A stretch of 64,000 bases of DNA from Eukaryota sp. GEM-RC1 (Eukaryota), in contig JAUFOQ010000001.1 in the NCBI GenBank assembly GCA_040285855.1, positions 2,542,001 through 2,606,000 on the forward strand, read 5' to 3'. The position numbers and the translations under genes were made by a program. Numbering within the stretch: position 1 is the stretch's first letter; each line of letters starts with the position of its first letter. Shown here one piece after another: positions 1 to 64,000 of this stretch. Under the pieces are notes generated by a model. The model was not told where the DNA came from. It did not search any database and saw only the letters and a list, made by a program, of their open reading frames with translations.

Positions 1-208
1 GAACCAAGACTTCAGTCTTATAAAACTCATAATTGTATTAAAATTTCAATACACTTGTGATTCGTTTATGATTTTTACAAGGTTTCTTAAGTATGCACAT
101 TGAGTGACATGTATTCTAAGTTATATAAGTAAAACTCTTCAGTTGAAGTGAAGAATTTAACATTTGAGGTAATTTATTTAAGTACTCCCTGAACCAAGAT
201 ATCAACAT

Positions 209-889
209 TAGAGATGGGAGCCGGCTGAATTTGGCCAACTAAGGCTAGCCGAGCTGGTCTGGCTGGTCCTGAAATGATATATATTCAGTTGTAGGCCCAC
301 TGGCTAAAATATATTTAGTACATAGTACATTGTCGTTCTTACTATTTTTGTTTGCTTCTTTTCCTTCAATTTACATTGGATGTAACTGTGTTCTCAAGTA
401 GTGCAGAACCTGAATAAAAACATCAGAGTTCTTTCTCCAACGACTAAGAACTGATTAAGGTCCTTCTCAAAAGTACATGGATTGTTGTTTTCTTTCAATA
501 AGCAGTCAGCCAATTCCAGTATGTTCGATTGTTTCAAACATTGGTAGAAGAATAACTATTTAATCAGTCAACAAGGCTATAAACAACTTGTTTATAAACA
601 AGTTTATAAGTGGAAAGGACCCAAATAAGTAACACGATACAATATGTGAAACACTATATTGATCTAATCAATGCTGGCAGTGTTGAATCGATCTGATACC
701 AGTCTAGTTGTCTTTAACAACTGTCATTTACTGAAAAATCAATCAACAAAGTAGCAACACATTTAGTCAGTTAGCCTAATTACTGGAACATTACATTTAG
801 ACTAAATTAATTGTAATTCAAACAAATGCTCGAAACAAATTTCGCCGAGGCTGATCCGTGAGTAACCTTTGAGCTGGCTCCCATCTATA
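209..889. mobile_element. Degenerate hAT-type MITE
   Basis: Imperfect 18-bp terminal inverted repeats: TAGAGATGGGAGCCGGCT at 209 and AGCTGGCTCCCATCTATA ending at 889 (2 mismatches). Flanking 8-mers ATCAACAT/ATTACAAT match only 5/8. No coding capacity. Confidence 0.45.
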
Positions 890-1065
890 ATTACAATGTA
901 AAATTTTTTATAAATGATTAGTTCTGGTTTAGTGATAAGCTGGCCACTTTCAGACAAAGACACTTCTGCTGAATTTGTGATATTCATGATTCCACTAGCA
1001 GTACATCTGAAATCAAATACCACAAAGCCAAATTCAAAACCACCTTTAAAATCAAACAACTTTAA

Positions 1066-1986
1066 CTACACATATAATTTTATTAATTCATCACTGACGG
1101 CACTGGGGGCAAGTATTCCTATATCAGTAATTAAGAGATCAATCAACTGAGGCGGCGTGTAATCAACGACCTTCTGTTCCTTTAGCTTATACAGAGCTTC
1201 CATGTCAACATCCTCTCTATAAGGTGTGTCATACAAGGAATGTTCGGTATACTGTTCAACATCGTCCTGATCTAGAGGAAAAAGCCGTGTGAACTTATAG
1301 GATTCAGCCGCAACGTAACAACTCTTTCCCAAATGCCGCGCAATCATACATATTCCACACGATCCAATTTGATTGATGATCCCGCCACTCTCAGTGATTC
1401 CGTCAGCTCCTAGTAGTACCATTGTAACTTTAGACATGATAGAAGCCACAGCGGAGTCAGCAATAATAGATACGGGGACTCCATTATTGATCAGGAATTC
1501 AGCAGTTTGATATCCATTGTTCATTGGTGAACTTTCAGTGACAATGACGCTGATCTGACGTTGCTGAGCAACACAAGCCAGGAGATGACACACAACTCGA
1601 GAGTATCCGTGAGTCAGAATGACAGAACCATCTAGAAATAGAGTGGGTCCAGACTTAGATACAACTTCTTTCGCGTTAGATGCGTGTTCTACAAACTGTT
1701 TTCCACGGTCTATGAATATGCTTTTACAGTGTTGAAAATCGAATTCATCAGAGGTTCTGGACACAAATTTACGAAAGAGTGCAATGCCAGCAGTTAGTGA
1801 TATGGCGCGAGATACTTTCTTCATTTCGTCGGTCGCTTCTGAAATTTGTTGGTTAAGATCCATTATAGTATTTGCATCAGACTCCTCTATGATGGTAACG
1901 AGAAGTTCCACGGCAAGAACTGCTGTAGCTTTGTTCCGTAGCTGAATTTGATGTCGGAAGGTATCTATAAGTTGTTGAAGATGCAT
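1066..1986 (-). CDS. EIF2B1: Translation initiation factor eIF2B alpha subunit
   Basis: 306-aa ORF with ILTHGYSRVV, VLLGADGITESGGIINQIG, YVAAESYKFTRLFPLDQ, VDYTPP and LAPSAVSDELIKLY, typical of eIF2B-alpha/GCN3. Confidence 0.93.
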   Translation of the reverse strand: MHLQQLIDTFRHQIQLRNKATAVLAVELLVTIIEESDANTIMDLNQQISEATDEMKKVSRAISLTAGIALFRKFVSRTSDEFDFQHCKSIFIDRGKQFVEHASNAKEVVSKSGPTLFLDGSVILTHGYSRVVCHLLACVAQQRQISVIVTESSPMNNGYQTAEFLINNGVPVSIIADSAVASIMSKVTMVLLGADGITESGGIINQIGSCGICMIARHLGKSCYVAAESYKFTRLFPLDQDDVEQYTEHSLYDTPYREDVDMEALYKLKEQKVVDYTPPQLIDLLITDIGILAPSAVSDELIKLYV

Positions 1987-2211
1987 TAAATAAGGGGTCT
2001 GATCTTGAAGAGGTTGAATAAGATAAGTTCAAAAATATTGGCCTCGACTCATCTCAACTAAGTTCAGTCGCACTTGACTCCACGCAAAATGGTCGAGGTC
2101 GTCTACCAAAAGATCAAAGTAAACTAGCATCATTCATGTCCATATTTTGTCGCAATATAATACAAACATCCCAACAAATTATTTACTGTATTTGAGTATA
2201 CCTAAATGATA

Positions 2212-2643
2212 TCAATTTCGAAGATCCTCAGGTTCTATCACAATCAGCATGTCAGTCACATGTCCCTGAATCAGCAAATGATAGAGTTGATGAACAACAG
2301 TTCCATGTAAAAAGATCCACAAAAGATAAACGACTCTTCCGAACATATTAAAGGATGACCAATTATATAACAAAAATAATATCAGTATAGCCTCGTAGAA
2401 AATTCCATAGTGAAACTGCTTTTTAGACGCAACTTCTTCATTGATTAACATCATGCAATATAGATAGTACCAACCAAATGAGATGAAGTCAACAAAGCAG
2501 AGTAGGAGGACGGAAAATATTACAGTATTAAAAGACGATTCACTGAGAGGATATTTAACAGCAAAGGACACAGCACTAGTCAAAGAGGTGAGTCCAACAA
2601 CACCAGATAGGATTGCCAACGTGATACAAGCTTTGCTAGACAT
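2212..2643 (-). CDS. Small hypothetical membrane protein (about 4 hydrophobic segments)
   Basis: 143-aa ATG-initiated ORF with several hydrophobic stretches; no recognised family. Confidence 0.5.
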   Translation of the reverse strand: MSSKACITLAILSGVVGLTSLTSAVSFAVKYPLSESSFNTVIFSVLLLCFVDFISFGWYYLYCMMLINEEVASKKQFHYGIFYEAILILFLLYNWSSFNMFGRVVYLLWIFLHGTVVHQLYHLLIQGHVTDMLIVIEPEDLRN

Positions 2644-3036
2644 GTGTTGGTCTCAAACATCTCACGAAAAACGAGATGTCTGATGAGATACCCTATAGAT
2701 TGCAATATTATTAACCATTACTTTAAACTAAGAATCGATGTATGTTGTGACGAATGGAAACATTTGGTGATAACATATACATGTGTAGAACAATATACCA
2801 ATTACATTTATAGACTAGTAATGTAACAGCTACAACGTAAAACAACATATTGACACAATGAAGATCAAGGCCAAGTTAGATCAAAAGACTGTCTCATCAG
2901 ACTTATTGGAACACTGCGGTTCAAAAACAGATCTGTTGGACATGGGTCAAGTGAAGAGAGGCTACTGTATGTAGCAGGATTAGGTACATGTACAGTGTAC
3001 ATATAAAACTGAATCTCGAACTTTACAAGACTTCAA

Positions 3037-3591
3037 ATGGCTTCAGCACTTCAAGGCATCCGATCGCTTCCAGCAAACACTCGTGGCATTCCTGCCATGT
3101 TCTTCATCGAGGACCTTGATGCCTTCATGAGAAGTGAAACTCCCGAAAATGCCATCCAGAACTTTCATGATAACTATTCTAAATATAAGCTTCTTGAACA
3201 ACGACTCTCTAGTAGCATAGCTTCTCTCAAAGGTCGTATTCCTGAGATCGAGAAGAACTTAGAAGCTATTGAAATGCTTGTTTCCAAGACTGAGGAATCC
3301 GATCAGATCCCAGTCTCGTATCAGTTAGCTGACAATGTTTCTGCTGCTGCTACAGCCAATCTTACAGACCGTTCTGTCTGTCTTTGGCTAGGGGCTGAAG
3401 TTATGGTGAAATATTCCTTCGAGGAAGCCCAATCTCTATTAAAGGACAACTTACGAGCAGCTGAAACTAATCTGGAGCGTACATTGGAAGATTTAGATTT
3501 TGTTCGTGTTCAAATAACAACAACTGAAGTGAACACTTCTAGAGTTTTCAATTATGATGTCAAAAAAAGAAGAACGCCTGTAGCAAAGTAA
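3037..3591 (+). CDS. PFDN3: Prefoldin subunit 3 (VBP1/PAC10)
   Basis: RGIPAMFFIED, YSKYK, VCLWLGAEVMVKYSFEEA and QITTTEVNTSRVFNYDVKKRR motifs. Confidence 0.93.
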   Translation: MASALQGIRSLPANTRGIPAMFFIEDLDAFMRSETPENAIQNFHDNYSKYKLLEQRLSSSIASLKGRIPEIEKNLEAIEMLVSKTEESDQIPVSYQLADNVSAAATANLTDRSVCLWLGAEVMVKYSFEEAQSLLKDNLRAAETNLERTLEDLDFVRVQITTTEVNTSRVFNYDVKKRRTPVAK

Positions 3592-4248
3592 TATAGATAT
3601 GATTGACACATTCTTGTAATATTTATTTGAAATCAATATAAAACTAATTCGGATTAGATTTGCAAAACTGGACATGAGTTAGGATGCATCATTCTGTGTC
3701 AACGTGTGTATTCCAAGGTCAAGCAATTTTGGCAATGACACTAGCAGAAAGTAACAAAACACTTTTCCGAAATTTTTGTCTCCTGAAAAGGTTCTATAAA
3801 CAGGTGTTTCTCTTGACCAACGATTCAAATACTCATCCAATTTTGATTATGGAATCAATTAAAGACAGATGTCAATAAAAGGACGACTTGGAAGTGGTTT
3901 CTGTACGCAAGCCTTAGTCTTCAACAGAGGGAATGCTGTGGACGAAGAGTACGTACAATGCACTTCACAGTACCCCTTTCAGCACTTCAGAAGAACTGTG
4001 CAGAAATTTGAGAAGAGTGATGGGTTAACTGCTTCGATAACTGACACCACATACATTCAAATCTGAATACATCATGAAGACATAACATAATCGTGTTTTA
4101 CAGGTAAGAAGGATTGAACATGAAGATCTTGAGAGAAGTATAGTCAATTTGCACGCAGAAATCAATTCACAAATTTAAATCCCAGTCCAAACAATTGCAG
4201 TCAGTGTTTGTTTGGTGTGTGAACCGAATTTTCACCTCCCACACTTCC

Positions 4249-5304
4249 ATGTCCAAATTCATTAAGATCCACTTTTGTGACAACTCCAGCAAAACTGTTT
4301 CAATTCAACGAGCCACCACTGCTCAACAATTGGTTGACTCCTTGGTCGAAAAGTTGTCTATAACTGCGGAACCGGAGACGTTCTGCCTCTTTGAGGTACG
4401 CGCCGAGGTCGAACGCTGCATCCACAAGGATGAAATTCCCTTCGAAATTCTGTCTGTTTGGGGCAACGACAAATCCGCCAAGTTTCTCTTCAAGAAACGT
4501 TACTACATGACTCCTCAGGTTCTTCCAACAGCTGAAACTGATCTCCACATGCTGTACATCCAGTCAAGATCCGACATTCTCTCCGGTGAGTTGTCTTGTA
4601 GCGAAGAAGAAGTCATTGCTCTCGCAGGTCTCCATTGTCAAATCTCCTTCGGCGATCACAACCAAGCTCGCCATGTTGTAGGTTTCCTTACCCGTGCTCT
4701 CCATGACTATGTACCCACCACTGTATTTAAGAGCATGGAGCCTCGTAGATGGGAGGAACTCATCTTCGAACAACACGCCAAACTAGCTGGTAAATCCGCC
4801 GTAGACTGCATGAAGTCATTCCTAGAAAAGTGTAAGGCCTTCACCTCCTATGGTCAAATCCTTTTCCCTGTCAAATGGGCATCTGAAGGTTCTCGACGTG
4901 TCAATCTTCGTGCTATCATCGCTGTAGGTATCACTGGAGTGTCCATTCTACGTATCCCTACTAAGGAAGTTATGGCCAACCATCCCTTCAATGACATTCT
5001 ATCCTGGGGTTGTTCCGCTACAACCTTTGCTTTCACTGTTGGTGATCCTGAAACTATCTCCGCTGGAATTGCTGAACAACGTAAGTTTACTTTTGAAACG
5101 AGGAAGGGTAATGAAATAGCTGCTGCTCTCCAAGGTTATGTAGATTTGTTAATCATTCAACTGTCTAAGGAAGATGAGAATCAAGATGCCTCTGCAGTTG
5201 TGGAACAGGTATCAGTTGAAGAAAAACCACAGAAGCAGGGACAGGCTAAGGTTGAAGAGAAGGAAGAGGAACAGAATGATGTAGAGGACAATGCTGACGA
5301 GTAA
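4249..5304 (+). CDS. FERM-domain protein (talin/myosin-tail-like F1-F2-F3) with acidic tail
   Basis: First ATG at 4249 (MSKFIKIHFCD). Ubiquitin-like F1 (IKIHFCDNSSKTV), F2 helices (LYIQSRSDILSG..CSEEEVIALAGL), PH-like F3 (ILSWG...FETRKGNEIAAALQGYV). Confidence 0.85.
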   Translation: MSKFIKIHFCDNSSKTVSIQRATTAQQLVDSLVEKLSITAEPETFCLFEVRAEVERCIHKDEIPFEILSVWGNDKSAKFLFKKRYYMTPQVLPTAETDLHMLYIQSRSDILSGELSCSEEEVIALAGLHCQISFGDHNQARHVVGFLTRALHDYVPTTVFKSMEPRRWEELIFEQHAKLAGKSAVDCMKSFLEKCKAFTSYGQILFPVKWASEGSRRVNLRAIIAVGITGVSILRIPTKEVMANHPFNDILSWGCSATTFAFTVGDPETISAGIAEQRKFTFETRKGNEIAAALQGYVDLLIIQLSKEDENQDASAVVEQVSVEEKPQKQGQAKVEEKEEEQNDVEDNADE

Positions 5305-5351
5305 TTGTAGATGTACTTTTTTGAATAAATTTTTGTAATCGAAATTTTTAT

Positions 5352-6115
5352 TTTATAAACAACAGTTTATTGATGGAGGGTACAAAAATACGTATTATAA
5401 TAAAAGCTATGAAACACTAGACACCGACAATTCCTGGTCCACAGTACCACAGTTTTTATACCACATTGTGAAAATTGATTTACAACACACAGGAACAACG
5501 AACAAAACAAACGGTTATGCCAAATTGATAAGTTAAATCTCTAATTCTGAGACTTACACATAGATCCAAAATCAGTTTACAACTTAGAAGCCATTTCACC
5601 AATACTACCAAGAATAGAAATAGGAAATGTAACAAATATAAATTTTGAATATAAATTTTGCTTGAGTTTAGCAACGTCTTTGGAATACAAATCAATTTTA
5701 CGTTTTTCAGCTGTTTCTAGGTGATTGAAACCTGTTGAATTTAAGCCATTAACATAAGTTTGAGCACATGGATCAACTGCTGTAACATCAAGGATAATTT
5801 GACTAGAATCAACAAAGGGCCATATCAGTCATCTCGACGAGAATTATAAATTAAATCAAGACCCAACTTACTAAATAAAGGTTTAACTTTGGCATGAAAT
5901 CCATTAGCCTTAAACATTTCAAATGTAACATCTCTGACAGCATTATGAAGAGCTGAACGAAATTGAATAAATTTGGGGCAATTAATTACATGTCTAACAG
6001 TTGCAATGCGACGATGACTACAAACGCAATCAGAATTGTTCAGCAATTCTACTGGAAACAAACCTAAACGCAATCGCATATTTAATTTTATTTTTGTAAG
6101 ATTGTTCAGGGGCAT
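5352..6115 (-). mobile_element. 3' remnant of RLE-type (CRE-like) non-LTR retrotransposon, copy 1
   Basis: Degenerate frame with LRLG, CVCSH..HVINC zinc knuckle, LHNAVRD (RHN-like) motif and SRRDD..LDVT..DP nuclease-like motifs, then a 3' end with AATAAA. Homologous DNA recurs at about 15.2, 35.0, 42.0 and 44.3-45.8 kb. Confidence 0.7.
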
Positions 6116-6237
6116 TTAATTTATTTATATATGCCATATAACAGTATTGCATGACGTATGATACTGTACTTGTAGTTGAAGATGTAGATAAACACCAACC
6201 ACAAATTTCCTAGACCCATACTTTCTTCACTTTCGAC

Positions 6238-7599
6238 ATGTCATCTTCAGCAGCAGCCAACTTCCGAACTAAAGGAATAGAGATAATTAATAATGCTGCA
6301 GCACTAGACCATGCTGGCGACCACGCAAACGCCCTACAACTTTATCTTCAAGGCATTGAATATCTCTTCCAATCTATCAAATGTATGCCCCTTTCTCTCT
6401 CATTTCCAGTTGAGAAGAATGAAAGTTTTAAATCTGGTCTCCGAACCAAAGTCACACAATATCTTGATCGTGTTGAGGAACTCAAACAAATGAAGGCTAA
6501 GCCCCAACCTGTACCCCAGGGAGGTGGAAGCAATAAACCCAAAGGCAACAGTAAGAAGGGTTCAGGTAAGTCTAATGATGACAAGGGATCTGACAAAGAA
6601 GAAGATGACTCTGAATCCGGCAAACTCAAAGGTGCTCTTGAGTCTGCTATTGTGCGAGAAAAGCCTAATGTCAAATGGGATGACGTCGCCGGTCTGGAAC
6701 TTGCTAAAGAAGCTCTAAAGGAAGCCGTCATTATGCCCCTTAAGTTCCCTCATCTCTTCACTGGAAAACGTACCCCCTGGAAAGGTATTCTTCTCTACGG
6801 TCCCCCCGGTACAGGTAAGTCATATCTTGCTAAAGCTGTTGCGACCGAAGTTGACTCTACTTTCTTCTCCATTTCTTCCTCTGATCTCGTCTCCAAGTGG
6901 CAAGGTGAGTCTGAACGTCTAATTAAGCAACTCTTTGAACTTGCTCGTGAGAGTAAACCTTCCATCATCTTTATTGATGAAATCGACTCCCTGTGTTCTG
7001 CACGTTCTGACAATGAGTCGGAAGCTTCGAGGAGAATCAAAACTGAAATTCTGGTTCAAATGCAGGGTGTTGGTAACGTTTCCGATGGTATTCTGATCTT
7101 GGGAGCCACTAACATTCCTTGGAACATTGACTCAGCTGTACGAAGACGTTTTGAGAAGAGAATCTATATTCCACTGCCTGAAGCTCCTGCCAGAACTCAA
7201 ATGTTTAAGATTCATTTGGGTAATACTCCTCATAATCTGGTTGAGAGAGATTTCGAAGAACTGGGTCAAATGACTGAGAAGTTCTCGGGTTCCGATGTTA
7301 ATATTATTGTTCGAGATGCACTGTACCAACCTGTACGATCTCTCCAGTCATCTACTCATTTTAAGAAAGCCACAGCTCCGTCTGACTCAGAGGAAGCTTT
7401 TGTGTGGATTCCGTGTACTCCAAGTGAATCTGAAGCTGTGGAAATGAAGTTAATGGATATAGAACCTACTCGAGTAGGAGTTCCACCAGTAGGTAGAGGG
7501 CATTTTGAAAAGTCGTTGTCTAAGATGAAGCCATCTGTGTCGGAAGAAGATATAGTTGAACATATTAAGTGGACCCAAGAATTTGGAAGTGCAGACTAG
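6238..7599 (+). CDS. VPS4: AAA+ ATPase VPS4 (ESCRT), one predicted 27-nt intron (6383-6409)
   Basis: N-terminal MIT domain, [43 protein letters not shown]-terminal WTQEFG. Removing the intron gives IKFEKN instead of an 9-aa insertion. Confidence 0.96.
6383..6409 (+). other. Predicted 27-nt spliceosomal intron (in frame, no stop)
   Basis: GTATGCCCCTTTCTCTCTCATTTCCAG. It sits inside the conserved K-Y/F-E-K-N of the MIT domain and has the same 3' motif as two other introns in the window. Confidence 0.8.
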
Positions 7600-8107
7600 T
7601 TTTTGTAATTATTGTAAATATGTTTGTCATAAAGGCATTTGTCGGATTTTATTAGTTTAGTTTTTTTGAGAATTGTTGATTATCACAGCATGTTGAGATT
7701 CTTGTGGTTACAATATTATTTCATTACTTCAATGGCTTCAGTAACGACAGAACTTCACATGATTTAAACTGTACAATTCGTAATTCACTATCTTTCTGTT
7801 GTTTGTAATGTTTTAACAGCAGAACAATATTAGTTCAATTTTCATCTCACCGGAAATTAGTGTTCTTTAACTGTTTTGATTGATTCCTCCAATTCATTAC
7901 GTGTACTACAGTACTGTACTAAAAAAAGGACTTAACACCATAACATACAGGGTTTTTACTTTCAATACAGCTCCAATACAAAAAAAGCATCACAATTAAC
8001 ATTATTGTAATGGTTGGCCTCCACTATATCAAACCCAATAATAGAACAACAAACAAAAGTGATTGAGACTGTTTCTGAAGATTTCCCGAGAATCTTCCAC
8101 TTTCCAA

Positions 8108-9730
8108 ATGCAACGTGATACTCAACATTATTCTCCTCTCCAGTGCGCTCGTTTAACATATGAGTCCCCGATCCCTGCTGTCCTCAAGGATCACTGTAAG
8201 ATCGTAGAGGCTACCGAAGCTCATTCCATTGATTCCACTGTCGCTTCATATTTCCCCACCACCAGTCATATGCGCAAGGTTAAGATCGTTTCTGATACTG
8301 ATGCAGCATCTCCTCAGCCGCTTAAAGTCGGAGTTGTACTCTCTGGAGGCCAAGCTCCCGGAGGTCATAATGTCATTTTTGGTCTCTTCGAAGGTCTAAA
8401 ACACATTCACCCAGAATCTCAACTCTTTGGCTTCCTAGGTGGTCCCTCGGGTATCCTCAACCAACAACACGTCGAGATCACTGCTGAAAACATCGCTCCC
8501 TACAAAAACCAAGGGGGCTTTGACATCATTGGATCTGGACGTACCAAGATCGAATCACAAGCTGATTTCAAGAAGGCCTTGGAATGTGCTGCTACTATGA
8601 ACCTAAACGCCATCGTAGTCATTGGAGGAGACGATTCCAACACAAACGCTGGTAATCTAGCCGAATACTTCCATAGCCAAAACTCTCCCACTGCTGTTAT
8701 TGGTGTCCCCAAGACCATTGACGGAGATCTCAAAAACAAGGACATTGAAGTGTCCTTTGGTTTCCACACTGCTTGTATGGTTTACTCTGAGCTAATTGGT
8801 AACATTGAAACTGACTGTAACTCTGCAAAGAAGTACTATCATTTCATTAGATTGATGGGTCGTGCTGCTTCCCATATCGCTTTAGAATGTGCCCTCCAAA
8901 CTAGACCAAATATGGTTCTGATTTCTGAAGAAGTCGCCGCTAAGAACTGGTCTCTTTCTCAAATTGCTGGTCAGATTGCTGATCTAGTAGCAAAACGTGC
9001 TGAACATGGTAAGAACTTTGGAATCGTATTGGTTCCTGAAGGTCTCATTGACTTTATTCCAGAAGTCTCCAAACTTATTGCTGAACTCAACGATCTTTTG
9101 TCTAAGATTTCTTCAGATTCCATTGATCTCATCCGCAGCAAGCTCTCAGCTGAATCATTGTCAGCTTTTGACTTTTTGCCTGTGACTATTCAAAATCAGT
9201 TACTTTTGGACAGAGATCCTCATGGTAATGTTCAAGTTTCTAGAATTGAAACTGAACGTCTCTTGATTGAGCTAGCTGAAAGAGAATTAGCCCGCCGTGA
9301 AGCCGAAGGTACCTACAAGGGAAAGTTCAACGCTCTATCTCATTTCTTTGGATATGAAGGTCGTTGTTCTCTCCCCACCAACTTTGACTCCAAGTATTGC
9401 TATGTTTTGGGTAGAACTGCTGCTGTCTTGGTTCAACACAACTGTACTGGAATGATGGCTTACGCTGCTAACCTTGTCATGAAGACTGAGGACTGGGTTG
9501 TAGGAGGTGTTCCAATTGGTGCAATGTGTGGAATTGAGAGAAGAAAGGGAAAGGAAGTTCCAGTGGTCACTAAGGCTTTAGTCAATCTTAATGATAATCC
9601 CTTCAAGTATCTTGCTGATCATCGTGAGGAGTGGAGCGTGAAGGATTTCTACAGGAATCCCGGTCCCATTCAGTTCTATGGTCCAACGGCTGATGAAGTG
9701 CCTTTTACTACTGTTTTGGAACAGTCTTAG
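8108..9730 (+). CDS. PFP: Pyrophosphate-dependent phosphofructokinase (long/PFP-beta clade)
   Basis: First ATG at 8108. LSGGQAPGGHNVI, GGDDSNTNA (Asp diagnostic for PPi use), PKTIDGDLKN, RLMGRAASHIALEC, FFGYEGR, NPGPIQF. Confidence 0.95.
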   Translation: MQRDTQHYSPLQCARLTYESPIPAVLKDHCKIVEATEAHSIDSTVASYFPTTSHMRKVKIVSDTDAASPQPLKVGVVLSGGQAPGGHNVIFGLFEGLKHIHPESQLFGFLGGPSGILNQQHVEITAENIAPYKNQGGFDIIGSGRTKIESQADFKKALECAATMNLNAIVVIGGDDSNTNAGNLAEYFHSQNSPTAVIGVPKTIDGDLKNKDIEVSFGFHTACMVYSELIGNIETDCNSAKKYYHFIRLMGRAASHIALECALQTRPNMVLISEEVAAKNWSLSQIAGQIADLVAKRAEHGKNFGIVLVPEGLIDFIPEVSKLIAELNDLLSKISSDSIDLIRSKLSAESLSAFDFLPVTIQNQLLLDRDPHGNVQVSRIETERLLIELAERELARREAEGTYKGKFNALSHFFGYEGRCSLPTNFDSKYCYVLGRTAAVLVQHNCTGMMAYAANLVMKTEDWVVGGVPIGAMCGIERRKGKEVPVVTKALVNLNDNPFKYLADHREEWSVKDFYRNPGPIQFYGPTADEVPFTTVLEQS

Positions 9731-11647
9731 ATCTTTTTTTAATAAAGTCGTTTTGAGTTATTTTATAGTTCTTCGCATCATTCAGAACACAAATTCTGAC
9801 ATCAATGTGTTGTAAGACAAGATGAAGATCTGATAACTACTACTACCAGTAGTATAGTATAAATTCATAAAAAGAAAAAACACATCAAAAATTAATGATC
9901 TTAAACAAACAATAAACTCCAAAAGGAACAAAAATTGAGAGTAAATGAAGATCAAAGAAGAAAGATCTGGATAAACACATACCGTCAATGATGATCCCAG
10001 ACAGTCCTCATCATAGAGAAGTGCTGGTGAATGGTGTGCCTTAGTCGAAGAGTACAAAAGATAGAATCATTGGATATGATGAGCAGGTGTAGGATGAATG
10101 ACAGTGGTACGATGTCACTGTTTTGTTGTTTTTTGACTTGAGTTTAACTGAACAATTTCTCATCTCCTTCTGTCTTGATTCTGATGTCGTTTTCCCTTCC
10201 CCCAGCAGAAACTCTTTCTATCATCCTCGATGAACCTTCCCTCTGCAACCAAACCATTACATTTGGAGAAGAATCTATTGATGTGAACAAATTCATCCTT
10301 GCTGCTCATTCCACTTACTTCCGATCTCTTTGGTTCTTGGAGTTTGGTGATAGAGACGAAAACCCAATCGACTTCTCTCATCTCCCTGTTGATTCTGACA
10401 ACTTTCTTGCCTTCATCAAGTCCTTCTTCGGACAATCTTTCAACCTCGATGAGAGCAATGCTTATGACTTATACTATCTCGTCCACTACTTCCAAGTGGA
10501 CAAACTGATTGTCCAAGTTGAAAACCACCTAAACACTCATCTTGTAACCTGGGCTTGGCTAAAACCATTCATTAAAGAAGCAAATGAAAGAAATGACTTG
10601 AGAGCTCTGGAATTCGTTGGTCCTTTCTTTTCTAAGATTGATGACCTTGTGATTGATGACGTGATGGCAATCACTACTGAAGGGTTACAAACACTTTCAA
10701 AATACTGTACTTCCACTCAATCTCAATCGTGGTTCATTAAATCAATGGTGGAATCAATTTTGAATCAAAGTTTTGATTTGAATGAGTTTTTAACTGTATT
10801 AAATTCTTGCTCAATTGAAGCCTTTTCTTTTCAACAATGGGATGAGTTTCTACTTGTTCCTTTAAAAGATGTTGAAGAATTGGAAGCCGATTTGATGAAG
10901 TTTTTGTTTACAAGAGTTAAGAATCTTTATTTTGACTCTTTGGTTAAGGAAGTTTCCGATTTAAAGGAAGAAAATTCTGAATTAACTACCAAAAATTCGG
11001 ATTTAGAAAGTAACAATTCAGACTTAAACACACTTACTACTGATTTAACAACGGAAATTCATGATTTGAAGACAACAATTTCTGAGTTAGAAACAAACAA
11101 TGCTGGTTTAACAACTGAAAATCAGAATTTAACTGCTACAATGTCTAAAGAAATTGCTAAACTAAAACAAGAAATTGAACAATTTAAAAAGACAGCTACA
11201 GAAACTCAAGTGGTGTCTCAATCAGTTCCCCAATCAAAAGTGATTAGATTCTCCCCAACTAAGAAACATTCTCAGTTACAAGTTAGTGGGGATAGAAAGA
11301 GAGTTATTTTTGGAAGTGGTGTTGGGACTAGAAATATCTTGGGAGAAGATCCACTTCTTCCAGGTAATGAGTATACTTGGAAGTTGAGGTACCAGGGGAC
11401 TGCTGATAATCTTATTGTTGGAGTCATTGACGAGGCAAAGTTTAGTGTTGGTGGTAATTGTTGGAGTAATGGTCATTGTTTCCACAATGCTAGTGGTGTT
11501 TTTGGTTGTCTCTCAGGAAACAAAACTCAGTGGAATCCTGGTGAATTACTCGAAATCAATGTAAATCTCATTAACCATACTTTAACAATCAAATCCGTGA
11601 GTAATTCTTCAATTAATCTTACTGGAACTCTTCCCAGATTAAGTAGT

Positions 11648-13807
11648 GAGACGCCCTATTCTCACTCCCTGATTTCGCTTATTTTCACTTTCTTCCCATA
11701 AGTTCAATGGATCAAAACTTCGATCCCATGAACTACGATCCCGGATCTTTCTTCCTTGCCGTGCCTTCTTCTGAAGAGGAGGATGATGGTGACGAACCTC
11801 GTGCTTTCATAGACCTTAGTGAGCCTATCGAAGATGTCCCTGATGTTTCTTTCCCTATGGAGATCCCTGAACTGCTAAATGGTGTAAACGATGCTGAGGA
11901 CTATTTAGATGCTCTTAAAGAGAAAGCATTCGATCAGGGTTTCGTCATTCGTTTGTTTAGATCTAAATATACCTCTTCATCGTCATACATAAAACTTGTT
12001 TGTATTCATTCAACTGGTAGTTCCGAGATTGGATCAACTCGCGTACATAGTTCATTCAGCAATAACTGTCGATTCTTTCTGGTCTTAAGAAGAAAACGAT
12101 TTCCAAGGGAGTGGTTTGTTGACAGGGAGGCGTCGTGCTTGGAGCACAACCATCAGCCCAGTCAAGACTTGTCTGTATATATCCAGTATAGACGATTCAC
12201 ATTCAACCCCGAGCTCAGGGAACTGGCCGTTTACATGATTCAGTCTTGGATCCCTGCAGATCAAATTGTGGATTGTCTTCGTTTAAAAGACCCTAGTTGC
12301 TGCATTATTGCTCAAGATATTCACAATCTCAAAGGCGCTGTGTCTGAAAGTCTTGGATTGAAACCTTCTGTAGAAGAACTTATAACGAAGATACACGAAC
12401 AATCTTTCGTTGTGAGCCTTCTTTGGGATGCTGACCAGCATGTTACTCACTTTCTCTTTCTCCACAAAAAATCTCTCAAATACTTCGAAAAATTTCACAC
12501 AGTCATCCAAGTTGATTGTACTTATAAGACCGAAGCCAATCAGCTACCTTTATTAGCTATTGTCGGCACTACTCCTACTTTGATGACTTACCACATTGGA
12601 TTCTGCTACATGAAATCGGAAACTAATGTCGATTATTCTTGGGTACTGTCTGAATTACGACGAATTTGTTCTGTAATTCCAGAAGTATTTGTTGTAGACC
12701 AGGATCAAGCTTTGAGAAATGCACTGTCTGAAGTCTACAGTGAAAGTAAACAAGTCCTATGCTTGTGGCATATTTGTCAAAATATTCAGCGCCATTGTCA
12801 GAAAAAATTTAGATCTGTTTCGGAATTTAGCCACTTTATGCACAAATTTCTAAAGCTTGTGAACGTTTGTGATGAAGAACACTTCTCCCAAGTCAACGAG
12901 GAGTTTCAGTCCGAGTTTGCCCATTTCTCCTGAAGTTTTGCGGTACGTGAACAATCAGTGGATGCCCAGAAAAGAATCATTTGTAAAATGTTTTCTAATT
13001 AATCATGATTATTTGGGTCAAACTACAACATCACGAGTTGAATCCGGTCATTATGCTATGAAGCGAGATTTAAAGATAAATCAGCGTCAGTTTGGACAAA
13101 GTGTGGTCATGATTGCCAAGTTTATTGAAAAACAATTGGAGAAGATTTCGCGTTCCATTGAACAGAGCAAGAAAAAGAAACTTAAGAATGTAGCATCGTG
13201 GTTGTTTGAAGGAGTCCATGGGAAGTTGTCGCATGGAATTCTGAAGAAGACGGTAGAAGTGATCAGAATAGTTGAACGAGATCCTGATCAACTTGAAACT
13301 TGCAAAAGAGAATGTCTTGTGAAGACAGGAATACCTTGTTGTAAGATCTTGCAGCAATTGTTGAGAGAACGGCGAACTCTCACAGCAGCAATGTTCCATC
13401 ACCACTGGTACCTAGATGGTCCCATTCAACAGGAAGTTAATGCCGGTCAGCCTAGATTGTCTAGCATTCTCCCTCCGAATGTTGCCCAGTCCAGAGGAAG
13501 ACCAAGAGAAGCTGAATCTGGAAGCAGACAGAACTTTGCTGAACAAGGCAACAGTCAACGACAACGATGTCCTAGAAAATGTGGATTGTGCAGATCTGAA
13601 GACCATGATAGGAGAAATTGTCCACTGAAGGAGCAATTTCAGCAAATGTTAGAACAGCAACCATCCAATGTAGAATAGTTTTATGTTTGGAATAAATATA
13701 CGTTAAAAGAGACACGAAGATGTACATGAAGTTGAAATAACAGTGTATTGAACTTATGGGAAGGGAGTGAAAATAAGCGAAATCAGGGAGTGAGAATAGG
13801 GCGTCTC
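11648..13807 (+). mobile_element. Mutator-like (MULE) DNA transposon, 2160 bp
   Basis: 61-bp TIRs (11648-11708 and 13747-13807, 2 mismatches, beginning GAGACGCCCTATTCTC). Perfect 9-bp TSD TTAAGTAGT at 11639-11647 and 13808-13816. Confidence 0.96.
11707..13678 (+). CDS. MULE/FAR1-type DDE transposase (one +1 frame break near 12930)
   Basis: FAR1-like N-terminus (C..LEHNH), DCTYKT (D1), VVDQDQAL (D2), CLWH, TTSRVESGH (E), C-terminal CGLCRSEDHDRRNC knuckle. Split over ORFs 11707-12933 and 12869-13678. Confidence 0.9.
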
Positions 13808-14019
13808 TTAAGTAGTGGTAATTATTATCCATATGCTAGGTTATTTCGTAGTGATCACGTACTTGAAATAGTTGAATAATAACAATAATCACATTTTGGG
13901 TAAGTTTTCTCATTTAAAGAGCATTTATTCTATTTAAGTTATGAATGATTCTAAACACTTACACTTCTGTTGATTGTCATGATAGTTGATTTTTTGATGA
14001 AAAGCTAGGCTTTACAATA

Positions 14020-14851
14020 CAGTCAACTCCTTCTATCTCGAAACTATTTCGCGTCAAATGCTAGATCTTTTTCTTCAAATCAAATAGAGGGTAAAAACAC
14101 TGTGAAACTCTAATCGAATAACTCGCAAGTTGAACAAACAAACAGCAGATTAGTTTTCGATTTACATGGAGTTTTGTTCGACACCATCTATATTGTTAGT
14201 TTAACTATAGAAACACCAAAAACAACTTATTCAACAATACGATCAACAAAAGCTCAGAAATTGAAATTGCCCCGACTAAACACTTTCTGATTGGACTGTA
14301 TTCGAAAAACGATCAAGACGAATTCAAATTGGAGTTTTAAGGTTTGCTTGGATTCTCCAGGACTGTTATCCATTCTTGTCATGAACTTAAAGACGTAACA
14401 GAAGAATCATTGAGTGGATCAGACTAATCCTAGCATTACAGGGATTGTGTGTAAGTAGATGTTTAGATTCAACAGTTGAGACCAGAAGATGCCTCTATTT
14501 TTAAAACAATAGTTCACCATAAATCTCTCAACAATATAAGAGTTAAATTGTCAGTATGATATAAACTATTTTAACTGTATGAAGATATTGACAGGCTTTG
14601 ATTCGATACTCTAAAACAATACACATGATCTAGCTGTTGCTATTGCGAAAGAGTCAGTTTTTGTGGAATAATAATAACAATAAAATACTGTAGGAGAGCA
14701 TATTTGTAGGTCTTTAGAGGCTACTGTTATACTCTATGGCGTACACTGAAGAAGTAATATGATGGACAATCACATCTCTATAATTTGAACCTCTCAATAA
14801 CTCGAATTAACATCTCGGTTATAAGGTGTTCGAGACATGGAGAGATGACCG
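14020..14851. mobile_element. Possible old Tc1/pogo-like MITE
   Basis: TA-CAGTCAACTCCTTCTATCTCGAA on the left and TTCGAGACATGGAGAGATGACCG on the right form a 16/23 inverted match. Right TA TSD not preserved. Confidence 0.3.
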
Positions 14852-15149
14852 TGGATAAAAAATACTCTTATATGGGGTAACACCAACTGATCACGATTAT
14901 TCTATGTGTACTGTATAAATTGTAATTTATAATTTTGTTATTATATCCTGCTTTAAAACATCTTCAAGCGGGTTATTGAAAACTACAACTCTACTACTTT
15001 TTTTTTGTCTCAACATTTGATATACTCGTATACACAAATACGACATATAGAAATCGACAATATAGACTTGTACAAATTCTGTGTGATTAATTACACCAAA
15101 ATTCGTCTAGTATGGTTCAAAAGCAGAAAAAACAGACACAACTGCGGCA

Positions 15150-15600
15150 CTAGAACCATCAATGGAGAATCCATGTGCTAAAACTTATGTTAATGGCTTG
15201 AATTCAAAAGGTTTTAATCACCTAAAAACAGCTGAAAAACGTAAAATTGATTTGTATTCCAAAGGTGTTGTTAAACTCAATCAAAATTTATATTCAAAAT
15301 TTGTATTTGTTCCATTTGCTATTTCTATTCTTGGTAGTATTGGTGAAATGGCTTCTAAGTTTTTAACTGATTTTGGATCGATGTGTAAGTCTCAGAATAA
15401 GAGATTTAACTTATCAATTTGGCATAACCGTTTGATTTTTTCTTTGTTCCGTTCGGTGCCTATGTTCTTTAAAGCAATTTTCACAAAGTTGTACAAAAAC
15501 TGTGGTACTGTTGACCAGGAATTTTTGGTGTCTAGTGTTTCATAGCTTTTATTATGATATGTATTTTTGTACCCTCCATCAATAAACTGTCTTTTTTTTC
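15150..15600 (+). mobile_element. 3' remnant of RLE-type non-LTR retrotransposon, copy 2
   Basis: ORF 15162-15545 (PCAKTYVNG..AEKRKIDLYS..FVPFAISILGSIG) matches copies 1 and 3 at DNA level. Ends with CCCTCCATCAATAAAC. Confidence 0.7.
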
Positions 15601-16100
15601 AATGGAGATTATTCATTTACCTTCATGACAGTGACAAAGCATTTGATGGTTTATTATACTCGATACTATATAGTATCGGTCCCCCATAATTGCTCACGTT
15701 TGAGGGGGAGACTCACTGTAGTTTGCAAATATCAGGGATTCCATATTGCAGTATTAATATGATGAACAATATCAAATTGTTATTGAACTTGCTACAATCT
15801 ATTGCAACCGCATTTTAATTTCTCAATACCTGTTTTGCAGTACTTAAATGTCATCCACAAAACATGTAGTTAATCAAACGTTAACAACAACACATTGAGC
15901 AAATTCAATGCGGATAAACAGCTTACAAATATCTCATCGTTACTTTAATGATTGAAAAATTAATCCTAGTTTATTCTGTCACAATTTGGATAATGTTCAC
16001 GTTCATATGTAACACAAGACGATAGCTCTAAAATTCTACCCAATGAAACGATTAACACTTGTTACTCGATTCAGTGATTTGAAATCACTTTTCACTCAAA

Positions 16101-17305
16101 ATGACTCTACTTGGGATAGAGCTACAACCAGTTGTGCATACACATGTGACCAGAATCCTAATCAAAGGCACATTCTTCGTCTAGCCTTCTCATTCCAGAC
16201 CTATATTAGTCAATTTGCATGGGGAAATAACAATGCCTTCTGTCGTAGCTTTCAGTAATGGCGTTATAACCCTTGGTAAAGCAGCAGAACAGTTGATGGA
16301 TAAGGAACCAAGAAATGTTACTAGGGAGTTCAAACGGCTTATGGGACAATCCTTTCACACTGTGGAAAAGGAACTATTCCCACGGTTGTCAAGTATCACT
16401 GAAATGGGCAATGATGGTATTGGAATACTACTTGATGGACAAACTTCTTCCCCTGAGGATCTAAGCAGTTTCATATTAGATAGAATCAACAACATTGCTC
16501 GTGAGCTTCAAGTTGTTCCCAATTTCCCTGACACTATCATTTCTGTACCAGCTTACTTCACTGATCGTCAAAAGGATGCAACCATAGTCGCAGGAAAACG
16601 TGCTGAACTGAATGTTATTGGAGTGCTGGAAGATCCGATTGCTGTAGCCATTACGTTCTTTGATTCGTTTCCGCAATTGAATGTCGCTGGTAACATTTTT
16701 TTGGTGTTTGATCTTGGTGGAAGTACTTTTGATATAACACTTGTTGGAGCTGGTGGGGATAGTCACACTGTTATAGACTTTGATGGTGATGTTAATCTTG
16801 GTGGTTCGGATTTTGATGAACTTTTGCTTCAATTCTGTTTAGATAGCGCTACCACTCAATTTGGGGACGAGATACGGAATAACCTTCAATTCGTTTCAAG
16901 TCTCAGAATTCAAGTACAAAAAGCTAAACTATTGTTTTCTACCAATCAAAAGTTCAGAATTAATCTCCAGTTGGAAAACTGTGTCTTCAAAAACTTCTTT
17001 CTCGTGAAGAATTCGAGCATCTGTGTGATGAGAAATTCCACCGTTGTTTGGACTTAGTGGACCAGTTACTGAGTAGAAATAACCTCAGCGAGTCTGACAT
17101 TGTACAAGTTTTACTCGCTGGAGGATCAAGTCGAATTGTTAAAATTAGGGACATGCTTCGACAAAAATTTGGAGTTCAAAAGGTCAACGATCAATTACAA
17201 TCAGTTGAAGTTGTTGCCTTTGGTCTCTCTCTTGCCAAACGTGTTCAACATACACTGTATTGTTCAGATCATGGTCATGAAGTCATTACGAACTGTGACT
17301 ATTAA
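16101..17305 (+). pseudogene. Divergent Hsp70-like ATPase-domain fragment, frameshifted
   Basis: MPSVVAF, FKRLMG, ISVPAYFTDRQKDAT, VFDLGGSTFDIT, LGGSDFD, VLLAGGSSRI. The GIDLGTT motif is broken, there are at least 3 frame breaks and there is no substrate-binding domain. Confidence 0.75.
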
Positions 17306-18779
17306 CTGAAGTAGCCTACCACAGAAATGTAATTGTTTGATTTGCAAAAAAAACAATACGCTGAAAACAAGCAAATGAATAAGTTTGGGATGCTTTTCCT
17401 CCTTTAACAGAAGGGACTTTGTATGGCTCAAACAATTACAGACTTTGTCAAGAAAAGAAGAACCACTGGAAGCAGCAATGTTACTAAGAAATGTACAATG
17501 TAATCTGAATGAAGACTAAAGGATTGAGATCGGATTGATTGTTTGATATCACTGATTTGATGGATCAGCCTCATTTTGTGTATTCATCTCTACTCATCAG
17601 TCTCGAGAAGTCTACAGAAAACAAACGAACACCACTCAAACAGCAAATCAATATTTTGAGCTCAATCTATAGTTCAAATGATCAATCATAATATTGTTTC
17701 CAAAAAAGTTTTCGTTCTGATCTATAATTGACTTTATCAACTCCCCATAAATTGCTGGAACAAAATAGACTTATAGACTGTGACTAATGTAATCGACAAT
17801 CATCAAAGGTATCTACTAACTGTGCTACACAATTGGTGATTAAGATGATCTTATTCTGCACAAGTGTCAACTGTCTCTCTCAACTATACAGTGATATATG
17901 GAAATTATTACACAATCAAGGCCTAGGTTGAAATTGAAGGAATAAAAAAAGGTCCAACATTATGAAGAAAATAATTAAAATACTTCCAAAGAAGACGTGA
18001 AGTTGAAATGACGAATACAAGATGGTTGACATTTGTAGAGAATGTTACTGTTGTTGCTTCATCCATATGTCAATTTACATGTAATTGAAGACCTTTTACC
18101 TGAAATCTGCAATTTTAGGCTTTAACTGCAATATACAGGTAGTCTAGATCAAAGATCGACTATATACTGTATAATATTGCTGCTTGCTAACAGTACTATG
18201 ACGGAAGTGTGGAACACTGAGAACAAGAACGTACAAATTTTGAAAAACGGCCTGCAGTTCTGCACGCAAGCTCAAAAGAATAGTATTTGTGAGCGAGCAC
18301 CCTCACAGACGGGAATCAACTATTGGAAATCAAAACTTTCATAGATTTCTTGAACATAAAATTTTACTCCCAAAAACATGTATAAAGCCAGAAGAAGCAT
18401 TTTCCACTCAATCCTGAACTCTATGAGCAAAGAATCACGAAAACCCAAAAAAAAGTCCTGATCTATTATGTGAATGTCCTAAAACAATCTCAAAGTCAAG
18501 GTTCCAAACATCCACAAAGAAGAGAGACAAAAGGAAATTAAATCAACTTTTTGAACTGTAATATTGCTCCAGTTAAACAAAAAAGCCCAAGTAGGTAGAG
18601 AAAGACGCAAAAGAACAGCGTTATATAGATTAATGAAGATTCAATTAGCAATAGAGGTGGGAGCTTAAGTGATAGAATTAGTGAAGAAAACGACCGATCA
18701 TGTTAATGCAATGGAATTCCAATGAAAGGAAATTTCTGATCAGATATCTTCTTTCGTACTTCCCCCTCAATCTACTTAA

Positions 18780-20838
18780 ATGATACAGAGTGATGGCACC
18801 GAACTTATTAATGATGATCCTTATTTGAAACCTTATACTGAAGACTTCAAACGGAGACACAAGAAGTTTGTAGATATGTTGCGTTTTCTAGACGAATCGG
18901 AGGGAGGTATTGACAAAATGTCTCTTGGTTACAACGTATTCGGTCTACACAAGATCGAAGGAGCCGTGTCTTACTTTGAATGGGCACCCGAAGCTCTCTC
19001 CGTCAGTCTGATAGGTGACTTCAATGAATGGGATCGAAATGCACATCCATGTAAGCGCGATGAATTCGGTCGCTGGTCCTTAGTTATTCCCGATGTCGAT
19101 GGCCAATCTGCAATCCCTCATAAGTCTACTGTACGTGCAGCCATCCGAACTAAAGACGGAGAATGGGTAGATCGGATACCCGCATGGATTAACTACGCTC
19201 TACAAGCCCCTCAACTCTCAATGTACAATGGTGTCTTTTGGAATCCTCCTGAGTCTGAACGTTACGTTATGCGCCATCCCCGTCCAAGCAGAGCTATAGA
19301 AGGAGGTCTCCGCATCTACGAAGCTCATGTTGGAATGGCTACAGAAGAATACCGTGTTGGAACTTACCGTGAGTTTGCTGATCTCGTCCTTCCCCACATT
19401 GCTGAATTCGGCTATAACGCTGTTCAACTCATGGCTGTCATGGAACACGCTTACTACGCTTCCTTTGGATATCACGTGACTTCCTTCTTTGCCCCTGCCT
19501 CTCGCTCTGGAACTCCTGAAGACTTCAAATACCTCGTTGACAAGGCTCACGAACTTGGTCTGGTAATCCTCCTCGATATCATCCACTCTCACGCTGCTCC
19601 CAACGTTCTTGATGGTCTGAACATGTTCGATGGGTCTGACACGTGTTACTTCCACGCCGGAGCTCAAGGACGACATGATCTATGGGGTTCTCGTCTTTTT
19701 GACTACAAACGACATGAAGTTAACAGATTCCTGTTGTCCAATGTAAGATACTGGGTGGAGGAATTCAAGGTTGATGGTTTCAGATTCGATGGCGTCACTT
19801 CCATGCTCTACCACCACCATGGAATTGGCACTGGATTCTCTGGTGATTACTCTGAATACTTTGGTATCCACGTCGACGAGGATGCTATAACCTACCCTCA
19901 AAATGGTGAATTATTTATTGCACACACTTTACCCTGACATTATTACCATTGCTGAGGACGTTTCAGGAATGCCTGGTCTATGCCGTCCTGTGAGTGAAGG
20001 AGGAATGGGTTTTGACTTTAGACTAGCCATGGCAATCCCTGATATGTGGATCTCGTTGTTGAAGGAAACTCCTGATGAACACTGGAATATGGGGAAGATC
20101 GCTCATACTCTGACTAACCGCCGTTATAAGGAACAGACTATCAGCTATGCCGAGAGTCACGATCAAGCTATTGTTGGAGATAAAACACTGGCTTTCTGGC
20201 TAATGGATGCCGATATGTATACTAACATGTCTATTCTATCTCCCGCTACTGACAGAGTTACTAGAGGCATGGCTCTTCACAAGATGATTCGCTTGATCTC
20301 TCAGGCTCTTGGAGGTGAAGGATATCTCTGCTTCATGGGTAATGAGTTTGGTCACCCAGAGTGGATCGACTTCCCTAGGGAGGGAAACAATGGTTCTTAC
20401 CACTACTGTAGAAGGCAATGGTCATTGGTGAAAGATCCTTTACTAAGATACCAGCATTTAGGTAACTTTGACATTGAAATGAACAAGAAGGCAGGTGATT
20501 TAGGATGGATTGGAAGCAATCAGTACATTCTACTGGCTCATGAAGAGGACAAGTTGATTATTTTTGAAAAGACGAGTCTTGAAGGTAAAAAGTCTCTATT
20601 TGTATTTAGTTTTCATCCTACTAAGTCTCTTGAAGGATATCCCATACCAGTACGTACCGCTGGAAGGTACAGACTGGTTCTCCACTCCGATAAGCAGGAG
20701 TTTGGAGGTTTTTCGAGATTAAAGGATGGAACTGTGCATTTTACTGAAGAAGTTGCTGTTTTTAACCAAGAGAGGATGTTTAGAGCGTATGTTCCTTGTC
20801 GTTGTGCACTTGTTTTTGAATTGTTACCAGAGAATTAG
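18780..20838 (+). CDS. GBE1: 1,4-alpha-glucan (glycogen) branching enzyme, GH13; one frameshift near 19895
   Basis: RIYEAHVGM, EHAYYASFGYHVT, DGFRFDGVTSMLY, IAEDVSGMP, YAESHDQA, MGNEFGHPEW. Deleting one C in TACCCTC joins the two ORFs as YLKMVNYLLH. Confidence 0.93.
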
Positions 20839-21552
20839 TTTTTGGAGAATGAATTACAGTTTATTGAATGATTGGTTTTGGAATAAATTTCAAATAGTGT
20901 GAAACTATCAATAAACTTGTTTATTATCATTAAAGATTTCATTTGTCATAAATGTATTCATTGATTTGTCCAATCTCGTTGATTGTATTTCCCAACTTCA
21001 TCATAGATTGATTGGGAATTTCTTCATCCTCCTTCTTTAATCAATATTATAAATACTAGTAATCACTAATTATCAATGAACATCGAATCAAAATATATAT
21101 TTACAAATAATTGATAGGATTCAAATTCAAAACTCATTGGTCATCAAATCAAAGTGTTTTAATAGATGTATCCATTTGCAAGTAGATTATTTGAAGCATT
21201 GGAAATGCTTATGTACTTCGGTAAGTATAGCTATTATGAATTCAAAAACAGTCATTGATCACACGGCAAAATCTTGAAAAAAAAGTTGGGCACCAGAGTC
21301 ATGGAACTTTTTAGCCATTGTTGTTTCAAGGGTTTCGATTTCTTTTACAAGGCGATGAATGAAACAAGTGGCATACCCTCTTGATCGGTAAAATAATGCA
21401 CTTAATGTCTATAGACAACGGTCTCCAGAGCTGGATTAAAATTGAAGGAGAATAACGGAGAAGTGCATCAAAAGTTGATGTGATGACACCAACCCAGACG
21501 TTTTCAAACAAACTGTGACCATCATAATCTTTCTTGATCTTCACATTCTCAA

Positions 21553-22985
21553 ATGCCTTCCTCTATCACGAAGAACTTCTCCAGGGTTATTCGTGACAAT
21601 CCGGATTATTTTGCGCTCCTTGAAACATTGAAGCGCAGATCCCCTCCTTTCTTCTTTCTTGAGTTCTTCCGTGACTTTTCTGCTCCCTTTGCTAGACGAG
21701 GAGATGATGGAGTAGACGATTGGCAACCAAAACACTACGTTTTAAAAGGACCTTTTCTATTCCAATTTGACGACATTTCTCCTAAATCTCCTGCCACTGA
21801 CATCATTCCCCTCAAGGCTGCCAACATTAGCTCTCCCATCAAGCCTAAAGTAGCTCCTCCAGGTAGCGATCTTTGTCTCTACCTCTCTATCAAATCTGAT
21901 TATGGCGGTAAGATCTTTCTACGAGCAGACAAACGTCAGCAGATTCGTGCCTGGGTTGAACTTCTCACAGCTGCTGTTGAAATGGATCACAAAGAATACT
22001 CGGATGGTCAGTTTGTACTCTCTCTCCCACGAATGTTCAACAAAACTGATCTTAAACGATTCAGACTGCTGTCAGAACAACAAACTTCTCAAGAGTATAA
22101 TTGGTCTTTATTCGAGGACAACGATCTTGCCCTGAGAGTTTTAATCAACACTCTAACTGGAACAGTTGAGAAACGAAAGCTTGAAACTCTTGCTGCAAAG
22201 GAACGTGTTAAAGAAGAAAAGAAGAAACACATTGCTGGTAGTATGCGCGGTCTTCTCCTAGCAAAGGAGTGGCGTGATGCCTTCTTAACTTCCCACGGAG
22301 GTTCTTTCACTTCTCCTGATGGTTTATTTAGGAACTACTGGGATGGGCAGGCTTTGTACGTGACTAATACAGAGACTGATAGAACTCAAAAGGTTGGTTG
22401 GGATGGCATGCAGTGTATCATGACTAATCTTAACTGTACCTGGGACGGAGTTGTTTTGAATTGGAAGACCTCTACCGGAGTTCCTTTAGCAACGTTTATT
22501 TCAGAGTTTTCTCTACCTGAACAACTCTCTTTTCGAATGCAGACTCCTTCCCCACCTAACTCTGACGACGAGCACACTCCTGAAGAACTGAGGACGTCAG
22601 AACTAACTGGAACTCTAAGTGAGTTGGAGTGAATTAAGTGGATCTGAGTTTGAAGAGGTGGGGTTAGAGCTTTTGAATGATATTAAAAGTGCTAAGAATC
22701 AGGAGACTCTTTTGAGTAGTATTCCTAAACAACAGCTTTGTGTGAGGTTTACTGAGCAGTTTGTTAAGATTGTACCTGGGTATAGGCCTTTTTTGAGTAG
22801 TTTTTATTGGGATCCCTTTAATAGTGTTATGGAATGTACTGTTGAAGAGGGAACGGAGGATGTTGGAGTAGAGGGGGAAGTTGCCTCCGCCGTTGCTTTT
22901 GGCGGCGTTAACTAATGACGTGGCAGTGGCGAGGTCAAAGCTGTTGCAGAATTCTGGTAAGAAGAAGCAGAAGAATTCATATTAG
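21553..22985 (+). CDS. PH-domain protein; C-terminal part has frame breaks
   Basis: WQPKHYVLKGPFLFQF...IIPL...FLRAD...IRAWVELLTAA fits a PH fold. Coding-like sequence continues in other frames to a stop at 22983-22985. Confidence 0.65.
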
Positions 22986-23482
22986 TCGAGATTTTGTAAA
23001 TTTTGTATTATACTATTTCTAAGTATTTCTGCTTGGTTTTGAGTTTTTCTTGTTTGTTAAATAATGCGTTTTGTGTCAAATTTGTTAACAGAACTTTGTA
23101 CCAACATAGTTCATGGTACTCATAGATTTAAAATATTTAGAACTTAAATACGGAATACATACTGCATGAATTATATTATTACACTAATACCAATATTTCT
23201 TGCAAAAAAGCCGATACAACAAACAGAAAACCACTCTTTCAAAAAGCAATATCCTGAAAGTCTCTTTTGCCTACCGACCGGAAGGCAGAAACCTTCTCCA
23301 CGTAATAGTGGCCTTAAGAAATCAGACTTTTTTCGGCATCTGAGGAATTCCGTTGAAAACAGAAAATACCAGTCTGTTAGTCCTATAACAATTATTGAAG
23401 GAGCTGTTGCAATGCCTTTTCACTGCATCACCAAAAAGTAATTTTATTATATGGTACAAACAATGACAATGTTATCAATTTT

Positions 23483-25519
23483 TTATTCAATAATTTCAAG
23501 TACATGATCACTATAACACAACATAGCATACGGATAATAATTACCAGTACTTAATTTGGGAAGAGTTCCAGTAAGATTATTTGAAGAATTACTCACCGAT
23601 TTGATTGTTAAAGTGTGGTTAATGAGATTTACATTGATTTCGAGTAATTCACCAGGATTCCACCGAGTTTTGTTTCCTGAGAGACAACCCCAAACACCTC
23701 TACCATAATTGTGGAAACAGTGAGCACTCCCACAACCACCACCAAAAGTAAACTTTGACTCGTCAATGACTCCAACAATAAGACCACTAGAACCCCCCTG
23801 GTACCGCAACTTCCAAGTATACTCATTACCTGGAAGAAGTGGATCTTCTCCCAAGATATTTCTATCCACAATACCACCACTTCCAACAACAACTCTCTTT
23901 CTATCCCCACTAACTTGTAACTGAGACTGTTTCTTGGTTGGGGAGAATCTAATCACTTTTGATTGAGACACCACTTGAGTTTCTGTATCTGTCTTTTTAA
24001 GTTGTTCAATTTCTTGTTTTAGTTTAGCAATTTCTTTAGAATTTGTAGTAGTTAAATTTTGAATATCAGTTGTTAAACCGGAGATTTGTGTGGATAAATT
24101 AGAGTTGTTTGTTTCTAAATCAGAATTCTGTTTCTTCAAATTAGAAATTTCTTTTTTTGAATCACGTGATAATTGAGTAAGTTGATCTTTTAAAGCTCTA
24201 TTTTGCTGTGAAACAGTGGACAATTGATTTGCAATCTCTGAGTTCTTCTGTTTAGTAGCAGCTAACTGATTTTTGACAGAATTAAAGACAGATTCAGGTA
24301 CCTTTGATTTCAATTCCAACTCTAATTTAGAGTTTACATTTTTTAAATTTGTAGAAGACTGCTGCGACTCGGATAATTCACGTTCTTTTGTAGTGATTGC
24401 TGATTGCAGTGACAAAACTCGATTGGACAACTCTGTAATCTGATTTGATAATTTCACCAAATCAGCAGAAGATCGATCATTTACATGACTGTTTAATTCA
24501 TCTTCAGTTGACTCACATTCCTTTGGAAATTTTTCTGATAGTTTGTTCAAAGATTCATAAAGATCTTGTAAACTTGGTCTTTCATTCATGTCCACGTGGC
24601 AACAACTTGAAACCAGATCAACAACACGTTGGTCAATATTTGGAGGAAATTTCAATTGCAAGGGCGACATTTTGGCTCCACAAATTGCTACCACATCATA
24701 TCCTTCAAAAACTTTTTCATTACAAAACAATTCATAAAGAATCAGACCAAGGCTGTAGATATCAGATTTGAGACACCTTCTATTAGCTAAAGCTTCAGGA
24801 GCTGCATATTTCAAAGTAAAACATAGCTGATTAGTTCTGTGAGCAGTTGTTTCTGAAAGAACTTTTGAGGTACCAAAGTCACTCAATTTAGCTGCACCTC
24901 CTACAATCAACACGTTTTCTGGTTTAAGATCGCCATGTAGAATGTTGTGGGAGTGCAAATGTAGAAGTGCTTCTACGATCTGTTTAGCATAAGTTAAGGA
25001 GAGAGGAGAAACTGAGGAAGGTACAGTAAGGGAAGCGGACGCCTTTTCCATAACAATGCCAAGTTGATTCTCGGGTAACCAAACAAGGCCAAAGACACGC
25101 AGAACACACGGATGGTTGAGATTAAACATGGTCAGCAGTTCCTTACGGAGTCTAACTCTGTCCTTTTCAGAGTTACAGAGAACAACCTTCACCGCGATCG
25201 TTGCATTGCTCCACGTCCCAGAGTAGACGCGGGAGAATCCACCAACGCCAAGAGGTTTAGAGAAATCGATCAGCAGGTCGCTTTGAGGAATTTCGCAGAG
25301 GAACTCCCCAGATTTAGATGACGTGATAACATCTAATAACGCGAGATTGGTTACAGGCTCCGGCAGCTTTGGGCTCCGGCAGAAAGGACAGGCGGAAACA
25401 GAGGAAGCACATATCAAACACACGGTGTGCTGATTACGACAGATGACAGTGGGAATGCGATCCTTGGCGTCAAAGGGTTCTTCACATATTTTACATTGGA
25501 GGATGTTGGTAAGAGACAT
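23483..25519 (-). CDS. RING finger - TKL-like protein kinase - coiled coil - B30.2/SPRY-like protein
   Basis: C-x2-C...C-x3-H-x2-C-x2-C...CPFC RING; kinase motifs GVGGFSRVY, AVK, HGDLKPEN, DFG, APE. The C-terminal ~170 aa are nearly identical to the BTB paralogues. Confidence 0.9.
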   Translation of the reverse strand: MSLTNILQCKICEEPFDAKDRIPTVICRNQHTVCLICASSVSACPFCRSPKLPEPVTNLALLDVITSSKSGEFLCEIPQSDLLIDFSKPLGVGGFSRVYSGTWSNATIAVKVVLCNSEKDRVRLRKELLTMFNLNHPCVLRVFGLVWLPENQLGIVMEKASASLTVPSSVSPLSLTYAKQIVEALLHLHSHNILHGDLKPENVLIVGGAAKLSDFGTSKVLSETTAHRTNQLCFTLKYAAPEALANRRCLKSDIYSLGLILYELFCNEKVFEGYDVVAICGAKMSPLQLKFPPNIDQRVVDLVSSCCHVDMNERPSLQDLYESLNKLSEKFPKECESTEDELNSHVNDRSSADLVKLSNQITELSNRVLSLQSAITTKERELSESQQSSTNLKNVNSKLELELKSKVPESVFNSVKNQLAATKQKNSEIANQLSTVSQQNRALKDQLTQLSRDSKKEISNLKKQNSDLETNNSNLSTQISGLTTDIQNLTTTNSKEIAKLKQEIEQLKKTDTETQVVSQSKVIRFSPTKKQSQLQVSGDRKRVVVGSGGIVDRNILGEDPLLPGNEYTWKLRYQGGSSGLIVGVIDESKFTFGGGCGSAHCFHNYGRGVWGCLSGNKTRWNPGELLEINVNLINHTLTIKSVSNSSNNLTGTLPKLSTGNYYPYAMLCYSDHVLEIIE

Positions 25520-28500
25520 GATGAAGAACAATTGGAAGTTTTTGTTGGTTTCAAAATACAGTCTATTGAAAGTAAACTATGAAATAGAAGCCCCTTAGCT
25601 TAACTGTATGAACCCGCTTGGGGCTTCTGTGGGAGTTTATCTGAATACCCTCACCACATTTTACCTTAGTTTTTTCGTGTCTTAAATTTTACATTTATTT
25701 TACAGTACAACTACGGTTATGTTCATTCTTTAATGGCTTCGATATCAGATTCAAGAGCATCATTGGAGACATGAATTCGATTCGGTTCGAGTTCTTGAAT
25801 TTTGGAATAAAAAAGTGGCCCAACAGATTCGTTTTGAAATATATAAATTACTACTACTATTAATACAATCAGAAAGAAGACAGCCGTTGAGTCTTGGGTC
25901 GTCAAGATTCTACAACACGTTTTGCAACCAAATGACGGGATGGAGTTTTCAATTTAACATTTTTGTATGATGAAAAGATGTCTATTTGGATCCAATTATC
26001 TGCAGTCCTACATGTTACAAATAAACAGTTTTCAATTTTTTGAACAGATCAAAACTTCTGTTTCATGTGACTTCGTTTACGTGGGGGCTTTTACTTCATA
26101 GTATACTCAATACACATTCCACATGCAGCAAGTCTACTGTGGTCGATTTCACTTGTCTCAAATCAGTACGATAAATGTTGCTAATCAAAGACAAGAATAA
26201 CAAATCAATGTTATCAATAATCAGGGGTTTAAATGACTTTTTATTTGACGTGCCAGACATCCATTTAATCGTACTCATCTATTATTTAAAATATAAACAC
26301 TCGTGATGTAAATAACTTGAGTTGCATCACCTAAAAAATATTTGAAAAAACATTCAAATTATTTGACGATGACGTGATCAAATCACTGACGACGAATCAG
26401 AAAATGACCACCATATACTTGTATTGAAATAGTTTAATAGCTGTACAATTAAGTGAAAATGGGATCAGCTGTACCTGAACGTGTCTGTACACATTGTAGA
26501 TTTGCTATTGAACAAGAAACTAAGAATAAAATATGTCTACCTATTGAGCAAAATTCTATCACTATGAAAAGAAAATATCAAGCTAATGCACTACATTAAA
26601 ATCTCTTTACTAGTAATTGCACACTTTTTTCAGTTAATAATTGGATGACGGGGATGCAAGTTGATTGCACACTTTGCATATGCACACCAACATGGGCACA
26701 ACACCATTTCTAATTGCACACATTGACCTCTTTTGTCTCACCTACTGAGTCATTAGTCGCACAACAATGTGTTTTATTACGAGAACACTACAGTGAATTA
26801 CCCTAAAAACACTAAACCAGTAACAAAAACGCACTTCATTTTTGATACAGCCCACATGTGTTATAAAGTGGTGGTGTATTAGCTAAATGTATAACTCTCA
26901 ATGCAGTTATATATACCTCTATGATTTTAACCACGTAACAGATTTTATGAATATTAGTGTATGAATTGCAGATAGCGTAATTCTCTTGTAACCATCAAAG
27001 ACAATTGGTTCGACAGTATTTGGATGTGCTAGAAAAGTTGTGACTGTAAAATCAGTGTTAATTTACTCAACTAAAGTACGAGATATTTAGGTCATCTAAT
27101 TGAGCCAAGTGCGGAAAACAGAAAGTTCTTTCAACAATATTTGTATATTGACTAAACGTAATCAAATTCTTCGGTTTTCTCGATAAGAGAAACAAACTAT
27201 ACGACTTAACGTCGTGTTTTTTATTGCATCCTCTATATTTGCACACAAAATGCGTGCACAAATAGTAGGGCAATTATAGAGGGTTCAAAGTAGACTAGTC
27301 AATAGACATATTTCTCGTTGGCTCCATCTTCCAACCTAACGCTTAACAAGCTGATATCCATTGGTCAAGGAGAGAAGGTTCTTTTCTCCTAAGAGAGTCT
27401 TAAGTTCTGAATCTGCTTATTCAGATTTACAATGTATCTACGAAGCCGGACTAGAGTTAAACACTTTAATATACTGATTCAAATAAATAATGAAAACAAT
27501 ATTTAAACTTAAAATACAGAATAACATACTATCATTACTTAAAAGATATTAAACGCTCTAGATCTACTACTGAACCACTATACAACTTGTCCAACATACA
27601 ATTCAAACACTATGGAAAAGTTCTATACAATGAAAAAATAATGCGATTACAAGGACAAGGAGACTGATTAAAAATTTTCTTTTACTCACACCCCTATTTT
27701 CAAATCGAATCAAATAAATTCTCAGCAGCACTTCCAATATTATCCAGAGTTGATATTTCAAAAGGAATATAATTAACGAAAGAAATTTATGATACTTTCT
27801 TTATTTTATCAAATCGAGTCCCGCCATTTTTCATTTTATAAATTTTGGTTTGATCCCAAAGCCTTGCATTAATACAGAAAATTGGCGGCGTGGTGAAACA
27901 GCGTGGCAAGGAGTCTTTCAACCAAAATTATTGGAAAAACAGATTGGTGTTTAATGAATGCAAAATGCAAAATCTCATATCGCTACAGACACCACATATT
28001 TAAATATCATCAATTGTACATAATTAATTAAATTAATTCAAATAACGTATTTGATGGTCCAACATGTATCTAAAAGACGTTAACTGCAGTGTTTTCAGTT
28101 TTCAAGACTATCCTTCAGATGCTGAAAAGTAGTGTGATTTCTTTAGGTTATCAGTACATAAAAAAGACTACTGCATTCTGTTAATTGTCTGTAGTCGTAA
28201 GATACTGTTATTTGAAAGAGTAGTTTTCTGGTTATTGAAGTAGCTTTATAGCAAGATTTTGCAGGCATTCAAATAAAATTAAACGTCCCTGAGTGTCAAT
28301 AGAACTCGACGTTATATTGAACACTTATACAATTCTGTTAACTTTTTACAAGACATGTGTATACTGTTGACTATTCGAAAATTAACTTCTACATTTGTAT
28401 TAGATGCTGGACAGATATAGAAAAACATGATACCGCAATGATTCAAAATGAGATGACACGTATATTAAAATCTCAATAATCAAAAAACGGGGGGTAACTA

Positions 28501-28847
28501 TTAAGTTTACCAAACTTTTCATTCGAAACAAGCGTAAATTCTACCTAGACAAAGAATGGAACGCAAATAAACCATAATGATGTCACTTCAGATATTCTGG
28601 ATGGTACATACGTACCAAATATTAGCGAACACTAATAGAGAGTTGTCTGTAGCCTAGTTAAAATCCAATATAAATTGGCTGGAAAAACTGATAATGAAAA
28701 TGTGAATTCTAAAAAACACCCAAAAGTAAAACAAGTTGATAGTGTGTAGCCACCGTAATATTTTTAAATAATTGAGGAAAACCATAATCTTTCATTTCAA
28801 TTATTGAATGCAACAAACAAGTTTCTCAAAGATCAATATAACGGAGA

Positions 28848-29387
28848 CTAGCAAGGTGAAAAGAAAAATAAGACAAACATTACCAAGACACAAACATGAA
28901 AAGAATAGAACATCAAATTAACTAATACTTTGTGCTTTGTCAATCCAACAGGTATTTGATAGCTCCCACTCCAATCACTGTAAACGTCATCACCCGAAAT
29001 CACAGTAATTGGAGGCAACAACAAGTATTTCTCAGAACAAGAAGGTTCATGATATCTTACATGGATTGGTAACGTGATATGATTGTTGACGTGACGATTA
29101 AAAAGATACACTGATTGAGCTTTGGATAGGAATGAAGAAGACTCAATGTCTGAAGGACGGTAGTGGTGGATAACATAATCAGGAGAGTCAATGAGTTCAA
29201 ATGAATCAATGTAGAATGAAGAAGGTAGAACTAAAAGCAAGGAAGAAGAGGTACAGTTTGAAAGAAGAGACAGATGTCCATGAAAGCCAGTTAGTTCCAT
29301 ATCAATGAAGAAACAATCAGTATTGAGAAATGCCCCAAATGATAAAGTAAACAAAGTGAAGATATACAGCAGATTACATAGATGCAT
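28848..29387 (-). CDS. PIG-X/PBN1-like GPI-mannosyltransferase I subunit
   Basis: Signal peptide, GFH.HL, LPSSFYIDSFEL, DIESSS, LPIHVRYHEP, IPVG..H and a C-terminal transmembrane helix. Confidence 0.7.
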   Translation of the reverse strand: MHLCNLLYIFTLFTLSFGAFLNTDCFFIDMELTGFHGHLSLLSNCTSSSLLLVLPSSFYIDSFELIDSPDYVIHHYRPSDIESSSFLSKAQSVYLFNRHVNNHITLPIHVRYHEPSCSEKYLLLPPITVISGDDVYSDWSGSYQIPVGLTKHKVLVNLMFYSFHVCVLVMFVLFFFSPC

Positions 29388-29483
29388 AGATCCTCAGGAT
29401 CCGATTAGTTCAAGAGCTAAACTAATAACTGGTAACAAATTGTTTGTAGAAACAAAACACCAGAATGGAATTCAACTGACACA

Positions 29484-30482
29484 ATGTCTAACCTACCATG
29501 GGTTGAAAAATATCGTCCTGAATCCTTAGATGATGTTATAGCTCACAAAGACATCATATCTACTCTAAGACATCTACTTAACTCAAACAGACTTCCTCAC
29601 TTACTCTTTTATGGACCTCCAGGAACAGGTAAAACGTCTACTATTGTCGCCATAGCTAAACACCTCTACAAAGAACACTACTCTCGCATGACTCTCGAAC
29701 TCAATGCTTCAGACGAACGTGGAATTGACGTCGTCCGTGAGAAAATCAAAGACTTCGCTGCAACCGGAGTCCTCTTCTCATCTGGTCACAAACTAATCAT
29801 TCTAGACGAAGCTGACCAAATGACACGTGATGCACAGTCAGCACTTCGAAGAATAGTTGAGAAGTACACTTCCAATGTCAGATTCTGTCTCATTTGCAAC
29901 AACGTCAACAAGATCATCCCAGCCATCCAATCTCGATGTACTCGCTTTAGATTCGGTCCTCTTCCAACCCCTGCTGTTCGAGAGTGTTTAGATAGGATCA
30001 TTATAAGTGAAGGAGTTGAGGCTGATGCTTCTGGTAGGGATGCCTTGGTAAGTATCTGTGGTGGTGATATGAGACGTGTTTTGAACGTGTTACAGAGTAC
30101 GGTGTTGTCATTTGGTGTGGTTAATGCTTCGAATGTTTATTCTACTACTGGTCAACCGGATCCAATGATTGTTACTGAAATTTTAAATAGTTTGCTGCAA
30201 GAAGACATTCGAGTCTCAGTTCAAAAGCTAGAAGAACTTTCTTTAAACGAGGGAATCTCCCTCTTGGATATACTACAAGCCATTCATGATAAGGTTGTTC
30301 ATCAAGACTGGCCGCCTTCGGTGAAGTGTTTTATATTGAAGGAATTAGCTGGACTTGAGGTCAGATTGAACATGGGAGCTAATGAGTCGATACAGGGAAG
30401 TGGGCTGGCAGGAGTGTTCATGATTGCAAGGGAAACAGTTGGGAAAATAGTAGACGGACAAGAGGAATCAATGGTTTCGTAG
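29484..30482 (+). CDS. RFC5: Replication factor C small subunit (human RFC5 / yeast Rfc3 type)
   Basis: [69 protein letters not shown]. Confidence 0.92.
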   Translation: MSNLPWVEKYRPESLDDVIAHKDIISTLRHLLNSNRLPHLLFYGPPGTGKTSTIVAIAKHLYKEHYSRMTLELNASDERGIDVVREKIKDFAATGVLFSSGHKLIILDEADQMTRDAQSALRRIVEKYTSNVRFCLICNNVNKIIPAIQSRCTRFRFGPLPTPAVRECLDRIIISEGVEADASGRDALVSICGGDMRRVLNVLQSTVLSFGVVNASNVYSTTGQPDPMIVTEILNSLLQEDIRVSVQKLEELSLNEGISLLDILQAIHDKVVHQDWPPSVKCFILKELAGLEVRLNMGANESIQGSGLAGVFMIARETVGKIVDGQEESMVS

Positions 30483-31174
30483 GAATATTTAATTTTTTCT
30501 GGAATTTTTATTGTTTAATTTTTGTATGATGAATGTTAACCCACTGATTGTTAAAAAATGATTTTACAGTGGATGTTGTTTGCTCAACGCGACTTTACAT
30601 CTACGGTTTTATAAAATCTACATTTCTCGTCTTGATTCTTCTAATCTCATGGCTATTTTATTACTTCCAAAATATATCACTAAAATTGAAAACTCCAGTC
30701 CCAACAAATATTTGGTACACATCAACTTGTCCTATTGGAATCAACACGTAAGTACATTGATTTCAAAAGTGGACAGGTCATTTGGTCTCACGTGGTAACA
30801 CTCTACATTCTTGAAACCATTTTTGACTAGCTCAAACTATAAACAATCCATGAAGATACCGAAAACGGCAGAAAGTAAATTCTTCTGTGTCTTCGAGAAT
30901 TGAAACTGTGAAGCATCCTTGTGTATGTTCTTAGATACCGTATCGAACTCCGCAACTGCCAGTGGACCACATTCTAGTATAGGTAGAGTGTTTTTCAGTT
31001 CCAGAGAAGTACATTATCGTACCTCCTGGGTTGACTTTTCAGTAACTTCCCACAGTCAAGCTATTACACTCTATATCAAAGATTGAGAACTGAAAGAGAA
31101 AGAATTCACACAGTGCCATTATATGTAGTGCTGGGTTGACGCAAAAAATTTCATTTATTCAAAATTTTCAACAA

Positions 31175-34100
31175 ATGGTAAGACTCTCCCGATTCTCATC
31201 TTCAGCAATTACTCCTAAGTAGTTCAGACTCTGAAGAGGAACTAATTCTTCCTTCAATCAGTACCTGTTACAATGTTCAAATTCATCGTTCTATAAGCTT
31301 TGTTAAAGAACTTCCTCCCATACCTGTCTATTTGTTTTCACTCAGGGACGATGCTGATGAGGTTTCAGACTACATCCACATGCTTCGTAAGTCAATTCCG
31401 TTAGACTATCCCTTTATTGCTGTTGATGGTGAATGGAGGAAGAATACATTGGATGTACTTCAGCTGGGAACCCCCTCTATCTGCATGGTAATTCAAGTCC
31501 ATAAAGTGAAACAACTCAACAATGATTTGCGGGATTTACTGACAACTGCAGACATTACCAAAGTATTCAAAGCCAAGCAAGAAGATGTCAAAAGGATCAA
31601 GAAGATGTGGAAAACCAATGTATCCCCTGTTTATGACATTGAAAGCTACTTTCTGGGCATGGGCAAGATATACCAACAACGACTAGGAAAGACCAAGGAT
31701 GATCTTGGCTCTATCTCACATCCTTTGTCGGTCTTTTCTGCTCATGGATATACTCTACTATGCACTAAGGGGAGAGAAACCACAATGAGTAACTGGAGTG
31801 CTGATACTCTGTCTGCAGAACAAATAGAATATGCTGCGCTTGATGCTTTCTGGATAGCGTTCAATTACTACTTAAAGGTATCTCATCATATCGAAGCAGT
31901 CCCAAGACCAGCAGACCAGCCTTGTTTCTCCTTTTCGAATACCAACATCTCCTTCTTCAATGCTAATGCTTCTTCTTATCCCTTCAGAGAAATTCTGCCT
32001 TTCCCCGATCGTGAGTTCTTTCTGTATTGGTTAACAAATGCTCGTCCTTCTTGTTGTGATGTTCATGATCTCAGTGATGACGTGATTAAGAAGTCATCCT
32101 CGTTATTGTCTTCCTTGTCTAGTTCCAAGATTGTTTCTCGTTGCTTAACCACCTTTGCCTCTGTTCTATTCAAAATCCTTGACCAAAACAACAACAGATC
32201 TCTCATCTTCTCCTTTTGTCCAAGTAATACCTACTCCTTCTTCTTTGAGAAACATGAGTTCAACACAGGTTCTTTTGTGAACCTATGCCTAAGACTTCTT
32301 GTTCCTCTTTTGACAGACAACAACCTCAAATGTCTTCATGCCATTCTCCATCCACAGGAGTATCCAATGTACTTTCTAACTATTACTCACAATCTCTTAG
32401 CGCTAGCAATGGATTGGAATTCATTGGAAATAATTAAAGGGTTTGAACTAACTAGTGACATGTTTGAAGTCAGTGATGACGTGGCAGTTTTGGATAGTTC
32501 TATGATGAACTTTCTCTCTCAGAGCATTGAGTTCAACTCCAATGAACAGGAAACCAATCAAAAGAATGTTGTTATCTGTGTAGATTTACCTCATGTTACT
32601 TACTTCAAACTTAATTCTTCTAGCAGTAATTCTGATGCTGCAACTCAAACTTTATTAGACTCAATTTCTCCAACAAATCCTAGAGTTACAATCTTTGCGA
32701 GGTCTGTAGTTAAAGTAATTGATCAAATAATTTTGGCTTCTGATACTGTTATTTTAAATTTTGAAGTTGGAATCGATCACGTTATACCTTCTCTAATAGC
32801 AGACTTGTTTTTGGATAACACAATTTCTAAAGACTTCGTCGGACTTTCATGTACTCCTGAAGATTTAGCTCAATACTTCTTCCTTACCACTCTCAATAAC
32901 TTCAGTAATTACACGTCACTTATCTCTGAGTACTTTAATGAGATATTCTCTTCTCCACTGAATATTGAAAGTTCTACGAACTCTTTGCTTCTTACCAATT
33001 TCTATTTACACCAATGCAATCAGTTTCTTGTTGATTGTTCATCTCCTTTGGAAATATTAATAACATTTGGAATTCATTTGTTTTTGTTAAAGACAGTTGG
33101 TGAAACACGTGTGGAAAGAATGGTTTCATTGGATGTCACTGCTCATGTTGTTTCGCCACAACTTCTAAATTTAATTACGGTTCATTTTACAGTCGACACG
33201 AACTCAAAATTTCAATTTCTCCCTTACGATTTCCCTTTTGTCGACGAAACTGATCCCCTTTATGAAAGTCAATCACTTGGGGTTTCTGTTGTTAGGAATC
33301 AAGGTCAGTATCATAGTCCTTGTAAACTCAAAATTAGTTTTGATCTGCCAATCAATTTTGATCAATTGATTGTGGATAGTATGAAACTTTCAAATCTTTT
33401 TGGTACTGTATCAGTCTCCAAGTCAAATAAGTTGACGTTTTCCGTCACAACTTTACATCAATTGTTTGCTCTAGAACGTTTAATGTTGAATGACGTCACC
33501 TTTAGTCCAAAGCTTCTTTCATTAGGATTAGGTTACCAACAAGCTGCAGTTAAAGTCTTTGGTAAAGAAAACGTTACGATTAACCTTCCTCTTTTGAATA
33601 TATTTGAAATTATTCGACAATTTCCTGATGAAGACTTCTTCCCAAGTTTAAAGGATTGGTTATTTACTGAGTCGTCGTGTACTTTTCCAATTAATCTTTC
33701 TCATTCCTGTCAGCTTAGGTCATGTGTTTCCAACTTAAAACTTGATGAAATTTTTAAATTTTCATCTACAATTCCGTCCGATGAATTGGTGAAAACCGAT
33801 GTTATTTCCCAATATCTGGACCGTATTGTGTCAAAATTCCTTAAAAAACGCCGTATCAAAGGACCGATCCCGAATTTAAATAAGTTTGGTTTTTCAGAAA
33901 ATCTCGAATCGTTAGTCAGAGTGGGACTAACTATTAAAGATTTGCTAACACTTGTACCACTGTTTGTGGACGAAATTTGTGACGTATCAAAGTGGCTTTT
34001 TGAAGTTGATTTTGGTCCTCTAGCGCCTGTTTTTGATGCATTAGGTGCTATATGTGGATGTGTTTATGCCGCTGTTTTTGACAAGGAAATTCCTTTCAAA

Positions 34101-34232
34101 GAACGAAGAAGTAATGCGCACGATTTTTTACTTTATTTGATTAGTGAAGGTCAATTTGAGAAACTGAAACAATCACCGGTACATAAAGTAGCAAAAATGC
34201 TTGTTTCTGATTTTAATAATCGGTCTGAATAA
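31175..34232 (+). CDS. Large protein with N-terminal WRN/EXD-type DEDDy 3'-5' exonuclease; intron after the start codon
   Basis: ExoI IAVDGEW, LQL, ExoIII SNWSADTLSAEQIEYAALDA. ATG 31175-31177 plus a 28-nt intron joins in frame to the 31332 ORF. Confidence 0.8.
31178..31205 (+). other. Predicted 28-nt spliceosomal intron
   Basis: GTAAGACTCTCCCGATTCTCATCTTCAG directly after ATG. Removal opens a stop-free frame into the exonuclease ORF. Confidence 0.8.
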
Positions 34233-34984
34233 TTCTTATTTGTTACCATCATTGTCTTTGTTTTTAATATATTGTTTTTTAAAGCTGTATTTGTGTTGTA
34301 AAATTTACACGGTCTCTCATTTTGGATATCTCAGTGTCTTGAAGAAAGTGTTGCTGAACAAATAAAATCACATGTTTACACAAGAAATAATTAAAGGGAA
34401 CAGTTCTGATTCTACTAGCAAGCTTAGTAAAATCAAAACAATAATATCCTGGCGATTCAATGAATGGAAGCACAATAGTGAACGACAATTCGGCCTCGAC
34501 CTAATTCAACCTCGTGGTTAACAACAACCCCATCGTGACTGAATCTCCTCTTTTGTAACATCAACGTTACTTGTGATAGATGGACCGTGGTCAGTGTTGT
34601 GTGGTAAGTTGTCAATTTAACCCAGTCCCTGAAGAAGAGGATTTCATTTAAATGAAACTGGGCACTCTAAGTTTTGATTTGTTCAATTTGCGATTTCCAT
34701 TTCTGTTAACATTGGTCCAGCACGTTCAACAACATTTTAAACTTTTTGATTATTTACGCCGTTCTAAAGGGAAGCTTTCTAATGGTATTGTTTGAATAGT
34801 CGTATTATGCTTGGGCTTTTCAGGATTATTCATAAGGACACATATCTAAGTTACATACTGTCAGACTTACATTTATACTACATGTAAGTTGTATAGGACT
34901 AGTTCTCGAGTTGATGTGGAGACCTTTACTTTACAGTATGAATTCAGCAATGTAAAAAGTTCATACATTTTTCTTCTGTTACAT

Positions 34985-35995
34985 TTTTCCTGCTGAATTG
35001 CTCGACAATTCTGAATGTGTATGTACTCATCGTCGCAATGCAACTTTTAGTCATGTAATTAATTGCCCCAAATTTATTCAATTTCGTTCAGTTCTTCATA
35101 ATGCTGTCAGAGATCTTATATTTGAAATGTTTAACGCTCATGGATTTCAAGCCAAGGTTGAACCATTATTTAGTAAGTTGGGACTTGATTTAATTAAGAA
35201 TTCTCGTCGAGGTGACTTACATGGTCCTTTTGTTGATTCAAATTATCCTGGATGTTACAACAGTAGATCCATTTGCTCAAATTTATGTTAATGGCTTTAA
35301 TTCAAAAAGTTTCAATCACCTATAAACAGCTGGGAAAAACGTGAAATTGATTTGTATTCCAAAAATGTTGCTCAACTCAATCAAAATTTATATTCAAAAT
35401 TTATATTTGCTATTTCTATTATTGATAGTATAATACGAGAAGTAGTTCCACACGATGGACTTCGTTGGAGAAGTTGGACGAGCTTCAGGTTGGGCTTCAG
35501 GTTCCTCTCCCGAAAGATATTGTATATCAGACATGTAAGAAAAATGTGTAATGTATTATTCCAAGTAAACACAATACTATTGATACAAATACATAGAACC
35601 ATATGGTTCGTGGTTCTGGTTTGGTTCAGACGTCTATGGTTCTGGTTTGGTGTGGTTTAGACGTGTGTGGTTTTGGGTTGGGTTGGTTCAAATTTTGAGA
35701 ACGAAAACCAAACCAAACCAATCCATTACCATCCCTAGTATTGGTGAATTGGCTTCTAAATTTTTAAGTGATTTTGGATCTATGTGTAAGTCTCAGAATA
35801 TGAGATTTAACTTATCATTTTGGCATAACCGTTTGATTTATTTTTTGCCCCGTTCGATGCCTAAGTTTTTTAATCAATCATCACAAAGTTGTATAAGAAC
35901 TGTGGTAGTGTTGACCAGGAATTATCAGTGTCTAGTGTTTCATAGCTTTCAATTCGATATGTACTTTTGCCCCCTTCATCTATAAACTGTTTTTA
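34985..35995 (+). mobile_element. 3' remnant of RLE-type non-LTR retrotransposon, copy 3, with ~310-bp internal insertion
   Basis: CVCTHRR..HVINC..LHNAVRD..NSRRGDL..LDVT..DP; DNA aligns with copies 1 and 2 and is interrupted at about 35432-35735. Confidence 0.75.
35432..35737. mobile_element. Insert ending in a hAT-like terminus
   Basis: Ends CCATTACCATCCCTA (reverse complement TAGGGATG..., as in Ac-like termini) with GGTTT/AAACC subterminal repeats. TAGTAT is duplicated on both sides. No matching left TIR. Confidence 0.4.
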
Positions 35996-36055
35996 TTACA
36001 AATTGTGAAGATACTCAAAACGAACCACTGCATTTCTCTCCTTGCTTTGCTTTTC

Positions 36056-37543
36056 ATGTCATTCTCCCTTCCCCCTGCAGAAACTCTTTCTATCATCCTC
36101 GATGAACCTTCCCTCTGTAATCAAACCATCACATTTGGAGAAGAGTCTATTGAAGTGAACAAATTCATCCTTGCTGCTCATTCTACCTACTTTCGGTCTC
36201 TTTGGTTCTTGGAGTTTGGTGATAGAGACGAAAACCCAATCGACTTCTCCCATCTCCCTGTTGATTCCAACAACTTTCTTGCCTTCATCAAGTCCTTCTT
36301 CGGACGATCATTCACCCTCAACGAGAACAATGCCTATGACTTCTACTACCTTGTCCACTACTTCCAAGTGGACAAACTTATTGTACAAGTGGAAAACCAC
36401 CTCAACACTCATATCGTAACCTGGGCTTGGTTAAAACCATTCATTAAAGAGGCAAATGAAAGAAATGACTTGAGAGCTCTGGAATTTGTTGGTCCTTTCT
36501 TTCCTAAGATTGACGACCTTGTGATTGATGACGTGATGGAAATCACTACTGAAGGGTTACAAACACTTTCAAAATACTGTACTTCCACTCAATCTCAATC
36601 GTGGTTCATCAAATCAGTGGTGGAATCAATTTTGAATCAAAGTTTTGATTTGAATGAATTTTTAACTGTATTAAATTCTTGTTCAATTGAAGCCTTTTCT
36701 TTTCAACAATGGGATGAGTTTCTGTTTGTTCCTTTAAAAGATGTTGACGAATTGGAAGCCGATTTGATGAAGTTTTTCTTTACAAGAGTTAAGAATCTTT
36801 ATTTTGACTCGTTGGTTAAGGAAAATTCTGATTTGAAAGAAGAAAATTCTGAATTGAACTTACAGAATGCTGAATTAACGACCAAATGTTCGGATTTAGA
36901 AAGCAACAATTCTGATTTAAACACACTTACTACTCATTTAACAACTGAAAATCAGAATTTAACTGCTAAAATGTCTAAAGAAATTGCTAAACTAAAACAA
37001 GAAATTGAACAACTTAAAAAGACAACTACAGAAACTCAAGTGGAGTCTCAATCAGTTCCTCAATCAAAAGTGATTAGATTCTCTCCAACTAAGAAACAGT
37101 CTCAGTTACAAGTTAGTGGGGATAGAAAGAGAGTTGTTCATGGAAGTGGTGATTATGTGAGTAGAAATATCTTGGGAGAAGATCCACTTCTTCCAGGTAA
37201 TGAGTATACTTGGAAGTTGAGGTATCAGGGGGATACTGAGAGTCTTTTTGTTGGAGTCATTGACGAGTCAAAGTTTAGTGTTGAAGGTGATTGTCATGGG
37301 AGTGCTCACTGTTTTGCCAATCATGGTAGTGTTTTTAGTTGTCTCTCAGGAAAGCAAACTCAATGGAATCGTGGTGAATTACTCGAAATCAATGTAAATC
37401 TCATCAATCACACTTTAACAGTCAAATCCATGAGTAATTCTTCAATTAATCTGACTGGAACTCTTCCCAGATTAAGTAGTGGTAATTATTATCCATATGC
37501 TAGGTTATATTATAGTGATCACGTTCTTGAAATCGTTGAATAA
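36056..37543 (+). CDS. BTB - coiled coil - B30.2/SPRY-like protein, copy B (intact)
   Basis: BTB motifs (VNKFILAAHSTYFRSL..F, YLVHYFQVDKL), heptad repeats, SPRY-like GNEYTWKLRY..VGVI..GELLEINVNLINHTL..YYPY. Confidence 0.88.
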   Translation: MSFSLPPAETLSIILDEPSLCNQTITFGEESIEVNKFILAAHSTYFRSLWFLEFGDRDENPIDFSHLPVDSNNFLAFIKSFFGRSFTLNENNAYDFYYLVHYFQVDKLIVQVENHLNTHIVTWAWLKPFIKEANERNDLRALEFVGPFFPKIDDLVIDDVMEITTEGLQTLSKYCTSTQSQSWFIKSVVESILNQSFDLNEFLTVLNSCSIEAFSFQQWDEFLFVPLKDVDELEADLMKFFFTRVKNLYFDSLVKENSDLKEENSELNLQNAELTTKCSDLESNNSDLNTLTTHLTTENQNLTAKMSKEIAKLKQEIEQLKKTTTETQVESQSVPQSKVIRFSPTKKQSQLQVSGDRKRVVHGSGDYVSRNILGEDPLLPGNEYTWKLRYQGDTESLFVGVIDESKFSVEGDCHGSAHCFANHGSVFSCLSGKQTQWNRGELLEINVNLINHTLTVKSMSNSSINLTGTLPRLSSGNYYPYARLYYSDHVLEIVE

Positions 37544-38115
37544 AGTTGATAACGTTGTCATTTTGGTTAAATTTCCTCTTTTTATACAGCAGATTAAGTT
37601 GTGAAGGCTAACTCGAGTGAATGCCTTTCAAACAACAACTTGATCGTCAAACATCAAAAACTCTTACTATTTTCCGTTGTATGATTCGTATCGATCGAAA
37701 TGATTTCACTCGTCCGAAGAATTTTTGTTGTCCCTCTGATTCAACAAATAGAAGTCTCTGATAATATCTGTTGAATCAGTAGTCTTTTGTTCTCATCCAT
37801 ATGGTCCTAAACAATTAAATGAAATACTGCGTTAATCCTTTTTTACTCATTTTATTTTTCAACAACAACAACAGTGTACATGCTTCAACAACCCAAAGTC
37901 CAAATTGCTCATTTGTAAATTGTCACATACATCATCTTCATAATGTCTATCAAGAGATTATACAGCATTAGAAACAGAAGTCAACATACCTTGATAATCA
38001 GCAAACACAATACAATGCTTCAAACAAAATGTTTATAGTTGTTTCTTCTACTACTGGAGCAGGTGTGTATAGAAACTCCACCACATACATCAGTCTGTGA
38101 AGCTTGTCTTTTGAA

Positions 38116-38696
38116 AATGGAATGCAAATGTTCCGTACCGCGGCGATTTTAGGCGTACCGTACCGTACCGTGCGTACGTATGGTACAAGTACCGGTACTG
38201 TTCTTTTGACCGACTAAAATTGATATTACTATTTTGAACATGGTGATCCAATGTGAGATTTTAACAGTTACCATCGTCATAAATTCTACCGTTAAACATT
38301 ACTCAGGATATCAGAATCGTGATTGTCACACTTATTCAAATTCAGGATAGATCACAACTTCCCCAAAATGACGTTTTTACGTAAGAAGCTCAGCATCCGC
38401 CCGAAATCAACAATAGTAGTAGCTTCTTCGAATCGCAATGTATTTATTGAGTGGCTACGACGGAATCTAACAATGATAAAGGGCCAAAAAAACCACAGAT
38501 TGGATTTCTAAACGATCAGATAATGCAGTAGCAATTTACACTAGAACTGTGTATGACTAGTGAATGAATCTCCACTCAATAAATAGTATTTGTAAATCAG
38601 TTTTGATCATTCATAAATAGGCTTTTTATAAAAACAAATGACATCGGTACGTACCGTACCGTACGTACGGTACGTACCAAAGATTTGCACACATTG
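38116..38696. mobile_element. hAT-type MITE (581 bp)
   Basis: Perfect 8-bp direct repeat CTTTTGAA at 38108-38115 and 38697-38704. Degenerate TIRs (AATGGAATGCAAAT / ATTTGCACACATTG) and GTACC/CGTAC subterminal clusters at both ends. Confidence 0.65.
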
Positions 38697-38931
38697 CTTT
38701 TGAACCAACACTTGAACTAACGTTTCTAGTCATTTACAAAAAACAACGGATGTATGTACGGAGAAAAACACATAATAAGAAAACAACAAATAAATAAACA
38801 CTATTAAAACAAATTATCAAACGAACTACATGTACTTATCATAATTCCGCAAAGTAGTTGCCTCCAAATTCATTTACTTTTTCCAGTTTCTTCTCACTTC
38901 TTGAACTCCAATAACTATTGCTATTTAACTA

Positions 38932-40508
38932 ATGTCTGTCGACTTTTCCAATGTCCTTATTTCTGCTGGAGACTCTCTTAAACTGTGGACTCCCCCCAAA
39001 GACATACCTTTCTTCCACCATCCATCACCAACCTTTTTCATCGATTTCCATCCTGACAGTGCGTTCTTTTTTGTTCTCTCATTCCAGAAGAGCATTATGT
39101 AACAGCCAACAACGAACAATCTTGTATCAACATTTTCCACAAAAACATTAAACTCAACTCCATAGTCACTCCAGAACCAGTCCGTGGCCTCAGCTTCTCC
39201 TCCACTGGCTTTGCTTTTGCATCCATCCATTCCACTCTCGTCACAATCTACCAATGGGCCACAATAACCCCTCTCTCATCCTTCCCTCTCCCCTCTCCTC
39301 CCAACGACGTCTCCTTCTGCAGAAACGGGAATCTCCTTGCAGTTGGATGTGAGAACGGCCAAGTCTTGATAAATGACATCCATACTGGTAAAAACAAGCT
39401 AAAGTTCGCTGATTCTCTACGTCGCTCGGTTACCAAAGTTCAATTCAACCCTGTGAACTCCGCTTTTCTATGTGCTGGCTTTTCTTCTGGTAATATTATT
39501 GTCTACAACATCAACAAGGAGGCCATACACCACACTTTCTACGCAGTTCATAGAAAGTCAATAAAGTCTTTGGCTTTCTCTCCAAAAAACGTCAACCTTT
39601 TGGCCTCTGTGGGTCATGATTCTAAAATTAGATTCTTGGACTATAGAAGTGCAAAGAAAGTTGTCATGGAGATTTCCGTACCTGCCAACATCTCATGTGT
39701 TGTCTTCCACCCGTCTGGTCAAGGTATTGCTGTTGGAGATTCTCATGGCAATATTTCAGTTTTCGATCTGCGTGTTGTGGGAAAGTTTAAGAATGAACAT
39801 GGTCATGAAACTCCCTTACATCACTGGAGTACAGCTCAGGGGTCAATCAATCAACTGATTTGGCTTCCTACTAGTCAGTGGATCACAGTCAATGAAAGTC
39901 CTGTTCGAGTCAGAAGAAGTCCAAAGAAAACTCTTGCTTCTCCAATGATTGGATCGCCAATGGTAGGATCACCAAGACGACCACCTCCATCACCTCCATC
40001 TCCAGTGAAACCTCCTTCGATTGATCAAAGAGAGAAGAGGAAAGTTGTGGAGAGGAATGATGATGATGCGGTGTTGCAAGTGAAAACACGTGTTGTGGAA
40101 CAATTAAATAATGTTGCGGATTTTGAAGTGAGAATGAACAAACCTGTTGATGTGAGTACTAAGTCAGCGTCTCCGATTGTCACACGTCCAGTTGCCCAAC
40201 CTGTTCAATCAGTTTCACGTGATTCTGACCCTCCACGTGATTCTGACCCTGAGCTGACAATCAAGTTGATGGATATGATGGACCAGTTGAGATCAGATGT
40301 GCATCAAAGTGTTTCGGGTTTGCACGTTGAATTAATCAAACAAGTTGTCTCTCAAAATCAATTATTTAAAGAAACAATTCAAGAACAACAAGAAAAAATT
40401 GAAGCGCTTTCTGCTGAAGTTTCTGTATTGTGTGATTTGTTCAAACAACAGTTTGGTAGTAAGCTTTCTACTTTAGATAAGTATTTGACTGAAGATTCAA
40501 TAATTTAA
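38932..40508 (+). CDS. WD40-repeat protein, NEDD1/GCP-WD-like; one 29-nt intron
   Basis: ATG 38932 (MSVDFSNVLISAGDSLKLW) plus intron 39059-39087 joins in frame to the 39366 ORF. WD repeats (LAFSP..LLASVGHDSKIRFLD, FHPSG..IAVG..GNISVFDLR), Pro/Ser linker, C-terminal LRSDVH...LHVELIKQ coiled coil. Confidence 0.75.
39059..39087 (+). other. Predicted 29-nt spliceosomal intron
   Basis: GTGCGTTCTTTTTTGTTCTCTCATTCCAG. Removal fixes the frame between the ATG exon and the WD40 ORF. Confidence 0.82.
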
Positions 40509-41949
40509 AGACTTTTGGATTATTATTTTTAAACAGTTGATCAGACAGAAACTTTAATCAAGGTGTTCTAGTTGCTCACTTTTGTATAATACAGAACTTT
40601 GAAGTTCAATTTTTGAAATCTCCAATAAATACTTTATTTTGGGATTTTAACAGAGAACATAATAGTTGACGTGATGGAGATTCTGGAAAGTGTTTCATTC
40701 ACTGCAATATGACACATGGTCTGTCGTAAACCAATCGCAAAATAATTAAAAAATGACGATACTGTGTCTATCATTTTTTTAGTTCTGACTTATAGTGTGT
40801 TCATGTCTGTATTTAAAAATGAGTTTCTTTCCATGCTTTCTTGTCTGTGATGTTTTGTCATTGACCAGTGTTTTTGCCGTGTTTTTCAATCCCACTTCCA
40901 CGAGGAAGTTGTAATAGACGGAATTTCAGTATAACGGATTTCCTATATCAAGTGTGGAAACGAAAATGATATGAAAATGCACAAGAAAATTAGAGAAACT
41001 GAATATGATCTTCAGAGGAACTGGTGCACATTAGTCAACGTATAGATATGTTGATTCGATTTTCGCCCAATTGTTCTATGTTAACTACTTTTCAGAATTA
41101 GGTAGTTTGTTTGATAGCTTGTTTAAATAGTCTTCAGCATCATTAAGTTTCATGTAAAAGAAAGTTTACAAATATCCCGGACAAAAAGATCCAACTCTCC
41201 TCATAAATACATGTAATTTCTAGTTATTTACATTAAATTCTATTTATATTTATTTTTGACAATTTTCCCGATCATTCACATAAAACAAAATAAAACAAAA
41301 TATAAATAAACATAAATATAAAGAAAATTTCGAGAAGTAAACTTCGTTGATCTATATAATACATCGTTTAATTTAGTGCTCAAGGTTGTTGATTGACTTG
41401 ACACTTGATGTGTGAAATACTCAAGTTCAGCCCAGAATCAAAGTCAAGTCATTTTTTCTTCCAACATTGCTTTTTCAATGTCGAACCTAACCGACGCAGA
41501 CGAGCCTTTATCTGTGTCCTAAGCCAATCTAACGACTATATTCGGGCATATGATCAGTGAACGATTCTCATGTTCGTCCACGATGCTGAACATTGAACTA
41601 ATGCTGAAGATTCACAAATCTTTATGAAATAACGACACAGTTAGAGCACTTATACGGAACAGAAAGTCAAATATCCTGTTTCGACAAGAAGTGGGTGATC
41701 AAATGGATTGTGTATTCATCATTGGTGACCGAGAGAAAAAGTACTAATTAAATGTTTTGTTTTTATTCGGATTCTATTTTGTTTAAATTATATTTATTTC
41801 ACATTTATTTTTGGTACTTTTGGATGTTCAAATGATTTTAAATTATCTTATGAGAGGGTCTGCAATATTGGTAGAAAAATTGCAATATTTATTGGTTCTA
41901 TTCCCAAATTGAAATATCTATTTTGTGGCTAAAGCAAACTATATTTATT

Positions 41950-42170
41950 TCGATATTGTTTCCACACCCCTGCTGTTAACGCAATTTTGAGTACCTTCAA
42001 GAATAATTTAACTGGAATCAATCAAGAGACCGTACCAGTCTGCTCGTCTAGAATTTAATACTCGTTGAGAAAGCCATGAGTGTTTAACCTCTCATTTGTA
42101 ACATCTCTGTCAGCATTATGAAGAACACAACTTCAATTGATATATTGAACCAATATTCTTAATATTTCAA
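41950..42170 (-). mobile_element. Older, more decayed remnant of the same non-LTR family, copy 4
   Basis: ACATCTCTGTCAGCATTATGAAGA and GAATAATTTAACTGGAATCAA align with copy 1 (5790-5960). Boundaries approximate. Confidence 0.5.
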
Positions 42171-42657
42171 ATATTCCACTGAAGGGTACTGAGAACGCTA
42201 ACGTGTCAAAGAACGTACATCATGTTCCTGCATTGAATTTACGAAGACACAATAATATCGTCTGCAAGGTGCAGGTTACACCAACTATTTATACCAACAT
42301 TTGCAAAGCCCTAAACTTGTATGTAACGACATTAAAGGTTTAGTAATTTGAGTATACTATCATGCTACTACACTGAAATACTGATTTTGATTTTAGTTGA
42401 GTTTAATTTTCAGTATTTTGTTTTAAGATGTTGAAAAGAATGATAATAACAATTAGCAATTAAAGTGCTAAGCACGAGACACGTCACAGATACATATCGT
42501 TCAATCTCAATCCTAGTAATAGGTTGTTGACGTATGTCGACCAAGTTCTTTAATCAATGAACTTTTGTCTTTTCTATTACTCGTCATGTTTGATAACCGA
42601 TATCTTAATTTGAGACAATGATTCGAAAGATGATACTTACCCAAAAAGATATCAACT

Positions 42658-44190
42658 TTATTCAACAATGTCAAGAACGTGATTACTATGACCTAATCTA
42701 GCAAATGGATAATAATTACCACTACTTAATCTAGGAAGAGTTCCAGTAAGATTAATTGAAGAATTACTCACGGATTTGATTGTTAAAGTGTGATTGATGA
42801 GATTAACATTGATTTCGAGTAATTCACCAGGATTCCACTGAGTTTGATCTCCTGAGAGACAATCAAAAACTGAATTACCATAATTGTGGAAACAGTGAGC
42901 ATTCCCACAACCACCATCAACACTAAACTTTGACTCGTCAATGACTCCAACAACAAGACCATAAGTATTCCCCTGGTACCTCAACTTCCAAGTATACTCA
43001 TTACCTGGAAGAAGTGGATCTTCTCCCAAGATATTTCTATCCACACCATCAATACCACTTCCAACAACAACTCTCTTTCTATCTCCACTAACTTGTAACT
43101 GAGAATGTTTCTTAGTTGGGGAGAATCTAATGACTTTTGATTGAGGAACTGATTGAGACACCAATTGTGTTTCTGTAGTTGTCTTTTTAAGTTGCTCAAT
43201 TTCTTGCTTTAGTTTAGCAATTTCGTTAGACTTTGTAGTAGTTAAATTCTGAATATCAGTTGTTAGACGGGAAATTGTTGTCTTCAAATCATGAATTTCC
43301 GTTGTTAAATCAGTAGTTAGTGTGTTGAAGTTAGAAGTGTTACTTTCTAAATCCGAACATTTGGTAGTTAATTCAGCACTCTGTAAGTTCAATTCAGAAT
43401 ATTTGTCTTTCAATTCAGAATTTTCCTTAACCAACGAGTCAAAATAAAGATTCTTAACTCTTGTAAACAAAAACTTCATCAAATCGGCTTCCAATTCTTC
43501 AACATCTTTTAAAGGAACAAACAGAAACTCATCCCATTGTTGAAAAGAAAATGCTTCAATTGAACAAGAATTTAATACAGTTAAAAACTCATTCAAATCA
43601 AAACTTTCATTCAAAATTGATTCCACCATTGACTTGATAAACCACGACTGTGATTGAGTGGAAGTACAGTATTTTGAAAGTGTTTGTAACCCTTCAGTAG
43701 TGATTGCCATCACGTCATCAATCAACAGGTCGTCAATCTTAGAAATGAAAGGACCAACGAATACCAGAGCTCTCAAGTCATTTCTTTCATCTGCTTCTTT
43801 AATGAATGGTTTTAGCCAAGCCCAGGTTACGAGATGAGTGTTTAGGTGGTTTTCAACATGTACGATCAGTTTGTCCACTTGGAAGTAGTGAACAAGGTAG
43901 TAGAAGTCGTAAGCATTGTTTTCATTGAGAGTGAAAGATTGTCCGAAGAAGGACTTGATGAAGGTAAGAAAGTTGTTAGAATCCACAGGGAGATGGGAGA
44001 AGTCGATTGGGTTTTCGTCTCTGTCACCAAACTCCAAGAACCAAAGAGAGCGAAAGTAGATAGAATGAGCAGCAAGGATGATTCTGTGTACTTCAATAGA
44101 CTCTTCTCCAAATGTAATGGTTTGGTTGCATAGGGAAGGTTCATCGAGGATGATAGAAAGAGTTTCTGCAGGGGGAAGGGAGAATGACAT
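42658..44190 (-). CDS. BTB - coiled coil - B30.2/SPRY-like protein, copy C (intact)
   Basis: 510-aa ORF from MSFSLPPAETL, near-identical to copies A and B outside the variable loops. Confidence 0.88.
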   Translation of the reverse strand: MSFSLPPAETLSIILDEPSLCNQTITFGEESIEVHRIILAAHSIYFRSLWFLEFGDRDENPIDFSHLPVDSNNFLTFIKSFFGQSFTLNENNAYDFYYLVHYFQVDKLIVHVENHLNTHLVTWAWLKPFIKEADERNDLRALVFVGPFISKIDDLLIDDVMAITTEGLQTLSKYCTSTQSQSWFIKSMVESILNESFDLNEFLTVLNSCSIEAFSFQQWDEFLFVPLKDVEELEADLMKFLFTRVKNLYFDSLVKENSELKDKYSELNLQSAELTTKCSDLESNTSNFNTLTTDLTTEIHDLKTTISRLTTDIQNLTTTKSNEIAKLKQEIEQLKKTTTETQLVSQSVPQSKVIRFSPTKKHSQLQVSGDRKRVVVGSGIDGVDRNILGEDPLLPGNEYTWKLRYQGNTYGLVVGVIDESKFSVDGGCGNAHCFHNYGNSVFDCLSGDQTQWNPGELLEINVNLINHTLTIKSVSNSSINLTGTLPRLSSGNYYPFARLGHSNHVLDIVE

Positions 44191-44254
44191 GAAAAGCAAA
44201 GCAAGGAGATTAGAAATGGTTCTTTAAAAGAACTTCTTTTGAGTATCTTCACAA

Positions 44255-45790
44255 TTTGTAATTAAAGACTCTTTACAGATCAAGGGGACAAAAGTACATG
44301 AAACACTATACACTGATAATTTCTGGTCAACACTACCACAGTTTTTATCTTAGTTGGCAATCACACGACTTTTTTCCAAAAGTGTGATTGTGATCACACA
44401 AATCACAATCACACTTTGTGATAACACGGATCACAACTTCGTGCAGTCTGAATAAAATTAGATGATGAATAATAACTTTGTTATGTTTTATATTATGTAT
44501 AATAAGTATTTACACTGATTCCGAGTTAGAATGCTTATTGCCAGTCTTTGAAAATGATGATGATGATGAAGGAATAGTTGAAATCGAACCAATTGTTCAG
44601 GAAGAGATTCCAGAAACTCCAGTGCTTGACGATGTAGTTGAAGATTTACATGTGGAGTTGATTTCTCATTGTGTAGATCAAATGACTGGAAAATGGCATA
44701 GAAACACTAACTCAAAATCAACTGAAAGAAGTGTAAGACCAGCCAATTTGATCGATAGTTTTTCCGCTAAATTGTAGCAATGCTACTAAATACATACTAT
44801 TTGAACACATTCTTTGAGTTCGATACACATTGTATTAACACTTGAAATTGCGATACAAAAAAGATGTATTTGTATTTTGTATCTGTATTTTGTGTTCTGT
44901 ATGTGTATTGTGTATTTGTATTCTCTATTTTTGATACCAACTGTTTTCCCCTGAGTGTTCACTTATCGATGTTGAAAAACAGAAAGCCAAAATAACAGCC
45001 CTTTTCAACGTAAAAACGTAATGAACACGACAAAGGAGATCAGTTTGTCCGAATGTTTTGAATCCGTTGAAGTTCAAGCAGTGTTTGAGCGAAGGTAGTG
45101 ATACCTTATGTTCGTGTTTTAACAACGGAAAATTAATAGATGTATACATTCTCTCTTTGTCTCTCACTTTGACAGTCATAGATGTCATAGATGATTTTTG
45201 GACATGTGAAAATCAAATATCAAAGCAAGTATCAAATTGAAAAGGCAATTACGTTCCTGATTGTTGCTCTAAAATTGTTCAAAGATTTTTGTCTTGTCTC
45301 ACAGCTATTGATACGTGTATGTTAATAAAGTGACAAATGCTGTTTTCCAACTTTCATTGTAGAGTATATTGATTGAGTACATGTTAAGGATAGATTTGGT
45401 TCGAATTTTGTTTATCAAAACTGTGCATTTGGTAATCACAAATCACATTGTGATCACACATTCTGAACAAAATGTGATTTATGTGATCACACGCTGTGAT
45501 ATGTGATTGCCAACTATGGTTTTTATACAACTTTTGATGATTGATTTAAATAAGTTAGGCATAGATCGAAACAGAGAAAAAATCAAACGGTTATGGCAAA
45601 TTGATAAGTTAAATGTCTAATGCTGAGACTTACAAATAGATCCAAAATCAATTTAAAACTGAGAAGCCATTTCACCAATACTACCAAAAAAAGAAATAAC
45701 AAGTGGAACAAATACAAATTTTGATTGAGTTTAGCAACATCTATGGAATGTAATTCATTTTTACGTTTGGGGCTGTTTCAAGGTGGTTGA
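44255..45790 (-). mobile_element. 3' remnant of RLE-type non-LTR retrotransposon, copy 5, split by a hAT insertion
   Basis: 44255-44348 and 45519-45790 join into sequence matching copies 1-3 (CACTACCACAGTTTTTAT|ACAAC..AAACGGTTATG..CCATTTCACCAATACTACC). Confidence 0.7.
44349..45518. mobile_element. Non-autonomous hAT element (1170 bp)
   Basis: 17-bp TIRs C(T/A)TAGTTGGCAATCACA, perfect 8-bp TSD GTTTTTAT (44341-44348 and 45519-45526), many ATCACA/TGTGAT subterminal repeats, no transposase ORF. Confidence 0.88.
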
Positions 45791-46594
45791 AACCACCATA
45801 GTTAACAATGACTGGCGTCATGACTCAGTAATTCCTACATTTCCTACAAAATTCATACAACAATTTCTGGAATTCTTAGAATAACGAGTATTTCTGGAAT
45901 TGACGTAGTTGTTGGAGAATTTTTGTAAAAAGGTCAACTTTCGATTTTGGGAATCCTATTTTAGATTGCTCCATAGTGACTAAGCCTACCCCATGTGAGT
46001 ACCTCTCAAATATTTAGCACAAACTAAACAGGCTTGGTACCATCACCCTCAGAAAGATAATTCCTATCCACATTCTTTAAAAGCAAAACTGGTAAATATT
46101 GTTCAAATATTCAATGTTGAATTCTCTTTGAATTTGAAATTGTGATGGTCATGTTTCAAACAACTTTTTGCACTAACCAGTATAATCCAATTATACAAAG
46201 GAACCAACCGTGACTTGATCCTGTTTGTTAAGTTTGTTAAGTTTTGCCCAGCGAATTGAACATCTACAATTTTTTAAGAATTCCTCGAAATACTAATTCT
46301 AGTGTTACAAAGATGACCTTCAGGAATTATTACCATACCACTACTACTTATACAAAGTACTTATTGTCATACATTTGAAAAAAAAAGATAAATTAATTGT
46401 TTAATTAACTAAAAATTCTAAATAGAGAACAACATTTTCTGTCAGTTAAGAACAGAAAAATACTGCAGATCGCTACTTAAAACAGACGGCATCCCAAAAT
46501 CGCCAAAACAGAAACCCACATATTTCAAATATTTCAAACTCAAATAATTCAAATATTACATATAATACAAACCCATTCAATTAATTCAAAAACG

Positions 46595-48116
46595 TCACCT
46601 CGACTCTATCCGCTGCTCAATCTGTTGAAAGATAGTTCGCTCGTCATCTGATTGTTCAGCGTCAGATAACGAAAACCCCTTCCTATTACGAGACTCCCTT
46701 GACAAATCCACTGAAACACTTCTGGGGGCTCTCTGATCCTGGTCAATTGACATCCGACGACCAGAACGTGATGAAGGTCGGACCTTTTCCTTACTAGCAT
46801 ACTGTTTAATCCTCATTTCCCTCTCCTTTGCTTTCTGCTGCAGCTCCTTCTCTCGTTCCATCTGCTTCTGTTCTTCTTCCATCTTGGACTTACGACGACG
46901 TTCAGCTGCTCTTTTAGCGGCCTTTCGTCTAGCCTCGAGGACAGAAGGGGTGTTGGGGACGGGTTTGGGAGTTTCAAGAACTTTCTGTCTGCTTGAGTCA
47001 GTCGCCAAGTCTTTTTCTTCATTGAAGGCACGATTTTCCATAGCTGAATGGTAATTCTGTAGATTCTTTTTCCTTGTAGGAGTTTCATGAACTTTCTGTC
47101 TAGCTACATCTCTCACTAATTCCTTTTCTTCATTCAATAAACGATTCTCCATAACCATATGATATTTCTCTAAATTCTGTTTACTTACAGGAGTTTCATG
47201 AACTTTTTGTCTAGTGACATCCCGCGCCAATTCTTTTTCTTCAACTAATACTCGATTTTCCATAGCTGAATGGTAATTCTCTAAAATCTTTTTACTTGCT
47301 ACTTCTAAGTTCTCCAGATACTCTCTAGTAGCAGCAATTGCGGCACGCAGAGAAAGAATATCGTCCTCCATCATTTGAGCTGATTGATCAACTGGTTTAG
47401 GTTGCTCTTCGAATTTGACAGAGACCCCCACGTTTCTCCCTCGTGATTGCACACGTGTTACATTCCTTATGTTGTCCCACTTCCTTGGCTTGATGAGAAG
47501 TACATTGGACAGCAGCATCAACCATAGAGGGAGGAGCCAGCTTAGAATGGAAGCGGGAGGTGTGGTTCATAAGAGGAGAGTCGTAGTCCAGAGAGGGAGA
47601 AGAATGGACAAGTTCAATGGAGGGAGATCTAGGGGAGTAGAGAGGGGATTGGCGGTAGGAATGATGATGACGTGTTGGAGATGATTCACCAAAGGGTTCC
47701 TCGGGTTCTAAAGCAGTTTCTCTTATGGAAAGAGTGGATTTAGGAGGATCTTCGGGACGTGGGACTTGTACACGTTGTGGTGAGACTGATGGAGAGGGAG
47801 TGGATGGAATGTTTCGGGAGTTTCGAGATGGTAGGGATGGAGGAGGGGTTTTGGTAGAAGGGCCATTGATGGCGCGACGGATTCGACATATTAGGGAAAC
47901 ATCAGCAGTGAATGTAGATGGATCATTGGGATCTGCACCTTCAAGAAAGGATGTGTCTGCTCCCACAGAGTTTAGAATGTTCAATGATTCGTTGAGAATT
48001 TGAGCTCGTAGATTGGTAGCCGAAGTTTGGTCATTACCAAGAGAATAGAGTTGAAGTGTTACAACTTGACGGCGAAGAGCGTCTACTCGGGATTTGAGGT
48101 CGTCAGAAGTAGACAT
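46595..48116 (-). CDS. Hypothetical Pro/Ser-rich coiled-coil protein with three ~37-aa internal repeats; one frame break near 47500
   Basis: Start MSTSDDLKSRV at 48116; ORFs 47397-48236 and 46595-47521 overlap. Repeat resembles ENYHSAMENR..EEKELARD..RQKVHETP. Confidence 0.6.
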
Positions 48117-48777
48117 TGTAGATGTCGAACACTGGTGCATACTCCCCAAAATCATTTTACCCCAAATACTCTTCACCCCATAACCACATATCCCCAAACT
48201 GATACACTTATACCTTCTTTGATGGATTCCATACATCTCTTGATATCCAGTGTTGAGCTTCTTTCAAGATAGAGACGTGTTTGCAGGTATTCGTTCTTAG
48301 ACTTGTGAACCGTGTTCAACCATGTCATGAATAAAATCAACGTTGTACAACCATCTTACAACACATACATCACATTGACATCTTATCCTCCAAAGGAAAA
48401 CACTAAGGTTCGCTACAACTCTTCTGGTTTGCTACAACTATGATAGTGTAATACACTGATGTGTCTTCAGTCATTTTTGACTGTATTTTTGCATAGCTAA
48501 ATTGAAGCTAATGATGTGTTTGTAGACAGTACAATGTACCAAACTGACCAATTGCAGTTGTATTTATAGGAGTCAGATCAAATTCTGAATTGACTGCACA
48601 CAAATAATTGCACCTCAATACATGCCCTTTACTTTAACAAACTGGGACCTTCTTCTAGATGGCGAAGAATTTCAACAACTTCGTCAGGATGCTATCTGGA
48701 ATGAGACTAAGGTCAACGACATCAAGTCCATGAAGCTTCCACAGAAGACTCAAAGACACAAAGTTATAACTACATGT

Positions 48778-49308
48778 ACAACATTTGGTGATACAACATT
48801 TGTAATGACAACATTTGGTGATACAACATTTGTAATGACAACATTTGTAACTACAACATTTGGTGATACAACATTTGTAATGACAACATTTGTAACTACA
48901 ACATTTGGTGATACAACATTTGTAATGACAACATTTGGTGATACAACATTTGTAATGACAACATTTGTAATGACAACATTTGGTGATACAACATTTGTAA
49001 CTACAACATTTGGTGATACAACATTTGTAATGACAACATTTGTAATGACAACATTTGGTGATACAACATTTGTAATGACAACATTTGTAATGACAACATT
49101 TGGTGATACAACATTTGTAATGACAACATTTGGTGATACAACATTTGGTGATACAACATTTGGTGATACAACATTTGTAATGACAACATTTGTAACTACA
49201 ACATTTGTAATGACAACATTTGTAACTACAACATTTGTAACTACAACAATTGTAATGACAACATTTGTAACTACAACATTTGTAATGACAACATTTGGTG
49301 ATACAACA
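48778..49308. repeat. 15-bp minisatellite, 35 units in three main variants
   Basis: ACAACATTT+GGTGAT / +GTAATG / +GTAACT in irregular order (525 bp plus a partial unit). Confidence 0.97.
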
Positions 49309-49410
49309 GTGTCGTATGTGTAATGAATTGTTGACATTGATATTTTTTTCTTCTATATATAATGTCGTTAAACACAACCAATACAATATACAATCTCAAT
49401 TTAAACAAAC

Positions 49411-51211
49411 TTAACTAACACTACTATATCCCCCCATCACCCTCGCAAACATCACAGCCAACGAAAACGACTCCTTATATCCAATCCCACAACAATACTC
49501 ACACATCACTTCACGAAATTCCTCCAATATTCCTAAACACTGTTCATCACAAGCCAATTCATCATTTAAATCTAGTATCGACACAATCAAAGTATTGGTC
49601 AACGACAACACATTAAAGTACTTGTCCCTATCATTCAAATGAAAACTCAAAATTTTGGCCATCAATAAATTTAAATCTTTTAACAATTGCAGTTTCAATT
49701 TCATATTTGAAAGACTGTTTGGTGTTGTATCACCATGGTTCCAGTGCAGTGGTACAATATTGTGGACAATTGTGAGAACTTTTGTTTCTGTCTGCATTGC
49801 AATACTATGAGTATTGTTCAAGTTGTTTTCAAGGTCTGTCTGAATACCAAGAGAATTTGTTATTCTGTTGATAGATTCAGTGGGCTCATGATCTGTAACT
49901 TTTTTTGATAATTTCAAACTAGGTAAATTCGAATTTGGTTTGAGAGTATTTCGAGACAATAGATTTGGTCTCAATTTAGGCAAAGTAGTAACTTTGGTTG
50001 TTTTTTTCAGTTTTGGCACAGGCTTGTTAAAAATTAAATCAGAATTGATGGCACTTACACTTTGACCATTGAGACACTCATCTTCATCATCATTCACAAC
50101 AAAATCATTCATACTAGACGACGCATCGTCATCATCAGTTTCATCATCTCCACTATCACTTCCAGAGACAACAACTTCATTATCGAATAATTCTAAAACT
50201 GAATTAGAAGTGGTATTCAAATTTTCAATTTTTGGAACATCTTTTTCCACCAAATCTTCCTTAACTTCTTCACTGACTGGATCAAGAACATCAACAGTTT
50301 CTATACTTTCACCAACAATAGAAATAATATTTGACGAAAAGTCATCAAAAGTCTTCAACACAGAAGGCCAATTTCTAACAATTTTTTCATCTTCTAATGG
50401 CAAAGGATAAAGAGGTTTTGTAACTGGTCGACAGGGGTGAAAAGTGGAATAATACCACTGATAAAGATCAATTCTTGGTTTGGGAAATCTTGAAGAAATA
50501 TCTAAAATTTTGATTGAGTTCCAGTTCTTCACCCTACTCAATGTAACGTACAATTGGGCATACTCCCAAAAATTTAAGGAAACTTCAATTCCTTCAATTG
50601 TTAGACCCTGAGATCTATGGACTGTTATTGCCCAACAAGGACGAAGAGGATATTGCAATCGGGATGCTATAATTACAGGCTTTTTCTTCTCATTCAACAC
50701 CTCAATTTCAAATTTAGTCGGAATAATTTTGATTGGTTCTTCGTCCCTCCCGAATCTTACATTAATGAAATGTGAACTTTCCGAAAAATCAATAATTTTG
50801 CCTTTTGACCCATTTACTAGGCCCAGATCTGGTTTGCTTTGGGTAAACATTACCAAACCCCCGACGACACAGTGAAATTTTTGTTCGGCAAAATCGTTTA
50901 GCCTACTTGATAATTTTTTTTACATTTAAATCAACAGCCTTTTCCATTTGTTCCTCATTAGGCTTACCAAATGCCCAACTTTTAACAATTTCTGATTTAA
51001 TTAAGGGTTCATTGAACTTATCGAGGGAATGAAATTCAACATTTTCATTCCCTTGTTCACATAATAATTCAAATTGCTTTAAATTTTCGTCGGCGACATC
51101 CTTGTTTCTAGCAAATAATTTGGTTGGACTTTCAATATTTTTGGCTAATGACTTATGTTTCAATAAAATATGTTTCATATAGTCATTTTTCAGTGTATGA
51201 TGTTGATACAA
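49411..51211 (-). CDS. PIF1-family (SF1B) DNA helicase, C-terminal half only, with long acidic tail
   Basis: KLFARNKDVADEN (motif IV), GLVNGSKG, RLQYPLRPCWAITVHRSQGLT (V), QLYVTLSRV (VI). The two ORFs join if one base is removed from the 8-T run at about 50914-50921. No Walker A/B visible. Confidence 0.8.
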
Positions 51212-51228
51212 ATCAATTTACACTGGAA

Positions 51229-54200
51229 ATGTACAGAGTAAACCAAGAAGTTATTAAAGATTTTGCTAAATCGACAGAAGCTGTTCCAAATTTTCAAACA
51301 TTGGTCTTTGATATTGCGCAAATTCTTCTGTTAATTGAAGAGGACGAAGACACTGAAAAGATTGATACTGAAAAGAATGATACTGAAACAGCTGAATCCG
51401 ATCAATTGTATACTCAAAATGCTCTTAATGATATGTGGAATCAATTTAAGGCTATCAGAGATTCATCATGGACTTCTCAACTACTGTCAAGATTTTTTAA
51501 TTTGTGTTCTGTAATTGAATATTATATGTATGTGGATACAGCTGATGTCATCCGTATTGAGAAGGAAACAGTCATTGAAACTGAAAAGATGAAGAAACAG
51601 GAAACATCATTGAAACTGAAAAGAAGTTGAAAATAGAAAAGTTATCCGACATAGGTATACCTTATTGGAGAATTTTTTTGGAACAAGGTTTTGTTGCTCA
51701 AACTAGAAGCAAGGGAAAGAACTTTTATGAATAAGAAAACCCATACTATAAGACGATGACGATCCACGTCATCACTCGTCAACACTACCTCTTCTTTCTC
51801 TTTTCGAAGAGATACTTTCCAGAGGATTCAAGAAATGATTGGCGTAATTAGACGATGTGCTTATGGAATTCACTTGATGGACTTTGAGAGGACATTCTCT
51901 TGCAAAATGACCCGTTTTGTTGCACTTGAAACAAGTACCTTCTTGTAACCGTGAAGAGCGTGTGAAAGTCCTACTACGTTTCACGTCACTGTTCGTACTT
52001 GGAATATCAGAGTCAAGAGATTCATTTCGGGTGTCTCTCTTTGTCCATAAAGACACTCGGGCAAGATCGACTAGCTCGTCGGTAAGGGTAGATACCAAAG
52101 AAGGCAAGTCTGTGATGAGAGAATCTTTTATCCTTGATATCAAGGACGAGCGTAAGCCTGAAGGGTAAACACCCTTCGCAAACCGGATAAGAAGAGAGGA
52201 GTCAGGTAAACCAATCCCGGAAGCCCTACTACGTACCTGTAGGAATTGCCTAAGGTAAGCGGACACACGTTCACGGGGGTTCCCTATACGGACATCCAGT
52301 TTCAGCTTATCAGCGGCTGCTACGAATTCTTCATAACTGCTAAATACAATTAGAGACTGAAGATGCTCCAGGAAGGCATCATCCGAAGCGTTGCACTCAG
52401 GGTTGCAAAGGACAAGCGCTTCTAACAGGAAAGGATCTGCGAGTAATCGAGCTGGTACTAAAACCTTTTTGTCACAGACGGAACGATAAGTCTTCCATTG
52501 TTGAATGAAAGAACAGATCTCCTCTTCGTCTAGGGAAGACAGACTGGGTCGCGTGTGTAAACAGGACGACATAGAAAGGCACAATAATTATTGTTGCTCA
52601 AACTAGAAGCAAGGGAAAGAACTTTTATGAATAAGAAAACCTATACTATAAGACGATGACGATCCACGTCATCACTCGTCAACAGTTTGAAAGTGCAAGT
52701 ATGTTGCTGTTCCAATTGTCTTTTTGTGCCTATCATCATTATACTGCACAAACTTCTCCATGTCTTACGTCTTTTTGTCTATCGGCTATTAATTATTTAG
52801 TCTCAATGACATGGTATCTGCCAAATCACCAAGACTACTGTGAGTTATTCGACATATACACAAAATGGAGACATCCCCCTCTATTTTTAAAAAGAACATG
52901 AAACGGTGGAGATTGCACTGCCACAAGAGGAAAAAGTTGACTCTATTGAATATCCCATCAATACCTCAAAATTAGCTAATCTAAAATCTTTTGTCCGACT
53001 GAGCGAATTTCTAAGTTCGGTTGTTGATATTTTGACCAAAAATGATGAATGGAATACTGCCGTTGACGCTGACCAGCTTAACTTTGAATTGGTGTTGTCA
53101 TGTCTGCGGTTAATTCATAGTGCACGGAATTGCCGTATTGCCTTTGTCAATGAAGGATTACAAACTTTTTCGATCTGATTGAGATGATTCGTCTAAATTA
53201 TATTGATGATAATTGTATTATTCGTTTCATCGTTTCTGGTGAAACAGGTTCGGGTAAATCAGTTTTAACTGGCGTTGTTGTTGTCATGGTTACTCTGGAA
53301 CCCATCATTGTCTGCCAACCACGAATTTTACCAGCAACAAAACTATCAAATTTTATCAACGATTTGTGTGATACTACTTTTCCCTTGTCTGGATACCGTA
53401 CAGGCAATAAGAACACAAATATCCCTCTGAATTCACACAGGTTTATTGAAGTTCAAACTGCTGCTTATACTTCTAAATTTATAACGAACAACAAAAATGT
53501 TGAAAAATTTATGACAATTATGGTTGATGAAGTCCATGAACGAAAATGTGATATTGACATTTTGTTAGCTCAGCTGAGGATTATTTCTCGAACTCCTCGA
53601 TCTCCTTTAGGGCACAAATTGAGGGTTGTCGTTTGTTCAGCTACTATGGACACTCCAAATCCTTGTTTCAGATATTTAACTCAGGATTGTAGGAACCAGT
53701 CATTTTATTTGAATTGTGAAAACAATTATACCATCCATGCTACTGGCAGAACCAACCCACTTGTTGTTGTTGACTATGACTGCATTAGTGTCAATACTTT
53801 TTCCCAGACACCGTTGGTAGTCAACTTATCCAAATCAGACTTTTCGAAGATCGTGAGGTTCTACGCCATTTTAAGTACCACTTTTGTAAAATATATCAAT
53901 ATTTTACTAGCAGTGTCTGTCGTTACTACTCTCATTTCGTCAAAAATTTGAACCCAATTTCACACAAGAGTATAAACTTCAAAGCATTGGCTCAAGTTTG
54001 TCTCTGTTATTACTCGCTTGCACAGTCAATATTCAAGCGGTTTTCTCACTGTGAAGGATTTACGTTGCTTGTGTTTCTTCCTGGTAGTCCAGAAATTACT
54101 ACGCTTACTCAGTACATTGAGAATGAGTATACATTTCTCCTTAAACAGAAAAAAACCTGATCTTGATGTATCACGTACAGTTAAACCAAATGTTCATCCT

Positions 54201-57200
54201 TTATATTCAAGCCTGGATTCGAATCAACAAGACACGGCAGTGGCGAAACCAATGGAGAATCAATTCAAAATTGTTCTTGCTACAAATATAGCAGAATCTT
54301 CACTAACAATTGACGGTGTGAAATTTGTCATTGACTGTGGGTTGTCGAAACAAACGGATGTTGATGATCTTCTGGAAACTTACCATTGCTCCATTGCTTC
54401 TTTGGACCAGCGCTCTGGTCGTGCTGGTAGAAATTCAGCTGGATTTGCGTTACGTCTTGTAAGTACAAAATTCCTTCCAAACCGTTTTCCACGACTAGAC
54501 TACGACAAACCTGAAATATTGACATGCTCATTAATTGAACCATTGTTGACGATGAAACAAATTGCTACTGGCCCTTTCATCAACGAACTGCCAGATATTC
54601 CTTCATCAGAGAATATCCTATCTACAGTTGATGTGCTCTTCCGCAACAATGTTCTCACACAAAACAACCTCGATTCTGAGTTGACTTGTTTGGGGAAGTT
54701 GTGCAGTAAGGCGAATATTTCGTTCTTCAATTTTAAATTCTTGTTTTATTGTGTTAAAAATGATTATCTCTCTCAAGGGTTGATTATGTTAGCTGGTATC
54801 AACTCTATGTCGTTTCTTCGCTGTCATCGTACTTTTGATTCATTTTATGATTTATTCAAATTTTCAGAATCAATTGATGTATTAAAATCTCTATCAACTT
54901 TGGGTAATGATGAGGAAATTTCTGAATTTGTTTGTTCAGATATGTTTTTAAAATTATCACTGGTTGATTACATTTTTCGTGCAAAATTTACTAAACTTCC
55001 GGTTGAAAAATACGATTCAACAGAACCAAGGTATAAAGGCGCTATTGATAATCTATCTAGATATGTACATTTAAAAAAACTAGAGAGATATTTGAATGAA
55101 CTAAGATCTCTTGTTTCACGGTTCCAGTATATGGAAGACTCCCCACCTACTCTTGTAAAAAAAATTAGTTAATCTTAAGTCCACTGCCTTGATGCTGTTA
55201 AATTTTGTTACCAATCCTTCCGAATCTACTCTCGTTGAATTTCTTCAACAATCATCGATTTTTTGTTGTACTTTTTGTGACTCTTCAAATTCAGCAATGA
55301 CTTTCTACCAAGCAGTTGTGGCCTCGTATCCCAATAAGGCCTTCCACACAACTGTGGTAAACAAGTCATCTTCTCAAATCCAATTGAAACTGTATGGCAG
55401 AGTTAAAGACAAAGAATCTTTTGACAAATTTATTGAAACGTTGTTTGGTAAACAGTTTGTTGTTAAAGGGTTGTTAAAACAGGGTAAGACTCCGAATTTT
55501 GGTATCTACTTACAAGACAATGAAAGTTCCACTGCAATATTTACATCAGAATTTTCTGATGAGTATCGAGATCAATTGTTCATTCACAAGTGTAGTGGAA
55601 ATGTAAGTTCAATTAAGAAGTTCAAAATCAAATTGTACTTTGACCACAATAGATTCTTCAGTGGTCGTACGATTGTATGGAATAAGGCAACAGAATTTAT
55701 TAAAGACAAATCTTTTTGGGAAATGTATAGTCAATTGTATCATTGGGATCACATTGAATGTTGTGAGAAAAAAACTATTATGCTACAATTTGAAGTTGCT
55801 GTAAAACCATGTACTGATTTAATTCAGTACAATCGTCTTGACTATGAGAAATTTTATACAGTCAACTATAACAAGACACTGTTTCCTCTTCCTACTGTTC
55901 TAGCTCCTACTAGTGATACTGCAAGTTACCACAATGGAATTTTTGTTGGAGACAAGCTGCCCCAATTATTATCATTTATCCCGTGCACAACTAATTTGTT
56001 CATCATATGGTTAATGAACTTCAATATTAATTCAGAATCAGAATTAGAATTTGAAAAACCAGTTGTCAAGATCGGTAGACCAGATCACTGTTCTGACAAC
56101 AATTATCTTCAATTATATTTATTAAGTCACGAGCTAGATCTTAGTGGAATATTTCAAGTTAAACGTCTCTGTAATGTGTTCTGGTCTTATCAAGAATCAT
56201 TTATTAAATCAACTTTTGGATGTATCAACAGATTACGCATTCTGGTATATTTGACTGAACAAGGAATTGTTTCTTCAGTTGATTTATCCGCTTTTTATCA
56301 AAGAATTGCTTGTATTGATTTGAGTAGATTTAAGGATCAATCAGTTGCTGTGGATTTTGTCGAAAGAAGACATCATCATTTTCAACTTTTGAAATTTCAA
56401 TTGAGAGATGAAAGCAACATGTTGATGTGTTTTAATCCTTCGTGTCCAATCTGTGGGATACTATCTGTTGATCTAAATTCTATTTTGAATTCTGAAATTA
56501 CAGTTCGTACTGAACAAATGATTGCTGAAGGTACTGAAATTGCTGAAGGTACTGAACAAATGATTGCTGAAGGTACTGAACAAATGATTGCTGAAGGTAC
56601 TGAACAAATGATTGCTGAAGGTACTGAAATTGCTGAAGGTACTGAACAAATGATTGTTGAAGCTACTGAAGAACCATGTGTTAGTGATTTATTGTCTTGG
56701 ACTAATACCAATTGTAAGGTCAATACTTATTCTGCGACATATTTGGGACAAAGTTGTAAAATTCTGAATTTTGTACATAATTCAGGTTCTTTGTTCTATG
56801 TTGTATTTGAACAAGAGTTCAAAATCCACATTGGAACATTAGATTTGGCAGACAACAACAGTGTCGTTGAGCATGTGACGGAGGTTGAGGCTGTGACGGA
56901 GTTCGATCCTACTCCTGTCGTGTTGTTTGTTGGCAAAAATTTTGTTTTCTACAACAATGGTAAAGTCCTCAAATTTTTTAAACGTAGCTCGGGAAGAGTT
57001 GAAGAATTCTGCAAACCCTTTGAACATCAATTAACAATGTTTGCTCTTCATGGCCAATTGGGTGGATATGCTGTACTAGTAGCTTCTATAGGTCCCAAAT
57101 TTTTTCTACATTACAAGAAGCCATCTGGAAAAGCTGGTCGAAAAGCATTGCCATGTGCACCAAATCGCAGTGACCCCAATGTTATTGACATGGTTGGTAC

Positions 57201-58380
57201 ATCCAATTCTTTCATTTGTATATCGAATTGTATATTGTCGGTTATTTCCAGTTACAGAAACTGACAAAAAAGACCTAGAATGGGATTCTCTTTCAATATT
57301 GTTAGATTTAGATGATTTAACAATTGAACGCGGAGAACAGTTCAAAAAATTAAGACGTTATGACAATTTGATATTAATTGTTGGTACATTTACCATCCGA
57401 AAGCTAGATTTGTATGAAAAGCAGCTGATTGATACAAAAGTAAAGGATCTTTGTACATGTCACCACGTTGACAGAATTATTGATGCAGTCTATGTACAAC
57501 GTTATGACACAATAATGTACATAACTGAATTAGGGTTTTGTATTGGTTTCGGTTTGAAACTGCCACTGAAACAAGTACAGTTTATAATTGACTGTTCAGT
57601 TGGTGCTTTAGCTGTTCAATTACAAAAAATTGAGTTTTGTAATGATTTGGATTCTTTTATCATTCTGAAAAATGATGGCACACTTTTTATTCTTTCAGCT
57701 TTATCTGTGCTGTGTATTTCTGGTGCATTTTTAGAAGTTCGTGATGTTCGTCACTGTGATGCAAAAGAAATTAATCAAATTTTTGAACAACGATGTCTTG
57801 AACTACGTGCTTTTCATACACAGTTGACTCAAGAACCGTCTCAATCTATTTCTGAATCAGTCGTTGAGATTTCTGAGAATGAAGACAAAGCTTTTGTCCT
57901 CGTTGATACATCACCAAAACTGCAATTCATCATTTGTGTCTCAACTGTGGATGAGAATATCAGCTATGTCAAGCATTTGTTAAGTCAAGTCTCTGTCAAG
58001 TCTCTGCAAAGGTGCTAATTACAACTGATGTAAATTCACCGAAATTATATCAAAATCTCAGACGTGATCAGTCAGTTCCTTTTACCGTGGTTGAACTGAC
58101 CGGGAAACAAAGTAAACGTTCCAAGGATTACAGTCTCAGTCAATTCAAGAAGGATGATAAGTCTGTTATAATGATTAGTACTACTCAATTAGCGGTTAAC
58201 CATTCTGTTCAGGCTGATCTTTGTATAATCTTTGATCTACCAAGTGATGCCAAACTTGTTGCCAAATTGTATGAACAAAATCAAAAAATCGTAATCTTTT
58301 ACGATTCTATCAGTGATAAAGACAAAAAGCAAAATTTGCAAAAAAAACTTCTTTGGACCCTCAGGATTGCCAACACCTGA
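51229..58380 (+). CDS. Giant (~2,050-aa reconstructed) DEAH/RHA helicase, fragmented by homopolymer indels and an LTR insertion
   Basis: GETGSGKS, CQPRILPA, DEVH, SAT, VFLPG, PLYS, LATNIAESSLTIDGVKFVIDCG, QRSGRAGR, HA2-like LTCLG. Eight consecutive same-strand ORFs abut with no intergenic gaps. The C-terminus resembles a second helicase-C domain (F..DDKSVIMIST..CIIFDLP). True start uncertain. Confidence 0.78.
51692..52684 (-). mobile_element. Gag-only LTR retroelement (993 bp, 93-bp LTRs)
   Basis: LTRs 51692-51784 and 52592-52684 (TGTTG...CAACA, 1 mismatch), 4-bp TSD GTTT (51688-51691 and 52685-52688), minus-strand polypurine tract GAAAAGAGAAAGAAGAGGTAG abutting the 3' LTR. Confidence 0.93.
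51772..52572 (-). CDS. Retrotransposon Gag with CCHC zinc knuckle
   Basis: Intact ORF from MSSCLHTRP; capsid-like VSAYLRQF..FAKG..LRS and CFKCNKTGHFARECP. The stop lies inside the 3' LTR; no pol. Confidence 0.85.
   Translation of the reverse strand: MSSCLHTRPSLSSLDEEEICSFIQQWKTYRSVCDKKVLVPARLLADPFLLEALVLCNPECNASDDAFLEHLQSLIVFSSYEEFVAAADKLKLDVRIGNPRERVSAYLRQFLQVRSRASGIGLPDSSLLIRFAKGVYPSGLRSSLISRIKDSLITDLPSLVSTLTDELVDLARVSLWTKRDTRNESLDSDIPSTNSDVKRSRTFTRSSRLQEGTCFKCNKTGHFARECPLKVHQVNSISTSSNYANHFLNPLESISSKRERRGSVDE
56509..56670 (+). repeat. In-frame coding repeat (TEQMIAEG / TEIAEG units)
   Basis: 24- and 18-bp units ACTGAA(CAAATG)ATTGCTGAAGGT, about 7 copies, inside the helicase gene. Confidence 0.9.
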
Positions 58381-58806
58381 ATTGATGTAGTCTTTTAATA
58401 CTTCATTGATGTTTTTTATTATGTAGAACAATATACTTTATTACAATTTATCTTTATTTATCTTTATCTGGTCTAAATTTATAATTTATACCATGATTTT
58501 TCACATAAACTATGCTACCACATCTACACTGAATATGTAACAAATTGGTCTGGTTTTATATGTCACATTTTCTGACATACTAAATCTGTAACAAATTTCT
58601 GTCAGATTTCAGGTGGATGAAATTCACGGATTGTTCTGTATGTAATAACTATGTAACAAAACATTGATATTTAGACTACGTCTGACACATTTCATTGAAC
58701 ATTGTAATATTGTACAAATATTGTTTATTTGATGTGTTATTCTTATATGTTATACAAAATTATAAATACATCTATATTGTACTATTTATTCTCTATCACT
58801 ATCAAT

Positions 58807-60379
58807 TCATTTTTTTAAAGTCTTTTTGATTCCAAAAGCACTTGCAGTGGTTTTAATTCTTCGTTTTCCTGTTTTTTTCCCTAAAACGTCATTTTCGTCT
58901 TTTGTCTTTGACGATTTGTTTTCAAATTTTGTTGTTGAAACATCAATTACATTTTGTTCTGTCATCAAATCAGGTTGTACAGTCTGAAGTAGATCATACA
59001 TAACAAGACATGGATTTTTTCTTGATCTGTTAGTGTATAATTTTGTCTGATTTTGTTCCTGACGTGCATCAACCATTAATCCTTGTAAAATTAAAGTAAC
59101 ATTCAAACAGACAATCCATCCACAGATAAGAGACGATGTTGACTGTGCAAAAGGTATATAGTAGTCCACCTTATACTCTGGTAATCTTGCAAACAGATTT
59201 GTTTCCCCACATCCATAAACAGTTCTAAAAGGATTAACGATTAATTCAGTGGTTAATGAGTAATCCAAAGAATCATAAATATTGAATAATAAAACATTTG
59301 CTTCATTTAGAAACAATTCAATAAGAATCCAATGACCAGATCCTGCATCACCAGGAACATGTTCTTTCACCAAACATAATGGGGCAAGAATTCTTTTTCC
59401 TGATTTTAGTGTATCGACAATAGCCTTACCAGAATGTAAGGCATAGCATATTGGATCACCTACCAACTGTTGAGTTTCTTGAGATTGCAGGAACTTGTAC
59501 CTACTTGATTTAAATTTTTGGAATGCAAGCATCACAATGAAATCAAGTTCAGAACTCAACAAGAGTTGTGTTTTACCTTCTCTATCATCCTTTGTCAACA
59601 TTTGTTCAATATCACAAAATCCAAATTTTAATTTTGAATTTATGTAAAACTGATCACTGATTAAATCTACAGAAAGAATCAACGGGTTACGTTGTTTTTT
59701 GCGTTTCATAGGTTTAGATAAATTAGCATTATCAATGACCGGAACAGGAACTATTTCAGATGGTTCAGAGAAAATAGAATGAATATGATTGATTGCGAAG
59801 TTATCAATACGACGTTTTGGTGAAGGAAAAACGACTTGAGATGGAGTATCGTCAATGCGAGTAATGTCACAATCATGTAAAAGATTAGGAGATTGAGGCT
59901 GAGGAGGAGGAGGAGAAAGAGCAATTGTAACTCGTTTAACGTCTTTGAGTAGATCCTTAAGATGATTTAGAGTTGAAGTTGTTGAAGGAAGTGGAAGAGA
60001 TATGTCACGCTTCTCATAAGAACCATCAAAAGGAAAGAGATGAACAGTTTCTAGATCAACATCTAGCACAATGGCAACGGCTGATTTGTAGTTGAGGCAA
60101 AAATCCATGGTACCTTTTTTTGAGATCATCTGTCAAGTCAGAGGTTGAGACTTCCGTTATGTGGATAGATTTAGTTCTCCAAGAATTGTATGTTCCATAA
60201 GGAAGAAGAACAAGTGACAAGTTAACTGCATACTTATCAGCAAGCTTTACAACAAGTTTCATATATGTTTTGATGGTACGGGAACGACTTTCTTGTTCAG
60301 AAGTGTTTCTGAGTTTGAAGATTGAGTAGGACATGGGAAATTCTGGTATAGACTTTATTACAGATTTCGTTCCAGACAT
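58807..60379 (-). CDS. Ulp1/C48-family cysteine protease (~520 aa after joining)
   Basis: GSGHWILIELF (His), IYDSL (Asp), Q..SSLICGWIV (Gln/Cys). ORFs 60056-60379 and 58807-60129 join if one base is removed from the 7-T run at 60115-60121. Basic, NLS-like C-terminus. Confidence 0.75.
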
Positions 60380-60732
60380 GTGAATTTACATTCATTACTT
60401 CATTACTTATTGGAATTAATTCATTTTCTTCTCGTCTACGACTATACATGGCTTTATAGCAAATGAATTCAGAAGGGAACTAAGTCAATGAGTTTGGTTA
60501 TACGATTGACAGTCTTAAAGACTTCTTAAGTAATCACTAATGGTAACGGATGATGGTATAACATAAGAGTTGTTTTGATGTTTTGACACTCTACTGACTA
60601 CAAGTGATAGTAGAATTGTACTGTAGTCTAGACTACAGGGATGACTGAAACATTTCATTTTCCTCTCTCCACAAATGTTGGTTGTTTTACATTCTAACAG
60701 ACACTCTGTTCCGTACAAGGCTCCTCTTTTGG

Positions 60733-61144
60733 CCCAATATGAGGCGGAATCCCCTGCTTGGATTCTATCTCCGTTGAGTCGATATATGGATAGCTTTTTT
60801 CTCCTCTCCCGTTGATGTCATGCTGCCACCTTGTTATTTGTATTTGACCCAATATGAGGCGGAATCCCCTGCTTGGATTCTATCTCCGTTGAGTCGATAT
60901 ATGGATAGCTTTTTTCTCCTCTCCCGTTGATGTCATGCTGCCACCTTGTTATTTGTATTTGACCCAATATGAGGCGGAATCCCCTGCTTGGATTCTATCT
61001 CCGTTGAGTCGATATATGGATAGCTTTTTCTCCTCTCCCGTTGATGTCATGCTGCCACCTTGTTATTTGTATTTGACCCAATATGAGGCGGAATCCCCTG
61101 CTTGGATTCTATCTCCGTTGAGTCGATATATGGATAGCTTTTTC
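60733..61144 (+). repeat. Tandem array of ~3.6 units of 114-115 bp
   Basis: Units start at 60733, 60848, 60963 and 61077. They are identical except for a 5-T versus 6-T run. Confidence 0.97.
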
Positions 61145-64000
61145 TATGTTGTGAAAACACTTCCATCTCTGCTGTTGTATGTACTCTACTTCTATTCATG
61201 TGTTATCCCTTCCCATCCTCCGTTCCCAAAAGACCTCACCGCCGACGGTGACATTGAGTCCAATCCCGGACCGTTGTCCAAAGACTCCCTAGAGTATCTG
61301 AATCCTGGCCAATGGATAGATGATTACGCCCTTTCCGAATACTCAAAACACCTATTCAAAGAAGCAAACCTTGATTGGGAATGCTATTTCATTACTCCAG
61401 ATGAGATGTGGTCAGATTTTTTAACTGATGGATACTGCCAAAATAAGATTGATGACGCCCGGGAGAGAAGCACCAGATACTTCGCTGTTCCTCTCAACGA
61501 TGCTATGAATACAACAGGTGGATCTGGAGGAGTTCATTGGGGTCTAATGGTAATAGACTGTGCGGAAAACAACGCGATATTTGTGGATCCAATTGTTGGT
61601 TCTTCTTATCTAAGTTCTGTTGTAGATGAATTATGTAGGAAAGTAACATTGAACGTACAGAGGGTCAACATCACCAAGACACAGACTCCTAATGACTGTG
61701 GTATTTATGTTATTGGTTATATTCAAAAATTTGTTGAACTCATTTCAAGGGATGGCATCAATCTATCTTTGATCTCTATTGAACGTGCTTTAATCCAAGT
61801 TAACAATGAACTTAATGCTGCAGATCTCCGTAAACAGATTCAAAAATTGTTTACTTATGTTGACGATCAATTGTTCATCAAATATTCCAAAATACTTGTG
61901 GAATCAACAGGTTTAATCTTTTATGACTATGTAATTGGGCCAACTGATTTATATCCGTTATTATATGGTGACCAACCCTATAGTAAATATCCATTTTCAA
62001 ATTTTTTGACGCAGAAATTCTTCCAATGTGGTCAAAACAACCAACAAATGCTACTTGTTCCTGTCAATAGTGCAATGTGTGATCTTACTGCTGATGGTCG
62101 TCATTGGGGTTTAATTATTCTGATCATTTCATCTCCTACAAGTCATATTTTATTCATTGATCCGACCTACGTTGAGGATGATTATGCCAGAGAATTTCCT
62201 GCTAACCAAACGCCAGTTGCACTATCTTCCTCCAATTTATTTACAATTGTGTCAAAAATTTATTCAGTGTTGTCAATGTGTGAAACCAGAAATATAGAAT
62301 TTATTTCATCAAATATCAAACATACTCTAACTGACTCTGGTTTTTGTGTTCTCGAATACATTGATCTTTTAATGAATTTAGATCAATCTGTGGTCATAAG
62401 GTGGACTGATGTTAAAGAACTGCTGGGTAATACCACTATTGCTGTTCACGAGTCTCGAAGTAAAATTTTGGAACATTTTGAAACTTTTAGTCCTGTTGAT
62501 TTGTCGCATGTGCCAAAAATGCCAGCCGTCCCTCCAAAACGTTTGTCCAGTTCAAGTGTTTCAACCGGTGCCACTCCTCAAACTAAAGTTTCTGCCATTA
62601 ACTTATTGCCACCGACTGTATCAAAACCTGTTCCTGCGTCTCTCACAGGTTTGCGTCTAGCTAGCACTAAAGCATCCACTGGTTTAAGCACCAAAAAAAG
62701 TAAACCCAAACTTGCATCACCAAGAGGTTCACCTCGAATTAAACACAAGGAATCCAGAACAACCAACTCCCTTGTATCAACTGGTATCACTCCTCAAACT
62801 AACATTTCTGTGACCACCGTATCTGAACCCGTTCCCACGTCTCCAACTCCTAAACCATCAATTACAGAACAAGAACCCAAACAACCACAAAAGTTCTGTG
62901 TAATTGAGATAGAAAGTGTGATCTCAGATCCTGAACGCTTGAATCTTAAAGTCGTTCGAGTTAAACAGGAGCCAGAAGTAGACGAAGAGATTGAATCAAC
63001 TTCGGAAGGTATTCCACAAATTCAGGATACTACTTTTGAAATTCAGCGTGATCCAGATTTAGACCCAATTGTGTCAATCTCTCTTCAGTTTACCCATGAT
63101 AAATTTGCAAATGAAACTCACCTATTCACCCATAATGTTTCAGAAATTTCACTTCCTAATTGTGTAGTTCACACGTTTACAACTGAAAAATCAATGTTAA
63201 CAAATTTCATTACATTTTTAAATCTTAACAAGCCCAGTTTGTTAATAAGTTATGATTGGCATTTAGATACTTTTCCGTTTTTTGTATCACGATGTAAAAA
63301 ATTAGAAATTGACATTGATTATACAATTGATGATTACATTTCTTCTCTTCCATCTTGGTTCCATAGATGGTGCAAACCAACGGAAATTGGTCCTTTTATT
63401 CCCTTGACTTGAATTCAGTATTGAAGAAGTTGTATGTCTTTAGAAGAGGTCGGTTTTTGGAAAACGTGACAACAATTATGATGGACATGAATAATCATTC
63501 AAGAACATTTGAAAGTTTTGACAAGGAAAATATCTTCCTTAAGAGAATATTTCATTCTTTAGACAATCCTCTAGTGTCAGATGAAGAAATGAAGGTTAAA
63601 ACCGAAGAACGTCAAAACAAAGCGCCATCTGTGAAACTAAAACCCAAGGCTGTTATGGAGATTCGATTGTTAGCAGAATTAACAAAACTTAATGAACTTT
63701 GGGAATCTAAAACTTCGAGAGACACTTCGAGAGCCACTTTGTTATTGAACTCAATCAATAAGTTGTTTCTAATACAATACATTCTCTTTGATCTTCTCGA
63801 TGAAAAGAAGCAAAAATTAAGAGAACGACCACCAATGAAGGTGGTGAAAAAACGATTAGATAATGTTGTATCAAAGACTAAAGCCAATTGGATGGAGTCT
63901 TGTGCTAAGAGAGCTCATCGTGAGACTTTGTTGCTCTTTAATCTTTCTTTCGAAAATGGCAACTGTTTGGTCCATTCATCTTCAAAATTACGTTTCACAA
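60935..64000 (+). CDS. Polyprotein: repeat leader - 2A - SENP8/Ulp-like protease - inactive protease copy - low-complexity linker - degenerate PolB exonuclease (incomplete at window edge)
   Basis: DLTADGDIESNPGP; W.DD..PLND..GGVHWGL..D..QTPNDCGIYVI; second copy with HW..D but DSG; then FCVIEIES..PDLDPIVSI..FTTEKSML..F..F....PSLLISY..FPFF..R. After CCC at 63401 a shifted frame (LDLNSVLKKLY...) stays open to 64000. Confidence 0.75.
61232..61273 (+). other. 2A-like StopGo ribosome-skipping motif
   Basis: DLTADGDIESNPG/P matches the D(V/I)ExNPG-P consensus exactly and is in frame directly before the protease domain. Confidence 0.88.

Follow-up and report, generated by a model that had tools for sequence, protein, structure and literature searches.

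Fanzor1 nucleases are known from diverse DNA transposons, some families of which have variable 5' parts (PMC3627910, in its available part), and a restorative homing model has been proposed (PMC13565253). The known proteins are stand-alone and measure about 600-800 aa. The Fanzor1 transposons of Bao and Jurka (2013) lie within dispersed multi-copy repeats, and two sets of them are particularly relevant here, MCi-2 of Mucor circinelloides and the Helitron2-Fanzor elements CRe-1/2/3 of Chlamydomonas. These join variable 5' portions to a common Fanzor 3' portion, are frequently internally deleted and have a transposase that is uncertain or supplied in trans; the available part of that paper describes no fused exonuclease, protease or 2A for them (PMC3627910). 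An N-terminal 2A motif before a single long ORF is, in turn, found in the non-LTR retrotransposons Ingi, L1Tc, CR1, L2 and Rex1, where AP endonuclease and reverse transcriptase follow downstream (PMC3708506, available part).

The block at 48.6-64 kb of the window (the whole 64,000-nucleotide stretch of Eukaryota sp. GEM-RC1 DNA analysed here) likewise belongs to a dispersed multi-copy repeat, with a variable 5' portion, internal deletions and a 2A motif ahead of a long ORF, whereas its Fanzor1 sits at the C-terminus of a 2A-(Ulp)-exonuclease polyprotein. We conclude that it is a large Fanzor1-carrying mobile element, whose architecture we did not find described. Our preferred reading, to which we give a probability of roughly 0.57, is that of a multi-copy DNA element, likely a transposon of at least 18 kb, of which the block is one copy with an internal deletion. 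Its main gene would have the order 2A-Ulp1-exonuclease-Fanzor1 within a single reading frame, and its Fanzor, guided by RNA, would cut element-free sites so that repair copies the element back. The domain order 2A-Ulp-exonuclease-Fanzor1, the multi-copy state and the Fanzor1 identity are the observed parts of this explanation, as are the intact RuvC-I and RuvC-III motifs of close paralogues and a relative, P0115, in which 2A, exonuclease and Fanzor1 are all intact. An earlier note had proposed a giant mobile element or viral relic with PolB; a large, multi-copy, mobile entity distinct from an ordinary host locus is indeed supported, but it carries Fanzor1 instead of a polymerase. A literature search, with subscription papers and Repbase outside its scope, found nothing relevant on Fanzor in Metamonada, Fanzor with Ulp1 or a Fanzor-exonuclease fusion, and the exonuclease-fused Fanzor1 element probably represents a type of jumping gene not described before.

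The main gene lies on the plus strand and opens with a tandem-repeat leader (60,675-61,143), made of 114-115 bp units in the window and of an in-frame 38-aa unit in paralogues. This leader is one of five unrelated, interchangeable tandem-repeat types. The 2A ribosome-skip motif DIESNPGP, already recognised in the earlier note, follows at 61,250-61,273 and is intact in all 25 of the 25 models that reach the protease start. Next come a first Ulp1/C48 protease domain (61,274-61,870; PF02902, E 1.5e-5), with its catalytic H, D, Q and C intact, and a homologous second Ulp1-like domain (61,871-62,490), in which the catalytic Cys has become Ser and the Gln is missing, and which is predicted from these residues to be inactive. 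Three Ulp/C48 domains had been claimed. The third is a minus-strand ORF of about 505 aa (58,807-60,334) that has the Ulp1-like motif order HW, YDSL, Q..CG and no significant family match in Pfam, NCBIfam or PDB; it scores 3.5 bits, where the best of 200 shuffles reaches 3.3, and the protease reading therefore amounts to motif order only. Thus the first domain stands, whereas the second has Ser for Cys and the third the order of motifs. The single intact domain may act on host SUMO/NEDD8 pathways.

Downstream of the protease region lies a PolB-type (Pol delta-like) 3'-5' exonuclease (62,890-63,830, plus strand; PF03104, E 6e-6), interrupted by a frameshift at a T4 run near 63,395 through which the paralogues read; such homopolymer frameshifts are probably assembly errors. 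Within the window's subfamilies ExoIII is lost in 22 of the 22 models showing it and ExoII is altered in 31 of 31, while the ExoI alignment is ambiguous. The exonuclease is predicted to be inactive in the window copy and in both close subfamilies and, if so, cannot be essential there. The suggested PolB exonuclease-like domain is thus real, but the paralogues continue in frame into Fanzor1, and a check for PolB motifs found no polymerase domain past the exonuclease in any paralogue reaching that far, so that a self-replicating element or viral relic with PolB is not supported. The Fanzor1 start occupies about 29 codons of the window (63,835-63,921, plus strand), with 92-97% identity to P0095, P0100, P0105 and P0004; paralogue similarity breaks off near 63,921, beyond which the remaining 80 bases have no match in the available sequences. 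Sequence and fold homology to Fanzor1 is accordingly found on the paralogues and on the divergent relative P0115, the window itself contributing only those codons.

In their N-terminal parts P0095 and P0100 share 91-95% identity with the last ORFs of the window, and both proteins match SpuFz1 (E 6.5e-11 and 1.8e-10, respectively) with an Asp aligned to D383, following the catalytic residue numbering of SpuFz1 (PMC10432273). This RuvC-I Asp is aligned in P0095, P0100, P0107 and P0115, and the RuvC-III Asp (D606) in P0107, as a D606-type WNRD motif, and in P0115. The rearranged RuvC-II Glu just before the zinc finger is seen in P0115 only, the region being missing from every close paralogue model examined. 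Most of these models end about 80 residues past RuvC-I; a real truncation of Fanzor at this point was considered and is weakened by P0107 and by P0106, which extends beyond the common premature stop. The Fanzor N-terminal fragment P0029 alone gave no match in a PDB sequence search and sub-threshold fungal leads only in the ESM Atlas, and the single-sequence model of P0100 is unusable (pLDDT 34). In three lineages that are only 26-45% identical, exonuclease and Fanzor are joined in frame, which points to an old, maintained fusion and not to an insertion scar.

P0115 is a divergent relative, with 2A, exonuclease and Fanzor1 in a single ORF of 1,473 aa and no protease domain, seen as a protein alone, without genomic context. 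Its exonuclease motifs are intact (FDVET / YNCDKFD / YCVND, for ExoI DxE, ExoII NxxxFD and ExoIII YxxxD), and so are all three RuvC catalytic residues, the D...E-zinc finger...RD set being complete. Its predicted model matches PpFz, SpuFz and GtFz (E 1e-21 to 4e-16), whereas its exonuclease part, with pLDDT below 50, leaves the exonuclease fold unconfirmed. Layout (REC-WED-RuvC), fold and catalytic set, the last complete in P0115, are those of Fanzor1 as represented by SpuFz1 (8GKH), PpFz1 (9CF0/9CF1) and GtFz1 (9CER). P0115 was the only one of 149 new matches with a 2A motif and the only one of 45 scanned with an exonuclease. In a tree of 44 rows, obtained by quick search only, a branch with SH-aLRT 99 separates the eight family rows from all others.

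The left part of the block is more fragmentary. The segment at 48,742-48,776 (plus strand) shares 9 of 10 residues with the N-terminus of the paralogous model P0012, which joins this segment directly to the 2A leader repeats; this suggests that the element's left end is further left, between about 48,280 and 48,740, a region with only weak folds. The minisatellite at 48,777-49,308 has the 35 units noticed previously, each of 15 bp and belonging to one of three main variants, and is open in three frames, with pentapeptide repeats in the plus-strand frame (PF13599, E 1.4e-8, under its cut-off). It had been taken to flank the element on the left and is probably internal, given that P0012 carries the segment to its left. 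The minus strand of 49,411-51,193 encodes a stand-alone helicase of the Pif1 family that extends into an acidic C-terminus; only the 3' part of the gene is present, with one frameshift at a T9 run. The "PIF1 helicase half" of the earlier note is therefore correct: the window copy lacks the Walker A/B half that its paralogues have and is 92-95% identical to the full-length ones (PF05970, E 1e-32 for those). By E value this family stands nearer to cellular Pif1 (1e-40) than to Helraiser, a Helitron transposase (2e-22), and 8 of the 14 named paralogues begin at the helicase domain; no Rep match was found in the paralogues, where a shared upstream frameshift error could mask a Rep.

Paralogue matches start or stop at 51,187-51,193, a head-to-head junction where, from the alignments, a 5'-truncated PIF1 abuts a 5'-truncated gene X, consistent with an internal deletion near 51,190. 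The 3' part of gene X (51,193-51,630, plus strand) has paralogues and encodes a protein without assigned family; the longest of them, P0066 (342 aa), has a CCHC-type knuckle upstream, and the ESM Atlas gave no usable match. The interval 51,692-52,684 (993 bp, minus strand) is a nested insertion of a non-autonomous, gag-only LTR retroelement, with 93-bp LTRs (TG...CA, 99% identical), a 4-bp target duplication GTTT, a polypurine tract and a gag-like ORF with a CCHC knuckle at 51,772-52,572; pol is absent. Both the deletion junction at 51,190 and this insertion had been overlooked in the earlier note. Further right, 52,806-58,380 (plus strand) contains a frameshift-split DEAH/RHA-family helicase of about 1,850 codons across its pieces, in agreement with the roughly 2,000 aa first estimated. 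Its DEAH domain resembles cellular Prp2/Prp43-type helicases, and a long C-terminal region without assigned family ends in a second Helicase_C-like domain. This DEAH block is likely cargo retained in a minority of copies.

The 2A-Ulp-exonuclease-Fanzor1 gene occurs at about 55 loci, with 60 named models on 11 contigs that are all labelled Eukaryota sp. GEM-RC1, and word-based searches gave no match beyond one organism label. The other genes of the block are repeated too (PIF1 19 copies, DEAH 6, the minus-strand ORF 16). Of 14 PIF1 cases, 6 have another gene of the element no more than 10 genes away, with 1.6 expected (P 0.003), and DEAH has PIF1 or the polyprotein close by in 2 of its 4 other copies; the corresponding figures are 1 of 14 for the minus-strand ORF (1.5 expected) and 0 of 3 for gene X, and the pooled co-location is 9 of 35 against 4.0 expected (P 0.028). 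The chimeric models P0093, in which the minus-strand ORF is fused with the PIF1 tail, and P0012 connect distant parts of the block while keeping the order and strand of the window. The copy evidence consists of automatic gene models, in which false introns may join pieces. Leader, protease and exonuclease types occur in shuffled combinations from copy to copy, a pattern that frequent recombination would give. A pairing of subfamilies A and B was dropped, as 5 close pairs compare with about 3.7 by chance.

No housekeeping gene occurs among the ORFs scanned at 48.6-64 kb, as first reported, and the ORFs of the element have a GC3 of 0.22-0.30 versus 0.32-0.45 in seven other window ORFs. The initial observation that no capsid, integrase or HUH/Rep is visible has the same outcome across about 15 kb of this internally deleted copy and the scattered paralogue gene models, where transposase and reverse transcriptase are also not found; 20 ORFs scanned of this incomplete copy gave no match to integrase, packaging ATPase or capsid. 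Neither a recombinase nor a terminal repeat or target duplication of the large element was found in the block and paralogue models. The stretches that separate the large ORFs showed no evident target duplication or end motif, and 44-64 kb contains no long inverted repeat and no ribozyme or structured RNA above chance (Rfam). The window's separate MULE (11.6-13.7 kb) does not match the block, the ORFs of which have no transposase match. A MULE remnant at 48.3-48.8 kb is unsupported, the six frames of 48,280-48,778 being without transposase match. IMG/VR returned no relatives for P0049, alignment A1 or P0115 in scans sensitive to close relatives only, nor did a metagenome scan with P0049; two weak metagenome matches to P0107 (L001 and L002) were rejected as bacterial dehydrogenase loci. 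For 53,500-63,400 no sequencing run was listed, a result that counts neither for nor against the element.

Known families share parts of this repertoire. Polintons/Mavericks have as family features their size range, a cysteine protease and a DNA-polymerase-related domain, and Mutator-like and KDZ/Zisupton elements with a Ulp1 protease have a DDE transposase, terminal repeats and a target duplication. The three Polinton features recur in the block, yet protein-primed PolB does not, integrase, ATPase and capsid were not found among the ORFs scanned, and only an RNA-primed-type exonuclease (PF03104) is present, followed by Fanzor1. Helitrons (RepHel; Helraiser, 7LCC) have in common with it a Pif1-family helicase and gene cargo, and some carry Fanzor1, but their Pif1 bears an HUH Rep, whereas here none is found and PIF1 is far closer to cellular Pif1 than to Helraiser. 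After the 2A motif, where the retrotransposons have AP endonuclease and reverse transcriptase, neither was found in window ORFs, paralogues or P0115, and protease, exonuclease and Fanzor1 stand instead. The Nucleocytoviricota core (complete PolB, capsid and others) did not appear in the part seen, and IMG/VR holds no relative. On the features that could be tested, virus, Polinton and canonical Helitron identities are thus not favoured.

Descent from a large DNA virus or a Polinton-like virus in which a Fanzor element had at some time split the PolB gene would account for an exonuclease of the Pol delta/RNA-primed PolB type. The distribution of Pif1 among viruses makes a stand-alone Pif1 virus-like, and this and the AT-rich codon use fit as well. 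Fanzor1 is, moreover, common in giant viruses (PMC10432273). Yet neither a polymerase palm nor a capsid, packaging ATPase or integrase occurs in the part seen, the in-frame fusion across three lineages is old and maintained, and the scans of IMG/VR, which find close relatives only, gave none; we regard such a relic as very improbable. That expanded host gene families became adjacent by chance is largely refuted: the DEAH protein resembles Prp2/Prp43-type helicases and other dispersed host families exist, such as the window's BTB genes, but Fanzor1 and the 2A motif are hallmarks of mobile elements, and the copies are 85-98% identical, dispersed and truncated, with word-based matches confined to one organism label.

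Two further scenarios keep the mobile character of the block. A giant element without transposase could spread by RNA-guided cut-and-copy only, with Fanzor breaking the target, the fused exonuclease trimming, PIF1 driving long repair synthesis and the protease lifting SUMO limits on recombination. The lack of transposase in 15 kb or any paralogue model examined, a PIF1 of cellular affinity with paralogues that begin at the helicase domain, and the mosaic, internally deleted copies agree with this, as does the report that yeast Pif1 promotes migrating D-loop synthesis, which SUMO-PCNA limits (PMC4608483, available part). We nevertheless consider it doubtful: 55 copies at unrelated sites are not easily placed by homing alone, the exonuclease is predicted dead in the genome's two main subfamilies, and neither the deleted interval at 51,190 nor anything right of Fanzor is covered by the case. 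Alternatively, the block may be a pile of independent repeats, one with the 2A-Ulp-exonuclease-Fanzor1 gene, one with PIF1 and one with DEAH and gene X, that were inserted into or recombined with each other. Copy numbers are far apart (about 55 loci, 19, 16, 6 and 4), the minus-strand ORF and gene X show no co-location, one nested LTR element is certain, and the assembly with the named paralogues is 48% repetitive (PMC11316075, Table 1). The significant co-location of PIF1, the proximity of DEAH to PIF1 or the polyprotein in half of its four other copies, the two chimeric models with window order and strand, and the lack of a noticed target duplication or end motif between the large ORFs speak against such a pile, which we judge unlikely.

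Under the preferred reading, that of an internally deleted Fanzor1 transposon, primary movement would be due to a transposase encoded in the deleted part or supplied in trans. Translation would start within the variable tandem-repeat leader, and the 2A skip would give the downstream protein a fixed start regardless of the leader. Guided by an RNA that presumably derives from the right end of the element, Fanzor would cut target sites that lack the element, and repair would then copy it back. The exonuclease, where alive, may trim 3' ends at the cut, PIF1 could extend repair synthesis across the long element, and the protease might free host repair or silencing factors of SUMO or NEDD8.

The Fanzor1 nucleases described so far stand alone within transposons; here a lineage of them ends a 2A-started polyprotein behind a Pol delta-like exonuclease. 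P0115, in which a single ORF keeps all catalytic motifs of the two enzymes, makes a post-cut role of Fanzor and coupled end processing testable, and any effect of an exonuclease-Fanzor1 fusion on repair outcome would bear on compact genome editors. Finally, the association with a cellular-type PIF1 and a SUMO-type protease suggests that a mobile element can itself supply factors that direct break repair in the host.

The block at 48.6-64 kb of the window contains all the open reading frames named in the earlier note. Leftmost is a minisatellite of 35 x 15-bp units, followed to the right by the 3' part of a PIF1 gene on the minus strand and by gene X, a short plus-strand ORF. In the minisatellite region (48,589-49,395) three frames stay open through the 15-bp repeat: that on the plus strand encodes pentapeptide repeats (PF13599 at E 1.4e-8, short of its cut-off) and those on the minus strand NVV-rich and Cys-Cys-rich repeats, which may be due to chance. 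Next comes a 993-bp LTR element (51,692-52,684), bounded by 93-bp LTRs, flanked by a 4-bp target duplication and coding for gag only. This element, absent from that note, is a TRIM/LARD-like non-autonomous retroelement; it is young, its LTRs differing at one base, and has at least six copies. The DEAH helicase region (~1,850 codons, in pieces) includes an 18/24-bp in-frame repeat of IAEGTEQM units in its C-terminal region (56,507-56,672), and is closed by a second Helicase_C-like domain (57,955-58,380; E 2.5e-6) for which no matching N-terminal RecA domain was recognised. A minus-strand ORF of ~505 aa separates it from the plus-strand polyprotein gene, which encodes, in order, a tandem-repeat leader, DIESNPGP (2A consensus D(V/I)ExNPG/P; bioRxiv 10.64898/2026.09.24.754024), two Ulp1-like domains and a PF03104 exonuclease-like domain. 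Three protease domains had been proposed: the first carries the full catalytic set and the second has Ser for Cys, while the third shows the correct motif order, yet no statistical support.

The suggestion that the polyprotein leads into a PolB polymerase did not hold, as paralogues reaching past the exonuclease run into Fanzor, with no polymerase palm. The window itself includes only the first ~29 Fanzor codons. Two paralogues, P0095 and P0100, match the known Fanzor1 protein SpuFz1 (E 6.5e-11 and 1.8e-10, respectively) as well as GtFz1, and the Asp of their VDPNQ motif aligns on the SpuFz1 RuvC residue D383. Exonuclease and Fanzor are contained in a single gene model in P0100, and another model, P0035, proceeds from 2A through protease and exonuclease to the Fanzor REC region. 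Five models end at one lysine-rich point ~80 residues past RuvC-I and a further one frameshifts just before it; P0106 is open through this point, and in P0107 a WNRD motif aligns with D606 and a CCHC knuckle is present at the C-terminus. The RuvC-II Glu occurs in no close paralogue seen, that region being absent from these models.

A complete relative emerged from a full HMMER search with P0099, which gave 250 matches at E <=0.001, 150 of them listed. P0115 (1,473 aa) comprises a leader, DVEANPGP, a disordered protease-free linker, a PolB-type exonuclease and a complete Fanzor1, whose Asp, Glu and Asp fall on D383, E541 and D606. Its exonuclease (PF03104, E 5e-13) carries FDVET, YNCDKFD and YCVND motifs and finds its best PDB exonuclease match in yeast Pol delta (E 4e-4). 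In a structure model built on an 88-row alignment, confidence is high for the Fanzor part, which resembles PpFz, SpuFz and GtFz (E 1e-21 to 4e-16). Identity to the window's family is 26-30% across exonuclease and Fanzor. P0115 is alone in having a 2A motif among the 149 new matches listed, and alone in having the exonuclease among the 45 scanned of those listed. A quick tree was built from 8 rows of the family, three of them fragments, and 36 of at least 64 full-length matches (four rows fill less than half the columns); a branch with SH-aLRT 99 separates the family from the rest. Further Fanzor subfamilies are represented by fragments (P0111, P0113, P0114, P0116, P0117 and P0119) that share 31-51% identity with the window's family, and P0116 has a CCHC knuckle at its end too. 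All 22 models of the window's two subfamilies that cover ExoIII have lost it, and ExoII is altered in 31/31, from which the exonuclease domain is predicted to be inactive there.

The polyprotein search matched 13 proteins among 7,993 candidates scored, 12 labelled Eukaryota sp. GEM-RC1 and none with another label. Cluster look-ups and two further searches brought the family to 60 named gene models, or ~55 loci on 11 contigs, a lower bound because no search reached beyond a limited range of lengths. The underlying assembly combines nanopore reads with short-read correction and is described as having 14,268 predicted proteins and 48% repetitive sequence (PMC11316075). Exact-sequence look-up found six of ten window ORFs, with cluster sizes of 19 (PIF1), 4 (gene X), 6 (gag), 1 and 5 (DEAH pieces) and 16 (minus-strand ORF); five further guessed ORF sequences had no exact match in the collection. 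Most window pieces share 91-99% identity with their paralogues. The 2A motif is kept in all 25 models that include the protease-domain start, out of 61 screened, behind five unrelated types of tandem-repeat leader, each open in frame. Given the mixed combinations of leaders, three protease types and two exonuclease types among copies, we infer frequent recombination among them.

Is the block one element, or a nest of separate repeats? With locus tags (which carry no strand) as positions and copies incompletely sampled, PIF1 has another element gene no more than 10 genes away in 6/14 cases (expected 1.6, P 0.003) and no more than 15 genes away in 7/14, which argues against a nest. At the 10-gene distance DEAH scores 2/4, gene X 0/3 and the gag control 0/5, the pooled count being 9/35 against 4.0 expected (P 0.028). 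The minus-strand ORF, at 1/14 with 1.5 expected, has no co-location signal and counts against a single element. On the other side, two chimeric models keep the window's order and strand, although each join could involve a predicted intron: P0093 unites the minus-strand ORF with the PIF1 tail, and P0012 unites 48,742-48,776 with leader repeats. The latter would place the minisatellite, previously regarded as the left flank, inside the element. Five element ORFs have a GC3 of 0.22-0.30, compared with 0.32-0.45 for seven other ORFs and 0.42 for gag. The reading that fits best is a single large element whose copies vary in their internal deletions, a nest of repeats being less favoured.

Ten of 12 hand-placed break points fall at A/T runs of at least 5; of the other two, one coincides with a T4 run and one with no run, the background figure being 10% of positions. 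Placement was not blind, no paralogue fixes three of the points, and one break occurs in paralogues alone. Breaks occur at different runs in different copies, and correctly framed alignments have no stops, so the frameshifts would more likely reflect assembly error in repeats than decay. Real rearrangements account for two breaks: at a head-to-head junction close to 51,190 PIF1 and gene X have each lost their 5' half, and similarity stops near 63,921.

Elsewhere in the window, a MULE transposase (11,650-13,678; PF10551, E 6e-21) is split by one frameshift and ends in a CCHC knuckle like that of P0107; the opposite strand carries a further match to the N-terminus of this transposase (13,725-13,805). 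Three dispersed BTB-coiled-coil-SPRY-like genes (10,148-11,701; 35,936-37,543; 42,658-44,223) show 87-88% DNA identity and have the same C-terminal module as a RING-kinase gene (23,483-25,576). Their common short upstream repeats (44,298-44,348 and 45,519-45,794) suggest that this family may itself be carried by a repeat. A long perfect-looking hairpin (45,415-45,527), with weak miRNA-family matches below gathering score, adjoins a repeat present four more times in the window and is possibly a MITE. Amid ordinary host genes, pyrophosphate-type phosphofructokinase-like and glycogen branching enzyme-like genes (8,063-9,730 and 18,780-20,838; labelled by eye) are consistent with an anaerobic protist.

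The element probably works like a Fanzor1-carrying DNA transposon. The Rep defining Helitrons, the polymerase defining Polintons and giant-virus relics, and the RT defining 2A retrotransposons were all looked for and not found, though the element is incomplete. PIF1 matches cellular Pif1 at E 1e-40 versus Helraiser at E 2e-22, with no Rep domain in the PIF1 models seen. Fanzor1-carrying DNA transposons are known already; this one is set apart by the 2A-protease-exonuclease-Fanzor1 fusion, of which no description was found in the literature searched, including the fusion, protease and helicase passages of Fanzor census papers, whose supplementary tables could list such loci.

Fanzor1 proteins are described as RNA-guided nucleases taking their guide from the element's right end, restorative homing being the most favoured model of what they do (PMC10432273, PMC10530073, PMC10711439, PMC13565253). 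Domain content aside, we infer every step for the present element: it would cut under a right-end guide and be restored by homing, as proposed for known Fanzor1, while 2A would give the working protein a fixed N-terminus whatever the leader. Yeast Pif1 stimulates synthesis by a migrating D-loop, and SUMO-PCNA sets a limit on how far synthesis runs (PMC4608483); by analogy, the accessory genes may steer repair. No mover was seen in the sequence and gene models covered. All classified Fanzor1 elements considered from PMC3627910 (a few families are unclassified) come with either an in-cis transposase or recognisable ends, which makes a hidden or trans-acting transposase more likely than none. That the element is transposase-free seems improbable; if true, it would represent a new mode of spread.
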